This document shows, piece after piece, positions 1 through 64,000 of a DNA stretch of 64,000 nt. The position numbers and the translations under genes are program-made. Positions within the stretch are counted from its first letter, which is position 1. Each line of letters begins with the position of its first letter. Origin of the DNA: Burkholderiales bacterium (GTDB lineage: Bacteria; Pseudomonadota; Gammaproteobacteria; Burkholderiales; SG8-41); contig JAUXMZ010000003.1 in NCBI GenBank assembly GCA_030683105.1, positions 86,703 through 150,702 of the forward strand. The letters are read 5' to 3'. The notes under the pieces are model-generated. The model had not been told where the DNA came from. It was given only the letters and a program-made list of their open reading frames with translations, and made no database searches.

Positions 1-69
1 GATCGAGGTCGCGTTGGACCACTGGTAGTTGTCGGGAAAGCTGTCGATCCAGTTGCCGGGGTAGAACAT
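1..69 (-). CDS. 5' end of an unidentified CDS continuing beyond the window edge
   Basis: ATG at 69..67 with GGAG 8 nt upstream on the minus strand; frame open to position 1 (MFYPGNWIDSFPDNYQWSNATSI); family not recognisable from 23 aa. Confidence 0.4.
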   Translation of the reverse strand, partial: MFYPGNWIDSFPDNYQWSNATSI

Positions 70-124
70 GAAGTTTTCTCCGTGATGAACGGTGGGTTGA
101 GATGGGGAGATCGGATGCCGGATG

Positions 125-1084
125 TCAGTTTCCGATCGGCAGATCGATGCCGATGCCCCGCTCGCGGGCGAGCGCAACGAGTGCGGCGCCGACGTAAATG
201 TCCTGCACCGCCATGCCGTGAGATTCGTAGAGCGTGATGTGTTCGTTCGCGGTTCTTCCCGGCACCCGCCCCACAATGATTTCTCCGAGCTCGGGCAGCG
301 TGTTCCAGTCCAGGTGGCCTTTTTCCACCAGCGGCAGCAGGTCTCCGCACTCGTTGCGCGCGGTCCCGCGGGCATCGACGGCCACCGTCGCGCAGCGCCT
401 GACCGCGGCCTCGTCGAGTTCGCGCCGGATGAGCGAATTGGATCCCGCCGCATTGATATGCTGGCCGGGCTCCAGCCATTCGCCCAGCAGCACCGGAGAT
501 GCGGCCTTGGTGATGACGTTGACGATATCGGCGCCGCGCACCGCATCAGCTGCGCTTGCCACGGGCTTTACCGGGATGCCCAGCCGCGTCGACATCGTTT
601 CGCAGAACTTTCGGGCGCGCTCCGCGGTGCGGCTGTAGACCCTGACCTCGCGGATAGCGCGCACCTTGCACACCGCTTCGAGCTGGCCGACGGCCTGCTT
701 GCCGGCGCCGATCATGCCGACCACCGCGGCGTCCTGGCGCGCGAGGTAGCGGGTGGCGACGCCGCTCGCGGCCCCGGTCCGCACCATGCCGAGGCAGCTG
801 CCTTCGATGATGGCTTCGAGCTTGCCGCTGTCGGTGCCGAACAGCTGCACAAAATAGCGCGTGCCCTTGCCGGTGGCGTAGTAGGCCTTGAACCCGATGA
901 GCTTCAATTCAGGTGCTGCGGCCTCCATCATGTGCAGCGTGCCGGCCGGAATGTGGGCGCGCACCCGCGGCACATCGACCGCCAGGCCCAACGCCCGGTC
1001 CTTCAGCGAGCGCTCGACCATCTCCAGCGCGAGCGGCATGGTTAGCAAAGCCTCGACATCGCTCTCCTTGAGGTAGCGGACCAT
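125..1084 (-). CDS. ornithine cyclodeaminase / mu-crystallin family protein
   Basis: 319-aa ORF with Rossmann-type VGMIGAGKQA and overall OCD/mu-crystallin-like sequence; the 307-aa ORF on the opposite strand is a GC shadow. Confidence 0.85.
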   Translation of the reverse strand: MVRYLKESDVEALLTMPLALEMVERSLKDRALGLAVDVPRVRAHIPAGTLHMMEAAAPELKLIGFKAYYATGKGTRYFVQLFGTDSGKLEAIIEGSCLGMVRTGAASGVATRYLARQDAAVVGMIGAGKQAVGQLEAVCKVRAIREVRVYSRTAERARKFCETMSTRLGIPVKPVASAADAVRGADIVNVITKAASPVLLGEWLEPGQHINAAGSNSLIRRELDEAAVRRCATVAVDARGTARNECGDLLPLVEKGHLDWNTLPELGEIIVGRVPGRTANEHITLYESHGMAVQDIYVGAALVALARERGIGIDLPIGN

Positions 1085-1094
1085 GGGCGGCCGA

Positions 1095-2075
1095 TCAGTT
1101 CTGCTTGATCCCGACGTCGCGGATGAGGCGGACTGCCGCCGTCACTTCCGCCTCGATGCTGTCCTTGAACTGCTGCGGCGTATTGCCGACGGCTTCATAA
1201 CCGTCGTTCAGAACGCGTTTGCGTATCGCGGGCAGACTCATGATGTGGGCAATTTTTTCGCCAAGCGTGCTGACCACTGACGGCGGCAGGCCCGCGGGGC
1301 CGAGCAAGCCGAGCCAAGTGTAGACGTCCTCGAAGCCCTTCAGGCCCGCCTCGGCCATCGTCGGTACGTCAGGCAGGGCGGGCGCCCTTGCCGCGCCCGT
1401 GACCGCCAGGCCGCGCAGCTTGCCGGTGCTGACTTGCGGCTGGGAGATGCCGATGTTGTCGAACTTAAAATGGGTTTCACCCGTCACGACCGCGAGCATC
1501 GCGGGGGCGGCGCCCTTGTAGGGCACGTGAACGGTCTTGATTCCTGCACCCGCATTGAGCATCTCGCCCACGATGTGGCTGTAGCCCCCCGTTCCCGAGC
1601 TGGAGTAGTTGAGCTGGCCGGGCCTTGCCTTGGCAAACGCAATGAACTCTTTCAAAGAGCGCACCGGCACCGACGGATGCACGATCAGATATTGCGGAAA
1701 CCTGACGGCGACCGACACCGGAGTGAAATCGGCCACTGGATCGAAAGGTCGCGGGTTCTGCATGACCGGGCTGAATACATGCGCGGTGTTCGACGTGAAC
1801 AACAGGGTGTAGCCATCGGGCGCCGACTGCCGGACAGCCTGGGTGCCGATGGCTCCTGTCGCGCCGGCCCGGTTCTCGACGATTACGGACTTGTCCAGCG
1901 CTGTCCGCAGTTCATGCGCGAGTATGCGCGCATACGTGTCGGTCGAGCCGCCCGCCGGGAACGGCACGATGATCCGCACGACCTGGGTGGGATATCCCTG
2001 CGCCACGCCCAGTCCCGGGGCGGCAATGAGTGCGCAGGCAAGAAACAATCCGGATATGGTTTTCGGGATGCTCAC
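1095..2075 (-). CDS. Bug-family (TctC-like) tripartite tricarboxylate transporter substrate-binding protein
   Basis: RIIVPFPAGGSTD and SSSGTGGYSH motifs typical of Bug/TctC receptors; start moved to GTG 2075 (GAGGAG 6 nt upstream, followed by a signal peptide); stop is 10 nt before the cyclodeaminase-family start. Confidence 0.85.
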   Translation of the reverse strand: MSIPKTISGLFLACALIAAPGLGVAQGYPTQVVRIIVPFPAGGSTDTYARILAHELRTALDKSVIVENRAGATGAIGTQAVRQSAPDGYTLLFTSNTAHVFSPVMQNPRPFDPVADFTPVSVAVRFPQYLIVHPSVPVRSLKEFIAFAKARPGQLNYSSSGTGGYSHIVGEMLNAGAGIKTVHVPYKGAAPAMLAVVTGETHFKFDNIGISQPQVSTGKLRGLAVTGAARAPALPDVPTMAEAGLKGFEDVYTWLGLLGPAGLPPSVVSTLGEKIAHIMSLPAIRKRVLNDGYEAVGNTPQQFKDSIEAEVTAAVRLIRDVGIKQN

Positions 2076-2344
2076 GAATATCTCCTCGTCACGAACAACG
2101 CTGCTGTTATTGGACAAACGGATCAGAACCGGCGCCACACATTCCATGGCGAACGCACCCGCAAATAATACCCGATCAGCGGCGCCACTGTCCCAACGCT
2201 GTCAATGCGAAAAGCGCCGATCAGTGCTTTGGTTTTGACGCAGGTACCATACTATGAACCCTAAAGGGTCAAACTGCGCAGTCCGCTAACAGTTTATGCG
2301 GTTTGCGCGTCTGACCTCATTCGAAGGCGCTATCGCATTAGCGT

Positions 2345-4090
2345 TTATTTGGACGGAATGACAGGGAGCAACACGTGTGATTGCCGGTCAGGCGACATGT
2401 GTAGCGTCACTTTGCCGCCGAAGACGTCGGCCGGCCGGGTGCTGGCGTCGTCGTGCCGAAACGGTCCAACCCCTGTGAATTCAGAGTACATGGCAGCAAG
2501 CCCTGCTGCGGCGCCGCAAGGGTGCATATAGTCCTTCCCCCGAACCGTCAGACCGAGGCGATAGCCGGGGGGCAGCACGATACAGGTCGTCCAGATCTCC
2601 ACATCGAGCTCGTACACTTCGCCCGGAGTCAGAGGCTGTTTTTCATCATGGGCGTGGTATGGCCGGTAAGGAAGCGTCAGTTTCTGATCCAGCTTGCGGT
2701 GCGAGGCGCGCAACCAGCCTTGGGCGATGGGTGTTCTCGGGTCGAGTGCGCCGCGAAACGTCAGCTCCGACATGTTCGGCGAAAACACGCGCACAATAAG
2801 AAAAAGATCGGCATCCGCGGTTTCCGAGGAGACGAAGAGCTTCGCCGCCAGCGGGCCGGTGATTTCGATCTCCTTTTCGAGTGGCGGCGCAAGAAAGGTC
2901 ACACCGTCGCCCAATCCTTCGTAAGTGATGGCGCCTGTGGCAGTGGCGGGTTTGGGGCCGAGGCTTTGATCGCCGGGGTTCAGGTAATACCTGGTCCACT
3001 GGGTGCGCGCGAGCGGCCATTCGCTTTCGTGGCGTTCGACAAACTTTTCTCCGGGATGACGGACCTGCAGCAACACCTTCGGCTGTTTTTTCCAGCCGGT
3101 GTCTTCACTCTTAAGGAAATGGCCGAAAAATTTCTTCTGCAAATTCACGCCGTAGTCGGTGTAAAACTCGGTCCAATGTTCGCGCCCGTGCACTTCGAGC
3201 CACTTCTGTTCAGAGGCCGCCCGCACAAAACCTTCGATGTTTCCCCGCGGGTGTATCCCCTGGCCGCCCCAGTTGGAGGCGGAAAGCAAGGGGACGGTCA
3301 CCTTGGACCAGTCCGGAATCCGGGCCTGCCAGTACTCGTCAAACAGCGGATGCGACAAGATGTCCTTGCCCAGGTCGCAACGGTTGACTTTGATCTCTTC
3401 CTCGGAGAGGGTCTCGGGTCCGGACACCCACTCGCCGTTCACGCGGCTTTTGTAACCCCGTTCTCCATGTCCGTGTTGTTTTGTGGTCGCCCGGTTCGCG
3501 TACCAGTTGGAAATATAGGTGGAATAGATGCCCCCGTGATAGGCAAAATCACGGTAGTAATCGGCCCCACCCTCCCATGCGCATATTGCGGCCAGATGCG
3601 GCGGCTTCAGGCACGCGACATGCCACTGGTTCATCGCGTAGTAGGAGATGCCGTTCAAACCCACTTTGCCGTTGCTCCAGGGTTGCGCGGCAGCCCATTC
3701 GATGCACTGGTACAGGTCCTGGGTCTCGCGGGGAGAGAACGGTTCAAGGTAGCCCGGAGAGCGGCCCGCGCCGCGCGAGTCTATCCGCAGGCAGACATAA
3801 CCATCCGGCACCCACTTTTCCGGATCGACGACTTCCCAGTTCTGGTATTTGTTGGTTGAACCCGCCGCGACTTCCGGAAACCCTTCGATCATGGTTTTCC
3901 ATTGCCCGCCATAGCCATCCTGGAAGGCGAGCCACTTGCCATAAACGCCGTAAGTCATGACCACCGGATATTTGCCTTCCTTCACGGGTCGGAACACATC
4001 GGCTCGCAGAACGACGCCGTCCTCCATGGCAATCGGCGCATCCCAGTCGATCCGCATCCCGTCTTTGATCTCGCTCTTGAACTGGCTCAT
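2345..4090 (-). CDS. CocE/NonD family hydrolase (X-Pro dipeptidyl-peptidase S15-like)
   Basis: 581-aa ORF; N-terminal alpha/beta-hydrolase part (RIDSRGAGRSPG, GISYYAMNQW) and C-terminal jelly-roll-like part typical of CocE/NonD; AAGGA SD before the ATG. Confidence 0.8.
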   Translation of the reverse strand: MSQFKSEIKDGMRIDWDAPIAMEDGVVLRADVFRPVKEGKYPVVMTYGVYGKWLAFQDGYGGQWKTMIEGFPEVAAGSTNKYQNWEVVDPEKWVPDGYVCLRIDSRGAGRSPGYLEPFSPRETQDLYQCIEWAAAQPWSNGKVGLNGISYYAMNQWHVACLKPPHLAAICAWEGGADYYRDFAYHGGIYSTYISNWYANRATTKQHGHGERGYKSRVNGEWVSGPETLSEEEIKVNRCDLGKDILSHPLFDEYWQARIPDWSKVTVPLLSASNWGGQGIHPRGNIEGFVRAASEQKWLEVHGREHWTEFYTDYGVNLQKKFFGHFLKSEDTGWKKQPKVLLQVRHPGEKFVERHESEWPLARTQWTRYYLNPGDQSLGPKPATATGAITYEGLGDGVTFLAPPLEKEIEITGPLAAKLFVSSETADADLFLIVRVFSPNMSELTFRGALDPRTPIAQGWLRASHRKLDQKLTLPYRPYHAHDEKQPLTPGEVYELDVEIWTTCIVLPPGYRLGLTVRGKDYMHPCGAAAGLAAMYSEFTGVGPFRHDDASTRPADVFGGKVTLHMSPDRQSHVLLPVIPSK

Positions 4091-4310
4091 TCGGCATCCT
4101 TGTGTGAAAAAATGACAGGCAACCCCATAATCCGGCGGCTAAGTTTCAGGTAAGGCTAATCGGCCGCGAGAAAAAATCAGATTGGGACGAAACTAAATTA
4201 GTTGGGCAAGGGCAGGCGAGCTGACATCCGGCTTAATTGACCCATAGAGCATCGGAAAAACAATAATAACCGCCACGGGGTATATCATATCCTCGTGGGG
4301 GTGACAGTAA

Positions 4311-4342
4311 AAGCGGTAAGCGGTAAGCGGTAAGCGGTAAGG
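4311..4342. repeat. heptamer tandem array AAGCGGT x4.5
   Basis: aagcggt aagcggt aagcggt aagcggt aagg read directly; lies in the divergent region between the CocE/NonD and RidA-fusion genes. Confidence 0.9.
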
Positions 4343-4600
4343 GGTGGAACTCATGCGCGCCCGGCAGGCCTACCCGTCACGCAGGTGCTAATGAGGTGTA
4401 ACGGGGCTTGCGAAAAAACCAAGTCGGCAAGGTCCGTATAAAATCCTCTGGGACAGTGCGGTAACGACCTGTTTCTCAAGAATGAAACTCGGATTGGAAA
4501 ATTTTTACCGCGTTGCTGAAATCGTGCGTAGAATTTCTTTCTGACGACGCTCTGGACGGACTCCACGATTTGACCGGGGTGCTGCCCGACATCAACCATA

Positions 4601-5941
4601 ATGAAAGTGCGTACCGACATGCCCAAGAAAAAAGCCGTATCGCTCCGGTCCGCAGTGACCCCGCTGCTTCCCGTGACCATACAGCCCGGTGACATCCGTT
4701 ACGCACCGGGGGTACGGGCCGGGCGCTGGGTGTTCGCCACCGGCCACAAGGGCACGGCGGACTTTATCAGCGGCATGGCACCCGACGTGACCAACGAAGC
4801 GGCGCCACGGCACAGCGTACCCAGGTTCAAAAAAGAGGCGCGGCGCATCTTCGCCAATTTCGCCAAAGTGCTGAAGGCCGGCGGCGCCGACCGCAAGCAC
4901 GTCGTACGCGTGGACCAGTACTACACCGGTGGCCATGTCGTCGATGCTTATCATGAAGTGCGGCGTGAGTTTTTCGCCGGCCATATCCCGCCCAGCACGT
5001 CCAACCTGCACCAGCGTTTTTTGCTCACCGGTCAGGATATGGAAGTGCAGTTGATGGCGGTGGTGCCGGGCAAGGGATTTGACGTGGTGCAGCATCGCCC
5101 GGCGAATCTGCCGGTGCACGCCTCCTCAGGCTATAGTCCGGTGCTGACCTGCGGCGACTATGTGTTTGTCGCCGGGCAGACCTCGGAGGCGCTGAAAACC
5201 GAAGAGGGTCCGCTCGACCCGGCGGCACGCATGCCCGCCGGGCATCTGTGGAAAGGCACGCCGATCAAGCTCGAGACCGAATTCGTGATCGAGCGCAAGA
5301 TGAAGCCCGCCCTCGCTACCATCGGCAATACGCTTGCCGATGTAGTGAAGGCGCAGGTCTACCTGCGCGACGTTAACGACATCCCGGCCTTCAACGAGGT
5401 ATGGGCGAAGCACTTCAGGAAAGCGCCGCCCGCGACCACCATCATCACCACCTCGACGCCCGGCTTCATTTGCGAACAAGGCCGCATCGAGATCAATATC
5501 ATCAGCGTGCGCCGCGGTGGACGCACCAAAAAACAGGTCATCGACGCCGGCGTGCCCACGGCATACGATGGCCACGTGCAGGCGATCCGCGCCGGCGACC
5601 TGCTGTTTCTGTCGGGACTGATGGCGGTTGAAGCTGGTGGCGCGCTCGCGCCGCAAACGCGCATCGATCCGCGCCAGCCGCACTTCGGAAGTGCAGCGCA
5701 GTTGCAGATGGAGCACATGCTGGCGCAAGCCGAACGCATCTGTCGCAAGGCCGGGACGACACTTGCCAATGCGGTGCGCGTGCAGCAGTTTCACACTGAT
5801 CTCGCCGATTTCAACGGCGCATATCAGGTGTGGCAACAGCATTTGCCCGGCCAGCACCTGCCGTTTTCGGCGATAGAAGTGCCGGCGCTCGGCGTGCCGG
5901 GCGCCGTGGTGATGCTCGATCTATGGGTGTATGTGCCCTAG
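4601..5941 (+). CDS. RidA/YjgF/L-PSP family protein with three tandem RidA-like domains
   Basis: 446 aa; three internal repeats each with a G..VF..G-type motif (RWVFATGHKG, DYVFVAGQTS, DLLFLSGLMA) and a hydrophobic beta-strand ending (MEVQLMAVVP, IEINIISVRR, VMLDLWVYVP); start could also be ATG 4619. Confidence 0.75.
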   Translation: MKVRTDMPKKKAVSLRSAVTPLLPVTIQPGDIRYAPGVRAGRWVFATGHKGTADFISGMAPDVTNEAAPRHSVPRFKKEARRIFANFAKVLKAGGADRKHVVRVDQYYTGGHVVDAYHEVRREFFAGHIPPSTSNLHQRFLLTGQDMEVQLMAVVPGKGFDVVQHRPANLPVHASSGYSPVLTCGDYVFVAGQTSEALKTEEGPLDPAARMPAGHLWKGTPIKLETEFVIERKMKPALATIGNTLADVVKAQVYLRDVNDIPAFNEVWAKHFRKAPPATTIITTSTPGFICEQGRIEINIISVRRGGRTKKQVIDAGVPTAYDGHVQAIRAGDLLFLSGLMAVEAGGALAPQTRIDPRQPHFGSAAQLQMEHMLAQAERICRKAGTTLANAVRVQQFHTDLADFNGAYQVWQQHLPGQHLPFSAIEVPALGVPGAVVMLDLWVYVP

Positions 5942-6025
5942 CTCCGGGCAGTGCGGGGCGTTGTTCTTGTTTGAATCATGTTGCGCATCATCCGTTGACG
6001 CAACCGTTTTCTAGAAAGGAAGATC

Positions 6026-7024
6026 ATGAACATGACCTTGATGATTTCGCACCAACTGCGCTCTCATTTTCAGATAATGCTGCGCTTCCTCGCAATCGCC
6101 GCGCTCGCCATGCCATCAGCCCAGGCGGCTGATTTCCCGCCGGAGCAGATCCGCATCGTAGTGCCCTATTCGGCAGGCGGCGGCACCGATGTCATTGCGC
6201 GTCTGGTTGCACAACACATGTCCGAAGCGTGGAAGGTCACGATACTGATCGACAACCGCGTTGGCGCCGGCGGTGTGGTCGGTTCGAACTACGTGACCCA
6301 GCAAAAGCCCGATGGCCGCACCTTTCTTGCCGTAGCCAGCGCGTTTGCGGTGCGCGCGGCGATCGACCGCAGCCTGCCGTACGACGCCACCAAGGATTTC
6401 GCAGGCGTCGGACAGATGGCGATTTCGCCGAGTTTCATGGTGGTGTCGCCGTCGCTTGGCTTCAAATCGCTCAAGGACCTTATCGCCTATGCCAAGGCGC
6501 AACCAGCCGGCATTTTCTATACCTCGGCGGGCGTCGGCAGCACCGCTCATTTGCATGCCGCCGCCGTGGCGCATCTGGCAGGGCTCAAGGCCGAACACGT
6601 GCCCAACAAAGGCACGCCGCAGGCGGTAACCGAAGCCATGACCGGGCGCGTGCTTTATGCGTTTGCGCCGGGCCCGAACGCGATTCCGCTCGCCAAGGCG
6701 GGCAAACTGCAGATCCTGGTGACGACTTCGCCCGCCGGCGCGCGCTTTATGCCGGGCGTGCCGAGCATTGCGGAAGCAGGCCTGGCGTACGAGGGTGATG
6801 ACTGGTTCGGCGTGTACGCGCCGCTCGGCACGCCGCTGGCGATCCGCGAGAGGTTTTCGAAAGAAATGGCGCGTGTGCTGGCGCTGCCGGAAGTGCGTGA
6901 GCGCCTGGCGACCCTCGGCGCCGAGCCGGTTTCGAGCACGCCACAGGAATACGAGAAAATGGCGCGCGAGTACATCGCCAAAGCACGCAAGCTGGGCGAC
7001 GAGATCGGCATCAAGGTCGAATAA
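6026..7024 (+). CDS. Bug-family (TctC-like) substrate-binding protein
   Basis: IRIVVPYSAGGGTDV and TSAGVGSTAHL motifs; signal peptide ending AQA; AAGGAAG SD before ATG 6026. Confidence 0.85.
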   Translation: MNMTLMISHQLRSHFQIMLRFLAIAALAMPSAQAADFPPEQIRIVVPYSAGGGTDVIARLVAQHMSEAWKVTILIDNRVGAGGVVGSNYVTQQKPDGRTFLAVASAFAVRAAIDRSLPYDATKDFAGVGQMAISPSFMVVSPSLGFKSLKDLIAYAKAQPAGIFYTSAGVGSTAHLHAAAVAHLAGLKAEHVPNKGTPQAVTEAMTGRVLYAFAPGPNAIPLAKAGKLQILVTTSPAGARFMPGVPSIAEAGLAYEGDDWFGVYAPLGTPLAIRERFSKEMARVLALPEVRERLATLGAEPVSSTPQEYEKMAREYIAKARKLGDEIGIKVE

Positions 7025-7056
7025 TAAATCATTAAATAAAACAAAGGGTTGCAATC

Positions 7057-7530
7057 ATGGGGAAGATCGAGGCCAAGCTCAAGGCATTGGGCTACGAACT
7101 GCCTCCGCCGTTCGTGTTCCCGAAGCAGAACCGCACCGGTTGCACGCAGGCAGGCTCGTTGCTTTTTTTGTCCGGGCACGGACTTGACCTGCCGAAACTG
7201 CCCGGTGTGCGGCAGACCGGCAAGTTCGGCGTCGATATCACCGTGGAGGAGGGCTACGCTACTGCGCGTGCGGTGGCCCTCACCATGATGGCGACGATGA
7301 AGGCGCACTGCGGCGATCTTGACCGCGTGAAGCGCGTGCTGCGCCTGTTCGGCATGTGCAATTGCACGCCGGATTTCGCGCAGCATCCGGCAGTCATCGA
7401 CGGCGCCTCGGATCTGTTCTACGAAGTGTGGGGTCACGAGTTAGGCAGACACGCGCGATCTGCGGTCGGGCATGTCTCGCTGCCTCGAGGTATCGCGGTT
7501 GAAATCAACGGCGAGTTTGAACTGGCTTGA
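7057..7530 (+). CDS. RidA family protein (single domain)
   Basis: 157 aa; SLLFLSGHG motif and C-terminal VEINGEFELA strand typical of the YjgF/RidA fold; 32 nt after the Bug gene. Confidence 0.75.
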   Translation: MGKIEAKLKALGYELPPPFVFPKQNRTGCTQAGSLLFLSGHGLDLPKLPGVRQTGKFGVDITVEEGYATARAVALTMMATMKAHCGDLDRVKRVLRLFGMCNCTPDFAQHPAVIDGASDLFYEVWGHELGRHARSAVGHVSLPRGIAVEINGEFELA

Positions 7531-7555
7531 GGTCGGCGTTGCGACCAAAACACAT

Positions 7556-7583
7556 TTAGTGATTAGTGATTAGTGATTGGTGA
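7556..7583. repeat. heptamer tandem array TTAGTGA x3 + TTGGTGA
   Basis: Direct reading; begins 25 nt after the RidA stop codon. Confidence 0.85.
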
Positions 7584-7645
7584 GCGGATGGTGGAGCAAA
7601 ACGGAAGCCGTGGGCCAGCGGTCTGTCGATAAAGGGAATATCACC

Positions 7646-7879
7646 ATGTATGACGGACCGATCGTCGACAGCCACCATCATTTGTGGGAGTGGCGGAACT
7701 ATCCGTGGCTGGTCGCGCCGATCACACCGAAGATGTACGGCAGCAACTTTCCGCTGGAGAAATTGTGGGCGAGCTACGACGATCTTGTCGCCACCACCAA
7801 GCGCATTCTCGCAGGCCGGCCGCACGCCGAGCAGCGCAAGTATTTCCACGACACGGCGACAGCGTTCTACCGGATCTGA
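7646..7879 (+). pseudogene. amidohydrolase-2 family remnant with in-frame internal deletion
   Basis: 77-aa frame joins a typical amidohydrolase N-terminus (MYDGPIVDSHHHLWEW..YPWL) directly to a typical C-terminus (..RKYFHDTATAFYRI); about 200 aa of the TIM barrel are missing. Confidence 0.6.
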
Positions 7880-7897
7880 CGCGGCCCGAAGTCCGCC

Positions 7898-8677
7898 CTA
7901 GCGCGCGGTCCAGCCGCCGTCGATCGTCAGGCTCGCGCCAGTGATCAGCGCCGCGGCGGGCGAGGCCAGAAACACGATCGCGCCCATGATGTCTTCGATC
8001 TCACCCAGGCGCCCCAGCGGAATGCTGGCCAGCACATCGTCGCGGAACGACTGGTTCTCAAAGAACGGTCTGGTCATGGGGGTGACGATGAACGTCGGCC
8101 CGATCGCGTTGACGCGTATGCGGTGCGGCGCCAGTTCGACCGCCATCGCCTTGGTCAGGCCCTCGGCCGCGTGCTTGGTCATGCAGTAGACGGTGCGGTT
8201 CGCCGCGCCGACATGACCCATTTGCGACGACATCTGGATGATGGCGCCGCCGCGGCCGCCGGCAATCATGCGCCGCGCCGCAGACTGGGCGACGAGGAAT
8301 GACGCCTTGACGTTGAGATCCAGGATGCGGTCGAGCCGTTCCTCCGTCACCTGCACGAAAGGCTCCGGAATATTGTCACCCGCGTTATTGACCAGGATGT
8401 CGATACGCGCCAGCGCCTCGATGCGTTCGGTGATCTGGCGCGCGTCCAGAATGTCGCACACGAGCGGGACCGCTTTGCCGCCGCGCTCCCGGATTTCCGC
8501 TGCCAGCGTCTCGAGATCGGATTGCGTTCTGCTCACCAGCACCACTTCAGCACCGGCGTCGGCCAGCGCCAGCGCGCAGCCGCGACCGAGGCCGCGCCCG
8601 GCGCCGGTGACCACCCCGACCAGTCCGTCGAGCCGCATCGACGGGGTGCGCAGCGCAGCGGTTTGCTTATCGGACAT
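7898..8677 (-). CDS. SDR family oxidoreductase
   Basis: TGAGRGLGRG cofactor motif, NNAG, and catalytic YCMTKHA (YxxxK). Confidence 0.9.
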   Translation of the reverse strand: MSDKQTAALRTPSMRLDGLVGVVTGAGRGLGRGCALALADAGAEVVLVSRTQSDLETLAAEIRERGGKAVPLVCDILDARQITERIEALARIDILVNNAGDNIPEPFVQVTEERLDRILDLNVKASFLVAQSAARRMIAGGRGGAIIQMSSQMGHVGAANRTVYCMTKHAAEGLTKAMAVELAPHRIRVNAIGPTFIVTPMTRPFFENQSFRDDVLASIPLGRLGEIEDIMGAIVFLASPAAALITGASLTIDGGWTAR

Positions 8678-8878
8678 GAGCTTCCTTTTAAAATGACGCC
8701 GCGCCGGCCGGCATTACTGCGGCGCGGTGGATTTTATTATATTATGGACGCACGACATCCGGATGGGAACATCATCCGCGCGATGCCGGCACGTAACACT
8801 CATTCCGCGCCACGTTGCACCGCTGCACCCGCGACGCACCGGCGCATGATCTGCAGGTCTTCGTAAGGAACACCGACT

Positions 8879-9844
8879 ATGGCGCCGTCCAGGAAATATA
8901 CCAAGCAGGATGTACTCGACACGGCCAAGCGCTGTTCGAACTGGGGCCGCTGGGGTCCCGATGACGAACTCGGCGTGCTGAATTTCATTACGCCCGAAGA
9001 TATTGCCAGCGCCGCTAAACTCGTGCGGCGCGGCAAAGTGTTCGCGCTGGGGCTGGCGCTCGATGCCAAAGGGCCGCAGAGCGGGCTGTTCGGCGGGCGC
9101 TGGAACCCGCTGCATCAGATGCTGGCCACCGGCACCGACGCCGTAGCCGGCGTGCAGGACGAGACGGTGGGCCTGCGCTATGCCGATGATGCCATTCATC
9201 TGCCGACGCAATGCGCGACCCAGTGGGACGCACTCGCGCATGTGTTCCTTGGCGACCAGATGTGGAACGGCTACCCGGCCATACTGGTCGATTCGCGCGG
9301 CGCGAAAAAATGCGGTATCGAGAATTTCCGCGACAAGATGGTCGGCCGCGGCGTCCTGCTCGATGTGGCGCGCTACAAGAATGTCAGTTGCCTGGAGGAC
9401 GGTTATCCGGTGACGATAGACGATCTCGAGAAAACCGCGGCCAAACAGAAGGTCGAGATCAGGCGCGGCGATTTCCTGATCATACGCACCGGCCAGATGG
9501 AAAACTGCCTGCAAAAAGGCGAGTGGGGCGGCTACGCGGGCGGTGACGCGCCCGGCCTCGCTTTCGAGACCTGTGACTGGATTTACAAAAAGGAGATTGC
9601 CGCCATCTGCTCCGATACCTGGGGCATCGAAGTGCGGCCGAACGAGTGTGCGCCCGAGGTCAATCAGCCGTTTCACTGGGTCACCATACCCGCGATCGGC
9701 ATCGTGCACGGCGAGATCATGTACCTGAAAGAGCTGGCCGACGACTGCGCGGCTGACGGCAGATATGAGTTTTTCTTCAGCGCGCCGCCGCTCAACATCA
9801 CCCACGGCACGGGCTCGCCGATCAACCCGCAGGCGATCAAGTAA
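8879..9844 (+). CDS. cyclase family protein (kynurenine formamidase-like fold)
   Basis: 321 aa; N-terminal [15 protein letters not shown] motif and overall resemblance to the putative-cyclase family. Confidence 0.7.
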
Positions 9845-9846
9845 TC

Positions 9847-11148
9847 ATGGCCCGCTACCTCAAGCAGGGCATATCCACCGCCGCCGCCGAGGCCGCCGAT
9901 CTCAAGGTGCGGCAAACCGTCGAGGGCATACTCGCCGACATTGCCAAACGCGGTGATGCGGCGGTGCGCGAGCTCTCGCAGCAATACGACAATTGGTCGC
10001 CGCCTGCCTTCCGCCTGAACCCGGAGCAGATCGCGGCAATCGTCGCCCGGGTTCCGCCCGAGACCATTGCGGACATCACGTTTGCGCAGCTGCAGATCCG
10101 CAATTTCGCCCAGGCGCAGCGGGCTGCCTTGCGCGACATCGAAATCGAGACGCTGCCGGGCGTGATCCTCGGTCACAAGAACATACCGGTGAGCAGCGTC
10201 GGCTGCTACGTGCCGGGCGGGCGCTATCCGATGGTCGCATCGGCGCACATGAGCATAGTCACCGCCAAGGTTGCCGGCGTGCCGCGCATCATCGCCTGCA
10301 CTCCGCCCAACGAAGGCGAGCCGCATCCGGCCACCATCGCCGCCATGCATCTCGCCGGCGCTGACGAAATCCACGTGCTGGGCGGGGTGCAGGCCGTCGC
10401 CGCGATGGCGCTCGGCACCGAGTCGATCGCGCCGGTCGACATGCTGGTCGGACCCGGCAACGCGTATGTCGCCGAGGCCAAGCGGCAGCTGTACGGCCGC
10501 GTTGGCATCGATTTGTTCGCCGGCCCGACCGAGATTCTGATCGTGGCCGACGAGACCGCAGACGTGGTGATGGTGGCCGTCGATCTGCTGGGACAGGCCG
10601 AACACGGCCCGACTTCGCCGGCTATCCTGATTACCACATCGAGCCAGCTTGCCGAGCAGCTTCCGGAAGAGATCGAGCGCCAGTTGAAGGTGCTGCCGAC
10701 CGCTGATGTGGCGTCGCAGGCGTGGCGGGATTATGGGCAGATCATACTGGTCGACAGTCTAGATGAGGCCGTTGTCGAAGCCGACCGGTGCGCCGCGGAG
10801 CACGTCGAGATCCTGACCCGCGAGCCGCGCTTTTTTCTGGAACGCATGCGCAATTACGGCGCCATGTTCCTCGGTCCGGAAACCAACGTTGCGTATGGCG
10901 ACAAGGTGATCGGCACCAACCATACGCTGCCGACCCAGGGCGCGGCGCGTTATACGGGCGGCCTGTGGGTCGGCAAGTTCCTCAAGACCGTCACCTACCA
11001 GGAGTGCACACCCGAAGCCAGCGTCATGGTGGGCGACTACTGTTCGCGCCTGTGCGCGATCGAACGGTTCTGGGGGCACAAGGAACAGGCCGATCTGAGG
11101 CTGCGGATGTACGGCGGCCGGAAGGTGGGGTTACATGGGCCGAAGTAA
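9847..11148 (+). CDS. histidinol dehydrogenase family (HisD-like) paralogue
   Basis: 433 aa; HisD-like sequence throughout ([32 protein letters not shown] region); starts 2 nt after the cyclase-family stop, in a non-histidine context. Confidence 0.8.
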
Positions 11149-11151
11149 CTT

Positions 11152-11186
11152 GTTCAAGGTTCCAAGTTCAAGGTTCCAAGTTCAAC
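11152..11186. repeat. heptamer tandem array GTTCAAG/GTTCCAA x5
   Basis: gttcaag gttccaa gttcaag gttccaa gttcaac; begins 3 nt after the HisD-like stop. Confidence 0.9.
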
Positions 11187-11287
11187 GCTAACGAGCCACG
11201 AACCATGCCGCAAAGCAAATACCCGGAGGGTACGACCCACGACCCACTAGCCACGTTTTTTATTCATGAAACTTCTGCGGATCCCCA

Positions 11288-11632
11288 TTGAATACTGAAA
11301 CACCAGAATCCGACCGCAAGGCGCAGATCGATGCGCTGCTTCTCAAACTCCCGGGCGTCAGCGCACGAAAAATAAACAGCCTTGACGCCTACTTCGTCAA
11401 TGACAAGATGTTCGCCTGCATCAGCGGCAGCGGCGTCGGGCTGCGACTGCCCGCCGCCACCGCGACCGATCTGCAGTTCTCGAGGGACAACGTCGTCCCG
11501 TTTCAGCCCGGCGGTATGGCGAGTTCGAGGGAATGGGTACAGATCGACCGCGCCGATGCGACCGAGTACGGGAAGGATCTCGAGTTGTTTCAGGCCTCGC
11601 TCGAGTTCGTGAAAGCCGCACGGAGCCGTTAG
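11288..11632 (+). CDS. small protein, TfoX N-terminal-domain-like (tentative)
   Basis: 114-aa ORF; the central ..YFVNDKMFACISGSGVGLRLP.. pattern resembles TfoX_N/YjbR-like proteins; assigned from memory only. Confidence 0.45.
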   Translation: MNTETPESDRKAQIDALLLKLPGVSARKINSLDAYFVNDKMFACISGSGVGLRLPAATATDLQFSRDNVVPFQPGGMASSREWVQIDRADATEYGKDLELFQASLEFVKAARSR

Positions 11633-11635
11633 GCT

Positions 11636-11783
11636 GGTTGTTCGTGGTTCGTTGCTCGTTGATCGTAGAATCCTAGCCTCTAACCACTTCCGAATCACCA
11701 ATCACTATTCACGAGTCACGAGCAACGAATCACGAATCACGAATCACGAACCACGAACCACGAACCACGATCCACGTTCAACG
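11636..11783. repeat. paired inverted heptamer arrays (GTTCGTG-type, then CACGAAT/CACGAAC-type)
   Basis: 11636-11669 ggttgttcgtggttcgttgctcgttgatcg, then 11693-11783 aatcaccaatcac..cacgaatcacgaatcacgaatcacgaaccacgaaccacgaacc; the two arms are complementary, so a long imperfect hairpin is possible; fills the whole gap between two + strand genes. Confidence 0.85.
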
Positions 11784-11797
11784 ATTTAAAGCCAGGG

Positions 11798-12436
11798 ATG
11801 ACTATGAGTAATCCAAAAAATGAAACCAGTGCGGCGGACCCTCGCCGCTTCAGGCTGATCCCGCTCGATCAGCTCACACCCGAACAACTCACACTGTCCG
11901 ACGCGATAAAATCCGGTCCGCGCGCCAAGCTCAAGAGTTCGGGCGCGTCCAAGCCGGGACCGCTCGGCGGGCCGTTCAACGTCTGGCTGCGCAGTCCGGG
12001 CATCGGCGACCTGGTGCAACGGCTTGGCGAAGAGATCCGTTTCCGCAGTTCGCTGCCGCCCAAACTCAACGAGCTGGCGATCTTGATCACGGCGCGCCAC
12101 TGGACTTCACAATACGAATGGTTCGCCCATCACAAGCTGGCACTGGAGGGCGGGCTGGCCCCGGCGCTTGCGCAGGCGATTGCGCAAGGCCGTTGCCCGG
12201 CACAGATGGGCGATGACGAAGCGATCGTCTACGATTTCTCGTGCGAGCTGCACGAGAATAAAGAAGTCAGCGATGCCACCTATCAGGCCGCGCTGGACCG
12301 CTTCGGCGAGCGCGGCGTAGTCGACCTCATCTCGGTAAACGGCTTTTACTCGCTGGTGTCGATGTGCCTGAACGTCGACCGTACGCCGCTGCCGGAGGGG
12401 GTGACGCCCCCGCTACCGCCGCTCGGTGAGCGGTGA
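11798..12436 (+). CDS. carboxymuconolactone decarboxylase (AhpD-like) family protein
   Basis: 212 aa; ELAILITARHWTSQYEWFAHH pattern typical of CMD-family proteins. Confidence 0.75.
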   Translation: MTMSNPKNETSAADPRRFRLIPLDQLTPEQLTLSDAIKSGPRAKLKSSGASKPGPLGGPFNVWLRSPGIGDLVQRLGEEIRFRSSLPPKLNELAILITARHWTSQYEWFAHHKLALEGGLAPALAQAIAQGRCPAQMGDDEAIVYDFSCELHENKEVSDATYQAALDRFGERGVVDLISVNGFYSLVSMCLNVDRTPLPEGVTPPLPPLGER

Positions 12437-12550
12437 GCGTTCAAGGTTCGTTGTTCGTGATTGGTGATTGGTGATTGGTGATTGGTGATTGGTGATTGGT
12501 GGTTCGTAAACGGTGAGAGGCTAGAGTTCAACGTTCAACGATTAACGAGC
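12437..12550. repeat. heptamer array region, core GTGATTG x6 (12457-12498)
   Basis: Starts directly after the TGA stop at 12434-12436; six perfect GTGATTG units flanked by GTTCGTT/GTTCAAC-type units. Confidence 0.9.
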
Positions 12551-12689
12551 CATTTTTTTCAATAATCGCTCGACGGGTACGATCAACGTTCATGGTCCGT
12601 TTCTGCACGATCACCATCCGAGTAAGTTAAACTGACATCTTGAATACTCGCTTTCCCCGCAGGGTCGGGGGAGGCGATTATTTTAAAGG

Positions 12690-13307
12690 ATGTCCCGCAT
12701 GAGGCTGCTCGGTTTACTCGAATTTGCAATTGTTTTCATTGGCGCGGTCGGCATGGTAGCCGCCAGTGTCTTCTACCTGCCCAATGGAGTTCACCTCGGC
12801 CTCTTCCTCGTCGGCGCCGGCATCGCGCTAGGCGGCCTGGAGTCGATTTTCACGCGCGGGATCAGCTTTCGCGTCTCGACTCTCAGCACCGATCATTACG
12901 CCGGCACGCCCGCGCTCATCTGGGGATCGACGATTTTGCTCGTCGGCGCGACACTCATCGCCTGCGCTTATCTCATGGAACAAGGGTTATGGCGAACGAC
13001 AGTTGTTTACGTGATGCGCCGCCCCGGCGGGCTGCTGTCGCTGCTGGGGTTGATCGTAGCCGGCGCCGGCGCACTTATCGTGTTCATCCCGCGCCCGCAC
13101 GGGTTCGTTTGGACGCTGCTGGTGGGGGTGCCGAAGACCATCGTCGGAATCGCGATCGTTATCGCGGGATTGGCGGCGGTCTGCCTCGGGTTGTGGGAAG
13201 CAATCGATCCGCTGTCGTTCACCCGTGTTATCAAGAGCGCGTTGGCACAGGCCGGCTTGCCGACTTACGAGCACTACTGGCGGCGCATGCTGTCAGCGCT
13301 GCTTTGA
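12690..13307 (+). CDS. hypothetical integral membrane protein
   Basis: 205-aa ORF with about 5-6 hydrophobic helices; no family recognised. Confidence 0.55.
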   Translation: MSRMRLLGLLEFAIVFIGAVGMVAASVFYLPNGVHLGLFLVGAGIALGGLESIFTRGISFRVSTLSTDHYAGTPALIWGSTILLVGATLIACAYLMEQGLWRTTVVYVMRRPGGLLSLLGLIVAGAGALIVFIPRPHGFVWTLLVGVPKTIVGIAIVIAGLAAVCLGLWEAIDPLSFTRVIKSALAQAGLPTYEHYWRRMLSALL

Positions 13308-13425
13308 CGCGGTAGCGGATGATCGGGGGTTCAACGTTCGGGGGCAGTCTTTGATTCGCTGCCAGCCGGAAATTCAGGTTTCATGGCCGGCGTCCAGTGG
13401 GGAACTGGCCAGAGTGGCAACCTGA

Positions 13426-14520
13426 TTATGCCGGTGGTGGCGCGGATACCACCTGGTTGCGGCCCGCGTGTTTGGCGCTGTAGAGCGCCTCGTCGGCCGC
13501 GCGAAACAGTGCGTCTGCGGTACTGCCATGATCTGGATACGCCGCTGCGCCGAACGAAGCCGTAATCTGTCCCAGGTTCTTTTCCTCGTACCACATCGGC
13601 ATTTCATATATCGCGCCCCGGATATCTTCGGCGCGCTGGGCAGCGAACCGCAGCGGCGACTCTGCGAGCAGCAGCAGGAACTCCTCTCCGCCTATGCGCG
13701 ACGCAATATCGCTGCCCCTGACATGCGCCCGCAGGACGGTGCTGACTTTCTTCAAGACTACGTCTCCTGCGCTGTGGCCAAACGTATCGTTGATGCGCTT
13801 GAAGTGATCGATGTCCAGCGCCACCATGGAAATTTGGCGTTTCATGCGCTGGGCGCGCGCCAGTTCCTGAACGAGATATTCATCCACAAACCGCCGGTTG
13901 AACAAACCCGTCAGTGGATCCCGTATGGACTGTTCGCGCAGGGATTCCCGCAACCTCATGTTGGCGAGCGCAAGACACAAGTCTTCCGCCACCGCCATGG
14001 CAAGGGCCAGGCCAGGGTCAGCAGCCACGTTTATCGGAACATTCTTCAGGCGCTGCAGGTGAAGTAAACCGAGCATGCGGCCATGCGCGATGAGCGGCAT
14101 GCATAGCGATGGCAGCGTCCCCGAGTCCTGGGCGATGTGTCCGCACAGCAGCCCGTTACCGGTGTCCCGGATGCAATGCGGCTGCGAGCGACGCAGCGCC
14201 CAGCAATCCTGCCAGGCGAGTGACTGCTTATTGAGTGAAGCGTCACCCCAGCTCGCTACGCGCTCCAGGTAATCTCCGTTAGCGTGCAGGAGATATACGG
14301 CGCCGGTAGCTTCCGGCCATATGTGGGGGCCGAAACACTCGATGGCGGCGTACACTTCGGGCGTCGATAAAGCGGATTTGAGATAGCTGCCCAGGTTGCG
14401 AAGAGTAAGCTGTTCCTGGCGAAATTGCGCCAATTCAAGGTTCTCGTCCAGCAAACCCTGTATTCGCATTTCGCAGCCTTCGTCCCGCGGCTTGGCGGGT
14501 TCGCCACTATCGGTCGACAT
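13426..14520 (-). CDS. GAF domain-containing diguanylate cyclase (GGDEF)
   Basis: C-terminal RDPLTGLFNRR .. DIDHFKRINDTFGH .. RIGGEEF active-site motif; the N-terminal ~170 aa are GAF-like. Confidence 0.85.
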   Translation of the reverse strand: MSTDSGEPAKPRDEGCEMRIQGLLDENLELAQFRQEQLTLRNLGSYLKSALSTPEVYAAIECFGPHIWPEATGAVYLLHANGDYLERVASWGDASLNKQSLAWQDCWALRRSQPHCIRDTGNGLLCGHIAQDSGTLPSLCMPLIAHGRMLGLLHLQRLKNVPINVAADPGLALAMAVAEDLCLALANMRLRESLREQSIRDPLTGLFNRRFVDEYLVQELARAQRMKRQISMVALDIDHFKRINDTFGHSAGDVVLKKVSTVLRAHVRGSDIASRIGGEEFLLLLAESPLRFAAQRAEDIRGAIYEMPMWYEEKNLGQITASFGAAAYPDHGSTADALFRAADEALYSAKHAGRNQVVSAPPPA

Positions 14521-14649
14521 CTCGGGTTCCAGGCATAGTCGTCATTATATGGACATCATAATATTTCAGCCCCCCGTGATGAATCTACGCTGCGAAGGCC
14601 CGCTTCCCCCCGCTGACTGCCGTCCCGCAAAGCGGTCGTTAGTGTCTAT

Positions 14650-14877
14650 TCAAGCACGTTGATGTGCCGCAAATTGCCCGCCCAACAAAAATCCCGCCGA
14701 AGCGGGGCTCCCAACCGTGTTCGGTGCTTTCGAGGGGCGTTCGATGAGGTAGCCTTGGGCATAACTTATTCCAAGTTCGCGCAAAACGAGAAAATCTTCG
14801 ATGTCTTCCACGCCCTCAGCCACCAATTCCGTTTCGCATCTTTGCGCAATTTGCTGCAATGACTTGAGAAACTGCAA
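14650..14877 (-). pseudogene. EAL-domain C-terminal fragment
   Basis: Only the last ~50 aa of an EAL domain are present (..ELVAEGVEDIEDFLVLRELGISYAQGYLIERP); no upstream EAL sequence in any frame. Confidence 0.6.
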
Positions 14878-15023
14878 CTTGTGAGCCTACAAGTAACGGG
14901 ACGAGTGGGTTTTTTCCCAATATTTCAGCACGATGGGACGATACAGGGAATGCAGCGCCGACACAAGACAGGGCCCCGCACGGGTATGGCATCGGCCTTT
15001 ATATCTGGCTTATTCGGGGATGG

Positions 15024-15098
15024 GGTCAAGGTTCAGAGTTCAAGGTTCCGGGTTCAACAACAGGTTCCAGGTTCAAGGTTCAAGGTTCAAAATTCAAA
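15024..15098. repeat. heptamer array GTTCAAG-type (about 10 units, one 5-nt interruption)
   Basis: ggtcaag gttcaga gttcaag gttccgg gttcaac aacag gttccag gttcaag gttcaag gttcaaa attcaaa. Confidence 0.85.
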
Positions 15099-15220
15099 GT
15101 GCAGGTCGGAGTCGGTTCTCCCTGACACAATCGGCTGCGGGCCGGCTGAATCTGTTCATGGTGCCGGTTGCTTGTCGTACAGTCATGGGTAAAATCATGC
15201 TGACTTCAATCTGACCACAC

Positions 15221-15493
15221 ATGAAAACCATCTCTTATGCTTTCTTCGTGACCGAGGCCGAGTATCCCAGCCTGCAAGCCGCCTGCCCCGGTGATTTTCC
15301 GCCATCCTATGCGGAATTTTGCGCCAGCGTGGAGCGGAGCATTCGGGAGATGGCTGACACCGTCGCCCTCGAAAAAGTCTACGTTCGCGTCGATGAATTC
15401 CTCGCATGGTGTGCCGAAGCCAGCCTCAGGCCCAACAACATCAGCCGCACCAGATATGCCATCGTGATCGGCAACCCCTGGGCTGACTCCTAA
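15221..15493 (+). CDS. hypothetical protein (90 aa)
   Basis: ORF with host-like codon bias; no family recognised; its TAA stop overlaps the start of a heptamer array. Confidence 0.45.
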   Translation: MKTISYAFFVTEAEYPSLQAACPGDFPPSYAEFCASVERSIREMADTVALEKVYVRVDEFLAWCAEASLRPNNISRTRYAIVIGNPWADS

Positions 15494-15527
15494 TTGGTGA
15501 TTGGTGATTGGTGATTGGTGATTAATA
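15493..15527. repeat. heptamer array ATTGGTG x4 + ATTAATA
   Basis: Direct reading; overlaps the stop codon of the preceding ORF. Confidence 0.9.
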
Positions 15528-15665
15528 CCCCTCAAACGTACCCATCGCGCTGATTCATTTATTTTGCTGCGCCGCTCACCGATCCGGCGATCCGGGCGTG
15601 ATATAAAGAGCAAGGCCTTATAATCAGGACATTAATTGTCAGATTCTTAACCGCTCGAGGGTGAG

Positions 15666-16637
15666 ATGATACGCACAATCTTGTTCAGCCCCTCCACCGG
15701 ATCGATCAAGACCGGAAGCGACGATCTGCTGGAAGCGTGGCAGCGCGAACCCGATTCGCTGCTGTGGGCCGACTTCGCCGACCACGAACCGCAGTCGGAG
15801 GAGCAGGTCATGGTTTCGGGTTTCGGCCTGCATCCCCTCGCCATCCACGACGCGCAACGGGACCGGCACCCGCCCAAGATCGAGGCGTTTGCCGATAACG
15901 TCTTCATCCTCCTGAAAGGACTGGGCACGGTCTCGGACGAATTCGAGTTCGGCACCATCCAGCTCGCACTGTTCATCGGCCAGCGCTTCCTGGTCACGCG
16001 CCACTCCGTCCATTCCCGCAGCATCGACATGCTGCGTGCGGAAGCCGAGCAAGGCAGGTCGCTGCTTGCCAGCGGACCCGATGCGCTTGCTCTGCGGTTG
16101 TGCCGGATCATGGCTGACCGCTACACGAAAAAACTGCTCGCGCTCGAGCCACGGCTCGACGACATCGAGCGCGAGATTGTCGAGCACCCCGACGATTCCA
16201 TGCTTACCGAGCTGATCGGCTACAAGACCGACCTCAGAAAGTTCCGGCGCGTCCTCGTCTATCATGTCCAGGTGTTTTCGGAGCTTGCGAAGAATCCGCC
16301 GCCGCAGGTGAGGCCAGAGCGCGTGCACGAGATCAGGGACGTCTACGAGCATCAGGAGCGGGCGAGCAGCCTCGCCTCCTTGTACTACGAGGTTTCCTCT
16401 GATCTGATCGAAGGCTATATCTCGGTCGCCTCGCACCGCCTGAACAACATCATCAGGATACTCACCATCATCACCGCCATCTTCGTGCCGCTGACCTTTC
16501 TCGCCGGGATCTACGGCATGAATTTCGAGAATATGCCCGAGTTGAAATCGCAGACGGGATATTTTGTTCTGCTGGGGATCATGGGCGCTATCGCCGCCAT
16601 CCTGGTGTTGTTGTTCCGCCGGAACCGATGGCTGTGA
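15666..16637 (+). CDS. corA: CorA-family divalent metal ion transporter
   Basis: 323 aa; YGMNFENMPE signature (GMN motif) before the last TM helix, two C-terminal TM helices. Confidence 0.85.
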   Translation: MIRTILFSPSTGSIKTGSDDLLEAWQREPDSLLWADFADHEPQSEEQVMVSGFGLHPLAIHDAQRDRHPPKIEAFADNVFILLKGLGTVSDEFEFGTIQLALFIGQRFLVTRHSVHSRSIDMLRAEAEQGRSLLASGPDALALRLCRIMADRYTKKLLALEPRLDDIEREIVEHPDDSMLTELIGYKTDLRKFRRVLVYHVQVFSELAKNPPPQVRPERVHEIRDVYEHQERASSLASLYYEVSSDLIEGYISVASHRLNNIIRILTIITAIFVPLTFLAGIYGMNFENMPELKSQTGYFVLLGIMGAIAAILVLLFRRNRWL

Positions 16638-16833
16638 GAACCCCGACTCGGGGCGGGCCGCGGGGTAGGCTGGCAGCATAGCGCCTGCCGCAGTTCCACG
16701 AGTTTCTTCTTGTTGAGTTTGGCCATGTTGGTAGTGGTGGCCGGTGGTCTCGGCGGTCGGACTATAATTGGCATGCTCAGCCACGGGCAAGATGCAGGAC
16801 CGTCGCGTTTTCAACTCTCATGAGGGAACGCAC

Positions 16834-17412
16834 ATGACTTATCTAATCCTCGGTCTCATTATCTTCATTGGGGCGCATTCGGTCCGCATCTTTGCGGAGG
16901 ACTGGCGCACGCGCGCGATCGCCCGCGTGGGGCCGAATTCCTGGAAGGGTGTTTATTCGCTGGTCTCGATTGCGGGGTTCGTGCTGCTCGTCTGGGGTTA
17001 CGGCCAGGCGCGTCAGGCGGGTGGCGTGCTTTACGATCCGCCCTTGTTCATGCGCCATATCACGATGCTGCTCACGCTGATTTCTTTCGTGCTGATCGCA
17101 GCGGCCAGGGTGCCTGGCAATCACATCAAGGCGGCGGTCGGGCATCCAATGGTCGCGGGCGTGAAGCTGTGGGCGTTTGCGCACCTGCTGTCCAATGGCA
17201 GCATGGCCGACGTGATTCTGTTTGGCGCGTTCCTGGCCTGGGCCGTCGTGGATTTCATCGTCTCGCGCAAGCGTGATCGCGCTGCGGGCGCGCGTTATCC
17301 GGCGGGCGGCGGCGCACGCACTGCGGTAACGGTGGTCGCCGGGGCTGCCGCGTGGGTGGTGTTCGCGTTCTGGGCGCACCGCTGGCTGATTGGGGTGGGG
17401 CCGTTTGGGTAG
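16834..17412 (+). CDS. NnrU family membrane protein
   Basis: Start moved to the internal ATG (MTYLILGLIIFIGAHSVRIF..), a typical NnrU N-terminus; multi-TM. Confidence 0.75.
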   Translation: MTYLILGLIIFIGAHSVRIFAEDWRTRAIARVGPNSWKGVYSLVSIAGFVLLVWGYGQARQAGGVLYDPPLFMRHITMLLTLISFVLIAAARVPGNHIKAAVGHPMVAGVKLWAFAHLLSNGSMADVILFGAFLAWAVVDFIVSRKRDRAAGARYPAGGGARTAVTVVAGAAAWVVFAFWAHRWLIGVGPFG

Positions 17413-17420
17413 CAAGGCGA

Positions 17421-17539
17421 GTTCAAGGTTCAAAGTTCAAGGTTCAAAGTTCAAAGTTCAAAGTTCAAGGTTCAAGGTTCAAGGTTCAAGGTTCAAGGCT
17501 CAAGGCTCAAGGCTTAAGGCTCAAGGCTCAAGGCTCACT
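17421..17539. repeat. heptamer array, 17 units (GTTCAAG/GTTCAAA then GCTCAAG variants)
   Basis: Largest array in the window; begins 8 nt after the NnrU TAG stop; the apparent ORFs with GSKFKVQ repeats are artefacts of this array. Confidence 0.95.
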
Positions 17540-17594
17540 AGGGGAGTGCCTGGTTTAGAATCGGTGAACCGCGGGATAACCAACAAGAGGAGTC

Positions 17595-18011
17595 ATGATG
17601 AAACAAGAATCCATCGCGGGTAGCTGTTTGTGTGGATCGGTCCGTTTTGAAATCAAGCCGCCGTTTTCGCTGTTCAAGTATTGCCATTGCAGCCGCTGCC
17701 AGAAAACAACCGGCACCGGGCATGCGGCGAACATATTTCTGCCGACGGGCCAGTTCGCCTGGCTGTCCGGCGAATCGCTGATCCGCCATTTCGATCTGCC
17801 GGGCGCCAAGCGCTTTGCAGTGAACTTCTGCACGCAGTGCGGCACGCGCGTGCCGCACCAGGTTACGGGAACGGAAAATATGCTGGTGCCGGCGGGCACC
17901 CTCGACGGGGATCCGGAGATGCTCCCGGACGGCAGCATTTTCTGGGCATCCAAAGCGCCGTGGTTCGTCGAAACGCCGGCGATACCGAAATTCGACGAAT
18001 ACGGCAAATAA
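17595..18011 (+). CDS. GFA family protein (CENP-V/glutathione-dependent formaldehyde-activating enzyme fold)
   Basis: GSCLCGSVRF .. CHCSRCQK .. FCTQCG zinc-binding cysteine pattern; AGAGGAG SD. Confidence 0.85.
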   Translation: MMKQESIAGSCLCGSVRFEIKPPFSLFKYCHCSRCQKTTGTGHAANIFLPTGQFAWLSGESLIRHFDLPGAKRFAVNFCTQCGTRVPHQVTGTENMLVPAGTLDGDPEMLPDGSIFWASKAPWFVETPAIPKFDEYGK

Positions 18012-18027
18012 TTTAATTGGAGGCAGG

Positions 18028-18951
18028 ATGAAAGCAGCGTACTTCATGAAAAACGGCGGGCCGGAGGTGATGCAGTATGGCGACGTTAAGGAACCCGTTG
18101 CCGGGCCCGGCCAGGTGCTGATCGATGTTCATGCGGCCAGTGTCAACGGGGCCGACTGGAAGGTGCGTGCCGGGCATTACGCGCCAATCACCGATTTTCC
18201 GTACATACCGGGGCGAGATTTCTCCGGCGTCGTCAGTGCGCTTGGCGCCGGCGTGCCGGAGTTTGCAGTCGGCGATGCGGTGTTCGGGGTCTGCGATGTC
18301 GGGCAGGAAGCGGCGTATGCGGAGAAAGTCGCCATCAAGTCGGCTCTCGTGGCGAGCAAGCCGGACAGCCTGTCGCACGCGGAGTGCGCGGCGCTGGCGC
18401 TGATCGGGATCACCGCATTGTGCTCGGTCGAGGACACGCTGCAACTGAAGTCTGGTGAAACCATACTGATCCAGGGTGGCGCGGGCGGGGTCGCCAGTTT
18501 CGCGATACAGGTCGCCAAGCATATCGGCGCCCGCGTGATCACGACGGCGAGCGCGGCGAATCATGACTACCTGCGCAGTCTCGGCGCCGACCAGATCATC
18601 GACTACAACAAGCAGGACTTCACGAAAGAGGTGTCAGGCTGCGACGCGGTGTTCGATACTGTCGGCGGCGAGGTTGCAAAGCGCGCATTCGGCGTGTTGC
18701 GAGCTGGCGGGCGCGCGGCGTTCATTGCCTCGGGGAACGCCGCGCCGGTCTCGCCGCGCGCTGATGTCGCATCGCTGCGCCCGAAGGTCGGGCGTGACCG
18801 CGCACATCTCGAGCGGATCGTCGCTCTGGTCGCCGGCGGCGCTGTCCGCGTTCCGGATATCACGCTCTATTCGTTATCGGAAGCACGAGCGGCCCACGTG
18901 GTGAGCGAAGGGCGCCACCTGCGCGGAAAACTGGTCTTCAAGGTGCGCTGA
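18028..18951 (+). CDS. NADPH:quinone oxidoreductase-like medium-chain dehydrogenase/reductase
   Basis: 307 aa; GETILIQGGAGGVASFAIQ cofactor motif and MDR/zeta-crystallin-like sequence. Confidence 0.85.
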   Translation: MKAAYFMKNGGPEVMQYGDVKEPVAGPGQVLIDVHAASVNGADWKVRAGHYAPITDFPYIPGRDFSGVVSALGAGVPEFAVGDAVFGVCDVGQEAAYAEKVAIKSALVASKPDSLSHAECAALALIGITALCSVEDTLQLKSGETILIQGGAGGVASFAIQVAKHIGARVITTASAANHDYLRSLGADQIIDYNKQDFTKEVSGCDAVFDTVGGEVAKRAFGVLRAGGRAAFIASGNAAPVSPRADVASLRPKVGRDRAHLERIVALVAGGAVRVPDITLYSLSEARAAHVVSEGRHLRGKLVFKVR

Positions 18952-18972
18952 AATATTGAATGGCGCGCAAGT

Positions 18973-19343
18973 GTGCCAACGGCGGATATGATTCGCATGT
19001 CCCTGACAAAGATCGAGCGCGCGTATCGCAATACCACCTACCTGGTCGATCATCCGGAGGGCACTTTCGGCATACTGCCGGGTGAGCCCTGCCTGCGGCT
19101 CGATGCGCTGCTCGCCGCGCACGGTGTATCCTGCTGGGCGTACGTGACAGCATGGAATCCGCGCTCGGAGCCATGCCGGCTGAACTCAATGCGGCGCGTC
19201 ACGCAGACCTGCTCGCGTGCGTTTCACAATCAGGATATTCGGTGTTGCCGGGACACGGTCAGCCGGACTGCGGCGACTGGGTTGCCGAAGAAAGCCTGTT
19301 GATCCTGGGCATGGCCGAAGCCGCGGCACTTGGCTCGGACTGA
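18973..19343 (+). pseudogene. DUF3293-like gene interrupted by a frameshift
   Basis: Frame 1 gives ..AYRNTTYLV..LDALLAAHGVSCWAYVTAWNPRSE; the family-like continuation (MPAELNAARHADLL..GDWVAEESLLILGM..AAALG) is in the next frame from about 19170; family recalled from memory. Confidence 0.5.
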
Positions 19344-19394
19344 CGGGCAGAAAGGCTGTGGCGATCACATGAACAACATGAGAGGAGCAGGCAC

Positions 19395-20363
19395 ATGCGA
19401 TTCAGTTTGAGAGTGGCGGCGGGTGGCGTGCTGGCGGCGGTGTCGTTGGCTGCAGCAGCGCAGGGTTTTCCGAATAAACCGGTGCGTATCGTGGTGCCGT
19501 TCCCCCCGGGCGGCGGGGTGGACATCATCGCCCGCCTGGTCGGACCCAAGCTTGCCAAGGAATACGGCCAGCAGGTCATCGTCGAGAATCGCGCGGGTGC
19601 TGCGGGCATTATCGGCACCGAGTACGCGGCGCGCGCCGCGCCCGATGGCTACACCTGGGCACTTGCCACGCTGGGCAACCTTGCGGTCAACAAGCATCTG
19701 TATTCGACGATGACGGTGGACCCGTTGCGCGATCTGGCACCGGTGACGCACGTAGTGGATGTGCATTTCGTGATGGTCGCGCATCCGTCGCTGCCGGCTA
19801 AAAGTGTGAAACAGCTGATCGCGCTGGCCAAGGCACGCCCAGGCGAGATCACTTATTCGTCCTCGGGCGCGGGCGGCGCGCCTCATCTGGGCGGAGAACT
19901 GTTCAACCGCCTGGCCGGCGTGAAAATCACGCACGTGCCGTACAAGGGCAGCGGCCCGAGTTTTGCCGATCTGCTGGGCGGCCATGTTTCGCTGACCTAC
20001 GACAGCATGCTGCAGGCGCTGCCCTACATTCGCGGCCGGAAACTAAATGCGCTGGGCGTGCTCGGCGCGAAACGCGCGGCACAACTGCCGGATGTGCCGA
20101 CGATAGCCGAGCAGGGCGTGGCGGGCTATGAATTGACCAATTGGTTCGCGCTGGTCGTGCCGGCGGCAACGCCGAGGGACCTGGTCGCGCGCATCCATGA
20201 CGATTTCACCCGGGCGCTGCAGGACAAGGAGACCCGAGACAAAATTGCGGCCATGGGCGCAGATGTGGTGGCGAACCGGCCGGAGGAGTTCGGCAAGTTC
20301 TGGCGCGCCGAATCGGACAAATGGGCGCGGGTAATCAGGGAAGCGAACATCAAGGCGAATTGA
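19395..20363 (+). CDS. Bug-family (TctC-like) substrate-binding protein
   Basis: VRIVVPFPPGGGVD and SSSGAGGAPHL motifs; signal peptide ending AAAQG; GAGAGGAG SD. Confidence 0.9.
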   Translation: MRFSLRVAAGGVLAAVSLAAAAQGFPNKPVRIVVPFPPGGGVDIIARLVGPKLAKEYGQQVIVENRAGAAGIIGTEYAARAAPDGYTWALATLGNLAVNKHLYSTMTVDPLRDLAPVTHVVDVHFVMVAHPSLPAKSVKQLIALAKARPGEITYSSSGAGGAPHLGGELFNRLAGVKITHVPYKGSGPSFADLLGGHVSLTYDSMLQALPYIRGRKLNALGVLGAKRAAQLPDVPTIAEQGVAGYELTNWFALVVPAATPRDLVARIHDDFTRALQDKETRDKIAAMGADVVANRPEEFGKFWRAESDKWARVIREANIKAN

Positions 20364-20402
20364 CAATAGCGGCCTGTCTGACGGGCCCGGGGAGCTGACA
20401 CT

Positions 20403-21230
20403 ATGAAAGAGCCACGCAAAGAACGACGCCGCCAGGCCGAGAAGGCCTATCTTAAGGAATCGTTTCTGAAGAGCAGCGAAGCCCGGCCGCTGCGCATCCT
20501 GGCCGAGTATCTCGAACCAAAATTACGCTTCGATCATCATCGTATCGACGACACGATCGTGTTCATGGGCTCGGCCCGCGTGCTGTCGCGCGAGCAGGCC
20601 GAGGCCGGGGTCGGCGCCGCCCAGAACGGCGAAGGCGACCTCGAGCACGCGCGCCGGCAACTCGCGATGTCGCGCTACTATGAGGACGCGCGCGAGCTTG
20701 CGCGCCGTTTTACCGAGTGGTCCAAACATCTGGGTGACGATGAGCGTCGCTTCGTCGTGTGCACCGGCGGCGGGCCCGGCATCATGGAGGCGGCAAACCG
20801 CGGCGCCTCGGAGGCCAAGGGCCTGAACATCGGGCTTACCATCTCGATCCCGGTCGAAGAGTTCGACAATCGTTATGTGACGCGCGAGCTGTCGTTCCAC
20901 TTCCACTATTTTTTCATGCGTAAATTCTGGTTTGCCTATCTCGCCAAGGCGCTGTTCGTATTTCCGGGCGGCTTTGGCACGCTCGATGAGTTGTTTGAGA
21001 TCATCACGCTGCGGCAGACGGGCAAGATGACCAAGCCGCTGGTCATCGTGCTGTTCGGCACTGATTACTGGAACGAGGTGATCAATCTGGACGCGCTGGT
21101 CCGCCACGGCACCATCAGCGCCAAGGATCTGGAGCTGTTTCACCGCACCGATTCGGTGGACGAGGCATTCGGGATCGTGACGCGGCATCTCACCGAACAC
21201 GCGCTGGCCGAGCGGGGCGCGTTCCTCTAG
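20403..21230 (+). CDS. LOG family / TIGR00730-type Rossmann-fold nucleotide-binding protein
   Basis: GGGPGIMEAANRGA and PGGFGTLDELFE motifs. Confidence 0.85.
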   Translation: MKEPRKERRRQAEKAYLKESFLKSSEARPLRILAEYLEPKLRFDHHRIDDTIVFMGSARVLSREQAEAGVGAAQNGEGDLEHARRQLAMSRYYEDARELARRFTEWSKHLGDDERRFVVCTGGGPGIMEAANRGASEAKGLNIGLTISIPVEEFDNRYVTRELSFHFHYFFMRKFWFAYLAKALFVFPGGFGTLDELFEIITLRQTGKMTKPLVIVLFGTDYWNEVINLDALVRHGTISAKDLELFHRTDSVDEAFGIVTRHLTEHALAERGAFL

Positions 21231-21320
21231 AGCGGTTACATAATAACTGTGGGACCTTTTGTTGGATTACCCTCCAGTCTATTCATCGCATATCAAGCGT
21301 ATCCGCGCCGCCCTCCTGTA

Positions 21321-21339
21321 TTTCATCGAATTGATGAAA
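21321..21339. promoter_or_regulatory. perfect 19-bp palindrome TTTCATCGAATTGATGAAA (candidate operator)
   Basis: Read directly; located in an AT-rich 260-bp gap, 150 nt upstream of the PcaC-like gene. Confidence 0.35.
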
Positions 21340-21491
21340 ATATTAAGAATATGGCCTCGCTTGTTTTAATTTCGTGAGCGCACAAGGGCGGGGGTAAAAT
21401 TAAAGCAGCCAGGCACGATATATCGCTGTTTTGGCATTGCGCACGGAAAATCGACCTGGTTCCTTTCAATCCTATTTATAAAGGAGGTCCC

Positions 21492-21875
21492 ATGGACCGC
21501 AAGCTGATGGAAGCAGGTCTTGCAGCACGCCGCTCGGTACTCGGAGAAGAGTATGTAGATCGTGCGATGAAAAATGCAGACAATTTCAACAAGCCTTTTC
21601 AGGAGATCGTGAGCGAGTATTGCTGGGGCCTGTGCTGGACCGATGATACGCTCACACGGCGCGAGCGCAGCATACTCAATCTGGGCATGATCGCGGCGCT
21701 GGGCAAAATGCAGGAGTTCGAGCTGCATTTCCGCGGCGCGCTGAAAAACGGGCTCACAGAAGACGAATTGCGCTCGGTGCTGACCCAGATCGCAGTTTAC
21801 TGCGGCATCCCGGTCGGTGTTGACTGTTTTCGCACGGCAAAGCAGGTGCTGGCCGACATGAAAGGCAAGGCCTGA
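21492..21875 (+). CDS. 4-carboxymuconolactone decarboxylase-like (CMD family) protein
   Basis: 127 aa; ..RERSILNLGMIAALG...EL..H...AL.NG.T..EL.EVL.Q..VYCGIP pattern typical of PcaC-type CMD proteins; AAGGAGG SD. Confidence 0.85.
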   Translation: MDRKLMEAGLAARRSVLGEEYVDRAMKNADNFNKPFQEIVSEYCWGLCWTDDTLTRRERSILNLGMIAALGKMQEFELHFRGALKNGLTEDELRSVLTQIAVYCGIPVGVDCFRTAKQVLADMKGKA

Positions 21876-21885
21876 GCGGACGCAG

Positions 21886-22644
21886 TCAGGTGTCGTTATT
21901 CGAGCCCGGCCATCGCGGCGTGTGCCACGGGATCAGCATCGGCACCGCTTTCTGGTAGGCGCGGTAGTCGGCGCCGAACTCGTCGGCGAGGTCGCGTTCT
22001 TCGAGCCGCGCGCCGATCACGATCCACGCGCTCCACAGCACGCCGAACAGCAGGCGATCGAGCGTGATGTCGGGGCATGCCCAGATCAGCACCAGCATCA
22101 GGAAGTAAAGAGGATGGCGCACCCAGCGATATGGGCCGCGTATGGCGAGCGGCAGGGTGCGCGTTTCCTTGCCTGCAAGATGCCTGAGCAGGGCATGCAT
22201 GCCGAGCGCATCGAGGTGTTTGAGGGTGTGCAGGCCCCACAGGAGGCCGATCACGCCGGCAGCGAAAATCCCGCGCAGGATCCAGCGCGCCGGACCCTGC
22301 GCCGAGTAGATGACGATGTCCGAGCGCTGCCAGAACGCGAGGAATACGAACAGCACGATGCCGGATGCGATGGCGTAGATCGCGGGACGGTACGGCTCAG
22401 GCAGCGCGGCGAGCGCTCGCTCGCGGAATGACTTGCGCACCATGCCGCTGTGCTGAGCGAAGAAGGCCAGGCTGAGTACAGTGTCGAGCGTGAGTGCTGC
22501 GCCGGTGGCGAGGCCAAGCGGCACGAGTTCGAACGGCCCGGCGTAAAGGAACACGCCAAACAGCGCGAGCGAGCTCCCGCCCAGCAGCACGGCGCCGGCC
22601 AGCAGCAGATAGGCGGTTATTTTTCCGGAGAATCTCATGCGCAC
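21886..22644 (-). CDS. membrane methyltransferase family protein (ICMT/PEMT-like)
   Basis: Multi-TM protein with GPYRWVRHPLYF motif characteristic of isoprenylcysteine carboxyl / phospholipid methyltransferase families. Confidence 0.7.
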   Translation of the reverse strand: MRMRFSGKITAYLLLAGAVLLGGSSLALFGVFLYAGPFELVPLGLATGAALTLDTVLSLAFFAQHSGMVRKSFRERALAALPEPYRPAIYAIASGIVLFVFLAFWQRSDIVIYSAQGPARWILRGIFAAGVIGLLWGLHTLKHLDALGMHALLRHLAGKETRTLPLAIRGPYRWVRHPLYFLMLVLIWACPDITLDRLLFGVLWSAWIVIGARLEERDLADEFGADYRAYQKAVPMLIPWHTPRWPGSNNDT

Positions 22645-22645
22645 A

Positions 22646-23938
22646 TCAGGGCCTGTCGATCTCGAAATCGATGCGCTCGTATACGGGCAAGCCCTGAAGG
22701 TAGCGGCGCAGGCAGTCCAGCCCCATCTCTACCGCGCCAAGTCGCACCCAATCCCGGCCCCCTACGATGCGGCTGCGGCGTGATGCAGTATCATGCTCGC
22801 TCGCGATCGCAAGGCAGATGGTGCCGCCTATATCAATCCGGTCCGTGCCTTCATCGAGATCGATCAGGACCGCCAGCGCAAGCGTTGCGCCGGTCTGCTG
22901 TCGGGCGGCACGTGCCACGGCTTCGGCGGTTTCGCGCGTGAGTTCACCCGCCCCCGTCCCGTCTGCCGCCACGGCACGGTCGAGTCCGATTACAGCGCAG
23001 GCATCGCTCACATCAGGGATCACGATGCCGCGGCGTATGATTTTACCGGCGCCAGGCAGGTGAGCGAGGCGCGCAGCGATCTGCCCGCTGGTAAAAGTCT
23101 CAACCAGTGACAGTGACGCATGACGGTCGCCCAGCGCGTCGAGGACGACCCGTTCAAGGGTCTGATCGCCTTCGGCAAGGATGAAGTTGCCCAGGCGCCG
23201 TCGTACTTCCTGCTCGACCGGCGCGAGTTTATTTTGTATGTCGTCCATGTCTTTGCCGCGTACCGTGAGCTTGGTTTCGAGTTGCGGGTAATGCGCTCTG
23301 AAACCGAGCTTCACGCTGCCGTCAGGGGCCAGTGCTTCGACGCCCGCAAGCAGGGCATCGGCATGCGATTCGCCTATGCCATAAGAATGGAAGCGCTTGA
23401 GAAAGATCGCCGTCTGCAGGCCGCTTTTAGCGAGGAGCCGGGGGATGAGCTGATCTTCCAGCATGCGACGCAGTTCGCGTGGCACGCCCGGCGTGAAAAA
23501 GAAGCGGGCGCGGCCGATGTTCAGCGCAAATCCGCATGCGGTACCGACCGGGTTGTCGATCACTTCCGCGCCGGCGGGCAGCATGGCCTGCTTGCGGTTG
23601 TTGGGCGGCATCACGCGGCCGCGTTTTGCGAAGTAATCCTCCATTCGTGACAGCCATTCTTCGTTCAGGGCGAGGTCGACGCCGGCGGCGCGGGCTGCAA
23701 TTTCCTGGGACAGGTCATCGACCGTGGGGCCGAGCCCGCCATTGACGATGACTGCATCGGCACGTTCTGCGGCCAGCCTGAACGCGAGCAGCAGGTTCCC
23801 GCGATCATCGCCCACCGTCGTTTCCCATTGGACCGAGAGCCCGAAGTCCTCCAGCTTCTGACTGATGTAGCTGAAGTTGGTATTGACGATCTTGCCTGTG
23901 AGAACTTCGTCGCCGGTGCAAATTACCTCGATGTGCAT
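22646..23938 (-). CDS. cinA: CinA family protein (MoCF-binding domain + PncC-like NMN deamidase domain)
   Basis: N-terminus MHIEVICTGDEVLTGKIVNTN..GGLGPTVDD typical of CinA; 430 aa two-domain length. Confidence 0.85.
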   Translation of the reverse strand: MHIEVICTGDEVLTGKIVNTNFSYISQKLEDFGLSVQWETTVGDDRGNLLLAFRLAAERADAVIVNGGLGPTVDDLSQEIAARAAGVDLALNEEWLSRMEDYFAKRGRVMPPNNRKQAMLPAGAEVIDNPVGTACGFALNIGRARFFFTPGVPRELRRMLEDQLIPRLLAKSGLQTAIFLKRFHSYGIGESHADALLAGVEALAPDGSVKLGFRAHYPQLETKLTVRGKDMDDIQNKLAPVEQEVRRRLGNFILAEGDQTLERVVLDALGDRHASLSLVETFTSGQIAARLAHLPGAGKIIRRGIVIPDVSDACAVIGLDRAVAADGTGAGELTRETAEAVARAARQQTGATLALAVLIDLDEGTDRIDIGGTICLAIASEHDTASRRSRIVGGRDWVRLGAVEMGLDCLRRYLQGLPVYERIDFEIDRP

Positions 23939-24034
23939 GCTGGACCGTCTCCCGTCTGAATTGATCTGTCCACGTGATTGTTCGCAACGGTGCTATTGTC
24001 TCATTATCGCAAGCACTGCGAGGGAGAGAACGGG

Positions 24035-24097
24035 GTTCAAGGTTCAAGGTTCAAAGTTCAAAGTTCAAAGTTCAAAGTTCAAAGTTCAAAGTTCGGG
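24035..24097. repeat. heptamer array GTTCAAG x2, GTTCAAA x6, GTTCGGG
   Basis: Direct reading; upstream flank of the small ORF at 24223. Confidence 0.95.
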
Positions 24098-24222
24098 GAT
24101 GAAGACCCGTTGCGCAGCCAATCCGGCGAAAAAACCAGTAAACTGTTTGTTATATTCCAACGCGAAATGTTGCGGCGGGTCAATTCGGGTTGAAGCGTTA
24201 ATGTCCGGGAGGGCAGGGGAAA

Positions 24223-24459
24223 ATGACGAAGAAACTCTCGCGTCCGATCAAATCTGATCGGGACTATAAAGATGCGTCAGCTGTCACGAATAAAATTCGC
24301 AACCAAACCGAGCGCGAGCCGGCAGCGGAACGCCGTTTGCAAGCGCTGATTGACGCCATGGAGAAATACGATAGCGAGGACGACGAGGGACCGAATGATG
24401 GAGCGGAAGAGGCCTATAATCTGCCTGGTCGCCGCTGGTCAGACAGGGATGAGGGATGA
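24223..24459 (+). CDS. small acidic protein resembling the pre-HTH N-terminal segment of HigA-type antitoxins (tentative)
   Basis: 78-aa ORF with GGAGG SD; RPIKSDRDYKDA..RRLQALIDAMEKYD resembles the PIxTExDYxxAL...L..LIExYE N-terminus of HigA-like regulators, but no HTH domain follows. Confidence 0.4.
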   Translation: MTKKLSRPIKSDRDYKDASAVTNKIRNQTEREPAAERRLQALIDAMEKYDSEDDEGPNDGAEEAYNLPGRRWSDRDEG

Positions 24460-24503
24460 GGGTTCAAAGTTCAAGGTTCAAAGTTCAAGGTTCAAGGTTC
24501 GGG
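24445..24503. repeat. heptamer arrays GGGATGA x2 then GTTCAAA/GTTCAAG x5 + GTTCGGG
   Basis: Direct reading; the stop codon of the small ORF lies in the GGGATGA units; same orientation and same GTTCGGG end unit as the array at 24035. Confidence 0.9.
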
Positions 24504-24578
24504 ACTGAGGGATAGGATGGGGGTTGTCGTCTCTAAGCGATTGAATAATTCCAGTGGGTAACGACAAGTGATACGTAC

Positions 24579-25811
24579 GTGAGCACACCCGCCGGACGCA
24601 TCATCGCCACGGTCTGCATTGCCGAAGTGCTGAGCATGACGGCGTTTGCCTCTTTTGCTGCGCTGCTGCCGTCACTGGCGCCCGAGTTCGGTCTCAACAA
24701 TTCCCAGGCCGGATTGATCAGCGGGACCGTGCTTGGCGGCTACATGGCGGGTGTGCCTTTTCTCGGGTCGCTGACCGACCGGGTCGATGCGCGTCGGGTG
24801 TACGGCGTCGCGGCGATCGTTGCCGCATGCGGTGCGCTGGGCTTTTCTTTTTTCGCGAGCGGTTTCTGGTCGGCTTTGCTGTGCCAGGCGCTGATCGGTG
24901 TCGGACTCGCCGGCACCTACATTCCCGGCATGAAGGCGCTGACCGATCGTATCGAGGGGCCGTGGCAGAGCCGCGGCGCAGCCATTTACGGTGCAATGTT
25001 TGGCGCCGGAACCAGCGGCTCGCTGATTCTGAGCGGTGCGATTGCCGGTGCCTTCGGCTGGCGGACCGCTTTCCTGGCAGCCAGCATAGGGCCGCTGCTG
25101 GCCGGCGCGATCATCGTGCTCGCATTGAAGCGATCGACACCCCAGCCAGCAGCGCCCCGCGCGCTGCTCGACTTCCGGCCCGTGCTGCGCAATGCCGCGG
25201 TGCGCCCCTACCTGTTCGCCTCGGCCGCGCACTCCTGGGAGTTGCACGCGACACGCACGTGGCTGGTGGCTTTTCTCACGTTTGCCGCCGGACTCAGCGG
25301 CGGTGCCGGCAGTGATCCCGGTGCCATTGCGCTGACGGCTGCGATGATTATTCTGCTCGGGCCGATCGCCAGCGTGAGCGGCAACGAGTTTGCGTTGCGC
25401 TTTGGCCGGGCACGCATGATGACCATAGGCGCGACGGTGTCCGCTATTCTGAGTTGCGCCTTCGGCTTTCTCGCTGGATCGCCGTGGATAGCGCTGCTGG
25501 CCTTCGCAGTCGTGCACATGTACTTCGTCGGCGTCGATGCCGGCACCATGACTGCCGGTGTGGTAAACGCGGCCGATCCGGCACATCGCGGGGCCACCAT
25601 GGCGCTTTACTCGCTGCTCGGTTTTGGTACCGGGTTCATCTCGCCCGCGGCATTCGGTGCGGTTTTGGATCTGGCCGGGGGGCGCGGGGAACTCATGGCC
25701 TGGGGACTCGCATTCGTGAGTCTGGGCGTGGTTGCGTTCCTGGGGGTCATTCCGGCGCGCAGGCTGGCGAAGCGCGCAGGGTCGGGGGAAATCTGGCGGG
25801 CAAATGCCTGA
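24579..25811 (+). CDS. MFS transporter
   Basis: 410 aa, about 12 TM; GSLTDRVDARR loop motif between TM2 and TM3; GTG start is tentative. Confidence 0.8.
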   Translation: MSTPAGRIIATVCIAEVLSMTAFASFAALLPSLAPEFGLNNSQAGLISGTVLGGYMAGVPFLGSLTDRVDARRVYGVAAIVAACGALGFSFFASGFWSALLCQALIGVGLAGTYIPGMKALTDRIEGPWQSRGAAIYGAMFGAGTSGSLILSGAIAGAFGWRTAFLAASIGPLLAGAIIVLALKRSTPQPAAPRALLDFRPVLRNAAVRPYLFASAAHSWELHATRTWLVAFLTFAAGLSGGAGSDPGAIALTAAMIILLGPIASVSGNEFALRFGRARMMTIGATVSAILSCAFGFLAGSPWIALLAFAVVHMYFVGVDAGTMTAGVVNAADPAHRGATMALYSLLGFGTGFISPAAFGAVLDLAGGRGELMAWGLAFVSLGVVAFLGVIPARRLAKRAGSGEIWRANA

Positions 25812-25843
25812 GTCTGTTGACCACCCCGTCTGCTTCGCGGCCA

Positions 25844-25865
25844 CCCCTCCTTGTGGAAGGAGGGG
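25844..25865. terminator. bidirectional hairpin CCCCTCCTT-GTGG-AAGGAGGGG
   Basis: Perfect 9-bp GC-rich stem between the convergent MFS and Bug genes. Confidence 0.55.
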
Positions 25866-25885
25866 AGTTATTGGGTGCGCCGGCT

Positions 25886-26878
25886 TTAGTGCAGTTTCAG
25901 TCCCGCGGCTTTTACCAGTTGGCGCCACTTGGCGATTTCGGATTTGATATGCGCGCTGAATTGTTCGGGGCTGCTGCCGACAGGGGTGGAGCCGTCGCCG
26001 CTTAACCGCTGCATGACTTCGGGCGATTTCAGCGCGTCGGCCATCGCGGCGGAGAGTTTCGCGACGATGGGGCGGGGCACTTTGGCTGACGTGATCACGC
26101 CGTACCACTGATCGACTTCGTAGCCGGGGACCCCGGCTTCGGACACTGTCGGCAGGTCGGGCACCGCGGGTGAGCGCTTTCCTGCGGTGATGGCGATTGC
26201 ACGCAGGCGGCCGCTCGTCATGTGGGGACGCACGCCGAACAGCGTGCCAAAACCCACCTGGACGTCACCTGCCAGCATGGCGACGGTCACGCCGGCAGTG
26301 CCTTTATATGGCACGTGGACCATTTTGACGCGCGCCATATGATTGAACATTTCGCCGGCGAAGTGCTGCAATCCCCCGGTGCCCGACGAGCCGAAGTTGA
26401 GCTTGTCAGGATTCGCCTTGGCGTAGGTGACCAGTTCCTTGATCGATTTCACCGGGACTGAAGGGTGGTGATAGACCACGTAGAACAGCGACGTCGCCTG
26501 CGTTATGCCCTGCAGGTCGCGGACGAGGTCGTACGGCAGCTTCGGGTTGGTTGCTGAATTGACGACATTTGACGCCGAAATGAGGCAGATCGTGTAGCCG
26601 TCAGGAATTGCCTGTGCGGTGAGTTCCACGCCGATCGCACCCGCCGCGCCGGTGCGGTTGTCCGCGACGACCTGCTGGCCCCATGCATCCGTGAGTTTCT
26701 GGGCGATGGTGCGCGCGGTAGTGTCAGTGCCGGCGCCTGCAGTGAACGGCACGATGAAGCGGATCGGCTTGTTCGGATAATCTTTCGCGATATTGGCTTG
26801 TGCGGCAAACAGCGGCTGGGCAAAACATGCGCTGGCGAAAAATGCGGTCGCCCACAGGGCTTTATGCGGCTGGAACAT
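25886..26878 (-). CDS. Bug-family (TctC-like) substrate-binding protein
   Basis: IRFIVPFTAGAGTD and GSSGTGGLQHF motifs; signal peptide; AGAGGAGGGAG SD. Confidence 0.9.
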   Translation of the reverse strand: MFQPHKALWATAFFASACFAQPLFAAQANIAKDYPNKPIRFIVPFTAGAGTDTTARTIAQKLTDAWGQQVVADNRTGAAGAIGVELTAQAIPDGYTICLISASNVVNSATNPKLPYDLVRDLQGITQATSLFYVVYHHPSVPVKSIKELVTYAKANPDKLNFGSSGTGGLQHFAGEMFNHMARVKMVHVPYKGTAGVTVAMLAGDVQVGFGTLFGVRPHMTSGRLRAIAITAGKRSPAVPDLPTVSEAGVPGYEVDQWYGVITSAKVPRPIVAKLSAAMADALKSPEVMQRLSGDGSTPVGSSPEQFSAHIKSEIAKWRQLVKAAGLKLH

Positions 26879-26955
26879 GGCAACTCCCTCCTCTTTTATC
26901 CATCATAGCCGCTTGTCATGAGCAGTGATAGCTGCGGCAGCACTGTCCAGGCGGT

Positions 26956-27741
26956 CTACGGCTTGGGTGCCTGGCGCGTCAGTTCGCCGCGCAGTTCGCT
27001 CAGTTTGGCTTTGATCCGTGCGGCGTTGTCGTTGCCGATGCGCATCAGGATCTTCTGGCCCGCCGAGCGCGCTTCCAACGCGGGGTCGGCGAACAGATAA
27101 AAGACTTTGGGGCGCACCAGCCCGGGCGGCGCCCCCAGATCCGGCGTGGCCAGCAGGTGATCGATGACTTCGACCAGACGATCGTTGAAATAGCCTTTCG
27201 GATATCCCAGATCCTGATACGCCTGCTGGAACAATGGGTAGTAGTGGACATAACGCGCCACCAGTTTTTTGGCGTCGATGACTTCGGCCAGCTTTACATA
27301 AAGTGCGTAGCGGGCGGCATTGTCCGGCGCCATGGCCTGGTTATTGTCTTTGCCGCTGACGAGGAATTTTCCGCCGGGCAGCTTCAACGGGATCAGCCTC
27401 AAGGCCAGTTTCTGGCGCGGCAGATTATCGACGGTGACAACGATGCGGCGCACGAAATCCTGCGGCAGCAATAGTTCGATGAGCGATTTATCGGACACCA
27501 ACTCGTCCAGCGCGTTCCTCATTGTGGAGTCGCTCACATCGAGCGCGGGCAGCGGTTGTTCCGGAGTTCGCTGTGCGAGCGGAAAGCGTATTTGCGGTTC
27601 AGCGGGCGCCGGCGGTTGCGCGGCAGCGGGCGGTTGCCGCACCGTTGGCTCCGGCTGCGTCTTCGGCAACGCGTAGTAGATGATCAGGGCGCACAGGCCC
27701 AATCCCACAATGATGATCGACCACCAGATGGCCTTGCTCAC
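26956..27741 (-). CDS. DUF3014-like membrane-anchored protein
   Basis: 261 aa; N-terminal TM, Pro-rich linker, then ..YYPLFQQAYQDLGYPKGYFNDRLVEVIDHLLATP..FADPALEARSAGQK.. as I recall for DUF3014. Confidence 0.6.
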   Translation of the reverse strand: MSKAIWWSIIIVGLGLCALIIYYALPKTQPEPTVRQPPAAAQPPAPAEPQIRFPLAQRTPEQPLPALDVSDSTMRNALDELVSDKSLIELLLPQDFVRRIVVTVDNLPRQKLALRLIPLKLPGGKFLVSGKDNNQAMAPDNAARYALYVKLAEVIDAKKLVARYVHYYPLFQQAYQDLGYPKGYFNDRLVEVIDHLLATPDLGAPPGLVRPKVFYLFADPALEARSAGQKILMRIGNDNAARIKAKLSELRGELTRQAPKP

Positions 27742-27940
27742 AAGAAGGGGCTCCTTCGATCGTTGAAGGTGTAGCGCTCCAGAATAGCACAGTGGGGAAG
27801 GGCGGGGATAAGGGCCCTAAAGGATACGTTACACTTAATGATGGAGGAGGAAGGAGGTGAAATAAAAAGCGGCACATTTCCCCGTGATGTCTTATCATCT
27901 TAACTGGCCGACCCAGGCCGGTACCACTAGGAGAACGACC

Positions 27941-28069
27941 ATGTCCAAAGGCCAGCAACGCAGCAACAAGGAAAAGAAGAAACCCAAAAAACAGAAACAG
28001 CCCGCGGCTGTGGCTGTGACGTTCATCAAAAAGCCCAGGGCAAACGAGCCGATCAAAAACCCATCCTGA
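27941..28069 (+). CDS. small lysine-rich basic protein (42 aa)
   Basis: ATG 27941 with AGGAGA SD 7 nt upstream; MSKGQQRSNKEKKKPKKQKQ..; the upstream part of the 61-aa ORF lacks an SD. Confidence 0.5.
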   Translation: MSKGQQRSNKEKKKPKKQKQPAAVAVTFIKKPRANEPIKNPS

Positions 28070-28090
28070 TATAAACGGGGCCGGCCAGGC

Positions 28091-28113
28091 GCCGACTGCC
28101 CATTCGGCAGCGG
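28091..28113. terminator. GC-rich hairpin between convergent genes
   Basis: gccgactgcc-cattc-ggcagcggc, stem with one bulge, between the small basic protein gene and the RIO-like kinase gene. Confidence 0.35.
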
Positions 28114-28131
28114 CCGCCTGCTGCCTTCGTT

Positions 28132-28983
28132 CTATCGTCCCATGTCCTGTTTGTAACGTTGCCGCGCCGCTTCTTCCTTGAGCGCGGCATCGACTTCCCG
28201 CATGACGCCGGCCACGTCCGCCGGCTTCTCGCTGCGCTTGAAGCGCCCGGTCAGTTCGATCGCCGGGTGTAGCTTGCCACTCTGGTAGAGCGACCAGATC
28301 TCCATGCCGTAGTCGGTGGTCAGCAGTTCGGGCGCATAACGGCCGAAGTAGGCGGCAAGGTTGGCGACATCCCGCTCGAGCATGCTGCAGGCGTGGTTGT
28401 TGCCCGCGGCGTTTACGGCCTGGGGCAGGTCGATGATGACGGGCCCATCGCTGCCGACGAGCACGTTGTATTCGGATAGATCGCCGTGGACGATGCCGGC
28501 GCAGAGCATGAGCACGACCTGAGCGATCAGTGAGCGGTGGTAGTCGCGGGCCTGTTCTGCCGTGAGTTCCAGATCGCTGAGCCTGGGGGCGGCGTCGCCA
28601 TCGTCACCGGTCACCAGTTCCATCAGCAACACGCCCTCGAGGAAGTTATAAGGCCGCGGCACGCGCACGCCGGCGGCGGCGAGCCGGAACAAGGCGTCTA
28701 CCTCGGCGCTTTGCCATGCTTCCTCCTGCGCTTTGCGGCCATAGCGGGTGCCCTTTTCCATGGCGCGGGCGCGGCGGCTGTTCTTGACCTTGCGGCCTTC
28801 GGTGTAATCGGCGCTCTGGCGGAAGCTGCGCTGGTTTGCCTCTTTGTACACCTTCGCGCAGCGGATCTCGTCCCCGCAGCGCACCACGTAGACCATGGCC
28901 TCCTTGCCGCTCGTGAGCTGACGGATGACTGCGTCGACGAGACCATCTTCGACCAGCGGTTCGATTCTCTTGGGGACTTTCAT
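28132..28983 (-). CDS. RIO1-like serine protein kinase (PA4780-type)
   Basis: 283 aa; ..SGKEAMVY..AKVYK.. ATP-site region, IVHGDLSEYNVL catalytic loop, IIDLPQAV metal-binding region. Confidence 0.8.
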   Translation of the reverse strand: MKVPKRIEPLVEDGLVDAVIRQLTSGKEAMVYVVRCGDEIRCAKVYKEANQRSFRQSADYTEGRKVKNSRRARAMEKGTRYGRKAQEEAWQSAEVDALFRLAAAGVRVPRPYNFLEGVLLMELVTGDDGDAAPRLSDLELTAEQARDYHRSLIAQVVLMLCAGIVHGDLSEYNVLVGSDGPVIIDLPQAVNAAGNNHACSMLERDVANLAAYFGRYAPELLTTDYGMEIWSLYQSGKLHPAIELTGRFKRSEKPADVAGVMREVDAALKEEAARQRYKQDMGR

Positions 28984-29024
28984 GGGAGCTTTTGCGGCTT
29001 ATATGGGGGCGCCATGATAGCACC

Positions 29025-29045
29025 CTTGAATCTTGAACCTTGAGC
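29025..29045. repeat. heptamer array CTTGAAT CTTGAAC CTTGAGC (GTTCAAG-type on the minus strand)
   Basis: Begins 6 nt after the stop of the minus-strand amidohydrolase gene, GT strand in the sense orientation. Confidence 0.8.
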
Positions 29046-29051
29046 TCTCGC

Positions 29052-30041
29052 TCAGTCTTCCCCCAGCAGCATGCTCGCGGTCCCGCCACAGATCTGCGCT
29101 TTTTCCGCTGCTGTCAGGCCGGGAGTGGCGTCGAGTGCCGCGATCGGGTCTTCGTAACCCATGTTGAACGGATTGTCGGTGCCGATCACGACATGATCGG
29201 CGCCGGCGATGTTGATCAGATGCCGGGTGGAACGCGGATCGTGCGTGAGCGCATCGAAGTAAAAACGTTTGAACAGATCGTAGGGCGCGCTTTGCGTATC
29301 CACGCTCGCCGCCGGCCTGTTCTTGTGGGCACGGTCGAAGCGGCCGATCTGGTACGGCACGTAACCGCCGCCGTGGGGGATGACGATGCGCAGCGTCTTC
29401 AATTCATCGAGCGCACCGCTCGCCATCAGGTGCGCGGCCATCAGCGTCGAGTCCAGCGGATAGCCTACAGTATTGAACAGCTCGTAGTCGTCCATGCCGC
29501 CTTTGGCGGCGCAGGCATAAGGGTGGGTGAAAATGAAACAGCCGAGCTGCTCTATGGTTTTCAGCACCGGGCGGAAGCGGGGATGCGCAAGCTGCTCGCC
29601 CTCGATCGAGGTGCCCATTTCCACCGCCTTGAATTTATACTCCTTTACCACCCGTTCGAGTTCGGTGATAGCCGCATCGGGATCCTGCATCGGCAGCGTC
29701 GCCATGCCGCGCAGCCGTGCCGGGTATTTCGCCACCATCTGCGCGATGCCGTCGTTGCTGAGGCGCGAGGCCGCAAGCCCCGCTTCAGGGGAAAGCGCGT
29801 AGAAATAAGTCGGCGGCGCTACCGACAGCGCGGATATGTCGATGCTCATGCGATCCATCGCCGCGATCTTGGCGTCGATGTCGTGGAATTCCCGTTCCAT
29901 TTCGGAAAGTTTACCGCGGCGTTCGAAATAGAGTTTGCCGTCGCGCTCGGCGATTTTCATGCCGAAGCGCTGGGGGTCGCGCAGCATTACGGCGATGATG
30001 GTGGGTGGTATGACATGGCTGTGCAGGTCGATGTTGCTCAT
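29052..30041 (-). CDS. amidohydrolase-2 family protein (ACMSD-like decarboxylase/hydrolase)
   Basis: 329 aa; N-terminal IDLHSHVIP metal-binding motif, ..HGGGYVPYQIGR.. and ..GTDNPF.. motifs. Confidence 0.8.
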   Translation of the reverse strand: MSNIDLHSHVIPPTIIAVMLRDPQRFGMKIAERDGKLYFERRGKLSEMEREFHDIDAKIAAMDRMSIDISALSVAPPTYFYALSPEAGLAASRLSNDGIAQMVAKYPARLRGMATLPMQDPDAAITELERVVKEYKFKAVEMGTSIEGEQLAHPRFRPVLKTIEQLGCFIFTHPYACAAKGGMDDYELFNTVGYPLDSTLMAAHLMASGALDELKTLRIVIPHGGGYVPYQIGRFDRAHKNRPAASVDTQSAPYDLFKRFYFDALTHDPRSTRHLINIAGADHVVIGTDNPFNMGYEDPIAALDATPGLTAAEKAQICGGTASMLLGED

Positions 30042-30125
30042 GGTGTGGTCGCGGTTCCGTGTGATTGATAGAGAGTGAAAAAAACAGCCTGAAGCATCGT
30101 GCGCCTGTCGCTGAGCGGAAAGCAG

Positions 30126-30230
30126 AAAGCCGTAAGCCGTAAGCGGAAGTCTCTAAGGTCTTATTCTGCTCACTGCTCACTGCTCACTGCTCACTGCTCA
30201 CTGCTCACTGCTCACTGCTCACTGCTTACC
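30126..30230. repeat. two heptamer arrays: AAGCCGT x3 (30126-30146) and GCTCACT x8 + 1 degenerate (30168-30230)
   Basis: Direct reading; begins 6 nt after the stop of the LigI-like gene (minus strand reads GTGAGCA); lies inside a putative operon. Confidence 0.95.
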
Positions 30231-30236
30231 GTTGCT

Positions 30237-31118
30237 CTATTCGAAGCCGTAGAGTCGCGCGGGATTGGTGACCAGGATTTGTTCGCGTATGGCTGCATCG
30301 GGAACCCACTCGCAGAACAGGTCGAGCAGACCGCCGTCATTGGGCATGGGCCCATCCCACACAGGATGCGGCCAGTTGCTGCCCCACACCAGGCGGTCGG
30401 GACGAGCGGCAACCAGTGCTTCGACCAGCGGTTTAATGTCAGTGAAGTGCGGCGGCCCTGAATCGGACAGGCGGTACCAGCTCGAAATCTTGACCCAGCA
30501 ATCGTTGCGCTGCCGGATGATTCTGAGCAGCGCCTGGAAGCCGGGTGCGTTCACACTGTCGCCGCCGCGCACGCGCCCGAGGTGGTCGAACACGAGTGGC
30601 GTCGGGCAATCGAGAAGCTTTTGTTCCAGCGGCACCAGTTCGGCACACTTGTCGACGTGCAACTGCACATGCCAGCCATAGGGTTTGATTTTGGCGGCAA
30701 TGGCGTCGATCAACTCGGTGCCGCCGTAGCCTTTGACCATGGTGGAGAGCCGCACGCCGCGAATGCCGCCTTTGTGCAGGCGTTCGATTTCCCGGGCCGA
30801 GACGTCGGGTGCAACGCCTGCGACGCCGCGTGCGCGCTTCTGCCCAAGTTCGGCGATGACATCAAGCGACACCGAATTGTCGAAGCCGTAGACGCTGGCG
30901 TTGACCTGGACCGTGCGCGCTATCCCCAGCACCTCGCACATCGCCAGGTAATCGGACAGCGTGGCAAGCGGCGGCGTGTAGCTGCGTGCCGCGACCAGCG
31001 GATAGCGGGACTGGTCCTCAAAAACGTGACAATGGCAGTCGACCACGCCCGCCGGCATCGCGTGTTTGGGCCTGCGCGGCTGCGGGTCGGGCCCCTGGCA
31101 TATTGGTGGTTGAGTCAT
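30237..31118 (-). CDS. amidohydrolase family protein, 2-pyrone-4,6-dicarboxylate lactonase (LigI)-like
   Basis: 293 aa; VVDCHCHVFEDQSRYPL N-terminal motif and TIM-barrel amidohydrolase pattern; start uncertain (ATG 31118 has no SD; ATG 31058 is the alternative). Confidence 0.7.
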   Translation of the reverse strand: MTQPPICQGPDPQPRRPKHAMPAGVVDCHCHVFEDQSRYPLVAARSYTPPLATLSDYLAMCEVLGIARTVQVNASVYGFDNSVSLDVIAELGQKRARGVAGVAPDVSAREIERLHKGGIRGVRLSTMVKGYGGTELIDAIAAKIKPYGWHVQLHVDKCAELVPLEQKLLDCPTPLVFDHLGRVRGGDSVNAPGFQALLRIIRQRNDCWVKISSWYRLSDSGPPHFTDIKPLVEALVAARPDRLVWGSNWPHPVWDGPMPNDGGLLDLFCEWVPDAAIREQILVTNPARLYGFE

Positions 31119-31160
31119 GGTGAGTGAAGGGTGAAGGGTGAAGGGTGAAGAGTGAAGGTT
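31119..31160. repeat. heptamer array GGTGAGT GAAGGGT x3 GAAGAGT GAAGGTT
   Basis: Direct reading; abuts the annotated start codon of the LigI-like gene. Confidence 0.9.
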
Positions 31161-31207
31161 GCCGATGGTTTTCGCTTTACTCCTAACTCTTCACGCCTCA
31201 CCTTGTT

Positions 31208-31996
31208 TTAGTCGCGGTAGGAAGGATCGGCGCGATCGAGCTTTCTTAACAGCGCCGGCCATTCGAGCAAACCGAAGCGGCGCCGCGTGCCGGGCAGCAT
31301 CAGGTGATTGGTATATTGCACCACTTCGTTTGGCGGCAGCTGCAGTTCGGTATTGCACGACAGCGCCATCACCTGCAGCTGACAGGCGCGTTCCAGGCGG
31401 TACATGTTGTTGAAGCACTCGGGTATGCTCGCGCCCACCGTGAGCAGCCCGTGGTTGCGCAGCACCATGGCTTCGCGGTTGCCCAGGTTGCGTACCAGGC
31501 GCTCGCGTTCGTCCAGGCGCAGGGCAACGCCTTCGTAATCGTGATAAGCGATGTCAGTGAAGCGCATCGAGGACTGGGCGATCGGCATGATTCCGCATTT
31601 CATGGCGGACACCGCCATGCCGGCCAGCGTGTGGGTATGGATGATGCAATCCACGTCATGGCGCGCGGCATGCACCGCGCTGTGAATCACGTAGCCGGCC
31701 TGGTTGATGCCGTAAGCGGTGGCGTTGAACAGCACGTTGCCGTCGATGTCGACCCGGATCATGCTCGAGGCGGTCATTTCCTCGTAGAGCATGCCGTAGG
31801 GATTGATCAGGAATTCATTGGCGGTGCCTGGCACGCGTGCCGAGATGTGATTGGCGACCATTTCGACCATGCCGAACTCATGCATTAGCCTGTAGCATGC
31901 GGCAAGATCGACCCGTACCTCCCACTCCTCCTTGCTGACCTGATCGCGAACCGGCTTGTTTATTTTAATCTCTGGCGCGTTCATGGTTTTCCTCAC
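31208..31996 (-). CDS. class II aldolase/adducin family protein
   Basis: 262 aa; ..NHISARVPG.. and HSAVHAARHDVDCIIHTHT metal-binding histidine pattern. Confidence 0.85.
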   Translation of the reverse strand: MRKTMNAPEIKINKPVRDQVSKEEWEVRVDLAACYRLMHEFGMVEMVANHISARVPGTANEFLINPYGMLYEEMTASSMIRVDIDGNVLFNATAYGINQAGYVIHSAVHAARHDVDCIIHTHTLAGMAVSAMKCGIMPIAQSSMRFTDIAYHDYEGVALRLDERERLVRNLGNREAMVLRNHGLLTVGASIPECFNNMYRLERACQLQVMALSCNTELQLPPNEVVQYTNHLMLPGTRRRFGLLEWPALLRKLDRADPSYRD

Positions 31997-32009
31997 CTGC
32001 TAGGGACTC

Positions 32010-33128
32010 TTACTCAAATGTGACGTTCGGCGCCGGGCGCGATCTTTCAAGCGCATAGCGCACGAGCGCGGCGAAGCGGTAGATCGCATGCACGAACTTG
32101 CCATAGGGCAGGGTCAGGAACAGCGCCAGCACGATGCCCAGGTGTATGGCGAGCAGCATGCCCATCGCGGCCGTGTCGCGCAGGAACAACAGCGCGAGGC
32201 CGGTGAGGCTGGTCAAAAACAGCAGCACGAGGAACCCGACATCCATGCCTAATTGTTTCGGTTCGGCGGTTTCGGGATCGCTGCGGCTTTTGATCCACAG
32301 TAGTCCCGCCGGTCCGATCAGCAGCCCGATGCCGCCGACGGTGCCGAACACCACCGGCAGGCTCGTAAACGCATAGGGCGCGGGCCAGCCGAACACATAA
32401 TGGTAGATCGTTCCGGTCGCGGTGGCGGCGAAGCACAGCATGAAACCGTAAAAGGTGAAATGATGGAACCAGCGCCGCGCATTAGAGGGATATTCACTCG
32501 GGTAGGTGCAGCCTTCGCCGCCGCCGTCCAGATACTTCAGGCGCAGCACATCCCAGGTCGCCTGCCCGAGTGCTACCGGACGCGCAAAATCCGCCAGGCT
32601 CTCGCCCATGTCCCGCCAGAAACGGACGAACCCGACAATGAACGCCACCAGCACGTACAGCGCGACGGCGCCAAAGGTCAGCACCATCACGTTGTGGGGG
32701 ATGATCTTGTAGAACGAGCCTTCGCCGGTGTGGGCGGAAAACAGGATTGCGGGATCCTGGAAATAGAAGGTCAGCAGCATGAACAGCGCAAAACTGACCG
32801 CGGTGATCAGGGACACCGCCAGCCCGTTGCGCGAGAAGAGATCGCCGAGGAAACCCGGCCACGCATAATTGCGGTAAGTTTCGCCGCGCAATTCGGCCAG
32901 GTGCCGCGGCAGGTTCACGTTGAATTCGTGCGGCGGCGCGTACTGGCAGGCGTAGAAACACGAACCGCAGTTGTGGCAGAGGTTGGCCAGGTAATGCAGG
33001 TCCGGTTCGGAAAAAGTGAGCCGCTGCTCCATCGCGGGAAACACGGCGCAATAACTCTCGCAGTAGCGGCAGGCGTTGCACACCTGCATGTTGAACTCGA
33101 CCTGCTTGATCAGATCACTGGCGGACAT
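32010..33128 (-). CDS. tcuB: tricarballylate utilization 4Fe-4S membrane protein TcuB-like
   Basis: Start moved to ATG 33128 (MSASDLIKQVEFNMQVCNACRYCESYC..CHNCGSCFYAC two Fe-S cysteine clusters), followed by about 6 TM helices; overlaps the tcuA stop by 14 nt. Confidence 0.8.
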   Translation of the reverse strand: MSASDLIKQVEFNMQVCNACRYCESYCAVFPAMEQRLTFSEPDLHYLANLCHNCGSCFYACQYAPPHEFNVNLPRHLAELRGETYRNYAWPGFLGDLFSRNGLAVSLITAVSFALFMLLTFYFQDPAILFSAHTGEGSFYKIIPHNVMVLTFGAVALYVLVAFIVGFVRFWRDMGESLADFARPVALGQATWDVLRLKYLDGGGEGCTYPSEYPSNARRWFHHFTFYGFMLCFAATATGTIYHYVFGWPAPYAFTSLPVVFGTVGGIGLLIGPAGLLWIKSRSDPETAEPKQLGMDVGFLVLLFLTSLTGLALLFLRDTAAMGMLLAIHLGIVLALFLTLPYGKFVHAIYRFAALVRYALERSRPAPNVTFE

Positions 33129-34512
33129 GGCGCGCTGCCTCCTTGCCTGCCGCGCGCCCGAATGCCGCGCCGATGGCCATGCCGATGCCGCCGAGATAGC
33201 CCTTGCCGAGAATGTTGCCGGCCATGATTTCACCGGCTGCAAAAATGTTGGTGGAAGGTTTGTCGTCCTGCATGATCATCCTTGCGTGTTGGTCGACCAC
33301 GACGCCGAGGTAAGTGAAGGTGATGCCGGGCCGTAGCGGATAGCCGAAAAACGGCGGGGTATCGATGGTGCGCGCCCAGTGGGTCTTGGGCGGGGTGACG
33401 CCGTCGGTTGCGCAGTCATCGAGCACGGCGTGATTGAATGTGCCGGGCCGCACCGCGGCGTTGTAGCGGTCGACCGTTTGCTGGACCGTGGCCGGATCGA
33501 GCTTGAACGCCGCGGCAAGTTCCTTGATCGAATTGGCCCGGACCGGGGGAAACACCGGGGGCATGAATTTGCCCACGGCCTTCGAGTCGATGATTGAATA
33601 AGCGATCTGGTCGTCCTGCAGGGCCACCAGCCGGCCCCAGATGGCATAGCGCTTGGGCCAGAAATCCTCGCCCTCGTCGTAAAACCGCTCGCCATGGGTG
33701 TTGACGACGATGCCCAGCGAGACGGCATCCACGCGGGTGATGATGCCGCCGTCGAACTTGGGCGAGCGCGCGTCGATCGCCACGCAATGGCCCTGGGTCG
33801 GATCGCCGATGGCCTTGGCGCCGCTGTCGAGCAGCGCGCGCAGGATCACGCCTTTGTTGTACGGGGTGCCGCGCACGATGAAGTTGTCCGCCGGCGGGCC
33901 CCAGGCTTCTCTGAGCCAGGCCAGGTTGGATTGAAAACCGCCCGACGCGGCCACCATCGTTCTGGCGCGGACCTGGTGTGTTGCGCCGGCATACTTGAAC
34001 ACCGCCGAACGGAATTCCCCGTCCTGTATATCAAGTTCACATACTTCGGCGTCATACAGGATCTTGATGCCGAGCCGCTCGGCGGAGTGATAGAAAGCAT
34101 TCAGCAGCGCCTTGCCCCCGCCGAGGAAGAACGAATTGGTGCGCGACAGGTGCAGCGTGCCGCCCAGCGACGGCTGGAAGCGCACGCCGTGCTCGATCAG
34201 CCAGGGCAGGCAGGCCACCGATTCGCGGATGGTCTGTCGTGCCAGTGCTTCGTTGGTCTGGCCGCCGGTGACTTTGAGCACGTCCTGCCAGTACTCCTCT
34301 TCGGGATAGGCTTCAGTCAGCATGTGTATGGGCGCATCATGCATACAGCGCAGATTGCGCGTATGACGGCTGTTGCCGCCGCGAAACGCCTTGGGCGCGG
34401 ACTCCAGTATCAGCACTGAAGCGCCGGCTTCCCTGGCGGTGAGGGCGGCGCACAGCGCGGCATTGCCGCCGCCTATGACCAGCACATCGTAGGTTTGTAT
34501 GAGATCTATCAT
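33115..34512 (-). CDS. tcuA: FAD-dependent tricarballylate dehydrogenase TcuA-like flavoprotein
   Basis: 465 aa; YDVLVIGGGNAALCAAL FAD motif, RGGNSRHTRN motif, fumarate-reductase/succinate-dehydrogenase flavoprotein-like. Confidence 0.85.
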   Translation of the reverse strand: MIDLIQTYDVLVIGGGNAALCAALTAREAGASVLILESAPKAFRGGNSRHTRNLRCMHDAPIHMLTEAYPEEEYWQDVLKVTGGQTNEALARQTIRESVACLPWLIEHGVRFQPSLGGTLHLSRTNSFFLGGGKALLNAFYHSAERLGIKILYDAEVCELDIQDGEFRSAVFKYAGATHQVRARTMVAASGGFQSNLAWLREAWGPPADNFIVRGTPYNKGVILRALLDSGAKAIGDPTQGHCVAIDARSPKFDGGIITRVDAVSLGIVVNTHGERFYDEGEDFWPKRYAIWGRLVALQDDQIAYSIIDSKAVGKFMPPVFPPVRANSIKELAAAFKLDPATVQQTVDRYNAAVRPGTFNHAVLDDCATDGVTPPKTHWARTIDTPPFFGYPLRPGITFTYLGVVVDQHARMIMQDDKPSTNIFAAGEIMAGNILGKGYLGGIGMAIGAAFGRAAGKEAARHVRQ

Positions 34513-34537
34513 GGCCGGTATACGAAGTTAATCAGGT

Positions 34538-35350
34538 TTAAGCAGGTTTTGCGGGGGCTGAAACGATAGTGTAGTTTACCGCGCGACCGATACCGCGCCG
34601 GAAACCTTCCAGGCGCAGCACTTGTCCGGGAGCGACATTCGCAAGGCTGACCTCGGGGCCGAAGTCACGGATCATCTGCACGTGCTGTTCCGGAAAACGA
34701 TAGGGATCGACTTCAATCAGCACGTTTTCGAACCAGGTCTCGCGCGCGAGTTCCCCCAGCGCGGCGGGGTTCTTTGCCGCCAGCATGTCGATTTCCGATT
34801 GTTCCACGGTCACATGGTCGATGCCCTGGCGGGCGACATCTGCGACCACGGCGCCCAGTTCGGCTATGCTCATCGGTTGCGCCGGGTTCTTGCGCCCGAA
34901 TTCGTACATGACACGCAGGCCTGCGCGCTGCAGGTGGTCGATCCAGTGCCGGCGCTCGTCATCGGAGAGCGAGATGTAGTTTTCGGAAAGTTCCAGCGCC
35001 GGCACCGCCAGCCGTTTCAGGTGGGCGATCATGCCGTCGACCTCGTTGCGCTGCCAGGCATATTCGAACAGGATGCCGCCGGCAAACGGCATGACGCCGG
35101 CGTCAAGATACAGTCGCGTGGTGCGCGCCACCGTTGCCGCGGGAATAAGCAGTGCGTTCATGGCGTAAATTTTCGCGTAATCGATGTAACCGGCTGCGAC
35201 CTCGAGCAGGTCGCTGATGCCGCGCTCGCCTCCGGTCCAGCCGGATTCATCCGGGCCGAAGTCGATCATGGAGGTAATGCCGCGGCGCCGCGGCTTGGCG
35301 CCGCGCGGCGGAAGTTCAAATGCTGGACCGGGAGATTTTTGCGGACCCAT
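34538..35350 (-). CDS. phosphosulfolactate synthase (ComA) family protein
   Basis: 270 aa; KPRRRGITSMIDFG start of the ComA-type TIM barrel and overall family-like pattern (from memory). Confidence 0.6.
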   Translation of the reverse strand: MGPQKSPGPAFELPPRGAKPRRRGITSMIDFGPDESGWTGGERGISDLLEVAAGYIDYAKIYAMNALLIPAATVARTTRLYLDAGVMPFAGGILFEYAWQRNEVDGMIAHLKRLAVPALELSENYISLSDDERRHWIDHLQRAGLRVMYEFGRKNPAQPMSIAELGAVVADVARQGIDHVTVEQSEIDMLAAKNPAALGELARETWFENVLIEVDPYRFPEQHVQMIRDFGPEVSLANVAPGQVLRLEGFRRGIGRAVNYTIVSAPAKPA

Positions 35351-35520
35351 ACCTTAACTGTTCGTGTGCCGGGCAGCAAACCGACAACGGGTCGCCGCAG
35401 ATGCAATTAAATCGCGATTGGAAGATCTGTGACGCGGGCCGGGCGCTGAGCGGACGCGCCAAACCGCATTAATTATAAGCGAGCAGGGCCTGCCGCGCAG
35501 ACTAAAGTCCATATCATGAA

Positions 35521-35979
35521 TCAATGCAATGTCTTGGCGTCAGACCGCGGGCCGGTCTCGGTGCGGGCGGGCGTGGCGGACGGGCATGGCGAGGCGTGAT
35601 GCGCGACCATGCGCCAGCCGCGCTCGGTGCGCAGGTAGATATTGGTCGCAACCATGGGATTGCGGGGACGCGCCTCGCCTGAGACGGTGATTTGTTCATA
35701 AACGCTATGCACCGACAGCATCATGCCGTTCAGGAATTGCTGCTCGCGCAGATGAAAGCTCAGGGTTTGGCCGCCGGCGAAAATTTCCCGCCATGACTCG
35801 CGTATCTGCTCAACACCGCTGATGCGTGCGCCGTGCGGGTGGATGCAGAAAATTTCGTCGTCGTCGGCCCATACCGCCATCATCCCGTCCAGATCGGACT
35901 TGGTAAACGCCTCATAAAACGCCGTTTCGGCATCCTGCGGGGTGGGGAAAAGCGCTTTTTTCAATTGGAGCGTCTCCAT
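35521..35979 (-). CDS. NTF2-like (SnoaL/DUF4440-type) protein
   Basis: Start moved to ATG 35979; AFYEAF..DLDGMMAVWADDDEIFCIHPHG..G...I..SW pattern; 20 nt after the waaF stop. Confidence 0.7.
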   Translation of the reverse strand: METLQLKKALFPTPQDAETAFYEAFTKSDLDGMMAVWADDDEIFCIHPHGARISGVEQIRESWREIFAGGQTLSFHLREQQFLNGMMLSVHSVYEQITVSGEARPRNPMVATNIYLRTERGWRMVAHHASPCPSATPARTETGPRSDAKTLH

Positions 35980-35998
35980 GGGTCCGCAATACACTGCA

Positions 35999-37015
35999 TC
36001 ATGGGCGCATTTTATCAAAATCGACGGCTGCGAAAACCCGGTCCGGCACAAGTTGCATCATGCAATTGAAATGCCCGAGCGGGCATACGCGCTTGAAGCA
36101 CGGGCTGCATGGCAGATCGAGCTTGAGTATCGTGGCCGAGGCCGATAACGGGGGGGTAAATCCCGGGCTGCTCGAACCATACAGCGCGATAAGTGGCTTG
36201 CCCAGGGCCGCGGCGACGTGCATCAGCCCGGAATCGTTGCTGACGGCGAGTTGCGCCGAGGCCAGCAGATCGATCGCCTCATCGAGCGTGGTGTTGCCGC
36301 ACAGGTTGGCGCATGATCCGTTGCTCAGCGCGGCGATGTCAGCGCCGAGCGCGGCGTCCTTGGCGGAACCGATGAGCCATACTTCGCAGCCGCGGGATCG
36401 CAGACGTTGCGCAAGTTCGGCGAAATACTGCGCCGGCCAGCGTTTGGCCGGCCCGTATTCGGCACCGGGGCAAAGTGCGACAACGGGCTGCCGCGGTTCG
36501 AGTGCAAACTTGCGCAGAACGGCAAGCCGCTTGGTTTCAGCGACTTCCAGATGTGCGGCGGGCAGGGGGCGCATGAGCGGCTCGCCGGCCGCGCCCGCAA
36601 GCGCGGCGAAGCGCTCCACCATCAGCGGCAGTGCCTGCTTGTCCAGGCGGCGCGCGTCGTTCAGCAATCCCCAGCGCAGTTCACCGAGATAGCCAGTGCG
36701 CAGCGGTATTCCGGCAAAAAAAGGCACCAGTGCCGATTTGAAGGAATTGGGAAGCACGATGGCCTGGTCATAGCGTTCTTCCGCAAGCGTCAATCCCAGC
36801 CGGCGGCGCTCGCCCAGCCGCAGCTCGCCGTGGCCATAGGGGTTGGCAATGGCGCGCCTGACTTCGGGCATGCGCGCGAGCAGTGGCAGCGTCCACCCCG
36901 GGGCCAGCACGTCGAGCGCGAGTTGCGGATGTTTCTGGTGCAACAGCGCGAACAGAGGTTGCGCCAGCACGGTGTCGCCGACCCACGACGGGCCTACGAC
37001 AAGCACTTTTGTCAT
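35999..37015 (-). CDS. waaF: ADP-heptose:LPS heptosyltransferase II
   Basis: 338 aa; VLVVGPSWVGDTVLAQPLF N-terminus, GT9 family pattern, SNDSGLMHVAAALG motif. Confidence 0.9.
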   Translation of the reverse strand: MTKVLVVGPSWVGDTVLAQPLFALLHQKHPQLALDVLAPGWTLPLLARMPEVRRAIANPYGHGELRLGERRRLGLTLAEERYDQAIVLPNSFKSALVPFFAGIPLRTGYLGELRWGLLNDARRLDKQALPLMVERFAALAGAAGEPLMRPLPAAHLEVAETKRLAVLRKFALEPRQPVVALCPGAEYGPAKRWPAQYFAELAQRLRSRGCEVWLIGSAKDAALGADIAALSNGSCANLCGNTTLDEAIDLLASAQLAVSNDSGLMHVAAALGKPLIALYGSSSPGFTPPLSASATILKLDLPCSPCFKRVCPLGHFNCMMQLVPDRVFAAVDFDKMRP

Positions 37016-37040
37016 ACGGTTGATGCCCCGCCCGTCGATA

Positions 37041-37131
37041 GTGAGTTTTGAATGTTGAATTTTGAGTTGTGAGTTAAGAGCTGTTTTTCAGCCCAATTAA
37101 CTCAACACTAAGCACTCAAAACTCAACATTC
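37041..37131. repeat. inverted pair of heptamer arrays forming a long hairpin
   Basis: Left arm gtgagttttgaatgttgaattttgagttgtgagttaagag and right arm aattaactcaacactaagcactcaaaactcaacattc are largely complementary (outer 18 nt with 1 mismatch); between the zf gene and waaF. Confidence 0.85.
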
Positions 37132-37140
37132 GGCGCGCGG

Positions 37141-37347
37141 CTAATGTCCGTGCGCCGCCGCGCCGCCCTTTAGCGTATAGCGCGTGCCGCAATAGGGGCA
37201 CAGCGCTTCGCCGCTGTTCTCGATCGGCAGAAATACCCGCGGGTGAGCGTTCCACAGCGCCGTCGCCGGTGTCGGGCAGTGCAGTGGGAGATCAGCTGCT
37301 GTTACTTCTATATGCCGTTGTTTATTATCAATTTTTTGTGTTTGCAT
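37141..37347 (-). CDS. zinc-finger (zf-CHCC type) small protein
   Basis: 68 aa; DLPLHCP...WNAHPRVFL...CPYCGTRY pattern; start overlaps the ilvE 3' end by 20 nt. Confidence 0.8.
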   Translation of the reverse strand: MQTQKIDNKQRHIEVTAADLPLHCPTPATALWNAHPRVFLPIENSGEALCPYCGTRYTLKGGAAAHGH

Positions 37348-38278
37348 GGTGGTCCTTATTTACCGGCGTCAGCCATTCGCCGTAGCGATCCGACTTGCCG
37401 GTAACGCAGTCAAAAAACGTTTTCTGCAGCTTCCCGGTAATCGGGCCGCGGCGGCCGTCGCCGATGGCACGGTTGTCGAGTTCGCGGATCGGCGTCACCT
37501 CGGCTGCAGTTCCGGTGAAAAAGGCCTCGTCCGCCACATAGACCTCGTCGCGCGTGATGCGCTTGGCGACGACCGGTATGCCCATATCCTGGGCGATCCT
37601 GATCACCGCATCGCGCGTGATGCCCTCCAGCGCCGAAGTCAGTTCCGGTTCGTAGAGCGTGCCGTTCCTGACGATGAAAATATTCTCGCCCGAACCTTCC
37701 GCGACAAAGCCGTCGACATCGAGCAGCAGCGCCTCGTCATAACCATCCTGCGCCACTTCCTGGTGAGCGAGGATGGAATTCATGTAAGTGCCGACCGATT
37801 TCGCGCGACACATCGTGACATTGACGTGATGACGCACGAAGGAGGAGGTCTTGACTCTGATGCCGCGCTCGAGCGCTTCGGGTCCCAGATACGCGCCCCA
37901 AGGCCAGGCTGCGATCGCGACATGCACCGATACGTTTTTAGCGGAAATGCCCATGGCTTCCGAGCCGTAGAATGCGATCGGGCGCAGATAACATGACTCG
38001 AGCTCGTTGACGCGCACGACTTCTTTCTGTGCATCGATCAGGGTGGCCTTGTCATATGGCAGTTTCATGCCGTTGATGTGAGCGGAGCGGAACAGGCGGT
38101 CGGTATGTTCACGCAGCCGGAAAATCGCGGCGCCATTTGGGGTTTTATAAGCGCGCACGCCCTCGAACACGCCCATGCCGTAGTGCAGGGTGTGGGTCAG
38201 GACGTGGGTGGTGGCGTTGCGCCAAGGCACGAGCTTGCCGTCATACCAGATCTGCCCGTCGCGATCAGCCATAGACAT
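37328..38278 (-). CDS. ilvE: branched-chain amino acid aminotransferase
   Basis: 316 aa; IWYDGKLVPW..LHYGMGVFEGVRAY class IV aminotransferase signature. Confidence 0.92.
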   Translation of the reverse strand: MSMADRDGQIWYDGKLVPWRNATTHVLTHTLHYGMGVFEGVRAYKTPNGAAIFRLREHTDRLFRSAHINGMKLPYDKATLIDAQKEVVRVNELESCYLRPIAFYGSEAMGISAKNVSVHVAIAAWPWGAYLGPEALERGIRVKTSSFVRHHVNVTMCRAKSVGTYMNSILAHQEVAQDGYDEALLLDVDGFVAEGSGENIFIVRNGTLYEPELTSALEGITRDAVIRIAQDMGIPVVAKRITRDEVYVADEAFFTGTAAEVTPIRELDNRAIGDGRRGPITGKLQKTFFDCVTGKSDRYGEWLTPVNKDHHANTKN

Positions 38279-38521
38279 TATGTGTACTCTCCATCGAGCA
38301 AAACCCGCATTCTAGCGTATTTGGCGCGCCGGGCAGAAACCGACGGTTGGCCTGGGGCCCGTGCAGGGCTGCAGACTCAGGCGCCGGCCGGTTTGCTGCG
38401 GGATGACAATTCCGGGCGCGTGCTGTGGCAATGTCCACGGGCACTCTGTAGAATCAAAACCGTTGCTTGAATCGTCAGCCGGAAATCCAAACAATCATGT
38501 TTCAGCATCCAGGGAGGGCCG

Positions 38522-39847
38522 ATGTCCGTTGAACAGCGCTCATGGCTCAAGCGCCTGCGCGAACGCATCATCTCGGAAGACGACAGCGAGCACGAAAGGC
38601 TCAAAAAAACACTGGCGATCTTTGCATGTGGCCTGATGGCTTGTGGCTCGATGCTGTGGCTTGCCATCTATCAGGCCATGGGCATGAAGTTTTCCGCCAC
38701 GGTGCCGTTGACGTACGTTACCGTGTCCGCCGTGTCATTCGGGATCTACGTCTGGAATCGCGATTTTGCGGCCTTCCGGACGGTGCAGGCGAGCCTGTTC
38801 CTGTTCGTGCCTTTCATGATGCAATGGAGCATCGGCAGCTACGTCAGTTCCTCCGGCGTGATGCTGTGGGCGCTGCTGGCGCCGGTCGGCATCATGATTT
38901 TTCAGGGGGCGCGCAATTCCCTGCCATGGTTTTTTGCCTACCTGGTGATGACCGCGGTGTCCGGGGTGTTCGATTTTTACCTGGGCACGGGCACCCAGTC
39001 GGGGGTGACGATGCAGAGCATCGCGGTGTTTTTCACGCTCAACTTCGTCGCGATATCGGTGATCGTCTTCCTGCTGATCAGCTACTTCGTGGGGCAGCGC
39101 GACATACTGGAGACGGCACTCGCCAAACAGAACAGTCTGCTGCATTGGGAACAGGAAAGATCGGAGCGCTTGCTGCTCAACATTCTGCCGGGGCCGATCG
39201 CGGAGCGGCTCAAGGACAAACAGACGATTATCGCCGACGGTTTCGCCGACGTGACGGTGATGTTCGCCGACATTGTCGACTTTACCCACTTGTCCGGGAA
39301 GATGTCCCCCAGATTCCTGGTCGCGATGCTGAACCAGCTATTTTCGCATTTTGATGAGCTGGCGGAGAAATACAGCGTTGAGAAAATCAAGACCATCGGC
39401 GACGCCTACATGGTGGCGGCTGGCCTCGACTCCCATTACCGTGCCGTCAAAAAGGACGAGCCGGAACTCGATTACAGCGACTCGGTGGTCAGCATGGCGA
39501 TCGAAATGCGCGACTATGTGGCAGGGCTGACCAGCGAGAGGGTGCAGGGTCTGCAAATCCACGTCGGCATCAGCTCGGGACCGGTGGTGGCGGGCGTGAT
39601 CGGCACCAAGAAATTCATCTATGATTTATGGGGCGACACGGTGAACCTTGCCAGCCGCGTGACCGACGTGGCCGGTCCTGGCGTCATCCTGGTCGACGTC
39701 GCGACCCACATGCGGCTGCGCAACCTTTACGATTTCGAAGGCCCGTTGACCTATAATTTGAAGGGCAAAGGGGATGTCAAGGCGTATGTCGTCCTGCAGC
39801 GCAAAACAGGGTTGCCGCCGGCCATGCCGGTGCACGTCATCGCCTAG
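38522..39847 (+). CDS. membrane-anchored class III adenylate/guanylate cyclase
   Basis: N-terminal ~190 aa with about 6 TM helices; catalytic domain VTVMFADIVDFT..KTIGDAYMVAAGL..WGDTVNLASR. Confidence 0.85.
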   Translation: MSVEQRSWLKRLRERIISEDDSEHERLKKTLAIFACGLMACGSMLWLAIYQAMGMKFSATVPLTYVTVSAVSFGIYVWNRDFAAFRTVQASLFLFVPFMMQWSIGSYVSSSGVMLWALLAPVGIMIFQGARNSLPWFFAYLVMTAVSGVFDFYLGTGTQSGVTMQSIAVFFTLNFVAISVIVFLLISYFVGQRDILETALAKQNSLLHWEQERSERLLLNILPGPIAERLKDKQTIIADGFADVTVMFADIVDFTHLSGKMSPRFLVAMLNQLFSHFDELAEKYSVEKIKTIGDAYMVAAGLDSHYRAVKKDEPELDYSDSVVSMAIEMRDYVAGLTSERVQGLQIHVGISSGPVVAGVIGTKKFIYDLWGDTVNLASRVTDVAGPGVILVDVATHMRLRNLYDFEGPLTYNLKGKGDVKAYVVLQRKTGLPPAMPVHVIA

Positions 39848-39944
39848 CAGCCTGTCGGACTTGGCTCCCGTTCACCGGAACGGGTGGTGTTAACGAATCG
39901 CCGTTAATCGACGCTTCGGTGACAGGCTGCTTAAGCAAGAGGCT
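39845..39944. repeat. roughly 100-nt structured repeat element, copy 1 (second copy at 63868)
   Basis: About 90 percent identical to 63868-63965; terminal inverted repeat AGCAGCCTGTC/GACAGGCTGCT plus internal hairpins; its first three bases are the TAG stop of the cyclase gene. Confidence 0.85.
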
Positions 39945-40029
39945 TCGCGTTTCGAAATGCTGCACTGGCCGGAACCAACGCCACTTGCATGGCATTTTTT
40001 TCACCTCGTTCTTAAGTTTCTATATTTTA

Positions 40030-40061
40030 GGAGTTTGTCGGGGCTCAGCCCGACAAACTCC
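40030..40061. terminator. 13-bp perfect hairpin GGAGTTTGTCGGG-GCTCAG-CCCGACAAACTCC
   Basis: Between the convergent cyclase and glnE genes; overlaps the last codons of glnE; T-run upstream on the + strand side. Confidence 0.6.
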
Positions 40062-42795
40062 TGCCGCGGCCGGCTTGCGGCGATGCCGCGCGGGTTCCTG
40101 CAAAAATCTCGTCCCATAATTCCAGCACCGCCTGTGCCTCATCGCGAACCGATTCCGGCGGCACCCGGGCATAGGTTTCCCCCTGCAGCCGCAGACCGTG
40201 CTGCAACTGGCGGAACCGCCGGTAGGCGGCGTGCACCGCCAGCGCGCTGGTCTCCGCGATCAGGCCCAGACTCGCCGCGAGTTTGAGCAACGCCAGGTTG
40301 CCGATATTGCCGGTGAGCCCGGCGTGCGCGTGCGAATAGCCCAGCACCAGATATTGCACGAGAAATTCGACATCGACGATGCCACCGCGGTCGTGCTTGA
40401 TGTCGAACAGGGGGGTGGGGTTGGGATGCGCATCGAGCATTTTCTGGCGCATGGCGACGATTTCGCCGCGCAGCTCGGGCAGATCGCGCACGTGGCTCAG
40501 GATCGCTATGCGCAGCGCTTCGAATTTGCGGCCGATTTCCTTGTCTCCCGCGGCAAAGCGGGCGCGGGTGAGCGCCTGATGTTCCCATACCCAGGCGTGC
40601 CGGGTCTGATAATCGCTGAAGCTATCGAGCGGGCTGACCAGCAGGCCGCTCACGCCATCCGGACGCAGCCTGAGATCGGTTTCATACAATATGCCGCCGG
40701 CGGTGGTGGTGGTGAGCCAGTTGTTGATGCGCTGCGCCAGCCGCGAGTAAATTTCCGCTGCTTCGGGGGCGTCGTCCTCGTACAGAAAAACGATATCGAG
40801 ATCGGAGGCGTAGCCCAGTTCCTTGCCGCCCAGTTTGCCGTAGCTGATGATGGCAAAAACCGGCTCATCACGATGGCGTTGTGGCAGTTTGGACCAGGCG
40901 AGGCGCAGCACCACCGCCAGGATCAGGCACGCCAGGTCTGACAGATGGTCGCTCAGGGTTTCCAGCGGCAGCGTGCCGGCCAGATCCTGGGCTACCAGGC
41001 GCATGGTTTGCGCGTGCTTGAAATGGCGCAGAACGTCCATCTGCTTTTCGGTGTCGTCTGCGGCGTCAATGAGCTGTATGTGCAGCAGGCGGGAGAGTTC
41101 GGGCCAGTCGGGCGCCGCATACAGTGAGCGGGTGTCGAGCAGTTCGTCGAGCAGGATCGGGTGCTGGGTCAGGTATTGAGCGACCCACGGACTCGCGCTC
41201 ATCATGTCCGAGAGGCGCGACAGCGCCTGTGGATACTCTTCGAGCATCGCGAGGTAGGATTCGCGGCGGCTTACCGCTTCGAACAACTGCAGTATGCGTT
41301 CCAGTGTAGCGTCGGGACTGGCGTGCTGCGCGGCGGTCTCGACGGAGAGCGGCACCAGGCGGTCAAGACGCGACTGGCTGGCAGCCGGCATCTGGCGGTA
41401 GCGGCTGCTCGCGCGCATGGCCTGCAGCCGCCGCTGCAGGTCACCGGCGCGCTTGTAGCCCAGCGTGGTCAGCTGCGCCATGGCGCCATCGGCATTGGCC
41501 TCGTCAGCGCTGTCCAGCCACAACCCGGCAAGCGCGTGCTGCTCATTAGGCGTGGCGGCAAAAATCTGATTGAAGTGGCGGGTGACGTGCTCGCGGTGCC
41601 GGTTGAGCGCAGCCAGCATCGCGGCATAGTCATTGAACCCCATGCTGTGCGCGACCAGTGCGCGGTCGGCGTCCCCGGCCGGCAGCATCTGGGTTTGCCT
41701 GTCGTCAAGATACTGCAGCCGGTGCTCGAGGTTGCGCAGGAACAGATAGGCTTCGCCCAGTTCGGCCACCGCGGGACCGGGGAGCAGATTGCGTTCCGCC
41801 AGCAGCGGCAGCACGGTGAGCGTCGGCTGCTGGCGTAAAGCCGGATCACGGCCGCCGCGGATCAGCTGGAACACCTGAATGATAAATTCTACTTCGCGGA
41901 TGCCGCCCGGCCCGAGCTTGATGTCGTCGAGCATGTCGCGCCGCTCGACCTCGCGCCGGATCTGCCCGTGCAGGTTGCGCAGCGAGGCGAATGCACTGTA
42001 GTCGAGGTGGCGGCGGTAGATGAAAGGACGGGCCTGTTCCAGCAGTTCGGCGCCGCGATCGCCGGTCACCGGCCGGCCTTTGATCCAGGCATAGCGCTCC
42101 CATTCCCGGCCCTGGGTGATGAAATAGTTCTCGAGCATGTCAAAACTGGCCACCAGCGGGCCGCTGTCGCCGTATGGCCGCAGCCGCATGTCGACGCGGA
42201 ATACATAACCATCGGCGGTGATTTCGTTTAACGCCGCGATCAGGCGTCGCGCCAGACGCACGAAGTATTCGTGGTTGCTCAGCGGCCGCTTGCCGTCGGT
42301 TTCGCCTTCTTCCGGATAGGCAAAAATAAGATCGATGTCGGACGACACGTTGAGCTCGCGGCCGCCGAGCTTGCCCATGCCGATCACATGCAACTGCTGG
42401 ACGGCCCCGCTTGCGGCGCCGATCGGCCGGCCATGGGGTTCTGAATGCCAGCGGCTCAGATGCGCCAGCGCGGAGCAGAGGGTGATTTCAGCCAGGGCTG
42501 TCGCAGTGGCGATGACTTCGGCAAGGTCGGCAAGCCCGCCGATGTCGCGCGCGATCAGCCGCAGCATCACGCGCTTGCGCAGCATGCGCAGCGTGCGCTG
42601 CAGCGCGGCTTCGTCGGCGGCCGGATGCGCGGCAAGGAATGATTCCATTTCCCCGGCCGAGTAGGGTCGCCCGCAGCCGCTGTCCGCCGCCAGTTGCGGT
42701 TCGGCATCGAGCAGCATGCAGACATAACGGCTGTAGTGGCGCGCAGCCGTCAGCGCCGGGTAGGCGCCGCTGTCGTGCGCGTTGTTCAGTTCCAT
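40045..42795 (-). CDS. glnE: bifunctional glutamine synthetase adenylyltransferase/adenylyl-removing enzyme
   Basis: 916 aa with two nucleotidyltransferase motifs (GKLGGRELNVSSDIDLIF and GKLGGKELGYASDLDIVF). Confidence 0.95.
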   Translation of the reverse strand: MELNNAHDSGAYPALTAARHYSRYVCMLLDAEPQLAADSGCGRPYSAGEMESFLAAHPAADEAALQRTLRMLRKRVMLRLIARDIGGLADLAEVIATATALAEITLCSALAHLSRWHSEPHGRPIGAASGAVQQLHVIGMGKLGGRELNVSSDIDLIFAYPEEGETDGKRPLSNHEYFVRLARRLIAALNEITADGYVFRVDMRLRPYGDSGPLVASFDMLENYFITQGREWERYAWIKGRPVTGDRGAELLEQARPFIYRRHLDYSAFASLRNLHGQIRREVERRDMLDDIKLGPGGIREVEFIIQVFQLIRGGRDPALRQQPTLTVLPLLAERNLLPGPAVAELGEAYLFLRNLEHRLQYLDDRQTQMLPAGDADRALVAHSMGFNDYAAMLAALNRHREHVTRHFNQIFAATPNEQHALAGLWLDSADEANADGAMAQLTTLGYKRAGDLQRRLQAMRASSRYRQMPAASQSRLDRLVPLSVETAAQHASPDATLERILQLFEAVSRRESYLAMLEEYPQALSRLSDMMSASPWVAQYLTQHPILLDELLDTRSLYAAPDWPELSRLLHIQLIDAADDTEKQMDVLRHFKHAQTMRLVAQDLAGTLPLETLSDHLSDLACLILAVVLRLAWSKLPQRHRDEPVFAIISYGKLGGKELGYASDLDIVFLYEDDAPEAAEIYSRLAQRINNWLTTTTAGGILYETDLRLRPDGVSGLLVSPLDSFSDYQTRHAWVWEHQALTRARFAAGDKEIGRKFEALRIAILSHVRDLPELRGEIVAMRQKMLDAHPNPTPLFDIKHDRGGIVDVEFLVQYLVLGYSHAHAGLTGNIGNLALLKLAASLGLIAETSALAVHAAYRRFRQLQHGLRLQGETYARVPPESVRDEAQAVLELWDEIFAGTRAASPQAGRGRSLSG

Positions 42796-42821
42796 AAGGT
42801 AATCGGGGTAAAATAGCTAAA

Positions 42822-45800
42822 TTGTTGTTTGACTATCGCATTTTTTCATTCTTCAGGCAAAACGTGCCGATTTCCGTACGACTTAAATGGCTGCACATCA
42901 GTTCGCTTTGGGTATACCGCATACTGACTTGGGCAGTCCTGGCTGTGGGTTTTGCGTGTGCCGCGATCGTGCTGAGTCTGCGTTACTGGGTGCTGCCCAA
43001 TATCGAACAGTATCGCGGCGATATTGCCCAGGCGGTCAGCCATACGGTTCATCAGCGCGTCACCATCGGCAAAATCTCCGCCAACTGGGACGGCATGCGG
43101 CCCGAACTGGTGTTGGAAAATGTCATCCTTTTTGATGCCGCGAACCAGCCTGCGCTGGAGTTGCCGCGTGTCGACAATACGCTGTCGTGGTTGTCGCTGC
43201 TGACGCTTGAGCTGAGGTTTTATTCTCTCGAGTTTCACCGGCCGGTGCTGAACGTAAAACGCGATGCCCGGGGCACGATCTGGGTCGCCGGGATAGCGTT
43301 GACGCAGCGCCCGGAAGAGGGCGACGGTGTCGCGGACTGGCTGTTGCGCCAGCGCGAGATCGTGGTGCGCGATGCCGAGATTTCATGGCTGGACGAAATG
43401 CGAGGCGCGCCGCAACTTGACCTGAAACATGTCGGTCTACGGGTCGAGAACAGAGGCGACCGGCACCGCTTCGGCCTGCGCGCGGTGCCACCGCCGCATC
43501 TTGCCAGTCCGCTGGACCTGCGTGGCGATCTGCGCGGCGACAGCGTCAAGATATTGTCCGAGTGGAATGGCAACATGTTCGTGCAGCTCGATTATGCCGA
43601 CATTGCGGCATGGCGCACCTGGGTGCCATATCCGATAGAATTTCCGCAGGGCGCGGGCGCGCTGCGTCTGTGGCTGGATTTCAGCCAGAATCAGCTGCAG
43701 AACATCGTCGCCGACGTGCGGCTTGCCGATGTCAGAACGCGGCTGGCGAAGGATCTGCCGGAACTTGAACTGATCGCGCTGTCGGGCCGTGTGGCATGGA
43801 AATCAGCGGCGCCGGGCTTTGAGTTTTCGAGTTCCAAGCTCTCGCTCAAGGCCAAGGGCGGGCTCTCCATGCAGTCCCTGGATTTCTTGTTGCGTATCAC
43901 CGGGGGCGACGGTTCCAAGCCGGAGCGCGGCGAGTTGAAGGCCAATGCACTTGATTTCGAGCCCTTGGTGGCGCTGGCCGACCGTCTGCCGTTTGAGGTG
44001 GGGTTGCGCCAGCAGTTGGTGGCGCTGGCGCCCAGGGGCAGTCTCTATGATGTTGATGTGCGCTGGACCGGCGAATGGCGCGAGCCCAGCCAGTACAGCG
44101 TGCGCGGGCGTTTCCAGGATCTGGCATTGAAATCCTATCGCAAGATTCCAGGCTTTTCCGGCATCAGCGGCAATATCGACGGTAATGAAAAAGCCGGGGC
44201 GCTGCATCTTAATACGGGCGCCGCGAGACTGGACATGCCGCTGGTGTTTCGCGAGCCGCTGCAGTTCGAAGCGTTCACCGCGCAACTGGGATGGCTGCGT
44301 GGCAGTGCCGGCGCCGAACTCAGAATGAATAGCATTTCATTTTCTAATCAACATCTTGCAGGAACGCTGTTCGGCAGCTACCGGATGCCGGCCGCTGGCG
44401 GGAGTGTGATAGACCTGACAGGGAACCTGACGCGTGCCGATGCGCGCTACGGCAGTCTTTATGTTCCGCTGGTGGTAGGCAAATCGGCGCGCGACTGGCT
44501 CGACCTGGCATTTATTGACGGGCAGTCCAACGATGTAGCGCTGCGGCTCAAGGGCAATCTCGCCGATTTTCCTTTTGCCGACGGCAAGACCGGCATATTC
44601 CAGGTGGTCGCGAAAGTCACCGGCGCCGTGATCAATTACGGCGCGAAATGGCCCAGGATAGAAAACGTCGCCGGCGAACTCAACTTTCGTGGCAAACGCA
44701 TGGACGTGTTTGCCCGCCAGGGCTCGATACTGGGCGCGAAGCTGGGCAAGGTTCACGCCGAGATCCCCGATCTGATCAGTAACGAGAATGTCCTGCGCGT
44801 AACCGGCGAGGCAGAGGGGCCGACCGGCGAGTTCCTGGCCTTCATCGAAAAAAGTCCGGTCAACGACATGGTCGACCGTTTTACCGAAGGCATGCGCGCC
44901 CAGGGCAACGGCAAGCTCACGCTCAAACTCGAGATTCCCCTGCACGCACTCGACAAGACCAAGGTTACCGGCGGCTACCAGTTGATCAACAATGTGATCA
45001 GCGGCGGCGACGATCTGCCGCCGCTTGAGCAGGCCAATGGCCGTCTCGATTTCAGCGAGTCTTCGGTGCGGGTGCAAAACGCCACCGGCACCTTTATGGG
45101 CGGGCCGGTGTCGATGTCCGCGGTCACCCAGCGCGATGCGACGGTGCGCGGGACGCTGCAGGGCCAGGCCAATTTCGACAGCCTGCGGCGGGCCGGCGGC
45201 GCCCCGGCCTGGATGCTCAGCCTGCGGGGTTCTGCACCATGGCGTGGCAGCTTCGTGCTGCGCAATAAACTCGCTGATCTGGTGCTGGAGTCGAACTTGC
45301 AGGGTGTGGCCTCGGATCTTCCTGCGCCACTGGTCAAGAGCGCTGCCGAAGCGGTGGCCCTGCGCATAGAGCGCAGGTATTTGGGCAAACAGCAGGACCA
45401 GATCATCGTGTCCTATGGCGACATCGTGAGCGCGAACCTGCAGCGGCGCACCGAGGCCGGTGCCAGCGTGATCCGCCGCGGCAACATCCGCCTGGGCAGT
45501 ATCGCGCCGGAGCCCCAGCGCGACGGGGTGTCGATAGCCGGTTCGCTCAAGAGCCTGAATGTAGACCGCTGGCTTGCTTTGGCCGGGGGCGGCAGCGACG
45601 GCATGAAAATCGATTTTTCCACCATTGATCTCAAGATCGGCGAAATCGAGGCGCTCGCCAGACGGTTTAACGACGTCGCGCTCGTCGGCACAATGCAGGG
45701 CGGCGCCTGGCGTGCGACGGTGAGCGGCCGCGAACTCGAAGGCACTGCGACGTGGCAGCCCCAGGGCCGCGGCAAGCTCACGGCACGCCTGAAAAAGCTG

Positions 45801-46697
45801 AGCATTCCGCCCGCGATTGAAGTACCGGCGAGTCCGGTGCAGCCGGCTGCGGAGCGCGTGCGGGAACTGCCGGCTCTTGACATCGTCGCCGACCAGTTCC
45901 AGATCAAGGGCAAGCAACTCGGAAAACTGGAGTTGACCGCGGTTTCGGAAGCGCGCGACTGGCGCATCGAGAGGTTGCGACTCACCAATCCGGATGGCGC
46001 GCTTGCGGCTGACGGTGTGTGGCAGAACTGGCATACGCAGCCGCGCACCCAGATCAATCTGCAGTTGGAGACCGGCGACATCGGCAAGCTGCTGACCCGC
46101 CTTGGCTACCCGGAGGGCGTGCGCCGCGGTACCGCCAAGGTGCACGGCACACTGGCCTGGCCGGGAAGCCCGCAGGATTTCGATTACCCGCAGCTGTCCG
46201 GCAACATCGTGCTGGAAGCGGCAAAAGGGCAGTTCGTCAAACTTGAGCCGGGCATAGGCAAACTGCTCGGCATACTGAGCCTGCAGGCGCTGCCGCGCCG
46301 CATTTCGCTGGATTTTCGCGATATTTTCAGCGAAGGGTTCGCCTTCGATGAAATTCTCGGGGGGGTCAATATCAGCCGCGGCGTGGCCACCGCCAATAAT
46401 TTCCGCCTCCGTGGCCCGTCGGCGAACGTGGTGATGGCAGGAGATGTCGACCTTGCGAAAGAAACGCAGAAACTGCGCGTAAAAATTACGCCCAGCATCA
46501 GCGATGCGGCATCGATTGCGGGTGCGCTGATAGGCGGGCCGATAGCGGGTGTTGCCGCGTTTCTCGCCCAGAAACTGCTTAAAGACCCGCTGGATCAGAT
46601 GGCTTCATACGAATACGACGTGACTGGAACCTGGGCCGATCCCCAGGTGCAGAAAGTGGATAATCAAAGCGACCAGCAGCAAGGCAAGGTGCAATGA
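42822..46697 (+). CDS. yhdP: YhdP family (AsmA-like, TIGR02099-type) large envelope protein
   Basis: 1291 aa; N-terminal TM anchor, long beta-rich body, conserved C-terminal ..GDVDLAKETQKLRVKITP.. region; start uncertain (TTG 42822 or GTG 42864). Confidence 0.85.
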   Translation: MLFDYRIFSFFRQNVPISVRLKWLHISSLWVYRILTWAVLAVGFACAAIVLSLRYWVLPNIEQYRGDIAQAVSHTVHQRVTIGKISANWDGMRPELVLENVILFDAANQPALELPRVDNTLSWLSLLTLELRFYSLEFHRPVLNVKRDARGTIWVAGIALTQRPEEGDGVADWLLRQREIVVRDAEISWLDEMRGAPQLDLKHVGLRVENRGDRHRFGLRAVPPPHLASPLDLRGDLRGDSVKILSEWNGNMFVQLDYADIAAWRTWVPYPIEFPQGAGALRLWLDFSQNQLQNIVADVRLADVRTRLAKDLPELELIALSGRVAWKSAAPGFEFSSSKLSLKAKGGLSMQSLDFLLRITGGDGSKPERGELKANALDFEPLVALADRLPFEVGLRQQLVALAPRGSLYDVDVRWTGEWREPSQYSVRGRFQDLALKSYRKIPGFSGISGNIDGNEKAGALHLNTGAARLDMPLVFREPLQFEAFTAQLGWLRGSAGAELRMNSISFSNQHLAGTLFGSYRMPAAGGSVIDLTGNLTRADARYGSLYVPLVVGKSARDWLDLAFIDGQSNDVALRLKGNLADFPFADGKTGIFQVVAKVTGAVINYGAKWPRIENVAGELNFRGKRMDVFARQGSILGAKLGKVHAEIPDLISNENVLRVTGEAEGPTGEFLAFIEKSPVNDMVDRFTEGMRAQGNGKLTLKLEIPLHALDKTKVTGGYQLINNVISGGDDLPPLEQANGRLDFSESSVRVQNATGTFMGGPVSMSAVTQRDATVRGTLQGQANFDSLRRAGGAPAWMLSLRGSAPWRGSFVLRNKLADLVLESNLQGVASDLPAPLVKSAAEAVALRIERRYLGKQQDQIIVSYGDIVSANLQRRTEAGASVIRRGNIRLGSIAPEPQRDGVSIAGSLKSLNVDRWLALAGGGSDGMKIDFSTIDLKIGEIEALARRFNDVALVGTMQGGAWRATVSGRELEGTATWQPQGRGKLTARLKKLSIPPAIEVPASPVQPAAERVRELPALDIVADQFQIKGKQLGKLELTAVSEARDWRIERLRLTNPDGALAADGVWQNWHTQPRTQINLQLETGDIGKLLTRLGYPEGVRRGTAKVHGTLAWPGSPQDFDYPQLSGNIVLEAAKGQFVKLEPGIGKLLGILSLQALPRRISLDFRDIFSEGFAFDEILGGVNISRGVATANNFRLRGPSANVVMAGDVDLAKETQKLRVKITPSISDAASIAGALIGGPIAGVAAFLAQKLLKDPLDQMASYEYDVTGTWADPQVQKVDNQSDQQQGKVQ

Positions 46698-46857
46698 CCG
46701 GCGGCGCACGCCTGTCCCTCTCAAGTTACGCATTTCAATATGGTACGCTTGCGACCTGCTCCTCCCTGACGCAGGACACTTTGCCGGCAGACTGGGTTAT
46801 ATTCGCGGTATGACCTGCGCCGGCCTCCGCCTCACTGCCATTTTTTGCACGCCCCGC

Positions 46858-47205
46858 ATGCGTGCCGCGTTAGCGGCGCTTAGATTCGCGCTGGCGGCGG
46901 GTATGGCGGGCGCGGCGTTGCCGGCCTGGGCCAACGACACCTACACGATAGGGATCGAGTTGTGGGACCGGCCGCGCAGTGGCAGTGTCGTCATTGAGCA
47001 TCCGGCGGTAAAGCGGGCCGTCGACGCTTATCTGGCCCGATCCGGCGCAACTCTCGTCATACACCACGCCGTGGGACAGGAGCCGTTGTTGCAGGCTGAA
47101 GAACTGCGTGCATGGCTGATCGCGCTCGCCGTCGAAACCGGGCGCGTCAGCCTTAGAAGCGGGCTGAAACCCGGCGAACCATTGAAAATAGAAGTGATGC
47201 GATGA
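46858..47205 (+). CDS. small secreted protein of unknown function
   Basis: Start set at ATG 46858 (signal peptide MRAALAALRFALAAGMAGAALPAWA/ND); the TGA stop overlaps the ATG of the next gene (ATGA), suggesting coupling. Confidence 0.5.
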   Translation: MRAALAALRFALAAGMAGAALPAWANDTYTIGIELWDRPRSGSVVIEHPAVKRAVDAYLARSGATLVIHHAVGQEPLLQAEELRAWLIALAVETGRVSLRSGLKPGEPLKIEVMR

Positions 47206-48056
47206 GCATTGAAACCAAGACAAACAAAAACGCCGGAGCTGCGCCTGCGATGTCGCGCATCGCCGCGGTGCAGATGGCTTCGGGCCCCAACATCGAGGCC
47301 AATCTCAACGAGGCGCGGCGCCTGATCGAGATCGCGGTGGAACGCGGTGCGCAACTCGTTGCGCTGCCCGAGTATTTCGGCATCATGGGCATGCGCGATG
47401 GCGACAAGGTTGCTGCGCGCGAAGAGCATGGCAAAGGCCCGATACAGGAGTTTTTGTCGAACACGGCAAAAAAACATTCGATCTGGCTGGTCGGAGGATC
47501 CGTGCCGCTGGTGTCCTCGGTAGCAACCAAGGTTCGCAACAGCTGTCTGGTGTTCGACGACAAGGGCGGACTTGCGGCGCGCTACGACAAGATTCATCTG
47601 TTCGGCTTCAAGATGGGGGAGGAGCGTTACAGTGAAGAACTCACCATCGAGCCGGGCAGCGATGTCGTTACCGTGGATACGCCCGTGGGCCGGCTTGGGT
47701 TGTCGATCTGCTATGACCTGCGTTTCCCTGAACTGTACCGCGCGATGAAGGAAGTCGACATCATCCTCGTGCCATCGGCCTTTACCGAGACCACCGGCAA
47801 GGCGCATTGGGAGACCCTGATCCGGGCGCGTGCCATCGAAAACCTGGCCTATGTGCTGGCGCCGGCGCAGGGTGGCTATCATGTGAACGGCCGCGAGACG
47901 CATGGGGACTCGATGATCGTCGATCCCTGGGGGGTGGTGATAGACCGCCTGACGCGCGGCTCCGGCGTGGTGACGGGCGGCATCAATCTCGATCATCTGC
48001 GGCGGCTGCGCCAGAGCCTGCCGGCGCTGCAGCACCGGATCCTGCATCAATGTTAA
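47202..48056 (+). CDS. carbon-nitrogen hydrolase family protein (Nit/omega-amidase-like)
   Basis: 284 aa; ALPEYF (Glu), KIHLF (Lys), LSICYDLRFPE (Cys) catalytic-triad contexts. Confidence 0.88.
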   Translation: MSIETKTNKNAGAAPAMSRIAAVQMASGPNIEANLNEARRLIEIAVERGAQLVALPEYFGIMGMRDGDKVAAREEHGKGPIQEFLSNTAKKHSIWLVGGSVPLVSSVATKVRNSCLVFDDKGGLAARYDKIHLFGFKMGEERYSEELTIEPGSDVVTVDTPVGRLGLSICYDLRFPELYRAMKEVDIILVPSAFTETTGKAHWETLIRARAIENLAYVLAPAQGGYHVNGRETHGDSMIVDPWGVVIDRLTRGSGVVTGGINLDHLRRLRQSLPALQHRILHQC

Positions 48057-48105
48057 GTTCCGGGTTCAAAGTTCCAGGTTCAAAGTTCCGCGTTCCGGGT
48101 TGAAA
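48057..48105. repeat. heptamer array GTTCCGG GTTCAAA GTTCCAG GTTCAAA GTTCCGC GTTCCGG GTTGAAA
   Basis: Begins at the base after the TAA stop of the Nit-family gene. Confidence 0.9.
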
Positions 48106-48176
48106 ACCTGCGGGCGCGCCACGATCTTTAATACTTTAACGAGCCACCAGCGCTGTCAGCCGGTGCTGGAACAATA

Positions 48177-49700
48177 ATGAAACCACAGAATAAAACCGCA
48201 ACACGAACCATTCTTCACAATACCCGCTTGACGGGTACGAATCACGAATCACGAATCACGACACACGACACATCGTTCGCGACCGCGAACGACATCCTGT
48301 TGGCGCCATACGCGCTCGACGGCAGCCGGCTGCAGTCGATATTCGGCCAGATCATGACGCACAGCGTCGATTATGCCGATCTCTATTTTCAGTACAACCG
48401 CAGCGAGTCATGGAGTCTGGAAGAAGGCATCGTCAAGTCCGGCAGCTTCAGCATCGACCAGGGCGTGGGCGTGCGGGCGATCAGCGGCGAGAAGACTGCG
48501 TTCGCCTATTCCGATGACATCAGTTTTGATGCGCTCAATACCGCGGCGCATGCCACCCGCGCCATCGCCCGCCAGGGACGCGGCGGATCGGCGCAGGTGG
48601 AGAAGCGCAACACCGGGCACAATCTGTATCTGCCGCAGGATCCACTGGCAAGCCTTGATGACCAGGACAAGGTGTCGCTGCTGGAACGGTTGGAACGCCA
48701 CGCCCGCGCACTCGACCCGCGCGTAACCCAGGTGATGGCCTTTCTGGCCGGGGAATACGAGGTGGTGCTGGTGGCGCGCAGCGATGGCGTGCTGGCGGCC
48801 GACGTGCGGCCCCTGGTGCGGCTTTCCGTTCAGGTCATCGTCGAGCACGAAGACCGGCGCGAGCAGGGCAGTGCCGGCGGCGGCGGGCGCTTCGATTACG
48901 CTTATTTCACCGATGCCATGCTGCAGGACTACGCCAGGAAAGCAGTGGACCAGGCGCTGATCAATCTCGACGCGCGGCCCGCGCCTGCGGGAACCATGAC
49001 GGTGGTGCTGGGGTCGGGCTGGCCGGGCGTGCTGCTGCATGAGGCGATAGGCCATGGCCTCGAAGGCGATTTCAACCGCAAGGGCACCTCGGCATTCAGC
49101 GGCCGCATCGGCGAGCGCGTCGCCGCACCCGGGGTCACGGTGGTTGACGACGGCACCATGGCACAGCGGCGCGGCTCGCTCAACATCGACGACGAAGGCA
49201 ACCCGACGCAGTGCAATGTGCTGATCGAAAACGGCGTGCTCAGGAGTTACCTGCAGGACAGCCTCAATGCGCGCCTGATGAAAGTGGCGCCCACCGGCAA
49301 CGGACGGCGCGAGTCGTACGCGCATATCCCCATGCCGCGCATGACCAACACCTATATGCTCAACGGCGGCAGCGATCCGCAGGAGATCATCGCCTCGGTC
49401 AAAAACGGCCTGTATGCGGTGAACTTCGGCGGCGGCCAGGTCGATATCACCAGCGGCAAGTTCGTGTTTTCGGCCTCCGAAGCCTACATGATCGAAAACG
49501 GCAAGGTGACCTATCCGGTGAAAGGCGCGACGCTGATCGGCAACGGCCCGGATGCGCTGACCCGGGTGGCGATGATAGGCAACGACATGGCGCTCGATTC
49601 CGGTGTCGGCACGTGCGGCAAGGAAGGCCAGAGCGTGCCGGTGGGCGTCGGGCAACCGACCCTGAGAATCGACGGGTTGACTGTTGGCGGCACTGTCTAG
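48177..49700 (+). CDS. tldD: metalloprotease TldD
   Basis: DYADLYFQ.., [26 protein letters not shown] motifs; the N-terminal ~30 codons are repeat-derived, so the true start is uncertain. Confidence 0.9.
48218..48273. repeat. hairpin motif CAATACCCGCTTGACGGGTAC followed by heptamers GAATCAC x3, GACACAC, GACACAT
   Basis: Motif recurs at 52604-52624 and, degenerate, at 12560-12580; lies inside the 5' end of the tldD ORF. Confidence 0.85.
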
Positions 49701-49750
49701 AAGTGCGGTGAATGGTGAAGTGCGGTAATTGGTGAATGGTGAATGGTAAA
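49701..49750. repeat. heptamer array GTGAATG/GTGAAGT/GGTAATT-type (about 7 units)
   Basis: Starts at the base after the tldD TAG stop. Confidence 0.8.
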
Positions 49751-49777
49751 AGCGGCGCTACGCTCGCCGCTTATTTA
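49750..49777 (+). terminator. hairpin AAGCGGCG-CTACGCT-CGCCGCTT followed by ATTT
   Basis: 8-bp GC-rich stem directly after the heptamer array downstream of tldD. Confidence 0.5.
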
Positions 49778-49875
49778 CTGTCTCTATTTTCAAGCCCCCG
49801 GCATCTGCCAATCTTCATCCTTTATCCTTATGGCATCCTGCTATAATGCGTTGATTTCTCAAGCTTTGGATCGAC

Positions 49876-50946
49876 ATGCACCATAAAACCGACGATATAC
49901 GCATCACCGAGATCAAGGAACTCGTACCGCCGTCGCACGTGCTCCGGGAATTTGGTTTGTCCGAAACCGCGGCGCAGACCACATTCGATACCCGGCAGGC
50001 GATACATCGCATCCTGCACGGCGCCGATGACCGGATACTGGTCATCATGGGCCCATGCTCCATCCACGACGTCAAAGCGGCCAAAGACTACGCGGCCAAA
50101 CTGAAGGAGACGAAAGACCGCCTCGCCGCCGATCTGCTGGTGGTGATGCGGGTCTATTTCGAGAAGCCGCGCACGACGGTGGGATGGAAAGGCCTCATCA
50201 ACGACCCTTTTCTCGACGGCAGTTTTCGCATCAACGAGGGCCTGCGCATCGGCCGCCAGTTGTTGCTCGAACTGAACGAATCCGGCATGCCGGTCGGCTG
50301 CGAGTTCCTCGATATGATCACGCCGCAATATCTCGCCGACCTGGTGTCATGGGGGGCGATCGGTGCGCGTACCACGGAGAGCCAGATTCATCGCGAACTC
50401 GCCTCCGGCCTGTCGTGCCCGGTCGGTTTCAAAAACGGCACCGACGGCAATATCAAGATCGCGGTGGATGCCATCCGCGCGGCTCAGGCGCCGCACCATT
50501 TCCTGTCGGTGACCAAGGCCGGGCATTCGGCCATAGTCTCGACCAGCGGCAACGAAGATTGCCACGTCATTTTACGCGGCGGCAAGAACACGAATTTTGA
50601 TGCGGCCAGCGTTGATGCCGCGGCCAGGGAGTTGGCGACAGCCGGCGTGCCGGCGCGGCTCATGATCGATTTCAGCCACGCCAACAGCAGCAAAAATCCG
50701 CAGAAACAGATCGATGTCGGCCACGACGTCGGGCGCCAGGTCGGGGGCGGTGAAGACCGCATATTTGGTGTCATGGTGGAAAGCCACCTCAAGCCGGGCC
50801 GCCAGGATCTGGTGCCCGGCAAAGAACTGGTGTACGGTCAGAGTATCACCGATGGGTGCATCGGTTGGGAGGACAGCCGTGCCCTGCTCGACAATCTGGC
50901 TGATGCCGTGCGCAAGCGCCGGCTCAAGGCAGGGGCCGGGCAGTAA
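49876..50946 (+). CDS. aroG: class I 3-deoxy-7-phosphoheptulonate (DAHP) synthase
   Basis: 356 aa; ILVIMGPCSIHD, KPRTTVGWKGLINDP motifs; isoenzyme specificity not determinable. Confidence 0.9.
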   Translation: MHHKTDDIRITEIKELVPPSHVLREFGLSETAAQTTFDTRQAIHRILHGADDRILVIMGPCSIHDVKAAKDYAAKLKETKDRLAADLLVVMRVYFEKPRTTVGWKGLINDPFLDGSFRINEGLRIGRQLLLELNESGMPVGCEFLDMITPQYLADLVSWGAIGARTTESQIHRELASGLSCPVGFKNGTDGNIKIAVDAIRAAQAPHHFLSVTKAGHSAIVSTSGNEDCHVILRGGKNTNFDAASVDAAARELATAGVPARLMIDFSHANSSKNPQKQIDVGHDVGRQVGGGEDRIFGVMVESHLKPGRQDLVPGKELVYGQSITDGCIGWEDSRALLDNLADAVRKRRLKAGAGQ

Positions 50947-51025
50947 GCGTCTAAACGGCGCTGCTTTAAACCGTTTCAGAGCCGGTGCTTTTGCCGAGGA
51001 TCATCGTCATTGATGGGCGAATAAT

Positions 51026-51562
51026 ATGGCGCAAGACGAAAATGGAGCGGAAACCAACCAGGACACCCTGCTTAATCTTGAGCGGGTAGGCAAGGGCACG
51101 GCGCTCGCCGATGAAATTTACGGCCTGGTTGGCAGATCGCAGTTTTTCGCCGAGTTCAGCCGCGAGGACATCATGCTGCTCTCCGGTTATATGGAAGCGT
51201 TCCGCGCCCAGCCCGGAGAAACCATCATTCGCGAACACGATGAAGGTGATTTCATGCTGCTGATCATCGAGGGCGAAATCGACATATTCAAAAAAGGCCT
51301 GCGCCAGGAGCAGCAGCACATGACCAGTGTCGGACCGGGCATGACGCTGGGCGAGATGTCGATGATAGACGGCGAGCCGAGATTCGCCACCTGCGTTGCA
51401 ACCCAGTCCACCCTGTTCGCCGTGCTCACACGCGACAACATGGCAAGAATCATTCTTGACCACCCGAGTCTGGGTTCCAAGATACTGGTCAAGCTGGTCA
51501 GCATGCTGTCGCTGCGGCTGCGCCAGACCAGTGCCAGGCTGCTCAAGTACATGGAGCGTTAG
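51026..51562 (+). CDS. stand-alone cyclic nucleotide-binding domain protein
   Basis: 178 aa; ..GETIIREHDEGDFMLLIIEGEIDIF...GMTLGEMSMIDGEPRFATCVA.. cNMP-binding beta-roll pattern. Confidence 0.8.
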   Translation: MAQDENGAETNQDTLLNLERVGKGTALADEIYGLVGRSQFFAEFSREDIMLLSGYMEAFRAQPGETIIREHDEGDFMLLIIEGEIDIFKKGLRQEQQHMTSVGPGMTLGEMSMIDGEPRFATCVATQSTLFAVLTRDNMARIILDHPSLGSKILVKLVSMLSLRLRQTSARLLKYMER

Positions 51563-51595
51563 GAATTTGCCGGACTTGTGTGCGACAAATTCCTA
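51560..51595. terminator. 10-bp stem TAGGAATTTG ... CAAATTCCTA with 16-nt loop
   Basis: Includes the TAG stop of the cNMP-binding gene and is followed by AAAATG; the loop is large, so function is uncertain. Confidence 0.3.
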
Positions 51596-51635
51596 AAATG
51601 AAAGCACTGAAATTATCGGGAATGGAATAAGCCGC

Positions 51636-52550
51636 TTGCGCTGTGCAGCGTTGGCCGTGGGGGCGTTGCTGCTGATGCAGAATGTGACCGCGGCGGCGGC
51701 GGTGTCGCTCACCGATGATCGCGGCCGGACACTGGTGCTTGCCGCGCCGGCGCAGCGCGTCGTCACGCTCGCACCCCATCTCGCCGAGATCGTATTTGCC
51801 GCCGGCGCCGGCGGGCGGCTGGCCGGGGTTGCGCGCTTCAGTGATTTTCCTGAAGCCGTCATGCACTTGCCGCAGGTGGGCGACGGTGCGCGCGTCGATC
51901 TGGAGCGCATCATTGCGCTTAAGCCCGATCTCATCCTGGCGTGGCAAAGCGGCAATCAGGCGGCGGATATTGAGCGCCTCGAGAAACTCGGTTTTCCCGT
52001 GTTCGTCACCGAACCCGCGCGCCTGATGGACATTCCGCGCCTGCTGCGGGCAGTCGGTGTGTTGGCCGGCACGCTGCCAGCCGCAGAACAGGTCATTGAT
52101 AAATATATAAATAATATTAAAGAGTTACGAAATTCGTATGGTGGGCACCCAGCGTTGCGCGTGTTCTACGAGATCTGGCACCGTCCGCTGCTGACCGTGA
52201 ACGGCAGTCACATCATCAGCGACGTGCTGGCGTTGTGCGGCGGACGCAACGTGTTCGCCGCCGCACCGGTGCAGACGCCGACGGTGTCCATCGAAGCGGT
52301 GCTGGCGGCACAGCCCGATGTCATAGTCGGTGGCGGCTCTGCGGTCGCGGCAGACGAATTCGCCGCGCAGTGGCGCGCATCCCCGATTCCGGCGTTGCGC
52401 GAACTGCCGGTGTTTTATGTCGATCCCGATACCATCCAGCGGCAGACGCCGCGGATTGTGGAGGGGGCGAGAACGATCTGCGAGGCGCTGGAAAAAGTCA
52501 GGGTTAGCCGCCAAGGCCGCCAAGAAAAAACTGATCGAAACCGCAGATAA
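51636..52550 (+). CDS. cobalamin-binding periplasmic protein (BtuF-like)
   Basis: 304 aa; ..RVVTLAPHLAEIVFAAG....LKPDLILAW.. class III SBP pattern; TTG start is tentative; the last ~15 codons (VSRQGRQEKTDRNRR) are encoded by a repeat element. Confidence 0.7.
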   Translation: MRCAALAVGALLLMQNVTAAAAVSLTDDRGRTLVLAAPAQRVVTLAPHLAEIVFAAGAGGRLAGVARFSDFPEAVMHLPQVGDGARVDLERIIALKPDLILAWQSGNQAADIERLEKLGFPVFVTEPARLMDIPRLLRAVGVLAGTLPAAEQVIDKYINNIKELRNSYGGHPALRVFYEIWHRPLLTVNGSHIISDVLALCGGRNVFAAAPVQTPTVSIEAVLAAQPDVIVGGGSAVAADEFAAQWRASPIPALRELPVFYVDPDTIQRQTPRIVEGARTICEALEKVRVSRQGRQEKTDRNRR

Positions 52551-52762
52551 ACGCGGATACACACAGATAAAGTCAAAAACAATCAGCCACAGAGGATTCA
52601 CTTCAATACCCGCTTGACGGGTACACAGAGGGAATATAAAAAAGTCGAATCACGACTCGCGATTCACGGCATTTCGGAACCGCCAAGGCGCCAAGTCGCC
52701 AAGAAAAACTGATTGAAACCGCAGATGAGCGCCGATGAACGCGGATAGGCATGCAGGGTGTG
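52507..52762. repeat. composite repeat: two direct copies of a CCGCCAAGG..AAACCGCAGAT..CGCGGATA element flanking the TACCCG hairpin motif
   Basis: Copy A 52507-52560, copy B 52679-52762; the CCGCCAAGGCGCCAAG core recurs inverted at 54158-54174, and the GGATAGGC..ATGCAGGGTGTG tail recurs at 54883-54908. Confidence 0.8.
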
Positions 52763-52824
52763 CTTGCTGAACCGGTCACCAGTCACGAATCCCCAATTAT
52801 TGAAAACCAATCCACGCGTCACTT

Positions 52825-53793
52825 TCAGTAAAGTTCGGCAAGCAATTGCTCCAGGGCTGCCCGGCGCTCCGGTGGCGTTGGGGCAAGCAGGCCTTGCTGT
52901 TGCAGTATCGCCAGCAGCTTGCGCGGGGCGATTTCCTTGTTGCCGACGATCTCGACGTGTCCGGCCTCGACTTCGATGTTGACCAGTTGCGGATAGTTGT
53001 CGACGACCGGATGGTATTGCTCGGCGAGGCTGAAGATGTAATCGCTCTCGAGACAGGTTCCGTTCGCGCTTTTGCGGCGACAGGTATCGCGCTCATCCGT
53101 GACGACCTTGAGGTATCGCCGCACCGAGGAAAGCAACGGTCCCGGGTGCCGGATGAAATTCGACGTCGAGGTGATCTCATGCCAGTTGTCGCCGGTCACG
53201 ATCCAGCATATTCCGGGGACCGCACCCAGGCTCAGCCAGTTCAGCAGGCTGGAGCCACAAGGATTGGCGGCCTGGATGCCGGCCAATGGCGCTGAAATGG
53301 TAGCGAGTTTTATGCTTGCCTCATTCCGTAGCCACTCACCGCGGCGGTCGCGCTCCATCGCCTTGCGCGCCACCAGGCCACCCATGCTGTGCCCGATGAC
53401 GGTGAGGTCGTGGTCACGTATGTTGCTGGCCAGTTCATCGAGCGCCGAGATCAGCTGGCCCGAGCTGAGAACCAGGCTTTCACGATCGTCGTAGCTGAAG
53501 CAGACGGCCTGCTGTCCATGGAATGCATACAACTGCGCCAGCGAACGAAACCGGCCGGCCGAGCCATTGCAGCCATGCACCAGGACGGTCACCGGGTAGT
53601 TCGTGTTCAGATGCAGCGTGCGATCCGGAGAGTCGGTGCATGGCCTCAGATGCGGCACATTCAGGGCCGCATTCGGAGGCGGCAGGCGACCGGGCTCCAG
53701 GGGTTGCGGCTCCGGCACATACTGGGGTGAAATCACGCATCCGGCCAATGTAACCAGGATGGAAATGATGAACAAGGCTGAAGAAGGGCTCAT
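52825..53793 (-). CDS. lipoprotein, alpha/beta-hydrolase (lipase/esterase, PGAP1-like)
   Basis: Lipobox LAGC at residues 16-19; nucleophile elbow GHSMGG; 322 aa. Confidence 0.75.
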   Translation of the reverse strand: MSPSSALFIISILVTLAGCVISPQYVPEPQPLEPGRLPPPNAALNVPHLRPCTDSPDRTLHLNTNYPVTVLVHGCNGSAGRFRSLAQLYAFHGQQAVCFSYDDRESLVLSSGQLISALDELASNIRDHDLTVIGHSMGGLVARKAMERDRRGEWLRNEASIKLATISAPLAGIQAANPCGSSLLNWLSLGAVPGICWIVTGDNWHEITSTSNFIRHPGPLLSSVRRYLKVVTDERDTCRRKSANGTCLESDYIFSLAEQYHPVVDNYPQLVNIEVEAGHVEIVGNKEIAPRKLLAILQQQGLLAPTPPERRAALEQLLAELY

Positions 53794-54157
53794 GGTCGTG
53801 ATCCTCGCTGGGTTTCCGGGATGGGCGCTACACCCTCAGAGCCCAACACCATCCGGGTGATTCTATATTCAATGGTGGATAAAATCAGTTGAACTGAACC
53901 GCTGGATTTAAAGCGCGGTGCTCTGGAGATTGTAACGATGCGTTCGTGCCGCAGAGCGCGGTTTGGTCCTGTGGTCGCCGGATAGGGGCAGCGGGTGGAC
54001 ATCGTCACGGGGGCGCGAAGCCTCGTCAGGGGACGAAATCACTATGACAGATGCGCATTCGAGGGTCAACGGCGATGAAACCTCGGGGTCAGACGACCAA
54101 GACAGCTGCTTCGCTACGGCTCGGGGCAAGCATCACAGTTATAAATTCTTTGTCTTT

Positions 54158-54282
54158 CTTGGCGCCTTGGCGGTCTATCAAAGCAGTAATTGGTAATTGG
54201 TAAATAGTCATAACCTTCGCAGGACGCTTTGCGCTTTTACCATTCACTATTCACTATTCACTATTCACGAATCACGAATCAC
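54158..54282. repeat. repeat cluster: inverted CCGCCAAGGCGCCAAG core, GTAATTG x2-3, then TATTCAC x3 / GAATCAC x2
   Basis: Direct reading; the last units overlap the stop codon and final codons of the minus-strand adenosyltransferase gene. Confidence 0.85.
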
Positions 54283-54830
54283 CGATTCTTCCCTTGCTGC
54301 CAAAGCACATCACAGCCGCCGGCATGACGATTCAAAACCCGCGCCAGCACGAACAGCAGATCGGACAGCCGGTTCAGGTAGTGCAGCGCGGGCGCGGCGA
54401 CCGCTTCCTGCTGCGAAAGTGTTACCGCCCTGCGTTCGGCGCGGCGGCACACGGTGCGCGCGACATGGGCGAGCGCGGCGGCGCGCGAACCGCCGGGCAG
54501 GATGAAGTCCTTGAGTGCCGGCAGGTTGCCGTTGAAATCATCGAGCGCGGTCTCGAGCCGCGTGACATGCGCGTCGGCGATCACGGCATGGCCGGGCAGG
54601 CTTAACTCGCCGCCGAGATCGAACAGATCGTGTTGCACGTCGATAAGACATGTCCGAACGGGGTCTGGCAGGTCCTCGGCCAGCAACACGCCGATGCTGC
54701 TGTTCAATTCGTCCACTGCGCCCATCGCTTCGACGCGCAGCGCGTCCTTCGCCACCCGTGAACCATCGGAGAGACCGGTGGTGCCGTCGTCACCAGTGCG
54801 CGTGTATATTCGGGTCAGCCGGTTTGCCAT
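54279..54830 (-). CDS. ATP:cob(I)alamin adenosyltransferase, PduO-type
   Basis: Start moved to ATG 54830: MANRLTRIYTRTGDDGTTGL.. canonical PduO/MMAB N-terminus, 183 aa; the remaining upstream part of the 442-aa ORF is not coding. Confidence 0.88.
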   Translation of the reverse strand: MANRLTRIYTRTGDDGTTGLSDGSRVAKDALRVEAMGAVDELNSSIGVLLAEDLPDPVRTCLIDVQHDLFDLGGELSLPGHAVIADAHVTRLETALDDFNGNLPALKDFILPGGSRAAALAHVARTVCRRAERRAVTLSQQEAVAAPALHYLNRLSDLLFVLARVLNRHAGGCDVLWQQGKNR

Positions 54831-54998
54831 ATGCGTGAATTGTTCCAGACGCAACGTTCCAATTATAGAGTGAGTGGCTGTGGCCGGATAGGCGGGTGTA
54901 TGCAGGGTGTGTCGTGATATGCTGTTTTCATGAGCAGACCGGCAGCAGCCGGTTGTCCCGGAAACATACAGTGACCTACCCATGATCAGGAGAAGAGC

Positions 54999-55442
54999 AT
55001 GTTCAAGCACATTCTGGTTCCGACTGACGGTTCGAGGCTGTCGCACAAGGCGATGAGCGCTGCGATGAAGCTGGCGAAGCTGGCCGACTCCCGCCTCACC
55101 GTGCTGCATGTCGTGGCCCGTATCAATCCGCTGCTGTTCACAGATGGTTACGTGATCGAGCCGGAGCTGCTCAAGGATTACGAAGCAGCGGAGCACGAAA
55201 AAGGCGAGAAATACCTCAAGAAAGCGGCCGCCGCCGCTGTGAGGATGGGCGTGCGCTGCACAACCCGGCTGGTCACCTCCGATACGCCGCACAAGGTGAT
55301 CATTTCCACCGCCCGCAGCCGCGATTGCGACGTCATCGTGATGGCTTCCCACGGACGCGGCAACCTGTCGGCCTTGCTGATGGGCAGCGAAACGACTCAG
55401 GTCCTTGCCCACTGCAAACGGCCGGTGCTGGTTGTGCGCTGA
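54999..55442 (+). CDS. universal stress protein (UspA family)
   Basis: 147 aa; MFKHILVPTDGS.. and ..VMASHGRG....LMGSET..V pattern; AGGAGAAG SD. Confidence 0.88.
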   Translation: MFKHILVPTDGSRLSHKAMSAAMKLAKLADSRLTVLHVVARINPLLFTDGYVIEPELLKDYEAAEHEKGEKYLKKAAAAAVRMGVRCTTRLVTSDTPHKVIISTARSRDCDVIVMASHGRGNLSALLMGSETTQVLAHCKRPVLVVR

Positions 55443-55561
55443 CGGGGTGGAGTAAAATACATTAATAATCAAATTGTTGCACTTATTCCCCTTAGTGTGA
55501 CTTCGGCGCCGAACAGGCACTGCACCGCAGGCTGGCCCGGGCCCGTGCGTCATCCCGGCCG

Positions 55562-56659
55562 ATGATCTCCCGCATACGGCCGTTGGTGCTCGGCGAGCGG
55601 TATTCACGGCTCAAGCAGGCGCGCGCCGCGCGCCATGCCCGCATCCTGTACACCCGCAGCGAGGCCACCCCCGAGAAGACCATCGCCGTGCGCTTCGCGG
55701 CCATACTCGCGGCATTTTTGCTGGTGGTCGCCGTCTTCTGGTTCGACCGCGACGGTTTGAAGGACGCACTCGATGGCGTGGTCTCGTTCACCGACGTGCT
55801 GTATTTCACGATGGTTACCGTCACCACCGTTGGGTACGGCGATATTGTTCCGGTGTCGGACCGCGCGCGGCTGCTCGACGCATTTCTGGTCACGCCGGTG
55901 CGCATTTTCGTGTGGTTCGTGTTTCTGGGCACCGCTTACGAACTGGTGATACAGAAGGTGCTGGAGGATTTCAAAATGTCAAAACTGCATCAACAACTGA
56001 CCGGTCACATCGTGGTCTGCGGATATGGCGTGACGGGGCAGATCGCGGCAAGGGAGATGGTCGCGAAAGGCAATGCGCCGAACAAAATCGTAGTCATCGA
56101 CATGGCCGAACAGCGTTTGCAACTGGCGGCAGCATTGGGTTATGTCGGCCTGCGCGGTGATGCGGCGAGCGAAGACATAATGCGGCTGGCCAACGTGGGA
56201 AAGGCGAAAGTGGTGATGGTCAGCCCGGGGCGCGACGATACCAGCGCATTGATCGTGCTGACAGCGCGCAACATCAACCCGAAGATCAAGATCGTGGCCA
56301 GCGTCAACGAGGAGGAAAACTTCAAGCTGATCCGCCAGGCTGGCGCCAACGTCATCGTCGCGCCTTCGCGTGTCGGCGGCTTCCTGCTGGCCGACGCGGT
56401 GGAGAACTGGCATGTCGCCGAGTATGTGCTGGACCTGCTGACCGCGGACGGCAGGGTGAGCCTGGTGGAGCGTCTCGCCAGGGCTGAGGAAATCGGGAAC
56501 AATGCCCTCGAGGTCACCGACGGTTTGCTGGTCCGCATTTTCCGCAGTGGCGAAAAAATCGGTTTCTGGGAAAAGGACAAGCTCACGATCAAGGCCGGCG
56601 ATATCCTGCTGGTCATCGTGCACAACGACACCGGGGCGGAGGCCAGCCAGCAGGCCTGA
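55562..56659 (+). CDS. two-TM potassium channel with cytoplasmic RCK (TrkA-N) domain
   Basis: Selectivity filter TVTTVGYGD; Rossmann-like HIVVCGYGVTGQ after the pore domain. Confidence 0.85.
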   Translation: MISRIRPLVLGERYSRLKQARAARHARILYTRSEATPEKTIAVRFAAILAAFLLVVAVFWFDRDGLKDALDGVVSFTDVLYFTMVTVTTVGYGDIVPVSDRARLLDAFLVTPVRIFVWFVFLGTAYELVIQKVLEDFKMSKLHQQLTGHIVVCGYGVTGQIAAREMVAKGNAPNKIVVIDMAEQRLQLAAALGYVGLRGDAASEDIMRLANVGKAKVVMVSPGRDDTSALIVLTARNINPKIKIVASVNEEENFKLIRQAGANVIVAPSRVGGFLLADAVENWHVAEYVLDLLTADGRVSLVERLARAEEIGNNALEVTDGLLVRIFRSGEKIGFWEKDKLTIKAGDILLVIVHNDTGAEASQQA

Positions 56660-56683
56660 TTTGTTTGATTTGGTAACGGGCTC

Positions 56684-57010
56684 TTAGGGTAAATTCCCGC
56701 CGCGCGATTCGAGTTCCCGGATGCGGCTCTCCTTCGCGGTCACGAGTTGTTCGAGTTCAGCCACCCGTTTTTCCAGGCCACCGCTCAGGCGTTCCTGTTG
56801 CGACAGCTTCCAGCTTTTACGCATCGCGGCCGAGGTGGACAGCAGCGCGCTGAGGATGGCGCCTGCCACGAAGGTCAGGCCCAGGAGCAGCGCCAGCGAA
56901 CTTTCGAAGCGCCAGACGACGAATACCACCATTACCGTCGTGGCGTTCTGCAATGCGAAAACGATGGCGAGAATGACGATCGCCAGGGAAAAAATCAAGC
57001 GTGGGTTCAT
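56684..57010 (-). CDS. LapA family (DUF1049) inner-membrane protein
   Basis: Start moved to ATG 57010; 108 aa, two TM helices (..FALQNATTVMVVFVVWRFESSLALLL..), C-terminal coiled region; the long upstream ORF extension is discarded. Confidence 0.7.
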   Translation of the reverse strand: MNPRLIFSLAIVILAIVFALQNATTVMVVFVVWRFESSLALLLGLTFVAGAILSALLSTSAAMRKSWKLSQQERLSGGLEKRVAELEQLVTAKESRIRELESRGGNLP

Positions 57011-57169
57011 GGCTGCGTCCTTTCGTGGCCGGCACGTAATGGCCGGCAGATTGCCAGTGATGCCTGTGGACTCTATTATAGAGTAGTCTTCAATCGTGAA
57101 TCGCCGCGCGGATGAACGCGGCCGGCGTCCGAACCACGGGCGATTTTCTGCAACACCAGGAGATGGAAC

Positions 57170-59002
57170 ATGCTCCCCTCCCTGCCTGACGCCCATGCCA
57201 TTGCCGTACTGCTGCTGATCGTGGCCGCGCTGTATTTGTTTACCCGCGAGCACATCCCGCTGGAGACGTCCTCCCTGATCATCCTGGTCACCCTGGTGGT
57301 CGGCTTCGAGGTGTTCCCCTATGTGAGCAAAGATGTATTGCTGCGGTCGAGCGAATTTTTTACAGGATTCGGCAATGAGGCGCTGGTCGCCATCTGCGCC
57401 TTGATGATCGTCGGGCACGGCCTGGAAACGACCGGCGCGTTGCGGCCGCTCGCCTCACTGCTGTCGCGGATGTGGAAAATCGGCCCTCTGCTGTCTTTGC
57501 TCACGACCCTGGTGTCCGCCGCCGTGTTGAGCGCTTTTCTCAACAACACGCCCATCGTGGTCATGCTGCTGCCGATCCTGATCGGCGTGTCCCTGCGCAG
57601 CAAGCAGTCGGCCTCGGGCATCCTGATGCCCATGGGACTGGCGACGCTGGTGGGCGGCATGGCGACCACCATCGGCACCTCCACCAACCTGCTGGTGGTG
57701 GCCATCGCCTCCGACCTCGGGCTGCGCCAATTCGGGATGTTCGACTTCGCGCTGCCGGTAGTCGTGGCCGGCAGCTTCGGCATCCTCTATCTGTGGCTGA
57801 TCGCGCCGCGCCTGTTGCCGGCGCGCCAGCCGCTGCTGTCCGATACTTCGCCGCGTGTTTTCGACGCCTTGCTGCATATCAACGAGGACAGTTTCGCGAA
57901 CGGCAAACCCCTGTCAGAAGTTCTGGAAAAAACCGAGCGCAAGATGAAGGTGGAAAGCATCAGGCGCGGGGAAGGACTGACCGTCGCCAGGCTGCCCACG
58001 ACGGAATTACGCGAAGGCGACCGCCTGCTGGTGCGGGACACGCCTGAAAACCTCAAGGAGTACGAGCAGGCGCTCGGCGCGACGCTGTACAACGTCACCG
58101 ATATCGAACATCCGATCGACGAGGAACATCCGCTGTCGGCGGAAGGCCAGCAACTGGCGGAAGTGGTGGTGACCCAAGGCTCGCTGCTGCACCGGCACAC
58201 CCTCAAGCAGTTACGCTTCGCGGAGCGCTATAACCTGGTGATTCTGGCCATCCACCGTGCCCAGGGCGGGCAGGCGCTGACGGGCGACCTGAGTGACGTG
58301 CGTCTCGAAAGCGGCGACGTGCTGCTGCTGCAGGGATCGGATGAACGCATCGCCGAGTTGCGCAATAGCGGGAATCTGCTGGTGCTGGATGCGACGGTCT
58401 ATCTGCCGGAGACGCGCCGCGCCCGGCTCGCGCTCGGCATCATGTTCGGCGTGGTGGTCCTGGCTGCAACGGGCATCATGCCGATCTCGATCAGCGCGCT
58501 GTGTGGCGTCGCGCTGATGCTGCTGACGCGCTGCATGGATTGGGAGGATGCGGCCTCCGCCCTGAGCACCAGCGTGATCCTGATCGTGGTGGTCAGCCTG
58601 GCATTGGGCACCGCCCTGATGCGCACCGGAGGCGCGGAATACCTGGCCAGCCTGTACGTCGCCGTGTCATCCGGCATGCCGACCGTCGTGGTGTTGGGCG
58701 GTCTGATGCTGGTCATGGCGGTGCTGACCAATGTGGTGTCCAACAACGCGGCGGCGGTGATTGGCACGCCAGTCGCGGTCAGTATCGCGACCCAGCTCGG
58801 GGTTCCCGCCGAACCGTTCGTGCTGGCGGTGCTGTTCGGCGCCAACATGAGCTATGCGACCCCCATGGGCTACCAGACCAATCTGCTGGTTTTCAGCGCC
58901 GGCGGCTACAAGTTCTCGGATTTCCTGCGTGTGGGCATCCCGCTGACGCTGATCATGTGGGCGGGCCTGCTGTCCATGCTGATGTTCACATACAAACTAT
59001 AA
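57170..59002 (+). CDS. SLC13/DASS family permease with two central TrkA-C (RCK_C) domains
   Basis: 610 aa; TM blocks at both ends, central soluble ~200 aa with two repeats (..GKPLSEV..VESIRRGE.. and ..LKQLRFAERYNLVILAIHR..). Confidence 0.8.
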   Translation: MLPSLPDAHAIAVLLLIVAALYLFTREHIPLETSSLIILVTLVVGFEVFPYVSKDVLLRSSEFFTGFGNEALVAICALMIVGHGLETTGALRPLASLLSRMWKIGPLLSLLTTLVSAAVLSAFLNNTPIVVMLLPILIGVSLRSKQSASGILMPMGLATLVGGMATTIGTSTNLLVVAIASDLGLRQFGMFDFALPVVVAGSFGILYLWLIAPRLLPARQPLLSDTSPRVFDALLHINEDSFANGKPLSEVLEKTERKMKVESIRRGEGLTVARLPTTELREGDRLLVRDTPENLKEYEQALGATLYNVTDIEHPIDEEHPLSAEGQQLAEVVVTQGSLLHRHTLKQLRFAERYNLVILAIHRAQGGQALTGDLSDVRLESGDVLLLQGSDERIAELRNSGNLLVLDATVYLPETRRARLALGIMFGVVVLAATGIMPISISALCGVALMLLTRCMDWEDAASALSTSVILIVVVSLALGTALMRTGGAEYLASLYVAVSSGMPTVVVLGGLMLVMAVLTNVVSNNAAAVIGTPVAVSIATQLGVPAEPFVLAVLFGANMSYATPMGYQTNLLVFSAGGYKFSDFLRVGIPLTLIMWAGLLSMLMFTYKL

Positions 59003-59017
59003 GGGCCGTACGCGGCA

Positions 59018-61144
59018 TCATGTTGGCGGCGGGGCGGGCTGGAGCGGGCAAAACTTGGCATCAAAAGCCGGATCGTTGATCCACTGGTAAATCGCATCCA
59101 GCGCCTCATCCTCGGTGCGGAAGAAATGCTGGGCGCCGATTTCCGCGTACAGTCCGGTGCTTTCCATCACCTGCAGCACCTGCATTTTCAGTCCGCAGAA
59201 CACCATGGTAATCCCGTTTTCATGCAGCCGCCGCGTCAGGTGGCGCACGACCTCGTCGCCCGAACCGTCGATTTCGTTGATGGCATCGCCCACCACCAGA
59301 ATGAATTTCGCCGCCGGGCTGCGCGCGGATTCTTCCAGTATCGCGTCCTCAAAATAAGGCACGTTCGCGAAGTAGAGCGAGCCGTCAAAGCGGATGACGA
59401 TGATGTGCTCGCTGGTTTTCAGATTGTGCAATCTGGCGTCGCGCAACGTGCCGTCGGGATGGCGGCCGAGTACAGCCACCCGCGGCCGCATGGTGCGGTA
59501 CAGGTAGAGCACGATCGCGAGTCCCGCGCCCACCAGGATGCCGGTATCGAGATGCGGCGCGAACCCCAGTGTGGCAAAGAAAGTGATCGCCGCGGCAACC
59601 CCGTCGTGCCGGTGTGCTTTCCAGGCGTGTTTGATGGCCTCGAAATTGACCAGGTTGATCACCGCCATCATGATCACCGCTGCCAGCACCGCCTGGGGCA
59701 GGTGGTACAGCAGCGGCGTGAAAAACAGCAGCGTCACCAGCACGATGACTCCGGCGAAGACCGACGACAGGCCGGTGACGGCGCCGGCGCTCAGATTCAC
59801 CGCGGAGCGTGAAAATGATCCGCTGACCGGGAATGACTGGGCCAGGCTGCCGACGATATTGGCCAGTCCCTGTCCGATCAGTTCCTGGTTGGGGTCGATG
59901 CGCTGCCGGGTCTTGGTGGCCATGGCCTTGGCGATCGATACCGCCTCCATGAAGCCGACCAGCGTGATGACCAGCGCCGTCGACAACAGGGTGCCGAGCA
60001 TGTCCACGCTGAACCTGGGCCAGGAGACGGCAGGAACACCGGAGGGAACCCGCCCGACGACTTCGCCGCCGCCGCTCAGCAGGATCCTGTCTTGGGTGAT
60101 GCTGGCTACGCGCCAGTGGTGGCCGTCGGTTTTGACATCTTCCGGGACGAGTCTGTCGAGATAAATCCGCGGTGCCGTGCCATCGGCGCCGGGCGCGCGC
60201 ACGAATACAAAGCGACGCAGCTCGCGCATGCGCAGTCGATGTTCGCGCTCTATCGTTTTTATTTCGGTTTTCAGAATTTCGATGTCATAGCCGACTGCCA
60301 GTGCCCGGGGATGAGTCTGGCCGACTTGTTTTTCCAGTTTCTGCAGATCGGTCGCTTTGGCTGCGATCTCAATCTGCAGCTCCCGCGTCCGGTTGGCGGT
60401 GGCCACGGCATATTCGATCGAATTCCTTGCGGTGTCGTTCTGGAACTGCGAGAGGTCGGCGCTGCTGTTCTGCTCGAAAACGATGGCCCAACTGACCACG
60501 GTGGAAAGGCCGACTACGATCAGCACGCCGGGCCACTTCGGCCGGTACTTTCTGAGCAGCAACATCAGGGCAAGCGCCGCCAGACCCATTAACAGGGTCG
60601 GGATATGGGTATCCCTGACCTGCTGCAGCACGCCCAGGATGTCCATCAGGAAATGGTCGGTGCGCGCGACGGGCACACCCAGGATCTTGTTGAGCTGCGA
60701 CAGCGCGATGATGATCGCCGCCGCATTGGTGAAACCGACGATCACCGGATGCGACAGAAAATTGATGATGGCGCCCAGGCGGAACACGCCGATCGCGATT
60801 TCCATCAACCCGACCATCAGCGCGAGGACGATCGCCAGCGCGATGAACTGTTCGGTGCCGGGTGCGGCGAACTGCGCGAGCGCCGAACCGGTGAGCAGCG
60901 ATACCATGGCCACCGGCCCGGTCGACAGCTGGTGGGACGAGCCCCACATCGCGCCGATGAGCACCGGCAGAAAGGATGCGTACAGCCCGTAGTAGGCGGG
61001 AAGCCCGGCAAGTTGCGCATATGCCATCGACTGCGGCACCAGCACCATGGCCACAGTAATCCCGGCGAGCAGGTCTGCGCGCAGGCTGAGCCTGTTAAGC
61101 GGGAACCAGTTCAGGAACGGGAATAAGCGCTTCACCGAATTCAT
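59018..61144 (-). CDS. SulP family anion transporter with STAS domain and a ~135-aa coiled-coil-like insertion
   Basis: 708 aa; SulP N-terminal motif ..LLAGITVAMVLVPQSMAYAQLAGLP.., C-terminal STAS; extra segment (residues ~224-360) absent from the neighbouring paralogue. Confidence 0.85.
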   Translation of the reverse strand: MNSVKRLFPFLNWFPLNRLSLRADLLAGITVAMVLVPQSMAYAQLAGLPAYYGLYASFLPVLIGAMWGSSHQLSTGPVAMVSLLTGSALAQFAAPGTEQFIALAIVLALMVGLMEIAIGVFRLGAIINFLSHPVIVGFTNAAAIIIALSQLNKILGVPVARTDHFLMDILGVLQQVRDTHIPTLLMGLAALALMLLLRKYRPKWPGVLIVVGLSTVVSWAIVFEQNSSADLSQFQNDTARNSIEYAVATANRTRELQIEIAAKATDLQKLEKQVGQTHPRALAVGYDIEILKTEIKTIEREHRLRMRELRRFVFVRAPGADGTAPRIYLDRLVPEDVKTDGHHWRVASITQDRILLSGGGEVVGRVPSGVPAVSWPRFSVDMLGTLLSTALVITLVGFMEAVSIAKAMATKTRQRIDPNQELIGQGLANIVGSLAQSFPVSGSFSRSAVNLSAGAVTGLSSVFAGVIVLVTLLFFTPLLYHLPQAVLAAVIMMAVINLVNFEAIKHAWKAHRHDGVAAAITFFATLGFAPHLDTGILVGAGLAIVLYLYRTMRPRVAVLGRHPDGTLRDARLHNLKTSEHIIVIRFDGSLYFANVPYFEDAILEESARSPAAKFILVVGDAINEIDGSGDEVVRHLTRRLHENGITMVFCGLKMQVLQVMESTGLYAEIGAQHFFRTEDEALDAIYQWINDPAFDAKFCPLQPAPPPT

Positions 61145-61180
61145 GTCAGGGACGGTCCGGCGGCATTAACCGCAGCGAGC

Positions 61181-63025
61181 TTAATTCTTGACGTCATGTT
61201 CTGTGCCGCGTGTATCAGCAGGCGCAGCAGGCGCCTGCCGCGGTTCGCCGTTGGGCAGGCGCTCGTGGCAATCCCGGAAGATCTTCACCTTGCAGTGGCG
61301 GCAAATCTCGGAGTCGAGTTTAGGATAAATGTAGGAAACGGGCCTGGCTTTGACCGGGAAAAAATTCTCCTTACCCAGGCTGGCCATATATCCGCCCTGA
61401 TCCAGCAGCTTTTGCACTTCATTTTTCACGCGGTAGAAGTAGAGTCCCCCGCCAAGCATGCGTCGCCGCCGCGATTCCTGCACCAGCATCTCCGCACCAG
61501 GCATGTCGATGAAATTGATGCCGCTGGCGACGATGAGCAGGTGCTTCTGGCGGTGATTGACCTCGTCGACCTCCTCGAGATTGCGGTGGACATGGTCAAC
61601 CGCCCCGAAGAAAATCGAGCCGTTGATACGCAGCATCTTGAGCTGCGGGCAATCAGGCAGCCCGGTGTCCACCGAATAATGATAGCTGCCTTCGGTCGGG
61701 TCGGGCTTGACGTCGAGGATCAGCGGCCGGGAGGTGCGTGTCAGGTACAACATCAGCGACAGCAGCACTCCGGCGTAGATGGCAAATTCCAGGTCGGCGA
61801 ACAGCGCCGAGAAGAAAGTGACCAGCATGACCACGATTTCCTGGCGGCTGGTTTTGAAAACCGACCTGATGTATTCAAGGTCTATCAGCCCGTAGGCGAC
61901 CATGAACAGAATCGCGCCCATCACGGCGAGCGGCAGATATTGCGCCAGCGGTGCGACCAGCAGCAGGATGGCGATCAGCGTCAGCGCCGAAAAGATCGCC
62001 GCCAGAGGTGTTTTCGCGCCGGACTCGTAGTTGAGGCCACTGCGGTTGAAGGAGCCGCTCGCGGCATAGGCGGAGAAGAAGCTGCCGAAAACGTTCGACA
62101 GGCCCTGGCCGATAAATTCCTGGTTGCCGTCGATGCGCTGCCCTGACTTGACGCCGATCGCGCGCGCGATCGACACCGCCTCCGTGAGCGCGAGGATGGT
62201 GACCGCCAGCGCCACCGGCAGCGTTTTCTTGATGGAATCGGCGGACAAGTCGGGCCGCGAAAGTTCGGGCAGGCTCCCGGGCAGCGCGCCGACCGTGGCG
62301 ATATGGGTGACGTCATGGCCGAAAAATGCGTTCAAGGCGACTGCAACCAAGCTGCCAACCAGCATCGCGGCGATCATGTAGGGAAACTTCGGAAAGTACT
62401 TGCGGCACAGCACGCCGGCGAGCAGCGTAACCGCGCCGACAGCGGTGACGTAGGGATTAATGTGCGTGATGTGGGCGAGGAAGAATGCCCAGGTGTCGGA
62501 GAATGACGAGCCGCGCGGGACATCCATGCCGAAGAAGTTGTTGACCTGTGCGGCGAGAATCAGGCAGGCCGCGCCGGTCGTGAAACTGACGATCACGGTG
62601 TGGGAGATGAAATTGACCAGCGCGCCCATGCGCGCCAGGCCCATCGCGAGTTGCATGACGCCGGCAAGAAAGGTCAGCGTCAGCACCAGCCGGATATATT
62701 CCGCGCTGCCGGGTTCGGCCAGCGGGCTCAAGCTGGCGAACACGAAGATCGAGATGACGTTGGTGGGTCCGGATACGAGATGCCATGATGATCCGAACAG
62801 CGCGGCTATCACGGCGGGGATCATCGCTGCATACAGGCCGTACTGGGGAGGCAGTCCGGCAAGCGTCGCAAACGCCACGCCCTGCGGCAACACCACGATC
62901 GCGCCGATCAACCCGGCGATCGCGTCGGTACGCAGACTGCTGCGATTGACGCGTGGCCACCAGCGCAGGAATGGAAACAGCCTGGGCAGCCATTGTGCAG
63001 AAGGCAATAAGTGTGTGAGTTTCAA
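61181..63025 (-). CDS. SulP family anion transporter with STAS domain
   Basis: ..AIAGLIGAIVVLPQGVAFATLAGLP.. motif and STAS domain; no in-frame ATG near the conserved N-terminus, so TTG 63025 is proposed; the ORF-track ATG at 63181 would overlap the divergent cytochrome gene. Confidence 0.8.
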   Translation of the reverse strand: MKLTHLLPSAQWLPRLFPFLRWWPRVNRSSLRTDAIAGLIGAIVVLPQGVAFATLAGLPPQYGLYAAMIPAVIAALFGSSWHLVSGPTNVISIFVFASLSPLAEPGSAEYIRLVLTLTFLAGVMQLAMGLARMGALVNFISHTVIVSFTTGAACLILAAQVNNFFGMDVPRGSSFSDTWAFFLAHITHINPYVTAVGAVTLLAGVLCRKYFPKFPYMIAAMLVGSLVAVALNAFFGHDVTHIATVGALPGSLPELSRPDLSADSIKKTLPVALAVTILALTEAVSIARAIGVKSGQRIDGNQEFIGQGLSNVFGSFFSAYAASGSFNRSGLNYESGAKTPLAAIFSALTLIAILLLVAPLAQYLPLAVMGAILFMVAYGLIDLEYIRSVFKTSRQEIVVMLVTFFSALFADLEFAIYAGVLLSLMLYLTRTSRPLILDVKPDPTEGSYHYSVDTGLPDCPQLKMLRINGSIFFGAVDHVHRNLEEVDEVNHRQKHLLIVASGINFIDMPGAEMLVQESRRRRMLGGGLYFYRVKNEVQKLLDQGGYMASLGKENFFPVKARPVSYIYPKLDSEICRHCKVKIFRDCHERLPNGEPRQAPAAPADTRGTEHDVKN

Positions 63026-63160
63026 GTTATGAGTGATTGAGGACGGCTTGCAGCAGCTATTATCGTCTATCGCTCGGCAAGTGAGCAATGCCGGGGCAAC
63101 CCGCCGGGGTTTTTCGGGTATAATCGCGCCCGAAGAAATATCCCCGCAATCACACAGAAG

Positions 63161-63517
63161 ATGATCGATATGAAACTTCAAAAATATTTCGCAATGGCGG
63201 CTGCGCTGTTGTTATTTGCAGCGGCAGGCGGACTCCACGCCGCATCCGGCGACCCGGTTGCCGGCAAGAAGAAAACCACGATGTGCATCGGTTGTCACGG
63301 CATCGGCGGTTACAAGACCGCGTTTCCCGAGGTGTACAGCGTGCCCAAGATAGGCGGCCAGCACGCAGCCTATATCGTCAAGGCGCTGCAGGAATACAAA
63401 TCCGGCGCGCGCAGTCATCCGTCGATGAAAGCCATTGCGGCCGGTCTGTCCGATCAGGATATGGCGGATCTCGCGGCGTATTATGCAACCGACTCGGTGA
63501 AGTCGGCAGGCAAGTGA
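63161..63517 (+). CDS. monohaem c-type cytochrome (cytochrome c4 half-like)
   Basis: Signal peptide, CIGCH haem-binding site, ..GGQHAAYIVKALQEYKSGAR.. pattern; start may be ATG 63170. Confidence 0.85.
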   Translation: MIDMKLQKYFAMAAALLLFAAAGGLHAASGDPVAGKKKTTMCIGCHGIGGYKTAFPEVYSVPKIGGQHAAYIVKALQEYKSGARSHPSMKAIAAGLSDQDMADLAAYYATDSVKSAGK

Positions 63518-63546
63518 CAGCGGACAAATCAGTGAGGAATCTATCG

Positions 63547-63870
63547 ATGGATAAAAAGATTTTATTGGCTGCCTGCTGTGCAGCATTCTTCGCCAGCGCG
63601 TCGGCCATGGCAGCGGATCCTGCCGCGGGCAAGGAAAAATCGAAAACCTGCGCCGCATGCCACGGTTCCGACGGCAACAGTCAGTCAGCAGAATTCCCGC
63701 GGCTTGCGGGACAGCATTATGATTACCTGGTGAAGGTGCTCGGCGACTATAAATCGGGCGCGCGCAAAAATGCCGTCATGGCGCCGATGGTGGCGAATCT
63801 GTCCAAGCGTGACATCGCCGATCTCGCTGCGTATTACTCGAGTCAGCAGGGGCTGGCCATCAAGCGCTAG
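63547..63870 (+). CDS. monohaem c-type cytochrome (cytochrome c4 half-like)
   Basis: Start set at ATG 63547 (MDKKILLAACC.. signal peptide), CAACH site, ..AGQHYDYLVKVLGDYKSGAR..; paralogue of the preceding gene. Confidence 0.85.
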   Translation: MDKKILLAACCAAFFASASAMAADPAAGKEKSKTCAACHGSDGNSQSAEFPRLAGQHYDYLVKVLGDYKSGARKNAVMAPMVANLSKRDIADLAAYYSSQQGLAIKR

Positions 63871-63965
63871 CAGCCTGTCGGACTTGGCTCCATTCACCGG
63901 AACGCGTAGCGTTAACGAATCGCTGTTGATCGACGCTTCGGCGCCAGGCTGCTTAAGAAGAGGCT
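63868..63965. repeat. roughly 100-nt structured repeat element, copy 2
   Basis: Aligns with 39845-39944 (about 10 differences including 2 single-base indels); again its first three bases are the TAG stop of the upstream gene. Confidence 0.85.
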
Positions 63966-64000
63966 GTAGGTCGGCAATGCCCCCACGACACGTTAGCGGA

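Follow-up and report, generated by a model that had tools for sequence, protein, structure and literature searches.

A probable IS1182-derived MITE family whose YTAR target sites are often stop codons

The repeat of about 100 nt that occurs twice in the 64-kb stretch of Burkholderiales DNA analyzed here (the window) very probably represents a family of non-autonomous MITEs derived from the ISAzo2-like clade of IS1182 insertion sequences, which insert at YTAR, a motif that frequently coincides with a stop codon. The preliminary description of this DNA had proposed a mobile element that inserts at, or creates, gene ends. The first half of this proposal agrees with the IS1182-type ends, the dispersed copies and the empty orthologous loci described below, while donation of the stop codon is refuted for the first copy. 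Coordinates are those of the window, on the + strand unless stated otherwise.

The two copies, at 39845-39944 and 63868-63965, are about 90% identical, as originally reported, and differ by 8 mismatches and by 2 gaps of a single base in an alignment of roughly 100 columns. The likeness runs abruptly from cTAG to ..AAGAGGCT, and both the flanks and the upstream coding sequences are unrelated. The left-end 23-mer AGCAGCCTGTCGGACTTGGCTCC has two occurrences in the window, with 0 expected. It was also correctly noted that the initial TAG of both copies is the stop codon of the upstream gene. At 39845-39847 it ends the ORF of a class III cyclase (38522..39847, 441 aa), and at 63868-63870 it ends a cytochrome c gene. 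The latter is the 107-aa gene at 63547..63870, and not the 195-aa mechanical ORF. In the region 63170-63870, a divergent SulP/STAS transporter gene is followed by a tandem pair of small cytochrome c genes, of about 115 and 107 aa, an arrangement that is kept in five other loci (L050-L054).

The core of the repeat, module A, spans 39845..39931 in copy 1. Its left terminal inverted repeat, GCAGCCTGTCGGACTTGGCTCC, is located at 39847..39868, and its pairing partner, an inverted copy inside the module (GACAGGCTGCT), at 39921-39931. The 11-bp inverted repeat of the preliminary description, AGCAGCCTGTC/GACAGGCTGCT, is exact in copy 1 and carries one mismatch in copy 2. Its two inner hairpins are both perfect in copy 1 only, and most relatives, like copy 2, have a degenerate CCCGTTC hairpin. 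In all, 15 complete copies of module A are found, with a mean column identity of 90%.

The repeat is real, but the unit of about 100 nt is not the complete element. Copy 1 continues past 39944 to about 40061, and what had been seen is the left module of a composite MITE of about 215 nt (39845..40061), located between the convergent cyclase and glnE genes and consisting of the TA, module A, a spacer (module C) and a palindrome (module B). This composite aligns end to end with seven other loci (L011, L012, L013, L015, L016, L018 and L030), and the likeness stops at both ends. Composites are thus present at 8 loci including the window (at least 7 others), with the same internal junctions, ends of the form ..CTCC-TAG and unrelated flanks beyond. 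Module C (..AAGAGGCTTCGCGTTTCGAAA..CACTTGCATGGCATTTTTTTCACC.., about 95 nt, 39932..40027) is conserved in the 8 composites, and one weak promoter-like match is found in it, at 39998-40026. Module B (40028..40061) is the palindrome TAGGAGTTTGTCGGGGCTCAGCCCGACAAACTCC, the outer arm of which is the right terminal inverted repeat. In the module-B palindrome AGGAGTTTGTCGGGGCTNAGTCCGACAAACTCC, the outer arm is a diverged copy of the left terminal repeat. Other composite copies end in ..CCGACAAACTCC-TAG.

Copy 2 (63868..64000) has module A at 63868-63953, followed by a different module (GTAGGTCGGCAATGCCCC..), and is cut by the end of the window. At the 97%-identical orthologous locus L050 the composite is about 405 nt long and continues to ..CCGACAAACTCC-TAG. 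Module A is followed by a different module in L038 as well, stands alone in L014, and is joined to module B in two truncated variants (L024 and L040). The inner right end of module A reads CTTAAG and not CTAG, so module A alone may not be the mobile unit. The module-B type of palindrome is also found by itself, in L004 and at a third site in the window. The latter element, at 51560..51595, is a palindrome of 36 nt made up of terminal inverted repeats only, TA-GGAATTTGCCGGACTTGTGTGCGACAAATTCC-TA, and its TAG is the stop codon of the gene for a cNMP-binding protein (51026..51562). The element at 51560-51595 measures 36 nt, that at 39845-40061 about 215 nt and that of L050 about 405 nt, and only mechanical ORFs overlap them. 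In one composite (L030, 5837-5900) the junction reads AAAG instead of CTAG, and as a result the upstream open frame is 13 codons longer and stops at a TAG inside module A.

The ends of these elements are those of IS1182-family insertion sequences. Window positions 39843-39868 are identical at 26 of 26 bases to the left end of a complete 1.7-kb element in locus L037, which has the structure cTAG-CAGCCTGTCGGACTTGGCTCC....AAGTCCGACAGGCTG-CTAGg, with the same ends on both sides and CTAG flanks. Its single ORF encodes a protein of 481 aa with the Pfam domains DUF772, DDE_Tnp_1 and DDE_Tnp_1_6, and this protein passes the NCBIfam IS1182 equivalog NF033551 with 301 bits (cut-off 270). Named relatives were reached by searching plasmids with tblastn. 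The same ends, flanked by CTAG, are found in ISAzo2, on plasmid 2 of Aromatoleum aromaticum EbN1, which is annotated as an IS1182-like element, and in an unannotated insertion sequence on pPNAP01 of Polaromonas naphthalenivorans (Burkholderiales). On P. putida pKF715A, an IS1182-family copy has the same terminal repeat at its left end. The core CAGCCTGTCGG is common to the window element, ISAzo2, the pPNAP01 element and pKF715A. No full-length IS1182 partner is seen within the 64-kb window. An IS630/Tc1-type origin was first considered for the TA flanks, and was dropped once the full-length element proved to belong to the IS1182 family.

A second full-length insertion sequence with the same left end is present in locus L033 (about 1566-3121). 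It appears degenerate, since its transposase frame is split into several ORFs and its right flank is mutated (..GGCTGCCAG).

The distribution of the family was assessed by scanning the left-end 21-mer AGCAGCCTGTCGGACTTGGCT across one genome per species. It is found at 40 loci, in bins assigned to Burkholderiales, other Beta-, Gamma- and Deltaproteobacteria and Verrucomicrobiota, and in 38 of the 40 it is preceded by CT or TT, giving the junction YTAG-CAGCC. What follows the 21-mer differs. Some loci have a perfect palindrome of 36-40 nt closed by ..CAGGCTGCTAG, others have the module seen in the window, and further loci run into a contig end, as is typical of multi-copy IS elements. The many copies expected of a MITE are therefore borne out, by 40 dispersed loci with unrelated flanks and by 8 composites that likewise have unrelated flanks.

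At least 22 of the 40 loci are in a single MAG, CAYIRZ01 (they include L005, L006, L010-L017, L020, L023, L024, L034 and L038-L040). This MAG is labeled 'uncultured Streptomycetaceae', and its copies, at least 22 in number, are of the Burkholderiales type and 85-90% identical to that in the window; its taxonomic label looks doubtful. Across loci L001-L040, the 21-nt end AGCAGCCTGTCGGACTTGGCT is identical in bins labeled Verrucomicrobiota and Beta-, Gamma- and Deltaproteobacteria. This identity would reflect either an unusually strict conservation of the terminus in this IS1182 clade or else recent horizontal spread.

Orthologous loci without an element show whose stop codon is involved. Six orthologous cyclase-glnE loci, with proteins 76-90% identical, lack the element. 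The cyclase is 441 aa long in all six, and in each it stops with TAG at the identical codon, preceded by c in three (cTAG) and by t in three (tTAG). At one extreme of these loci the convergent glnE gene overlaps the cyclase by 11 nt, and at the other it lies 28 nt downstream. The idea that the element supplies the TAG of copy 1 is thereby refuted. Because the six element-free orthologues share it, the cyclase TAG (39845..39847) is ancestral, and the element landed on it, using its TA (or the YTAG) as the target within a YTAR site. The element of the type at 51560 is kept in orthologues that are 89% identical (L139-L141) and is absent from L142 (83% identical), which ends at the same TAG. As with the cyclase, this TAG too is a target that was present before the element.

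The situation is different for copy 2, where the cytochrome c stop at 63868..63870 is also the left junction. The element is present in the 97%-identical orthologues L050-L052, whereas the nearest element-free orthologues (L053, L054 and L057, 82-89% identical) have TGA at the same codon. Of 22 further, more distant relatives, 14 stop with TGA and 8 with TAG. TGA contains no TA target, so that either the stop codon changed before the insertion, or the insertion was not a simple one. The TAG of copy 2 may go back to a TAA or TAG that was there before the insertion, or its G may have come with the element. In L050 and L051, the right-end CTA of the element is the stop codon of a convergent DUF1841 gene. 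Presence/absence variation at orthologous sites is thus observed three times, with six empty cyclase loci, with L053, L054 and L057 compared to L050-L052, and with L142 compared to L139-L141.

As judged from its orthologues, the glnE gene on the opposite strand is the one clear case of a stop codon supplied by an element. The right arm and loop of module B encode its last four codons (SLSG) and TGA stop, at 40045..40059 on the - strand. The protein in the window ends in ..GRGRSLSG*, and its orthologues end in ..GRGRPD*, ..GRGR* or ..GRGRTKR*. The right junction of copy 1 also lacks the expected TA, with ..ACTCC running directly into TGCC. A 6-nt in-frame loss at this junction, relative to an empty site like that of L046 (TAG followed by TCCTGCCGCG), would explain the missing TA.

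The frequency with which these elements meet stop codons can be accounted for by the target site. CTAG is about five-fold under-represented in the window, with 16 sites and about 82 expected from dinucleotide shuffles. Half of the CTAG sites in the window are stop codons. For the comparison, a site was scored as a stop if it is the in-frame stop of an open frame of at least 100 codons. Among the 39 copies with enough upstream sequence, 18 (about 46%) have their left end on an in-frame stop, and the other two frames account for 3 and 8 (Fisher p = 3e-4). Element-free sites are in-frame stops in 6 of 14 cases for CTAG and in 13 of 29 cases for TTAG, so that the 46% of element ends on stop codons compares with a background of 43-45%. 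The supply of target sites is enough to explain the whole stop-codon effect. The coincidence follows from YTAR targeting in a genome that has kept CTAG mostly at the ends of genes, and calls for no other mechanism. Stop codons are overlapped at the outer right ends likewise, in the opposite orientation (including L050), whichever module faces the gene.

Most copies are flanked by Y-TA-G on the left and C-TA-R on the right, the window copy 1 being without the right-hand TA. In four elements the flanking 4-mers are unequal, TTAG/CTAG in L008 and L011, CTAG/CTAA in L018 and TTAG/CTAA at window position 51560. This favors a duplication of TA within a YTAR target, by an element whose own termini are G...C, and a strict 4-bp duplication of CTAG is disfavored by the same four elements. 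The TA duplication is favored and not proven: it rests on this handful of unequal flanks, and a 4-bp direct repeat is reported for ISPse1, an IS1182-family element captured in an experiment (PMC3281130).

The preliminary description also offered a different reading, in which the repeat is a conserved RNA module of 3' UTRs (a terminator, an sRNA precursor or a protein-binding site). In a fuller form of this reading, long hairpins in the transcript beyond the stop codon would serve as a terminator or sRNA precursor, or as an mRNA stabilizer or RNase III site, and the element would be retained for that function. Several properties point in this direction. The element would be co-transcribed with the upstream gene, some of the insertions are old enough to be shared by orthologues that are 89-97% identical, and copy 1 has a predicted fold of -41.7 kcal/mol (z = -3.0), with -88.6 kcal/mol (z = -4.2) for a 221-nt composite. 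In addition, hairpin 2 of module A varies only by changes from C to T on the + strand, which give G.U pairs, and never from G to A, although these changes are few, lie at two CpGs and are a hint only. On the other hand, copy 2 has no folding advantage over shuffled sequence (z = -0.09), the whole window has zero Rfam matches at the gathering score, with only chance-level matches (E > 1) in a permissive search near the element, and there are no terminator-like sites on either strand in 39700-40200. No covariation above shuffled controls is found among the 15 complete module-A copies. When these are placed on the structure of copy 1, 91.7% of the cells are paired, equal to the shuffled mean of 91.7%, with one double-change pair, and the CCCGTTC hairpin is paired in just 72% of cells. 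The terminal stem is invariant, but it is the transposase-binding repeat and is uninformative on RNA. Finally, the overlap with stop codons occurs at both ends of the element, at a frequency equal to the YTAG background. A retained RNA function is therefore unsupported by the Rfam, terminator and covariation tests and is considered quite unlikely. Since the composite is predicted to fold strongly, side effects on mRNA stability would be plausible.

Two other origins have also been weighed. The spread of REPs is generally attributed to RAYT transposases. Short intergenic palindromes in mosaics of modules, as seen here, resemble BIMEs. REPs are imperfect palindromes of 20-40 nt with a head of the GTAG type, and the conserved head of the window elements, which contains TAG, is loosely similar to it. 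A REP/BIME-type unit spread by a RAYT (TnpA-REP) transposase would make the likeness to an IS end coincidental, and this is very improbable, with 26 of 26 bases being those of the end of an IS1182-family element with a DDE transposase, and with the same ends on three further full-length IS copies. Moreover, the units are between 36 and about 400 nt long, with true terminal inverted repeats, TA flanks and the head YTAG-CAGCC, and no RAYT gene was noticed within the 64-kb window. Segmental duplication or gene conversion extending over the ends of the genes could account for there being just two copies of module A in the window, about 90% identical. The likeness starts exactly at cTAG, however, the upstream cyclase and cytochrome c sequences are unrelated, dozens of copies with unrelated flanks are found in other genomes, and empty orthologous sites exist. 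This origin has practically no chance of being correct, and was rejected on the unrelated coding sequences, the dispersed copies and the empty cyclase sites.

A mechanism can be proposed for the IS1182-derived MITEs. They would keep the terminal repeats to which the transposase binds, (G)CAGCCTGTCGGACTT.., and, encoding no transposase themselves, would be moved in trans. Insertion would occur at YTAR (CTAG, TTAG, CTAA or TTAA), most likely with duplication of the central TA, and an element that starts with G and ends with C would then produce the left junction Y-TA-G and the right junction C-TA-R. Because the element starts with G and the TA is duplicated, insertion into TAA or TAG would always leave a TA-G stop. 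In a host such as this Burkholderiales genome, where G+C is about 61%, CTAG is strongly depleted and close to half of the YTAG sites that remain are stops, many insertions would hit a TAG or TAA stop exactly and restore a TAG in frame, with no change to the upstream protein. Copy 1 would be a composite of about 215 nt on the ancestral cyclase TAG, with an imprecise right junction from which glnE took four residues and a TGA. Copy 2 would be a related composite, sharing only module A with copy 1.

A more speculative idea, to which we give only a small chance, is that the terminal G...C beside a duplicated TA is an adaptation. Insertion into TAA or TAG in either orientation would then regenerate TAG, the stops of high-G+C genomes would be safe landing sites, and paired hairpins on convergent stops (L050 and cyclase/glnE) might have been co-opted as barriers at transcript 3' ends.

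The window contains other small repeats. Tandem arrays of 7-nt units are found in many intergenic regions, in both orientations, the longest having about 18 units. The units are (G/A)GTTCAA, TGATTGG, CGAATCA, CTGCTCA and GGTGAAG. Arrays are located at 11143-11200, 15023-15110, 17416-17545, 24030-24100, 24454-24505 and 48049-48110, and further ones at 12444-12510, 15484-15525, 11683-11782, 30166-30235, 31111-31164 and 54239-54282. A second small family, the hairpin ACCCGCTTGACGGGT, often lies beside these arrays, with members at 12545-12582, 48203-48240 and 52589-52626 of the window and at about 4376-4416 of L050. A 41-nt member is located inside module A in L050-L052 and is absent from copy 2 of the window. 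By this comparison of insertion sites, the hairpin family appears to have been recently active.

For annotation, these results mean that the roughly 200 nt between the cyclase and glnE, as well as the segments that follow the cytochrome c and cNMP-binding genes, are best regarded as derived from transposons and not as regulatory RNA, and that the last four residues of glnE are encoded by the element. They also illustrate how a repeat can seem to donate stop codons merely through YTAR targeting in a CTAG-poor genome. A mosaic MITE family is added to the little-studied IS1182 family, and a duplication of TA within a YTAR target is suggested for it. The family extends a known kind of element, the MITE, and does not open a new kind of system.

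Among small repeats in general, the Correia elements (CREE/NEMIS) are similar to the window elements in being small and flanked by TA, with inverted-repeat ends and long hairpins. They lie beside genes and are co-transcribed with them, and have documented promoter, IHF and RNase III functions. To our knowledge, they are confined to Neisseria, and their sequence is unrelated to that of the window elements. REP/BIME mosaics and the rhizobial RIMEs consist, as does the family in the window, of intergenic palindromic modules combined in mosaics. REPs are without IS-type terminal repeats, in contrast to the window elements, the ends of which are those of a DDE element of the IS1182 family.

Full-text literature searches with the repeat sequences CAGCCTGTCGG and GAGTTTGTCGG return unrelated primer matches only, and searches for IS1182 together with CTAG, or for MITEs together with stop codons, give MITEPsy1 and ISPse1 as the only useful precedents. 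MITEPsy1 of Pseudomonas syringae is an element of 100 nt that inserts at CTAG or YTAA (PMC3189936). Like the window elements, it is about 100 nt long and non-coding, has terminal inverted repeats that resemble the ends of a resident IS, and uses a CTAG/YTAA target. It differs in its derivation from ISPsy2, which belongs to another IS lineage with unrelated repeats (GGAAGGTCTGAAAAAGCC), and in its gammaproteobacterial host. A 4-nt duplication is reported for it, and the part of that report available to us makes no mention of an overlap with stop codons (PMC3189936).

The closest counterparts are the full-length IS1182 relatives themselves (ISAzo2, the pPNAP01 element and an IS in the CAIZWU01 bin), which have the same terminal inverted repeat, CAGCCTGTCGG(A/G)CTT, and CTAG on both sides. 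These ISAzo2-like elements are 1.5-1.7 kb long and encode a DDE transposase, whereas the window elements, with lengths of 36 to about 400 nt, are non-coding and assembled from mosaic modules, and, unlike the ISAzo2-like elements, carry a diverged right repeat (GAGTTTGTCGGACTT).

Follow-up and report, generated by a model that had tools for sequence, protein, structure and literature searches.

We suggest that the tldD gene of this uncultured betaproteobacterium probably starts at the ATG at position 48177 of the window (the whole 64-kb stretch of DNA under analysis), and that its first 32 codons (48177–48272; this and all other features given here lie on the plus strand) form a translated tail, unconstrained in sequence, that was built from selfish or slippage-prone DNA. 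As far as sequence comparisons indicate, this tail is apparently dispensable and fast-changing.

The open reading frame at 48177–49700 encodes a metalloprotease TldD of 507 aa. P0001, a protein identical to the window TldD, carries the three PmbA_TldD domains PF01523, PF19290, and PF19289 of Pfam, and the window protein matches E. coli TldD (5NJ5) with E = 2.3e-189 over residues 28–506, which identifies it as a TldD; the HExxxH zinc-binding motif is present and aligns with HEAVGHGLEGD of the E. coli protein. An in-frame TAA at 48129–48131 closes the frame upstream, and the ATG at 48177 is the first ATG, GTG, or TTG of the open reading frame. The original prediction had described this codon as the only in-frame ATG ahead of a repeat module, and an open reading frame scan bears this out, with no ATG or GTG before the conserved body; the single in-frame TTG in this interval is at 48228, and a TTG at 48300 lies within the conserved body. 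The beginning of conserved TldD sequence, which had been placed at about 48290, has to be moved to the SFATAN codons at 48273, the first conserved TldD sequence, as Met1 of E. coli TldD pairs with Thr32 of the window protein in the alignment.

Comparison with relatives, represented throughout by metagenome assemblies, showed that the start ATG AAR CCA CAG AAY AAA and the 77–78-nt block upstream of it align at constant length in six genomes. This block (48099–48176, 78 nt in the window, beginning with GTTGAAA and ending directly ahead of the ATG) presumably holds the promoter and the 5′ UTR. A scan of 47900–48450 found no consensus sigma-70 promoter upstream of tldD, and the Shine-Dalgarno match ahead of the ATG is weak (CTGGAA, 6–8 nt upstream). 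A hairpin at 48146–48169, just 5′ of the ATG, was considered and rejected, as it is not conserved: mismatches break it up in L081 and L083, and L212 has lost part of it. N-termini beginning with MKP are common in more distant relatives (e.g., MKPENRQETRxLERETSFATAN and MKPANIFETAS). The gene callers used in this clade differ on the tldD start by up to about 50 codons, and for annotation the comparison sets it at the conserved MKP codon. The apparently short gene calls P0004, P0005, and P0091 are caller truncations, and a search for frameshifted tldD alleles among the short or non-ATG calls (these three and P0068) found none, each of them sharing the frame of a conserved ATG or GTG.

From the ATG to the Phe codon, the distance is 99 nt in the window and in L212, L213, and L081, 126 nt in the near-identical strain L211 (represented by a contig of only 1,022 nt), and 93, 135, 177, or 51 nt in other relatives. 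These six distinct lengths in eight sequences, which range from 51 to 177 nt and correspond to tails of 16–58 codons, are all multiples of 3 and free of stop codons, and the ATG is in frame with the TldD body in every sequence. The conserved start and upstream block, together with the frame kept throughout, support the original prediction of a repeat-encoded N-terminal extension read from ATG 48177. A second heptamer array, GTTCNNN ×6 at 48057–48098, lies between the stop codon of a CN-hydrolase gene and the conserved block and is non-coding. It and its counterparts in five relatives measure 42, 28, 70, 126, 105, and 40 nt, five of the six being exact multiples of 7, and as these lengths leave remainders of 0, 1, 1, 0, 0, and 1 on division by 3, they are under no reading-frame constraint. 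Thus, of two neighboring heptamer arrays, the non-coding one drifts in 7-nt steps whereas the coding one is held to multiples of 3, a difference that suggests selection filtering the products of slippage.

The tail amino-acid sequence is unconstrained: the window and L081 differ in the tail by 7 nonsynonymous and 2 synonymous codon changes with no indel, against 26 and 107 in the body. Relatives with about 95% identity in the aligned body have quite different tails and carry no hairpin element at tldD. In the window lineage the array is of the CGAAYCA type, and in sister lineages it is (GGAACAT TGAACCC GGAACGC)n, which yields GTLNPER repeats in the protein, with length differences that occur only in 42-nt steps, i.e., multiples of 21. 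A structure prediction (AlphaFold2, 31-sequence alignment) gave a model that was poor as a whole, with a mean pLDDT of 43.

To a rather different reading we attach little probability, namely that a non-canonical codon near the body (TTG 48228, ATC 48255, CTG 48297, or TTG 48300) serves as the start and that the element and heptamers are an untranslated 5′ leader. The weak Shine-Dalgarno match at 48177 is in keeping with such a leader, and elsewhere the element and short repeats often stand directly 5′ of start codons, as in L126 (an xerD-like gene), L137 (an apaH-like gene), and L135; judged on this genome alone, initiation may occur at TTG 48228, in the hairpin loop. However, the F-A-T-A codons differ among relatives at synonymous positions only, so translation must start upstream of 48273, and both CTG 48297 and TTG 48300, which are TTA and CTT in L081, lie downstream of these translated codons. 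TTG 48228 has no Shine-Dalgarno sequence ahead of it and is part of the dispersed element; in the other copies that were checked by hand, this TTG does not share the reading frame of the gene that starts nearby. Nor would an untranslated spacer be expected to hold multiples of 3 over six lengths next to an array that is free of this rule, and an Rfam search of 47000–50000 at E ≤ 1 gave no relevant match, the lone hit being a spurious one to a eukaryotic scaRNA. The codon changes in L081, the synonymous variation of F-A-T-A, and the origin of TTG 48228 in the element together speak against the start at TTG 48228 or near 48300, with a structured leader, that had been proposed for this gene.

Within the translated tail, 48197–48272 is an array of seven CGNANCA units interrupted by a 27-nt element, ATTCTTCACAATACCCGCTTGACGGGT, at 48210–48236. 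The element separates a left part (CGCAACA CGAACC, 48197–48209) from a right part (A CGAATCA ×3 CGACACA ×2, 48237–48272), and its removal gives the perfect register CGCAACA CGAACCA CGAATCA ×3 CGACACA ×2. The 21-mer CAATACCCGCTTGACGGGTAC at 48218–48238 folds into a hairpin with a 6-bp stem (TACCCG at 48221–48226 with CGGGTA at 48232–48237) and a CTTGA loop; because this hairpin spans 48221–48237 and the element ends at 48236, the A that closes the stem (48237) is contributed by the array alongside. Downstream of the 21-mer come GAATCAC ×3 (48239–48259) and then GACACAC and GACACAT (48260–48273). The 21-mer and these heptamers had been predicted as parts of one module, and all are present at their predicted positions and above chance, with 24 matches to GAATCAC-type dimers against 0.43 expected, and two exact copies of the 21-mer plus one with three mismatches in the 64-kb window against 0 expected. 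The features therefore stand, but the module is not a single unit; it is a composite of a 27-nt element inside a heptamer array.

The repeat units had also been taken as a possible phase-variation-like switch. That slippage by one GAATCAC unit shifts ATG 48177 out of frame and reversibly silences TldD, in the style of a contingency locus, is a possibility that we regard as highly improbable. Three perfect units do follow the start ahead of the body, a 7-nt change would shift the frame, and tldD is non-essential in E. coli. There is a precedent in Haemophilus influenzae, whose HMW adhesins are phase-variable through heptamer tracts (PMC12721329, PMC8262952). Nevertheless, the perfect units number just three, short of a long perfect tract, and all five module-bearing sequences, which come from different samples (the window, L211, L212, L213, and L081), have equal numbers of heptamers. 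Divergence has turned the units of L081 into GAATCAC GAGTCAC GAACCAC with no adjacent pair identical, so that the tract cannot readily slip there, and all lengths observed in the relatives examined, including the 42-nt steps of the sister lineages, keep the frame, with no out-of-frame allele among them. Similar heptamer arrays occupy most of the intergenic regions of the window, which makes them a genome-wide feature and not a device of this locus; one of them, a GGTGAAT-like tandem array whose length and unit vary among relatives, runs from the tldD stop codon (49700–49747). Nothing in these data points to TldD being under a new regulatory switch.

The strain L211 equals the window sequence plus an exact second copy of the 27-nt element, located one heptamer downstream and in frame. 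This insertion is exactly 27 nt, without target duplication, and hence leaves the unit count unchanged. The number of copies at tldD is none in L082–L087, one in the window, L212, L213, and L081, and two in L211, so that the locus shows the element at 0, 1, and 2 copies against a nearly identical background, its boundaries and target being exactly defined. Frames 0 and 2 of the element are open and frame 1 contains a TGA; the open frames are those used, and they read ILHNTRLTG in the window and SSQYPLDG in the second copy of L211. Two other identities for the element were considered and rejected. It is not a MITE, as L211 shows no target-site duplication and inverted repetition is limited to the central 6-bp stem, and the TTGACG in the motif does not read as a promoter, as there is no sigma-70-like site at 47900–48450 or 52400–52900 and copies of the element are found in every orientation, some of them between convergent genes.

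Elsewhere in the window, a second copy of the element (ATTCACTTCAATACCCGCTTGACGGGT, 52596–52622) lies between convergent genes, within a 9-nt repeat of the CACAGAGGA type, and is missing from the matching intergenic region of the sister strain L212/L213. A third, degenerate copy (ATTTTTTTCAATAATCGCTCGACGGGT, 12552–12578) lies within a GNTNAAC heptamer array, and its deletion restores GTTCAAC GTTCAAC GATTAAC GAGCCAC GATCAAC GTTCATG. Deletion of the element thus restores the tandem register for all three window copies. Among the matches listed, the element is found on more than 120 metagenome contigs, mostly in intergenic DNA (about 98 of the 127 instances listed, in all orientations), and 27 nested forms were seen among these listed instances. 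Of 113 metagenome instances, 26–49 regain their tandem register when 27–29 nt are deleted at the motif, depending on the boundary (26 is the figure for 27-nt boundaries as in the window), compared with no more than about 5 when the boundaries are shifted, and identical 6-mers flank the element on both sides in 48 of the 113 instances vs 6.7 expected. A search for a second convincing genic copy found none, the open frames that cover the motif being edges of ORFs, short doubtful ORFs, or 5′ UTRs. The contig L097 is a candidate for an element within coding sequence. The motif sequence was not found in the literature searched.

From these data it is conceivable, though we put it forward tentatively and at somewhat less than even chances, that uncultured Burkholderiales harbor, in the 27–29-nt unit (ATTCTTYW-CAATACCCGCTYGACGGGT), an active and so far undescribed mobile element of very small size, which inserts precisely and without target duplication into short tandem arrays and, with the heptamer arrays, acts as a source of new coding sequence. 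If so, the small dispersed repeats (SDRs) of cyanobacteria would have a counterpart in betaproteobacteria, and the 0, 1, and 2 in-frame copies at tldD would constitute a natural insertion series.

It is also possible, if unlikely, that the hairpin or the tail is functional and under selection, the former for mRNA stability or translation pausing and the latter as a regulatory or interaction tail, and this would be compatible with a start at ATG 48177. A run of 44 nt across the element is identical in the window and L081, against an overall divergence of 10.5%, which hints at nucleotide-level constraint or recent conversion and is left unexplained by pure neutrality. The first conserved codons, SFATAND, also form a second hairpin, the 8-bp TCGTTCGC-GACC-GCGAACGA at 48273–48292, for which 80% of cells are paired in 28 sequences vs 34–43% with the partner slid, and L001 carries a synonymous compensatory pair in it (TTT with GCA). 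In sister genomes, inverted arrays on both sides of the tldD start fold with z = -10. Against selection on the element or the tail stand the roughly 95%-identical relatives that do without the one and differ in the other, the unconstrained amino acids, and the occurrence of the element in every intergenic orientation, as would be the case for selfish DNA, and its sequence identity could be explained by recent spread or by conversion among copies. As for an artefact of assembly or annotation in a repeat-rich metagenome-assembled genome, short repeats do misassemble easily and the gene callers of relatives do disagree on the start, but the 99-nt tail is common to independent NCBI and JGI assemblies (the window, L212, and L213) and occurs in a diverged form in L081, and the repeats are much shorter than the read length; we consider such an artefact extremely improbable.

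Taking the tail as translated repeat DNA, the reading that we favor, the ancestral TldD N-terminus would have been M-K-P...F-A-T-A, and a heptamer array would have expanded just past about codon 6 in an uncultured Burkholderiales clade rich in heptamer repeats. The 27-nt hairpin element, which belongs to a dispersed family that targets short tandem arrays, would then have inserted after CGAACC, leaving the protein intact because it is 27 nt long and stop-free in the frame used. Selection would act solely on the reading frame and the absence of stop codons, and as a result the tail would change in length by multiples of 3 and be hypervariable in sequence. We infer the functional neutrality of the tail, and likewise the mode of movement of the element, from these comparisons. 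More generally, the tldD case indicates that a housekeeping ORF can legitimately contain repeat DNA.

Several known systems invite comparison. Like the heptamer tracts of the H. influenzae HMW genes (PMC12721329), the tldD array is a short tandem repeat between expression signals and the gene body; unlike SSR contingency loci, its tract is short and degenerate in relatives, shows no copy-number polymorphism, belongs to a cytoplasmic housekeeping protease, and always preserves the frame. Borg elements carry fast-evolving in-frame tandem repeats in ORFs that encode low-complexity, disordered protein regions (PMC9879509), and the tldD array is similarly a rapidly evolving repeat within an ORF, in which the frame is required and low-complexity sequence is added, but its host is a bacterial chromosome and, as its units are 7 nt, only three-unit (21-nt) steps are allowed, unlike in Borg repeats. 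The Rickettsia palindromic elements (RPE) are selfish repeats that lie in frame within housekeeping genes and are translated (PMC10969869), as the element would be in tldD. However, they measure about 100–150 bp and encode a conserved peptide; the element, with its 27 nt, lies at the very beginning of the protein and uses two different reading frames. The REP/BIME/REPIN sequences are short, dispersed, mostly extragenic palindromes mobilized by RAYT transposases (PMC3116915); the element is likewise short, dispersed, palindromic, and mostly extragenic, but in contrast to the inverted doublets of REPINs its instances are mostly single hairpins in tandem arrays, some being nested and multi-armed, and one copy is coding.

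Intergenic heptamer repeats are known as the cyanobacterial STRR, as GGGAATC/GGGGAYT in Xanthomonas and Nostoc, and as TAACTGA in Beggiatoaceae (PMC4692102, PMC4679880). The window resembles these heptameric SSRs in its many 7-nt arrays, mostly intergenic and varying in 7-nt steps between close relatives, but differs in that the tldD array is translated, inside a conserved gene after the start codon, in its units (GTTCAAR and CGAAYCA), and in its host, an uncultured betaproteobacterium. The SDRs of Nostoc and other cyanobacteria are reportedly hairpin-forming, dispersed units of 21–27 nt that lie in heptamer arrays or nested in one another and are present or absent at orthologous sites. The element, at 27–29 nt, has the same features, falling in the 20–30-nt range with a hairpin, many dispersed copies, positions in tandem arrays or nested, and presence or absence at orthologous sites. 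As SDR families are defined by sequence, and both sequence family and phylum differ here, it is to be seen as an analogue, compared by description; membership in an SDR family is unlikely because the phylum differs. To our knowledge, very small dispersed repeats have been described mainly in cyanobacteria, and a second lineage with such repeats, amenable to study in metagenomes, could help to learn how they move.

The tldD open reading frame (48177..49700, + strand; 507 aa) is preceded by an in-frame TAA at 48129, and its first start codon is ATG 48177. No in-frame ATG or GTG lies between this codon and the conserved TldD body, and the in-frame TTG codons of the 5′ region are at 48228 and 48300. 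The + strand module in this region comprises the 21-mer CAATACCCGCTTGACGGGTAC (48218-48238), which forms a hairpin (6-bp stem, CTTGA loop), and, 3′ of it, the heptamers GAATCAC (three times), GACACAC and GACACAT, ending at 48273. The sole ATG, the hairpin and the heptamers are thus as the original prediction described them; its placement of the onset of conserved TldD sequence near 48290 holds for the region but not for the exact point, as conservation begins slightly earlier, at SFATAN (48273). The product is a bona fide TldD: it contains the three PmbA_TldD Pfam domains, and its alignment to E. coli TldD (5NJ5; E = 2e-189) includes the HExxxH motif. E. coli Met1 aligns with Thr32 of the window protein, so the N-terminal extension amounts to 31 residues.

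Two readings had been offered for the module: a repeat-encoded extension carrying a phase-variation-like switch, or a structured 5′ leader upstream of a non-canonical start. DNA was compared among the closest relatives, whose proteins are 92-95% identical where they align. The block that runs from GTTGAAA up to the ATG, 77-78 nt long, aligns nearly gap-free, and the codons ATG AAR CCA CAG AAY AAA are kept. The distance from the ATG to the conserved Phe is 99 nt in the window and in the relative L081, and 93, 135, 177 and 51 nt in the relatives L082, L083, L084 and L087, every segment being stop-free and divisible by 3 in length. The segment in L082-L084 is (GGAACAT TGAACCC GGAACGC)n, a 21-nt super-unit of heptamers that reads GTLNPER and holds a TGA in one of its other two frames. 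Immediately upstream, the lengths of the non-coding GTTCNNN array are 42, 28, 70, 126, 105 and 40 nt, five of the six being exact multiples of 7, with remainders modulo 3 of 0, 1, 1, 0, 0 and 1. Two like arrays thus lie next to each other, and the reading frame is respected only in the array that follows the ATG, a signature of translation. We count the translation of the repeat segment as shown by this comparative frame test, and count the assignment of ATG 48177 as the tldD start codon as shown too.

The frame kept across these lengths argues against a non-canonical start and leader, as do two further observations. The F-A-T-A codons differ at third positions only across 28 sequences, which places initiation upstream of 48273, and the L081 counterparts of CTG 48297 and TTG 48300 are TTA and CTT. 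TTG 48228 finds no support as a start either: this hairpin-loop TTG is part of a dispersed element, and in the other element copies checked by hand its frame differs from that of the gene starts nearby. Rfam gave no match to the module region. MKP starts also occur in more distant relatives (e.g., MKPENRQETRxLERETSFATAN, MKPANIFETAS), and MKP is therefore the ancestral N-terminus, behind which the repeats grew. Gene callers are inconsistent on the tldD start in this clade, choosing a TTG or internal ATG inside the repeat array or a position after the FATAN codons; the apparent shortness of the protein calls P0004, P0005 and P0091 is gene-caller truncation, and these and other miscalled ORFs are in frame from the conserved ATG or GTG.

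Over the TldD body, the window and L081 (DNA identity 89.5%) differ by 107 synonymous and 26 nonsynonymous codon changes, versus 2 synonymous and 7 nonsynonymous changes and no indels in the tail, the 32 codons at 48177..48272. We therefore count as shown, at the level of codon comparison, that the amino acids of the tail are without purifying selection, its frame and openness alone being selected. The tail is polar (nine Thr; three each of Asn, His and Arg) and contains no hydrophobic stretch. The translated extension thus stood, and the proposed phase variation found no support: the window has only three perfect units, all five sequences with the module contain equal numbers of heptamers, L081 has units that have diverged, and the assembled relatives examined, truncated gene calls included, yielded no out-of-frame tldD allele. 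Nor is a regulatory switch on TldD indicated.

The 21-mer recurs exactly at 52604 and with 3 mismatches at 12560, against an expectation of 0 in the window, so it is not a chance feature. Removing 48210-48236 leaves the perfect register CGCAACA CGAACCA CGAATCA CGAATCA CGAATCA CGACACA CGACACA, and excising the other copies restores a 9-nt array (52596-52622) and a 7-nt array (12552-12578). Target-site duplication and terminal inverted repeats are absent from this 27-nt element. A partial protein in the window's protein cluster, P0121, has nine additional tail residues. Its DNA, L211, comes from a different MAG and departs from the window sequence around this site only in two substitutions, one of which turns GGGTAC into GGGTCC within the first copy of the element, and in an insertion of exactly 27 nt (ATTCTTCACAATACCCGCTTGACGGGT), a second hairpin-unit copy one heptamer downstream of the first. 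Of the three frames of the element, two are open, and these are the ones used: ILHNTRLTG (window) and SSQYPLDG (second copy, L211). Its count at tldD is zero in L082-L087, one in the window, L212, L213 and L081, and two in L211. We count as shown that the module is composite, that the 27-nt unit is dispersed, and that it has been gained or lost at tldD. The element lies inside a 44-nt run identical between the window and L081, which may reflect recent conversion among element copies or nucleotide-level constraint.

The second window copy is flanked by two ~55-nt direct repeats (GCCGCCAAGG...AAACTGATYGAAACCGCAGAT...CGCGGATA; 52507-52748) built of 8, 9 and 10-nt tandem units, with a terminator-like hairpin nearby on the minus strand (52646-52666); the sister strain (L212/L213) has another arrangement there, without the element. 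At 15490-15545 (minus strand), within a doubtful 135-aa ORF (15206-15613), a remnant (GGGTACGTTTGAGGGGTAT) resembles the right arms of a nested element; after it come four CAATCAC units and then the Shine-Dalgarno-like TTAGGAG.

A metagenome scan with the motif found at least 120 contigs, and the 113 distinct instances among the matches listed gave the consensus ATTCTTTT-CAATACCCGCTTGACGGGTAC. Among these listed instances, the same 6-mer stands on both sides of the element in 48 (6.7 expected), 27 are nested forms, and a 27-29-nt deletion at the motif brings back a tandem register in 26-49, depending on the boundaries chosen; the window's own 27-nt boundaries do so in 26, and shifted boundaries in at most about 5. 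By a crude ORF map, ~98 of 127 instances among the matches listed are intergenic, with every flanking-gene arrangement, so the unit is not a promoter or 5′-UTR device. The listed contigs have a median G+C of 60.9%, equal to that of the window; orthologues of window genes (57-80% identity) are present on a few of them and Bug-type paralogues on many, and the family therefore belongs to a clade of uncultured Burkholderiales. Nested or multimeric forms occur in metagenome contigs L132 (8900-9000), L139, L124 and L154; several left halves (TTCTTCACAATACC) stand in tandem and are matched in number by right halves (GCTTGACGGGTAC), and together they would form long multi-stem hairpins. Another contig, L097 (Ga0113563_10324213; motif at 1546-1566, minus strand), may be another case of the element in a coding 5′ end: an ATG precedes the motif by 13 codons, and for 187 codons no further ATG or GTG follows.

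Tandem Repeats Finder returned ~35 rows of period 7, 14 or 21 in the window and a stricter period-7 scan 14 arrays. Apart from the tldD array, all of these are intergenic, at the edges of ORFs or in doubtful short ORFs. Two unit families predominate, GTTCAAR/GTTCCGG and CGAAYCA (complement GTGATTG); CTGCTCA, AAGCGGT and GTGAAGG also occur. The 7-nt arrays span 4311-54282 (e.g., 11691-11776, 12457-12501, 17421-17537, 24034-24094 and 30166-30226), the longest of ~17 units, nearly all between genes. In sister genomes (L083, 150-520; L082; L084) the upstream (GTTCNNN)n is the reverse complement of the translated (GGAACNN)n, and the two pair in a giant stem that encloses the conserved block and the start codon (-164.7 kcal/mol, z = -10); the window counterpart (48057-48098 versus 48197-48272) pairs weakly (z = -2.3). 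Inverted pairs are also formed by other neighbouring window arrays (11633-11666 with 11691-11776). The SFATAND codons (48273-48292) make an 8-bp hairpin, TCGTTCGC-GACC-GCGAACGA, in which 80% of cells pair in 28 relatives versus 34-43% in slid controls, a test confounded by amino-acid conservation; compensatory changes also occur, among them a synonymous TTT/GCA pair in the relative L001. A GGTGAAT-like array (49700-49747), variable in unit and length among relatives, begins at the tldD stop codon. Beyond it a strongly conserved block, TCCTGCTATAATGCGTTGATTTCTCAAGCTTTGGA (49833-49875), precedes the DAHP synthase gene and is probably its promoter.

We suggest that slippage lengthens and shortens the heptamer arrays, with only changes in multiples of 3 (21 nt) surviving in coding DNA, that the hairpin unit would be a selfish, very small mobile element favouring short tandem arrays, and that the tail may be tolerated because it precedes the first structured TldD residue. 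The tldD story by itself is ordinary once explained; what has some value for studies of small mobile DNA and repeat-driven protein evolution is the side result, namely tldD loci with none, one or two copies of the 27-nt element, and coding and non-coding heptamer arrays as a natural contrast.

The finding falls within known kinds and is no new kind of system. The small dispersed repeats of Nostoc, as reportedly described by Elhai and colleagues in 2008, measure 21-27 nt, form hairpins, lie nested and within heptamer arrays, and may be mobile; the 27-nt unit shows similar behaviour, although phylum and sequence differ. PMC3116915 and PMC2884548 cite that study. The window arrays group with the heptameric repeats enriched in intergenic DNA of other repeat-rich bacteria, namely Burkholderia, Xanthomonas, Nostoc and Beggiatoaceae (PMC4692102, PMC4679880). 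Rickettsia palindromic elements, selfish palindromes inserted in frame and translated in housekeeping genes, are a precedent for the translated insertion at tldD (PMC10969869), and Borg elements, in which tandem repeats add low-complexity protein sequence, are one for the extension of proteins by such repeats (PMC9879509).

Follow-up and report, generated by a model that had tools for sequence, protein, structure and literature searches.

The 3′ end of a btuF-like gene from a Burkholderiales bacterium is supplied by a chain of short tandem arrays. Comparison with orthologues shows that the predicted tail of BtuF is encoded by this repeat. Positions 52504–52749 of the window (the whole 64,000-nucleotide stretch that was analysed) are shown to comprise two neighbouring examples of a modular 'array of arrays'. 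The element is best read as a recombination-prone, BIME- or STRR-like mosaic in gene 3′ flanks with a putative function. The joint reading, in which modular arrays, a recombination-derived BtuF tail and a cis-acting 3′-flank element comparable to REP/BIME or STRR belong together, is held with moderate confidence.

Modular structure of the chain

Each module is built from a short leader (TTAGC, TTGAAC or GAAAC) and two or three tandem 7-nt cores with 0–3 variable spacer bases. A-rich linkers connect the modules, and their order is fixed. The stretch 52504–52668 is a single four-module chain that runs CGCCAAG, CGCAGAT, CACAGAG, GAATCAC (table 1). Local alignment of copy A (52504–52571) with copy B (52679–52750) scores 64, compared with 14.4 ± 2.5 and a maximum of 26 in 500 shuffles. 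Allowing one mismatch, the 23-mer AAAAACTGATCGAAACCGCAGAT has two copies in the window and none in 100 shuffles. All the sequences described in an earlier note on this DNA are present where it placed them, including the inverted core CCGCCAAGGCGCCAAG at 54158–54174, which is complementary at 17 of 17 positions. A recurrence of the tail GGATAGGC..ATGCAGGGTGTG (52743–52762 versus 54886–54911) can be aligned as that note had reported, but it is marginal (score 27 versus 14.6 ± 2.4, best shuffle 34). A '118-bp core between two copies' is not the best reading of the stretch. The intervening modules 3 and 4 are better taken as part of the ordered chain of copy A, which is present in other genomes.

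Table 1. Features of the btuF–pduO region, with positions in the window.
Feature	Position	Strand	Composition or basis
btuF-like periplasmic cobalamin-binding protein gene	51636–52550	+	ORF; homologues with PF01497, named cobalamin-binding protein
Copy A	52504–52571		TTAGC + GCCGCCAAG x2 (52504–52524), linker AAAAAACTGATCGAAAC (52525–52541), CGCAGATAAA/CGCGGATACA/CACAGATAAA (52542–52571)
Module 1	52504–52524	+	TTAGC leader + GCCGCCAAG x2; in-frame 9-nt period encodes (V)SRQGRQ
A-rich linker AAAAAACTGATCGAAAC	52525–52541	+	3′ end is the GAAAC leader of module 2; near-identical linkers in L123 and L124
Module 2	52542–52571	+	CGCAGAT-type units x3, 10-nt period; contains the BtuF TAA (52548–52550)
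Linker GTCAAAAACAATCAGC and module 3 (CACAGAGG x2)	52572–52631	+	Alignment with L057 and L008
A-run GAATATAAAAAAGT and module 4	52632–52668		GAATCAC-type units CGAATCACGACTCGCGATTCACG
Copy B, second, two-module chain	52679–52749	+	CGCCAAG x3 at 8-nt period (ACCGCCAAGGCGCCAAGTCGCCAAG, 52679–52703), linker AAAAACTGATTGAAAC (52704–52719), CGCAGAT/CGCCGAT/CGCGGAT (CGCAGATGAG/CGCCGATGAA/CGCGGATAGG, 52720–52749)
Alpha/beta-hydrolase gene	52825–53793	−	Pfam; has the direct arrays on one side and the inverted array on the other
Inverted CGCCAAG x2 module with leader	54155–54179	−	Minus strand GATAGAC-CGCCAAGGCGCCAAGAAA; exact pair
Heptamer arrays GTAATTG, ATTCACT, TCACGAA	54186–54288
PduO-type cob(I)alamin adenosyltransferase gene, convergent with btuF	54279–54830	−	Pfam PF01923, E = 1.8e-60

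Modules 3 and 4 are recognized through related loci (labelled L). Uninterrupted (ATC/TTT)GC-CACAGAG arrays occupy the position of module 3 in L057 and L008. A 28-nt insert, ATTCACTTCAATACCCGCTTGACGGGTA (52596–52623), splits the module in the window and carries a small hairpin, whose motif is found again at 48216 and in degenerate form at 12560. On the minus strand, module 4 and its A-run constitute a terminator-like hairpin and T-run (52666–52636) downstream of the hydrolase gene. In L008 and L053 the chain likewise continues into this 'AGAGTC-GAATCAC...' module.

TRF detects many 7-nt head-to-tail arrays in the window, the tandem unit typical of heptanucleotide SSRs and STRRs. The units of the composite itself have periods of 8–10 nt because of their spacers, and periods of 7, 8, 9 and 10 nt are all seen for one core. 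A six-frame ORF listing of the array region yields short repeat-derived ORFs. A protein-database search with a single query, a 58-aa minus-strand array ORF, returned no candidates and is uninformative on deposited spurious ORFs.

The repeat-encoded end of BtuF

The C-terminus of the window's BtuF reads VSRQGRQEKTDRNRR, and its stop codon falls within the first CGCAGATAAA unit. The last ~15 codons and the TAA lie inside the repeat chain, as the earlier note had proposed. The related locus L001 is 97.4% identical upstream, and its identity with the window stops at 52521–52524, within AGCCGCCA. Alignment of C-termini shows that orthologue tails are array translations in different frames (GRQ.. 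or DAKAAKK..). Module 1 has one unit in L123, two in the window and three in L124. The BtuF of L002 ends SRQ-TAA, with the array ~30 nt beyond, and the orthologue of L125 ends AGC CGC CGG TGA (SRR-stop) and is followed by no array. The comparison of orthologues, which the earlier note had set as a refuting test, revealed no shared tail and did not refute its proposal. An exact-protein look-up found no record of the window's BtuF, and a metagenome scan for BtuF loci gave a single distant locus.

A route to this arrangement emerges from comparison of the sequences at the junction. The native BtuF end, AGC-CGC-C(GG/AG)-stop, and the element leader with its first unit, (T)TAGCCGCCAAG, share 7–9 nt, AGCCGCC(A). 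(i) Loss of the native btuF stop is attributed to recombination or deletion across this short direct repeat; we infer this direction of change. (ii) With the native stop removed, translation reads into the in-frame GCCGCCAAG units and continues up to the TAA within CGCAGATAAA. (iii) Later slippage of units would change the tail. The convergent PduO-type gene also takes its stop codon (54279–54281, minus strand) from a repeat, the TGA of a GTGATTC unit.

Gene context, hairpin potential and distribution

The composite usually lies within ~50 nt after a stop codon and has its A-rich, T-poor side as sense strand; often there is an inverted partner with which it forms a long hairpin. Among the matches listed, the element begins a median of ~30 nt beyond the stop codon. 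Non-palindromic matches with a called gene no more than 200 nt upstream lie on the same strand as that gene in 49 cases and on the opposite strand in 19 (among the matches listed), a bias that is based on heuristic gene calls and could equally be explained by orientation relative to replication. Eleven array blocks of the window overlap a stop codon or begin within 10 nt of one. Heptamer arrays of the window also occur in both orientations and in divergent (promoter) regions, which counts against the best explanation.

The inverted CGCCAAG module lies downstream of the PduO-type gene and has the sense orientation relative to it. Its homologue at L001 7171–7203 forms a stem of ~55 bp with the arrays on the BtuF side. 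The arms in L001 are ~200–270 nt apart, according to the direct array used. The corresponding pair in the window (52679–52709 with 54152–54177) is separated by 1.4–1.6 kb across a gene. This alpha/beta-hydrolase gene is missing in L001, and synteny places four other genes there in L002. Folding is pronounced in the L001 intergenic region (z = −6.5). For the window region z is about −0.55 whichever strand is folded, a level of structure not above that of shuffles, which again speaks against the best explanation. No Rho-independent terminator follows btuF on the plus strand, and the count of terminator-like sites is not above that of shuffles. The covariance models of Rfam 15 match nothing in the window, whether the cut-off is the gathering score or E ≤ 1, and in 18 related loci they give only two matches, both away from the arrays.

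Arrays also mark the breaks in the alignment with L001. Megablast alignment of 12.9 kb of L001 with the window has two interruptions only, both at array sites. The sole clean presence/absence site is a 207-bp palindromic CGCCGAT-array element of L001 (9601–9806), which is missing at the otherwise 98%-identical window site 56660 and has a 1–2 nt AT ambiguity at its junction.

The chain is widely distributed. A 24-base composite pattern matches at least 119 stretches in 51 assemblies and about nine phyla, and the number expected by chance is estimated at 0.4–0.8, i.e. fewer than one. Carriers include Planctomycetota, Verrucomicrobiota, Proteobacteria, Chloroflexota, Acidobacteriota, Binatia and others. 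The earlier note's statement that similar CGCAGAT/CGCGGAT sequence occurs in other environmental genomes was correct, and the pattern search extends it well beyond Proteobacteria. The four-module order recurs in other betaproteobacterial MAGs next to unrelated genes; L008, L053 and L057 have the module order in common, with unrelated adjoining genes. The exact-match search pattern forces part of the apparent core conservation. Features outside its requirements are shared as well: unforced units are CGCAGAT in 97 of 171 cases among the matches listed. Most often a related element has exactly three CGCAGAT-type units (64 of 137 among the matches listed), and the commonest leader is TTGAAC (37/137 among the matches listed), other common leaders likewise ending in AAC. 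Spacer and linker 'dialects' are lineage-specific.

Known repeat systems and competing explanations

REP/BIME elements are extragenic, lie mostly in gene 3′ flanks and are mosaics of short motifs; their hairpins between convergent genes are thought to act in termination or mRNA protection. The composite resembles them in its extragenic 3′-flank location, in its ordered mosaic of few motif types and in its hairpin potential between convergent genes. REP/BIME units, however, are palindromes of 20–40 nt with a conserved head, whereas this composite consists of direct 7-nt repeats, none of them palindromic. The head GTAG or CGTC is missing, no RAYT-type gene is seen, and the composite is shared across phyla, unlike the species-specific REPs. 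BOX elements of Streptococcus pneumoniae are intergenic, with a boxA-(boxB)n-boxC plan, modules of 45–59 nt and stable folds, and are found in one genus. They are likewise modular, variable in internal repeat number and without a transposase of their own, but differ from the chain in module length, single-genus range and stable structures. Heptamer repeats are known from Xanthomonas and Nostoc (GGGNATC; PMC4692102) and from Beggiatoaceae, Cyanobacteria and Bacteroidetes (TAACTGA; PMC4679880). These and the cyanobacterial STRRs are intergenic arrays of 7-nt tandem units with a preferred unit number and a patchy distribution across phyla, as here. They are arrays of a single unit type, associated with G-quadruplexes or translational control, whereas here different cores, which are not G-rich, are chained with leaders and linkers.

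In the best explanation the chain would act in cis in gene 3′ flanks and be comparable to REP/BIME or STRR elements. (i) An array paired with an inverted partner could form a long hairpin between convergent genes and serve termination, insulation or transcript protection. (ii) An unpaired array would present an unstructured platform of repeated 7-nt sites to a putative sequence-specific factor. (iii) Through dispersed microhomology, indels and gene replacements would concentrate in the intergenic region. A further, tentative proposal goes beyond this: the CGCCAAG-CGCAGAT(-CACAGAG-GAATCAC) chain may be a previously undescribed class of bacterial cis-element, its module 'grammar' marking gene 3′ ends and probably being read single-stranded by one or more putative factors, either deeply conserved or horizontally spread. 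A full-text literature search found no description of the composite, although absence there is not proof of novelty.

Work on Geobacter metallireducens by Aklujkar et al. (2009, PMC2700814) described dozens of intergenic paired tandem-repeat sites in one genome, with IS elements inserted at a fixed distance from them. The architecture of three tandem 7–9 nt repeats in inverted pairs at variable distance is the same here, with arrays of 2–3 units and a typical number of three. One class, TCTCCGTS[Y], is the complement of CACGGAG (CACGGAGA) units in the loci analysed here (PMC2700814). Other elements are inserted inside the arrays in L076, L083 and L057, comparable to the insertion sequences that target the Geobacter sites. 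These parallels favour arrays of double-stranded binding sites for a nucleoid-associated or global regulatory protein, as proposed for G. metallireducens, yet we consider this explanation unlikely. Multi-module order and cross-phylum spread are not reported for the Geobacter sites, and the regulator-site role is itself a proposal there. Periods of 7–10 nt fit single-strand recognition better, as one core with periods of 7, 8, 9 and 10 nt would place successive sites on different helix faces, and the strand bias relative to the upstream gene is unexpected for a symmetric DNA role.

The earlier note had proposed a small non-autonomous element family that co-localizes with the heptamer arrays. 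The repeat family is real and does co-localize with them, but its MITE-like nature is not supported. A non-autonomous transposon, spread by transposition and carrying the arrays as terminal or subterminal transposase-binding repeats, is rather improbable. In favour of it, eukaryotic transposons such as Ac/Ds have short repeats in subterminal position. The 207-bp element of L001, without counterpart in the window, is discrete and folds to a near-perfect hairpin (z = −8.8); inverted repeats of ~45 nt bound the L001 btuF–pduO spacer, and many planctomycete copies are palindromic. Copies A and B, however, are direct and lack terminal inverted repeats, although L001 and planctomycete relatives do have inverted arms. 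All-against-all clustering of the ORFs of the 119 listed loci revealed no recurrent transposase or other specific family, only common housekeeping families (TctC, NtrC-type regulators, acyl-CoA dehydrogenase). No clear target duplication and no Rfam match was found either, the one clean presence/absence site giving only the AT ambiguity at its junction. Both the number of units and the spacers differ inside a copy and from copy to copy, as in slippage-prone arrays, and the lineage dialects speak for a long residence and not for a recent spread. Carriage by phages or plasmids was also rejected: the 24-base pattern has no match in viral contigs and a BLAST search gave no plasmid match, results that also weigh against a transposon.

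Against the best explanation, arrays abutting stop codons could simply fill neutral space. Functionless, microsatellite-like filler generated by slippage and at times overrunning dispensable C-termini is very improbable: heptanucleotides are the commonest long SSRs in many bacteria and are attributed to polymerase slippage (Mrazek 2007, as cited in PMC4679880), unit number differs among close relatives, and most intergenic regions of the window are array-filled, but slippage alone leaves unexplained why the same two cores, order and leaders turn up across about nine phyla, over 100 times more often than by chance, and why arrays are held at 2–3 units rather than drifting in length. The arrays upstream of tldD, moreover, are identical in two genomes whose aligned positions in that segment show 2.6% difference.

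Several functional readings were rejected. Stops in all three frames are not provided: TGA, TAA or TAG is frequent in leaders, and many heptamers of the window have a stop on one strand, but CGCCAAG and GTTCAAG arrays are stop-free on the sense strand. The gene stop is rarely the leader stop (~3 of 59 distances at 2–3 nt among the matches listed). CsrA/RsmE sites (CANGGANG) fit the CACGGATG and CAAGGACG variants only, and not CGCAGAT or the betaproteobacterial CGCCAAGA. With 25% C and 26% G the composite is not C-rich and G-poor, as a Rho loading site would be. Hfq (ARN)n runs in linkers are not longer than base composition predicts (mean longest run 2.58 versus 2.56 ± 0.07 in shuffles). A structured RNA was dismissed on the absence of Rfam matches and the shuffle-level folding of the window. 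The AAC...GTT ends prompted a comparison with integron attC sites, but RYYYAAC/GTTRRRY does not describe the core sites, and the arrays on the two sides of the inserted gene are inverted relative to each other, not direct. No associated protein was found among the ORFs of the 119 listed loci.

If the preferred reading of a modular, recombination-prone 3′-flank element is right, a model of the arrays would let annotation pipelines mask them. A cultured carrier exists, Lacipirellula limnantheis I41 (complete genome NZ_CP036339), and a closed Binatia genome (OZ244621) is also among the carriers. A non-coding pattern found across phyla at more than 100 times chance would point to a common trans-acting factor or mechanism in many environmental bacteria. 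The arrays would rewrite real gene 3′ ends, such as those of btuF and the PduO-type gene, creating variable C-terminal tails. As they lie at the only two breaks in the alignment of the ~97% identical L001 and window sequences, they may generally drive the gain and loss of genes on a small scale.

Modules of the composite

The repeat finding is real. Everything that the earlier note described at the end of the btuF-like gene is present in the sequence, and only the recurrence of the tail is marginal: the match between 52743-52762 and 54886-54911 exists, with a score of 27 (best shuffle 34). Local alignment of the two direct copies, A and B, scores 64, against 14.4 +/- 2.5 and a maximum of 26 in 500 shuffles. 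The 23-nt linker with its first unit occurs twice in the window at <=1 mismatch and never in 100 shuffles. The inverted CCGCCAAGGCGCCAAG is a perfect match.

The copies belong to chains of short-repeat modules in a fixed order (see table). Identical modules in identical order adjoin unrelated genes in other betaproteobacterial MAGs found as pattern matches (L008, L053 and L057). The 'TACCCG hairpin' of the earlier note is an insert that splits the CACAGAG module, and its 'AATCACG-like heptamers' are module 4. Both are accounted for within the first chain, so that the 118-bp 'core' said to be flanked by two copies is part of this chain instead; copy B is a second chain. The label 'MITE' is not established. 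Read on the minus strand, module 4 and the A-run before it resemble a terminator, with a hairpin and a T-run, and lie downstream of the hydrolase gene. An approximately 30-nt motif, ATTC..TTCA(C)AATACCCGCTTGACGGGTAC with a 6-bp stem, occurs three times in the window; the copy near 12560 is degenerate, and a further copy is placed at 48216. In two instances it sits a short way upstream of a gene (tldD and the gene at 12690), with ACGAATC-type sequence after the motif.

Features of the window and parts of the chain
Feature	Position	Strand	Description
btuF-like gene	51636-52550	+	
alpha/beta-hydrolase gene	52825-53793	-	
PduO-type cobalamin adenosyltransferase gene	54279-54830	-	
usp	54999-55442	+	
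First chain	52504-52668		four modules
Module 1			CGCCAAG x2-3
Linker 1			between modules 1 and 2; A-rich, terminates GAAC or GAAAC
Module 2			CGCAGAT-type units x2-3
Linker 2			between modules 2 and 3; terminates TCAGC or TTAGC
Module 3			CACAGAG x2-3
String			between modules 3 and 4; ..AA(A/G)AGTC
Module 4			GAATCAC-type units
Insert	52596-52623		28 nt; copy of the ~30-nt motif
Second chain (copy B)	52679-52749		two modules
Inverted CCGCCAAGGCGCCAAG	54158-54174		
~30-nt motif, other copies	48209-48238; 12552-12582		

The window has a G+C content of 61%, and the closest relatives of its btuF-like gene are in Burkholderiales and other betaproteobacterial MAGs. Nearly all intergenic regions hold tandem arrays that repeat every 7 nt (GTTCAAG, CGAATCA, GTGATTG, CTGCTCA, AAGCGGT, GTGAAGG and others). 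Eleven array blocks overlap a stop codon or start <=10 nt from one; array-touching gene ends are therefore the rule in this genome and not a peculiarity of btuF. A 212-aa gene without a Pfam match (11798-12436) has CGAATCAC/CGAACCAC arrays upstream (11691-11776) and inverted counterparts (GTGATTGG/GTTCGTG) downstream (12444-12516), with its stop codon inside a CGGTGAG array. This bracketing resembles that of the hydrolase gene by inverted CGCCAAG arrays. Two direct copies of a 68-nt sequence, 88% identical (39868-39935 and 63890-63957; CCGTTCACCGGAACGGGTGG..GCTGCTTAAG), of which the first begins about 20 nt past the stop codon of the gene 38522-39847, appear to be a dispersed element distinct from the arrays.

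Repeat-encoded gene ends

The BtuF C-terminus is VSRQGRQEKTDRNRR, with the TAA within CGCAGATAAA; the end of the gene is repeat-encoded, as the earlier note had proposed. Window positions 45668-52521 match the related locus L001 (JGI 3300032024) at 97.4% identity, and 56659-59746 at 98%. Identity breaks off at 52521, within AGCCGCCA. In L001 the btuF gene ends in two degenerate units, a linker and then GATTGA-GCCGCCAAGG, giving the tail EPPRVKIKNKKD-stop. Because L001 6897-6917 is 100% identical to window 52506-52526, the window looks as though the DNA between two (T)AGCCGCCA direct repeats had been deleted, and with it the native btuF stop. The gene in a second related locus, L002, ends AGC CGC CAG TAA (SRQ-stop), with TTTAGCCGCCAAGGCCGCCAAG about 30 nt downstream. 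In-frame GCCGCCAAG units number one in L123, two in the window and three in L124, followed by a near-identical linker and CGCAGAT module. L125, with 70% amino-acid identity, terminates AGC CGC CGG TGA and has no array downstream. Across 60 homologues the conserved protein end is ..VRxSR(R/Q). Where the tail is longer, it is array sequence translated in one of two frames (GRQGRQ.., DAKAAKK..) or translated linker plus module 2 (EKLIETADERR). The earlier note would have been refuted by orthologues that share one tail without repeats nearby; the reverse is seen.

The convergent PduO-type gene likewise takes its stop codon from a repeat: in the window the TGA of a GTGATTC heptamer (54279-54290), and in L001 (7202-7221) and L002 (about 12000-12020) the TGA of the GATTGAAC leader, the short sequence before an inverted CGCCAAG array. 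The C-terminus also varies: WQQGKNR* in the window versus ..GKNKD* in L001. The modular chain, its family across phyla, and gene tails encoded by repeats via microhomology-mediated fusion and unit slippage are well supported.

Distribution across phyla

One genome per GTDB species (596 Gb) was scanned with the pattern CGCCAAG N0-2 CGCCAAG N1-31 AACCGCAGAT, which specifies 24 bases and has a chance expectation, by our own arithmetic, of 0.4, or about 0.8 at 65% G+C. It occurs in at least 119 stretches, and the matches listed represent 51 assemblies. Among these are at least 13 of Planctomycetota, including the isolate Lacipirellula limnantheis I41, at least 10 of Betaproteobacteria and Burkholderiales, and at least seven of Verrucomicrobiota, Kiritimatiellia and Lentisphaerae. 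Alpha-, Gamma- and Deltaproteobacteria, Chloroflexota, Holophagae, Binatia, Methylomirabilota and WOR-3 each contribute one or a few. Several listed MAGs carry the name Streptomycetaceae; TctC-type proteins are encoded at their loci, which are probably betaproteobacterial. The pattern had no match in 2.9 million viral contigs, and BLAST of the region against plasmids gave none.

The search pattern itself dictates the cores of the first units, and their constancy is forced. The matches listed also have features in common for which the pattern did not ask: many have a third CGCCAAG unit, exactly three CGCAGAT-type units occur in 64/137, CGCAGAT makes up 97/171 unforced units, and TTGAAC is the commonest leader (37/137), with other common leaders likewise ending AAC. 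Spacers and linkers form lineage 'dialects': CGCCAAG-A with CGCAGAT-AAA in beta-like genomes, -GA with -GAA in Planctomycetota, and -TGA in the Kiritimatiellia MAG JBMNRV01. These dialects make the composite look like a long resident under constraint rather than a recent transfer. This MAG has about 40 pattern matches (L018 3700-4000 and other loci) and a module order of its own, CACGGAT, CGCCAAG, CGCAGAT, CACAAAG, with three tandem 101-bp super-units at one place. Its CACGGATG units fit the CsrA/RsmE consensus CANGGANG; its other modules do not.

Structural change, position and possible function

Megablast alignment of the window with L001 over 12.9 kb is broken at two places only, both array sites. 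Between btuF and pduO, L001 has a spacer of 350 bp, the window one of 1758 bp with the hydrolase gene, and L002 four other genes. The second site is a 207-bp palindromic CGCCGAT-array element in L001 (9601-9806; TAAC(CGCCGAT-NNN)x3 ... (ATCGGCG)x3 GTTAA), directly 3' of the stop codon of an Ion_trans_2/TrkA_N gene. It folds into a near-perfect hairpin (z = -8.8) and is absent at 56660 in the window, where the flanks are 98% identical. Its junction, at this one site, has a 1-2 nt AT ambiguity only and no clear duplication. Other small elements lie within arrays, between CGCAGAT-module units, in L076 (about 2453-2560), L083 and L057 (minus-strand match at 6576); one has inverted ends TGCCGTTACAACC...GGTTGTAACGGCA and (T)AAA on both sides. 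Arrays thus seem to be insertion targets, as is reported for IS elements in Geobacter metallireducens. Between the window and L001 there is hardly any change in the arrays upstream of tldD (48203-48280) and at 49700-49747. The GTTCCNN/GTTCAAA array directly 3' of the stop of the gene 47202-48056 (48055-48095 versus about 2395-2450 in L001) differs in unit number and sequence; the remaining intergenic region is nearly identical.

Genes were called by our own heuristic, long ORFs filtered on GC3. With these calls, among the non-palindromic matches listed that have a gene <=200 nt upstream, that gene shares the strand of the element in 49 cases and lies on the other strand in 19; stop codon and element are a median of about 30 nt apart. 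In the listed elements, A makes up 37% and T 11% of the sense strand, and C and G are about equally frequent. An inverted partner is present in L001 and many planctomycete copies; the L001 btuF-pduO spacer forms a stem of approximately 55 bp (z = -6.5) with both stop codons in its base. The window copies have their partner 1.4-1.6 kb away, and local RNA folding of the region gave no structure above shuffles.

The closest published description is that of paired tandem-repeat sites in G. metallireducens: three 7-9 nt units in inverted pairs at variable distance, targeted by IS elements and annotated as putative global-regulator sites (PMC2700814). Heptamer repeats of Xanthomonas and Nostoc resemble the composite in lying near stop codons (<50 bp) on the sense strand (PMC4692102), and TAACTGA repeats have a comparably patchy cross-phylum distribution (PMC4679880). 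No description of an ordered multi-module composite was found in the literature searched, coverage of which is incomplete. The composite may have a functional role, as suggested by where it lies, its strand bias, the hairpins that it could form in relatives, and its resemblance to REP/BIME and to the Xanthomonas and Nostoc heptamers. More interesting is its conservation across phyla.
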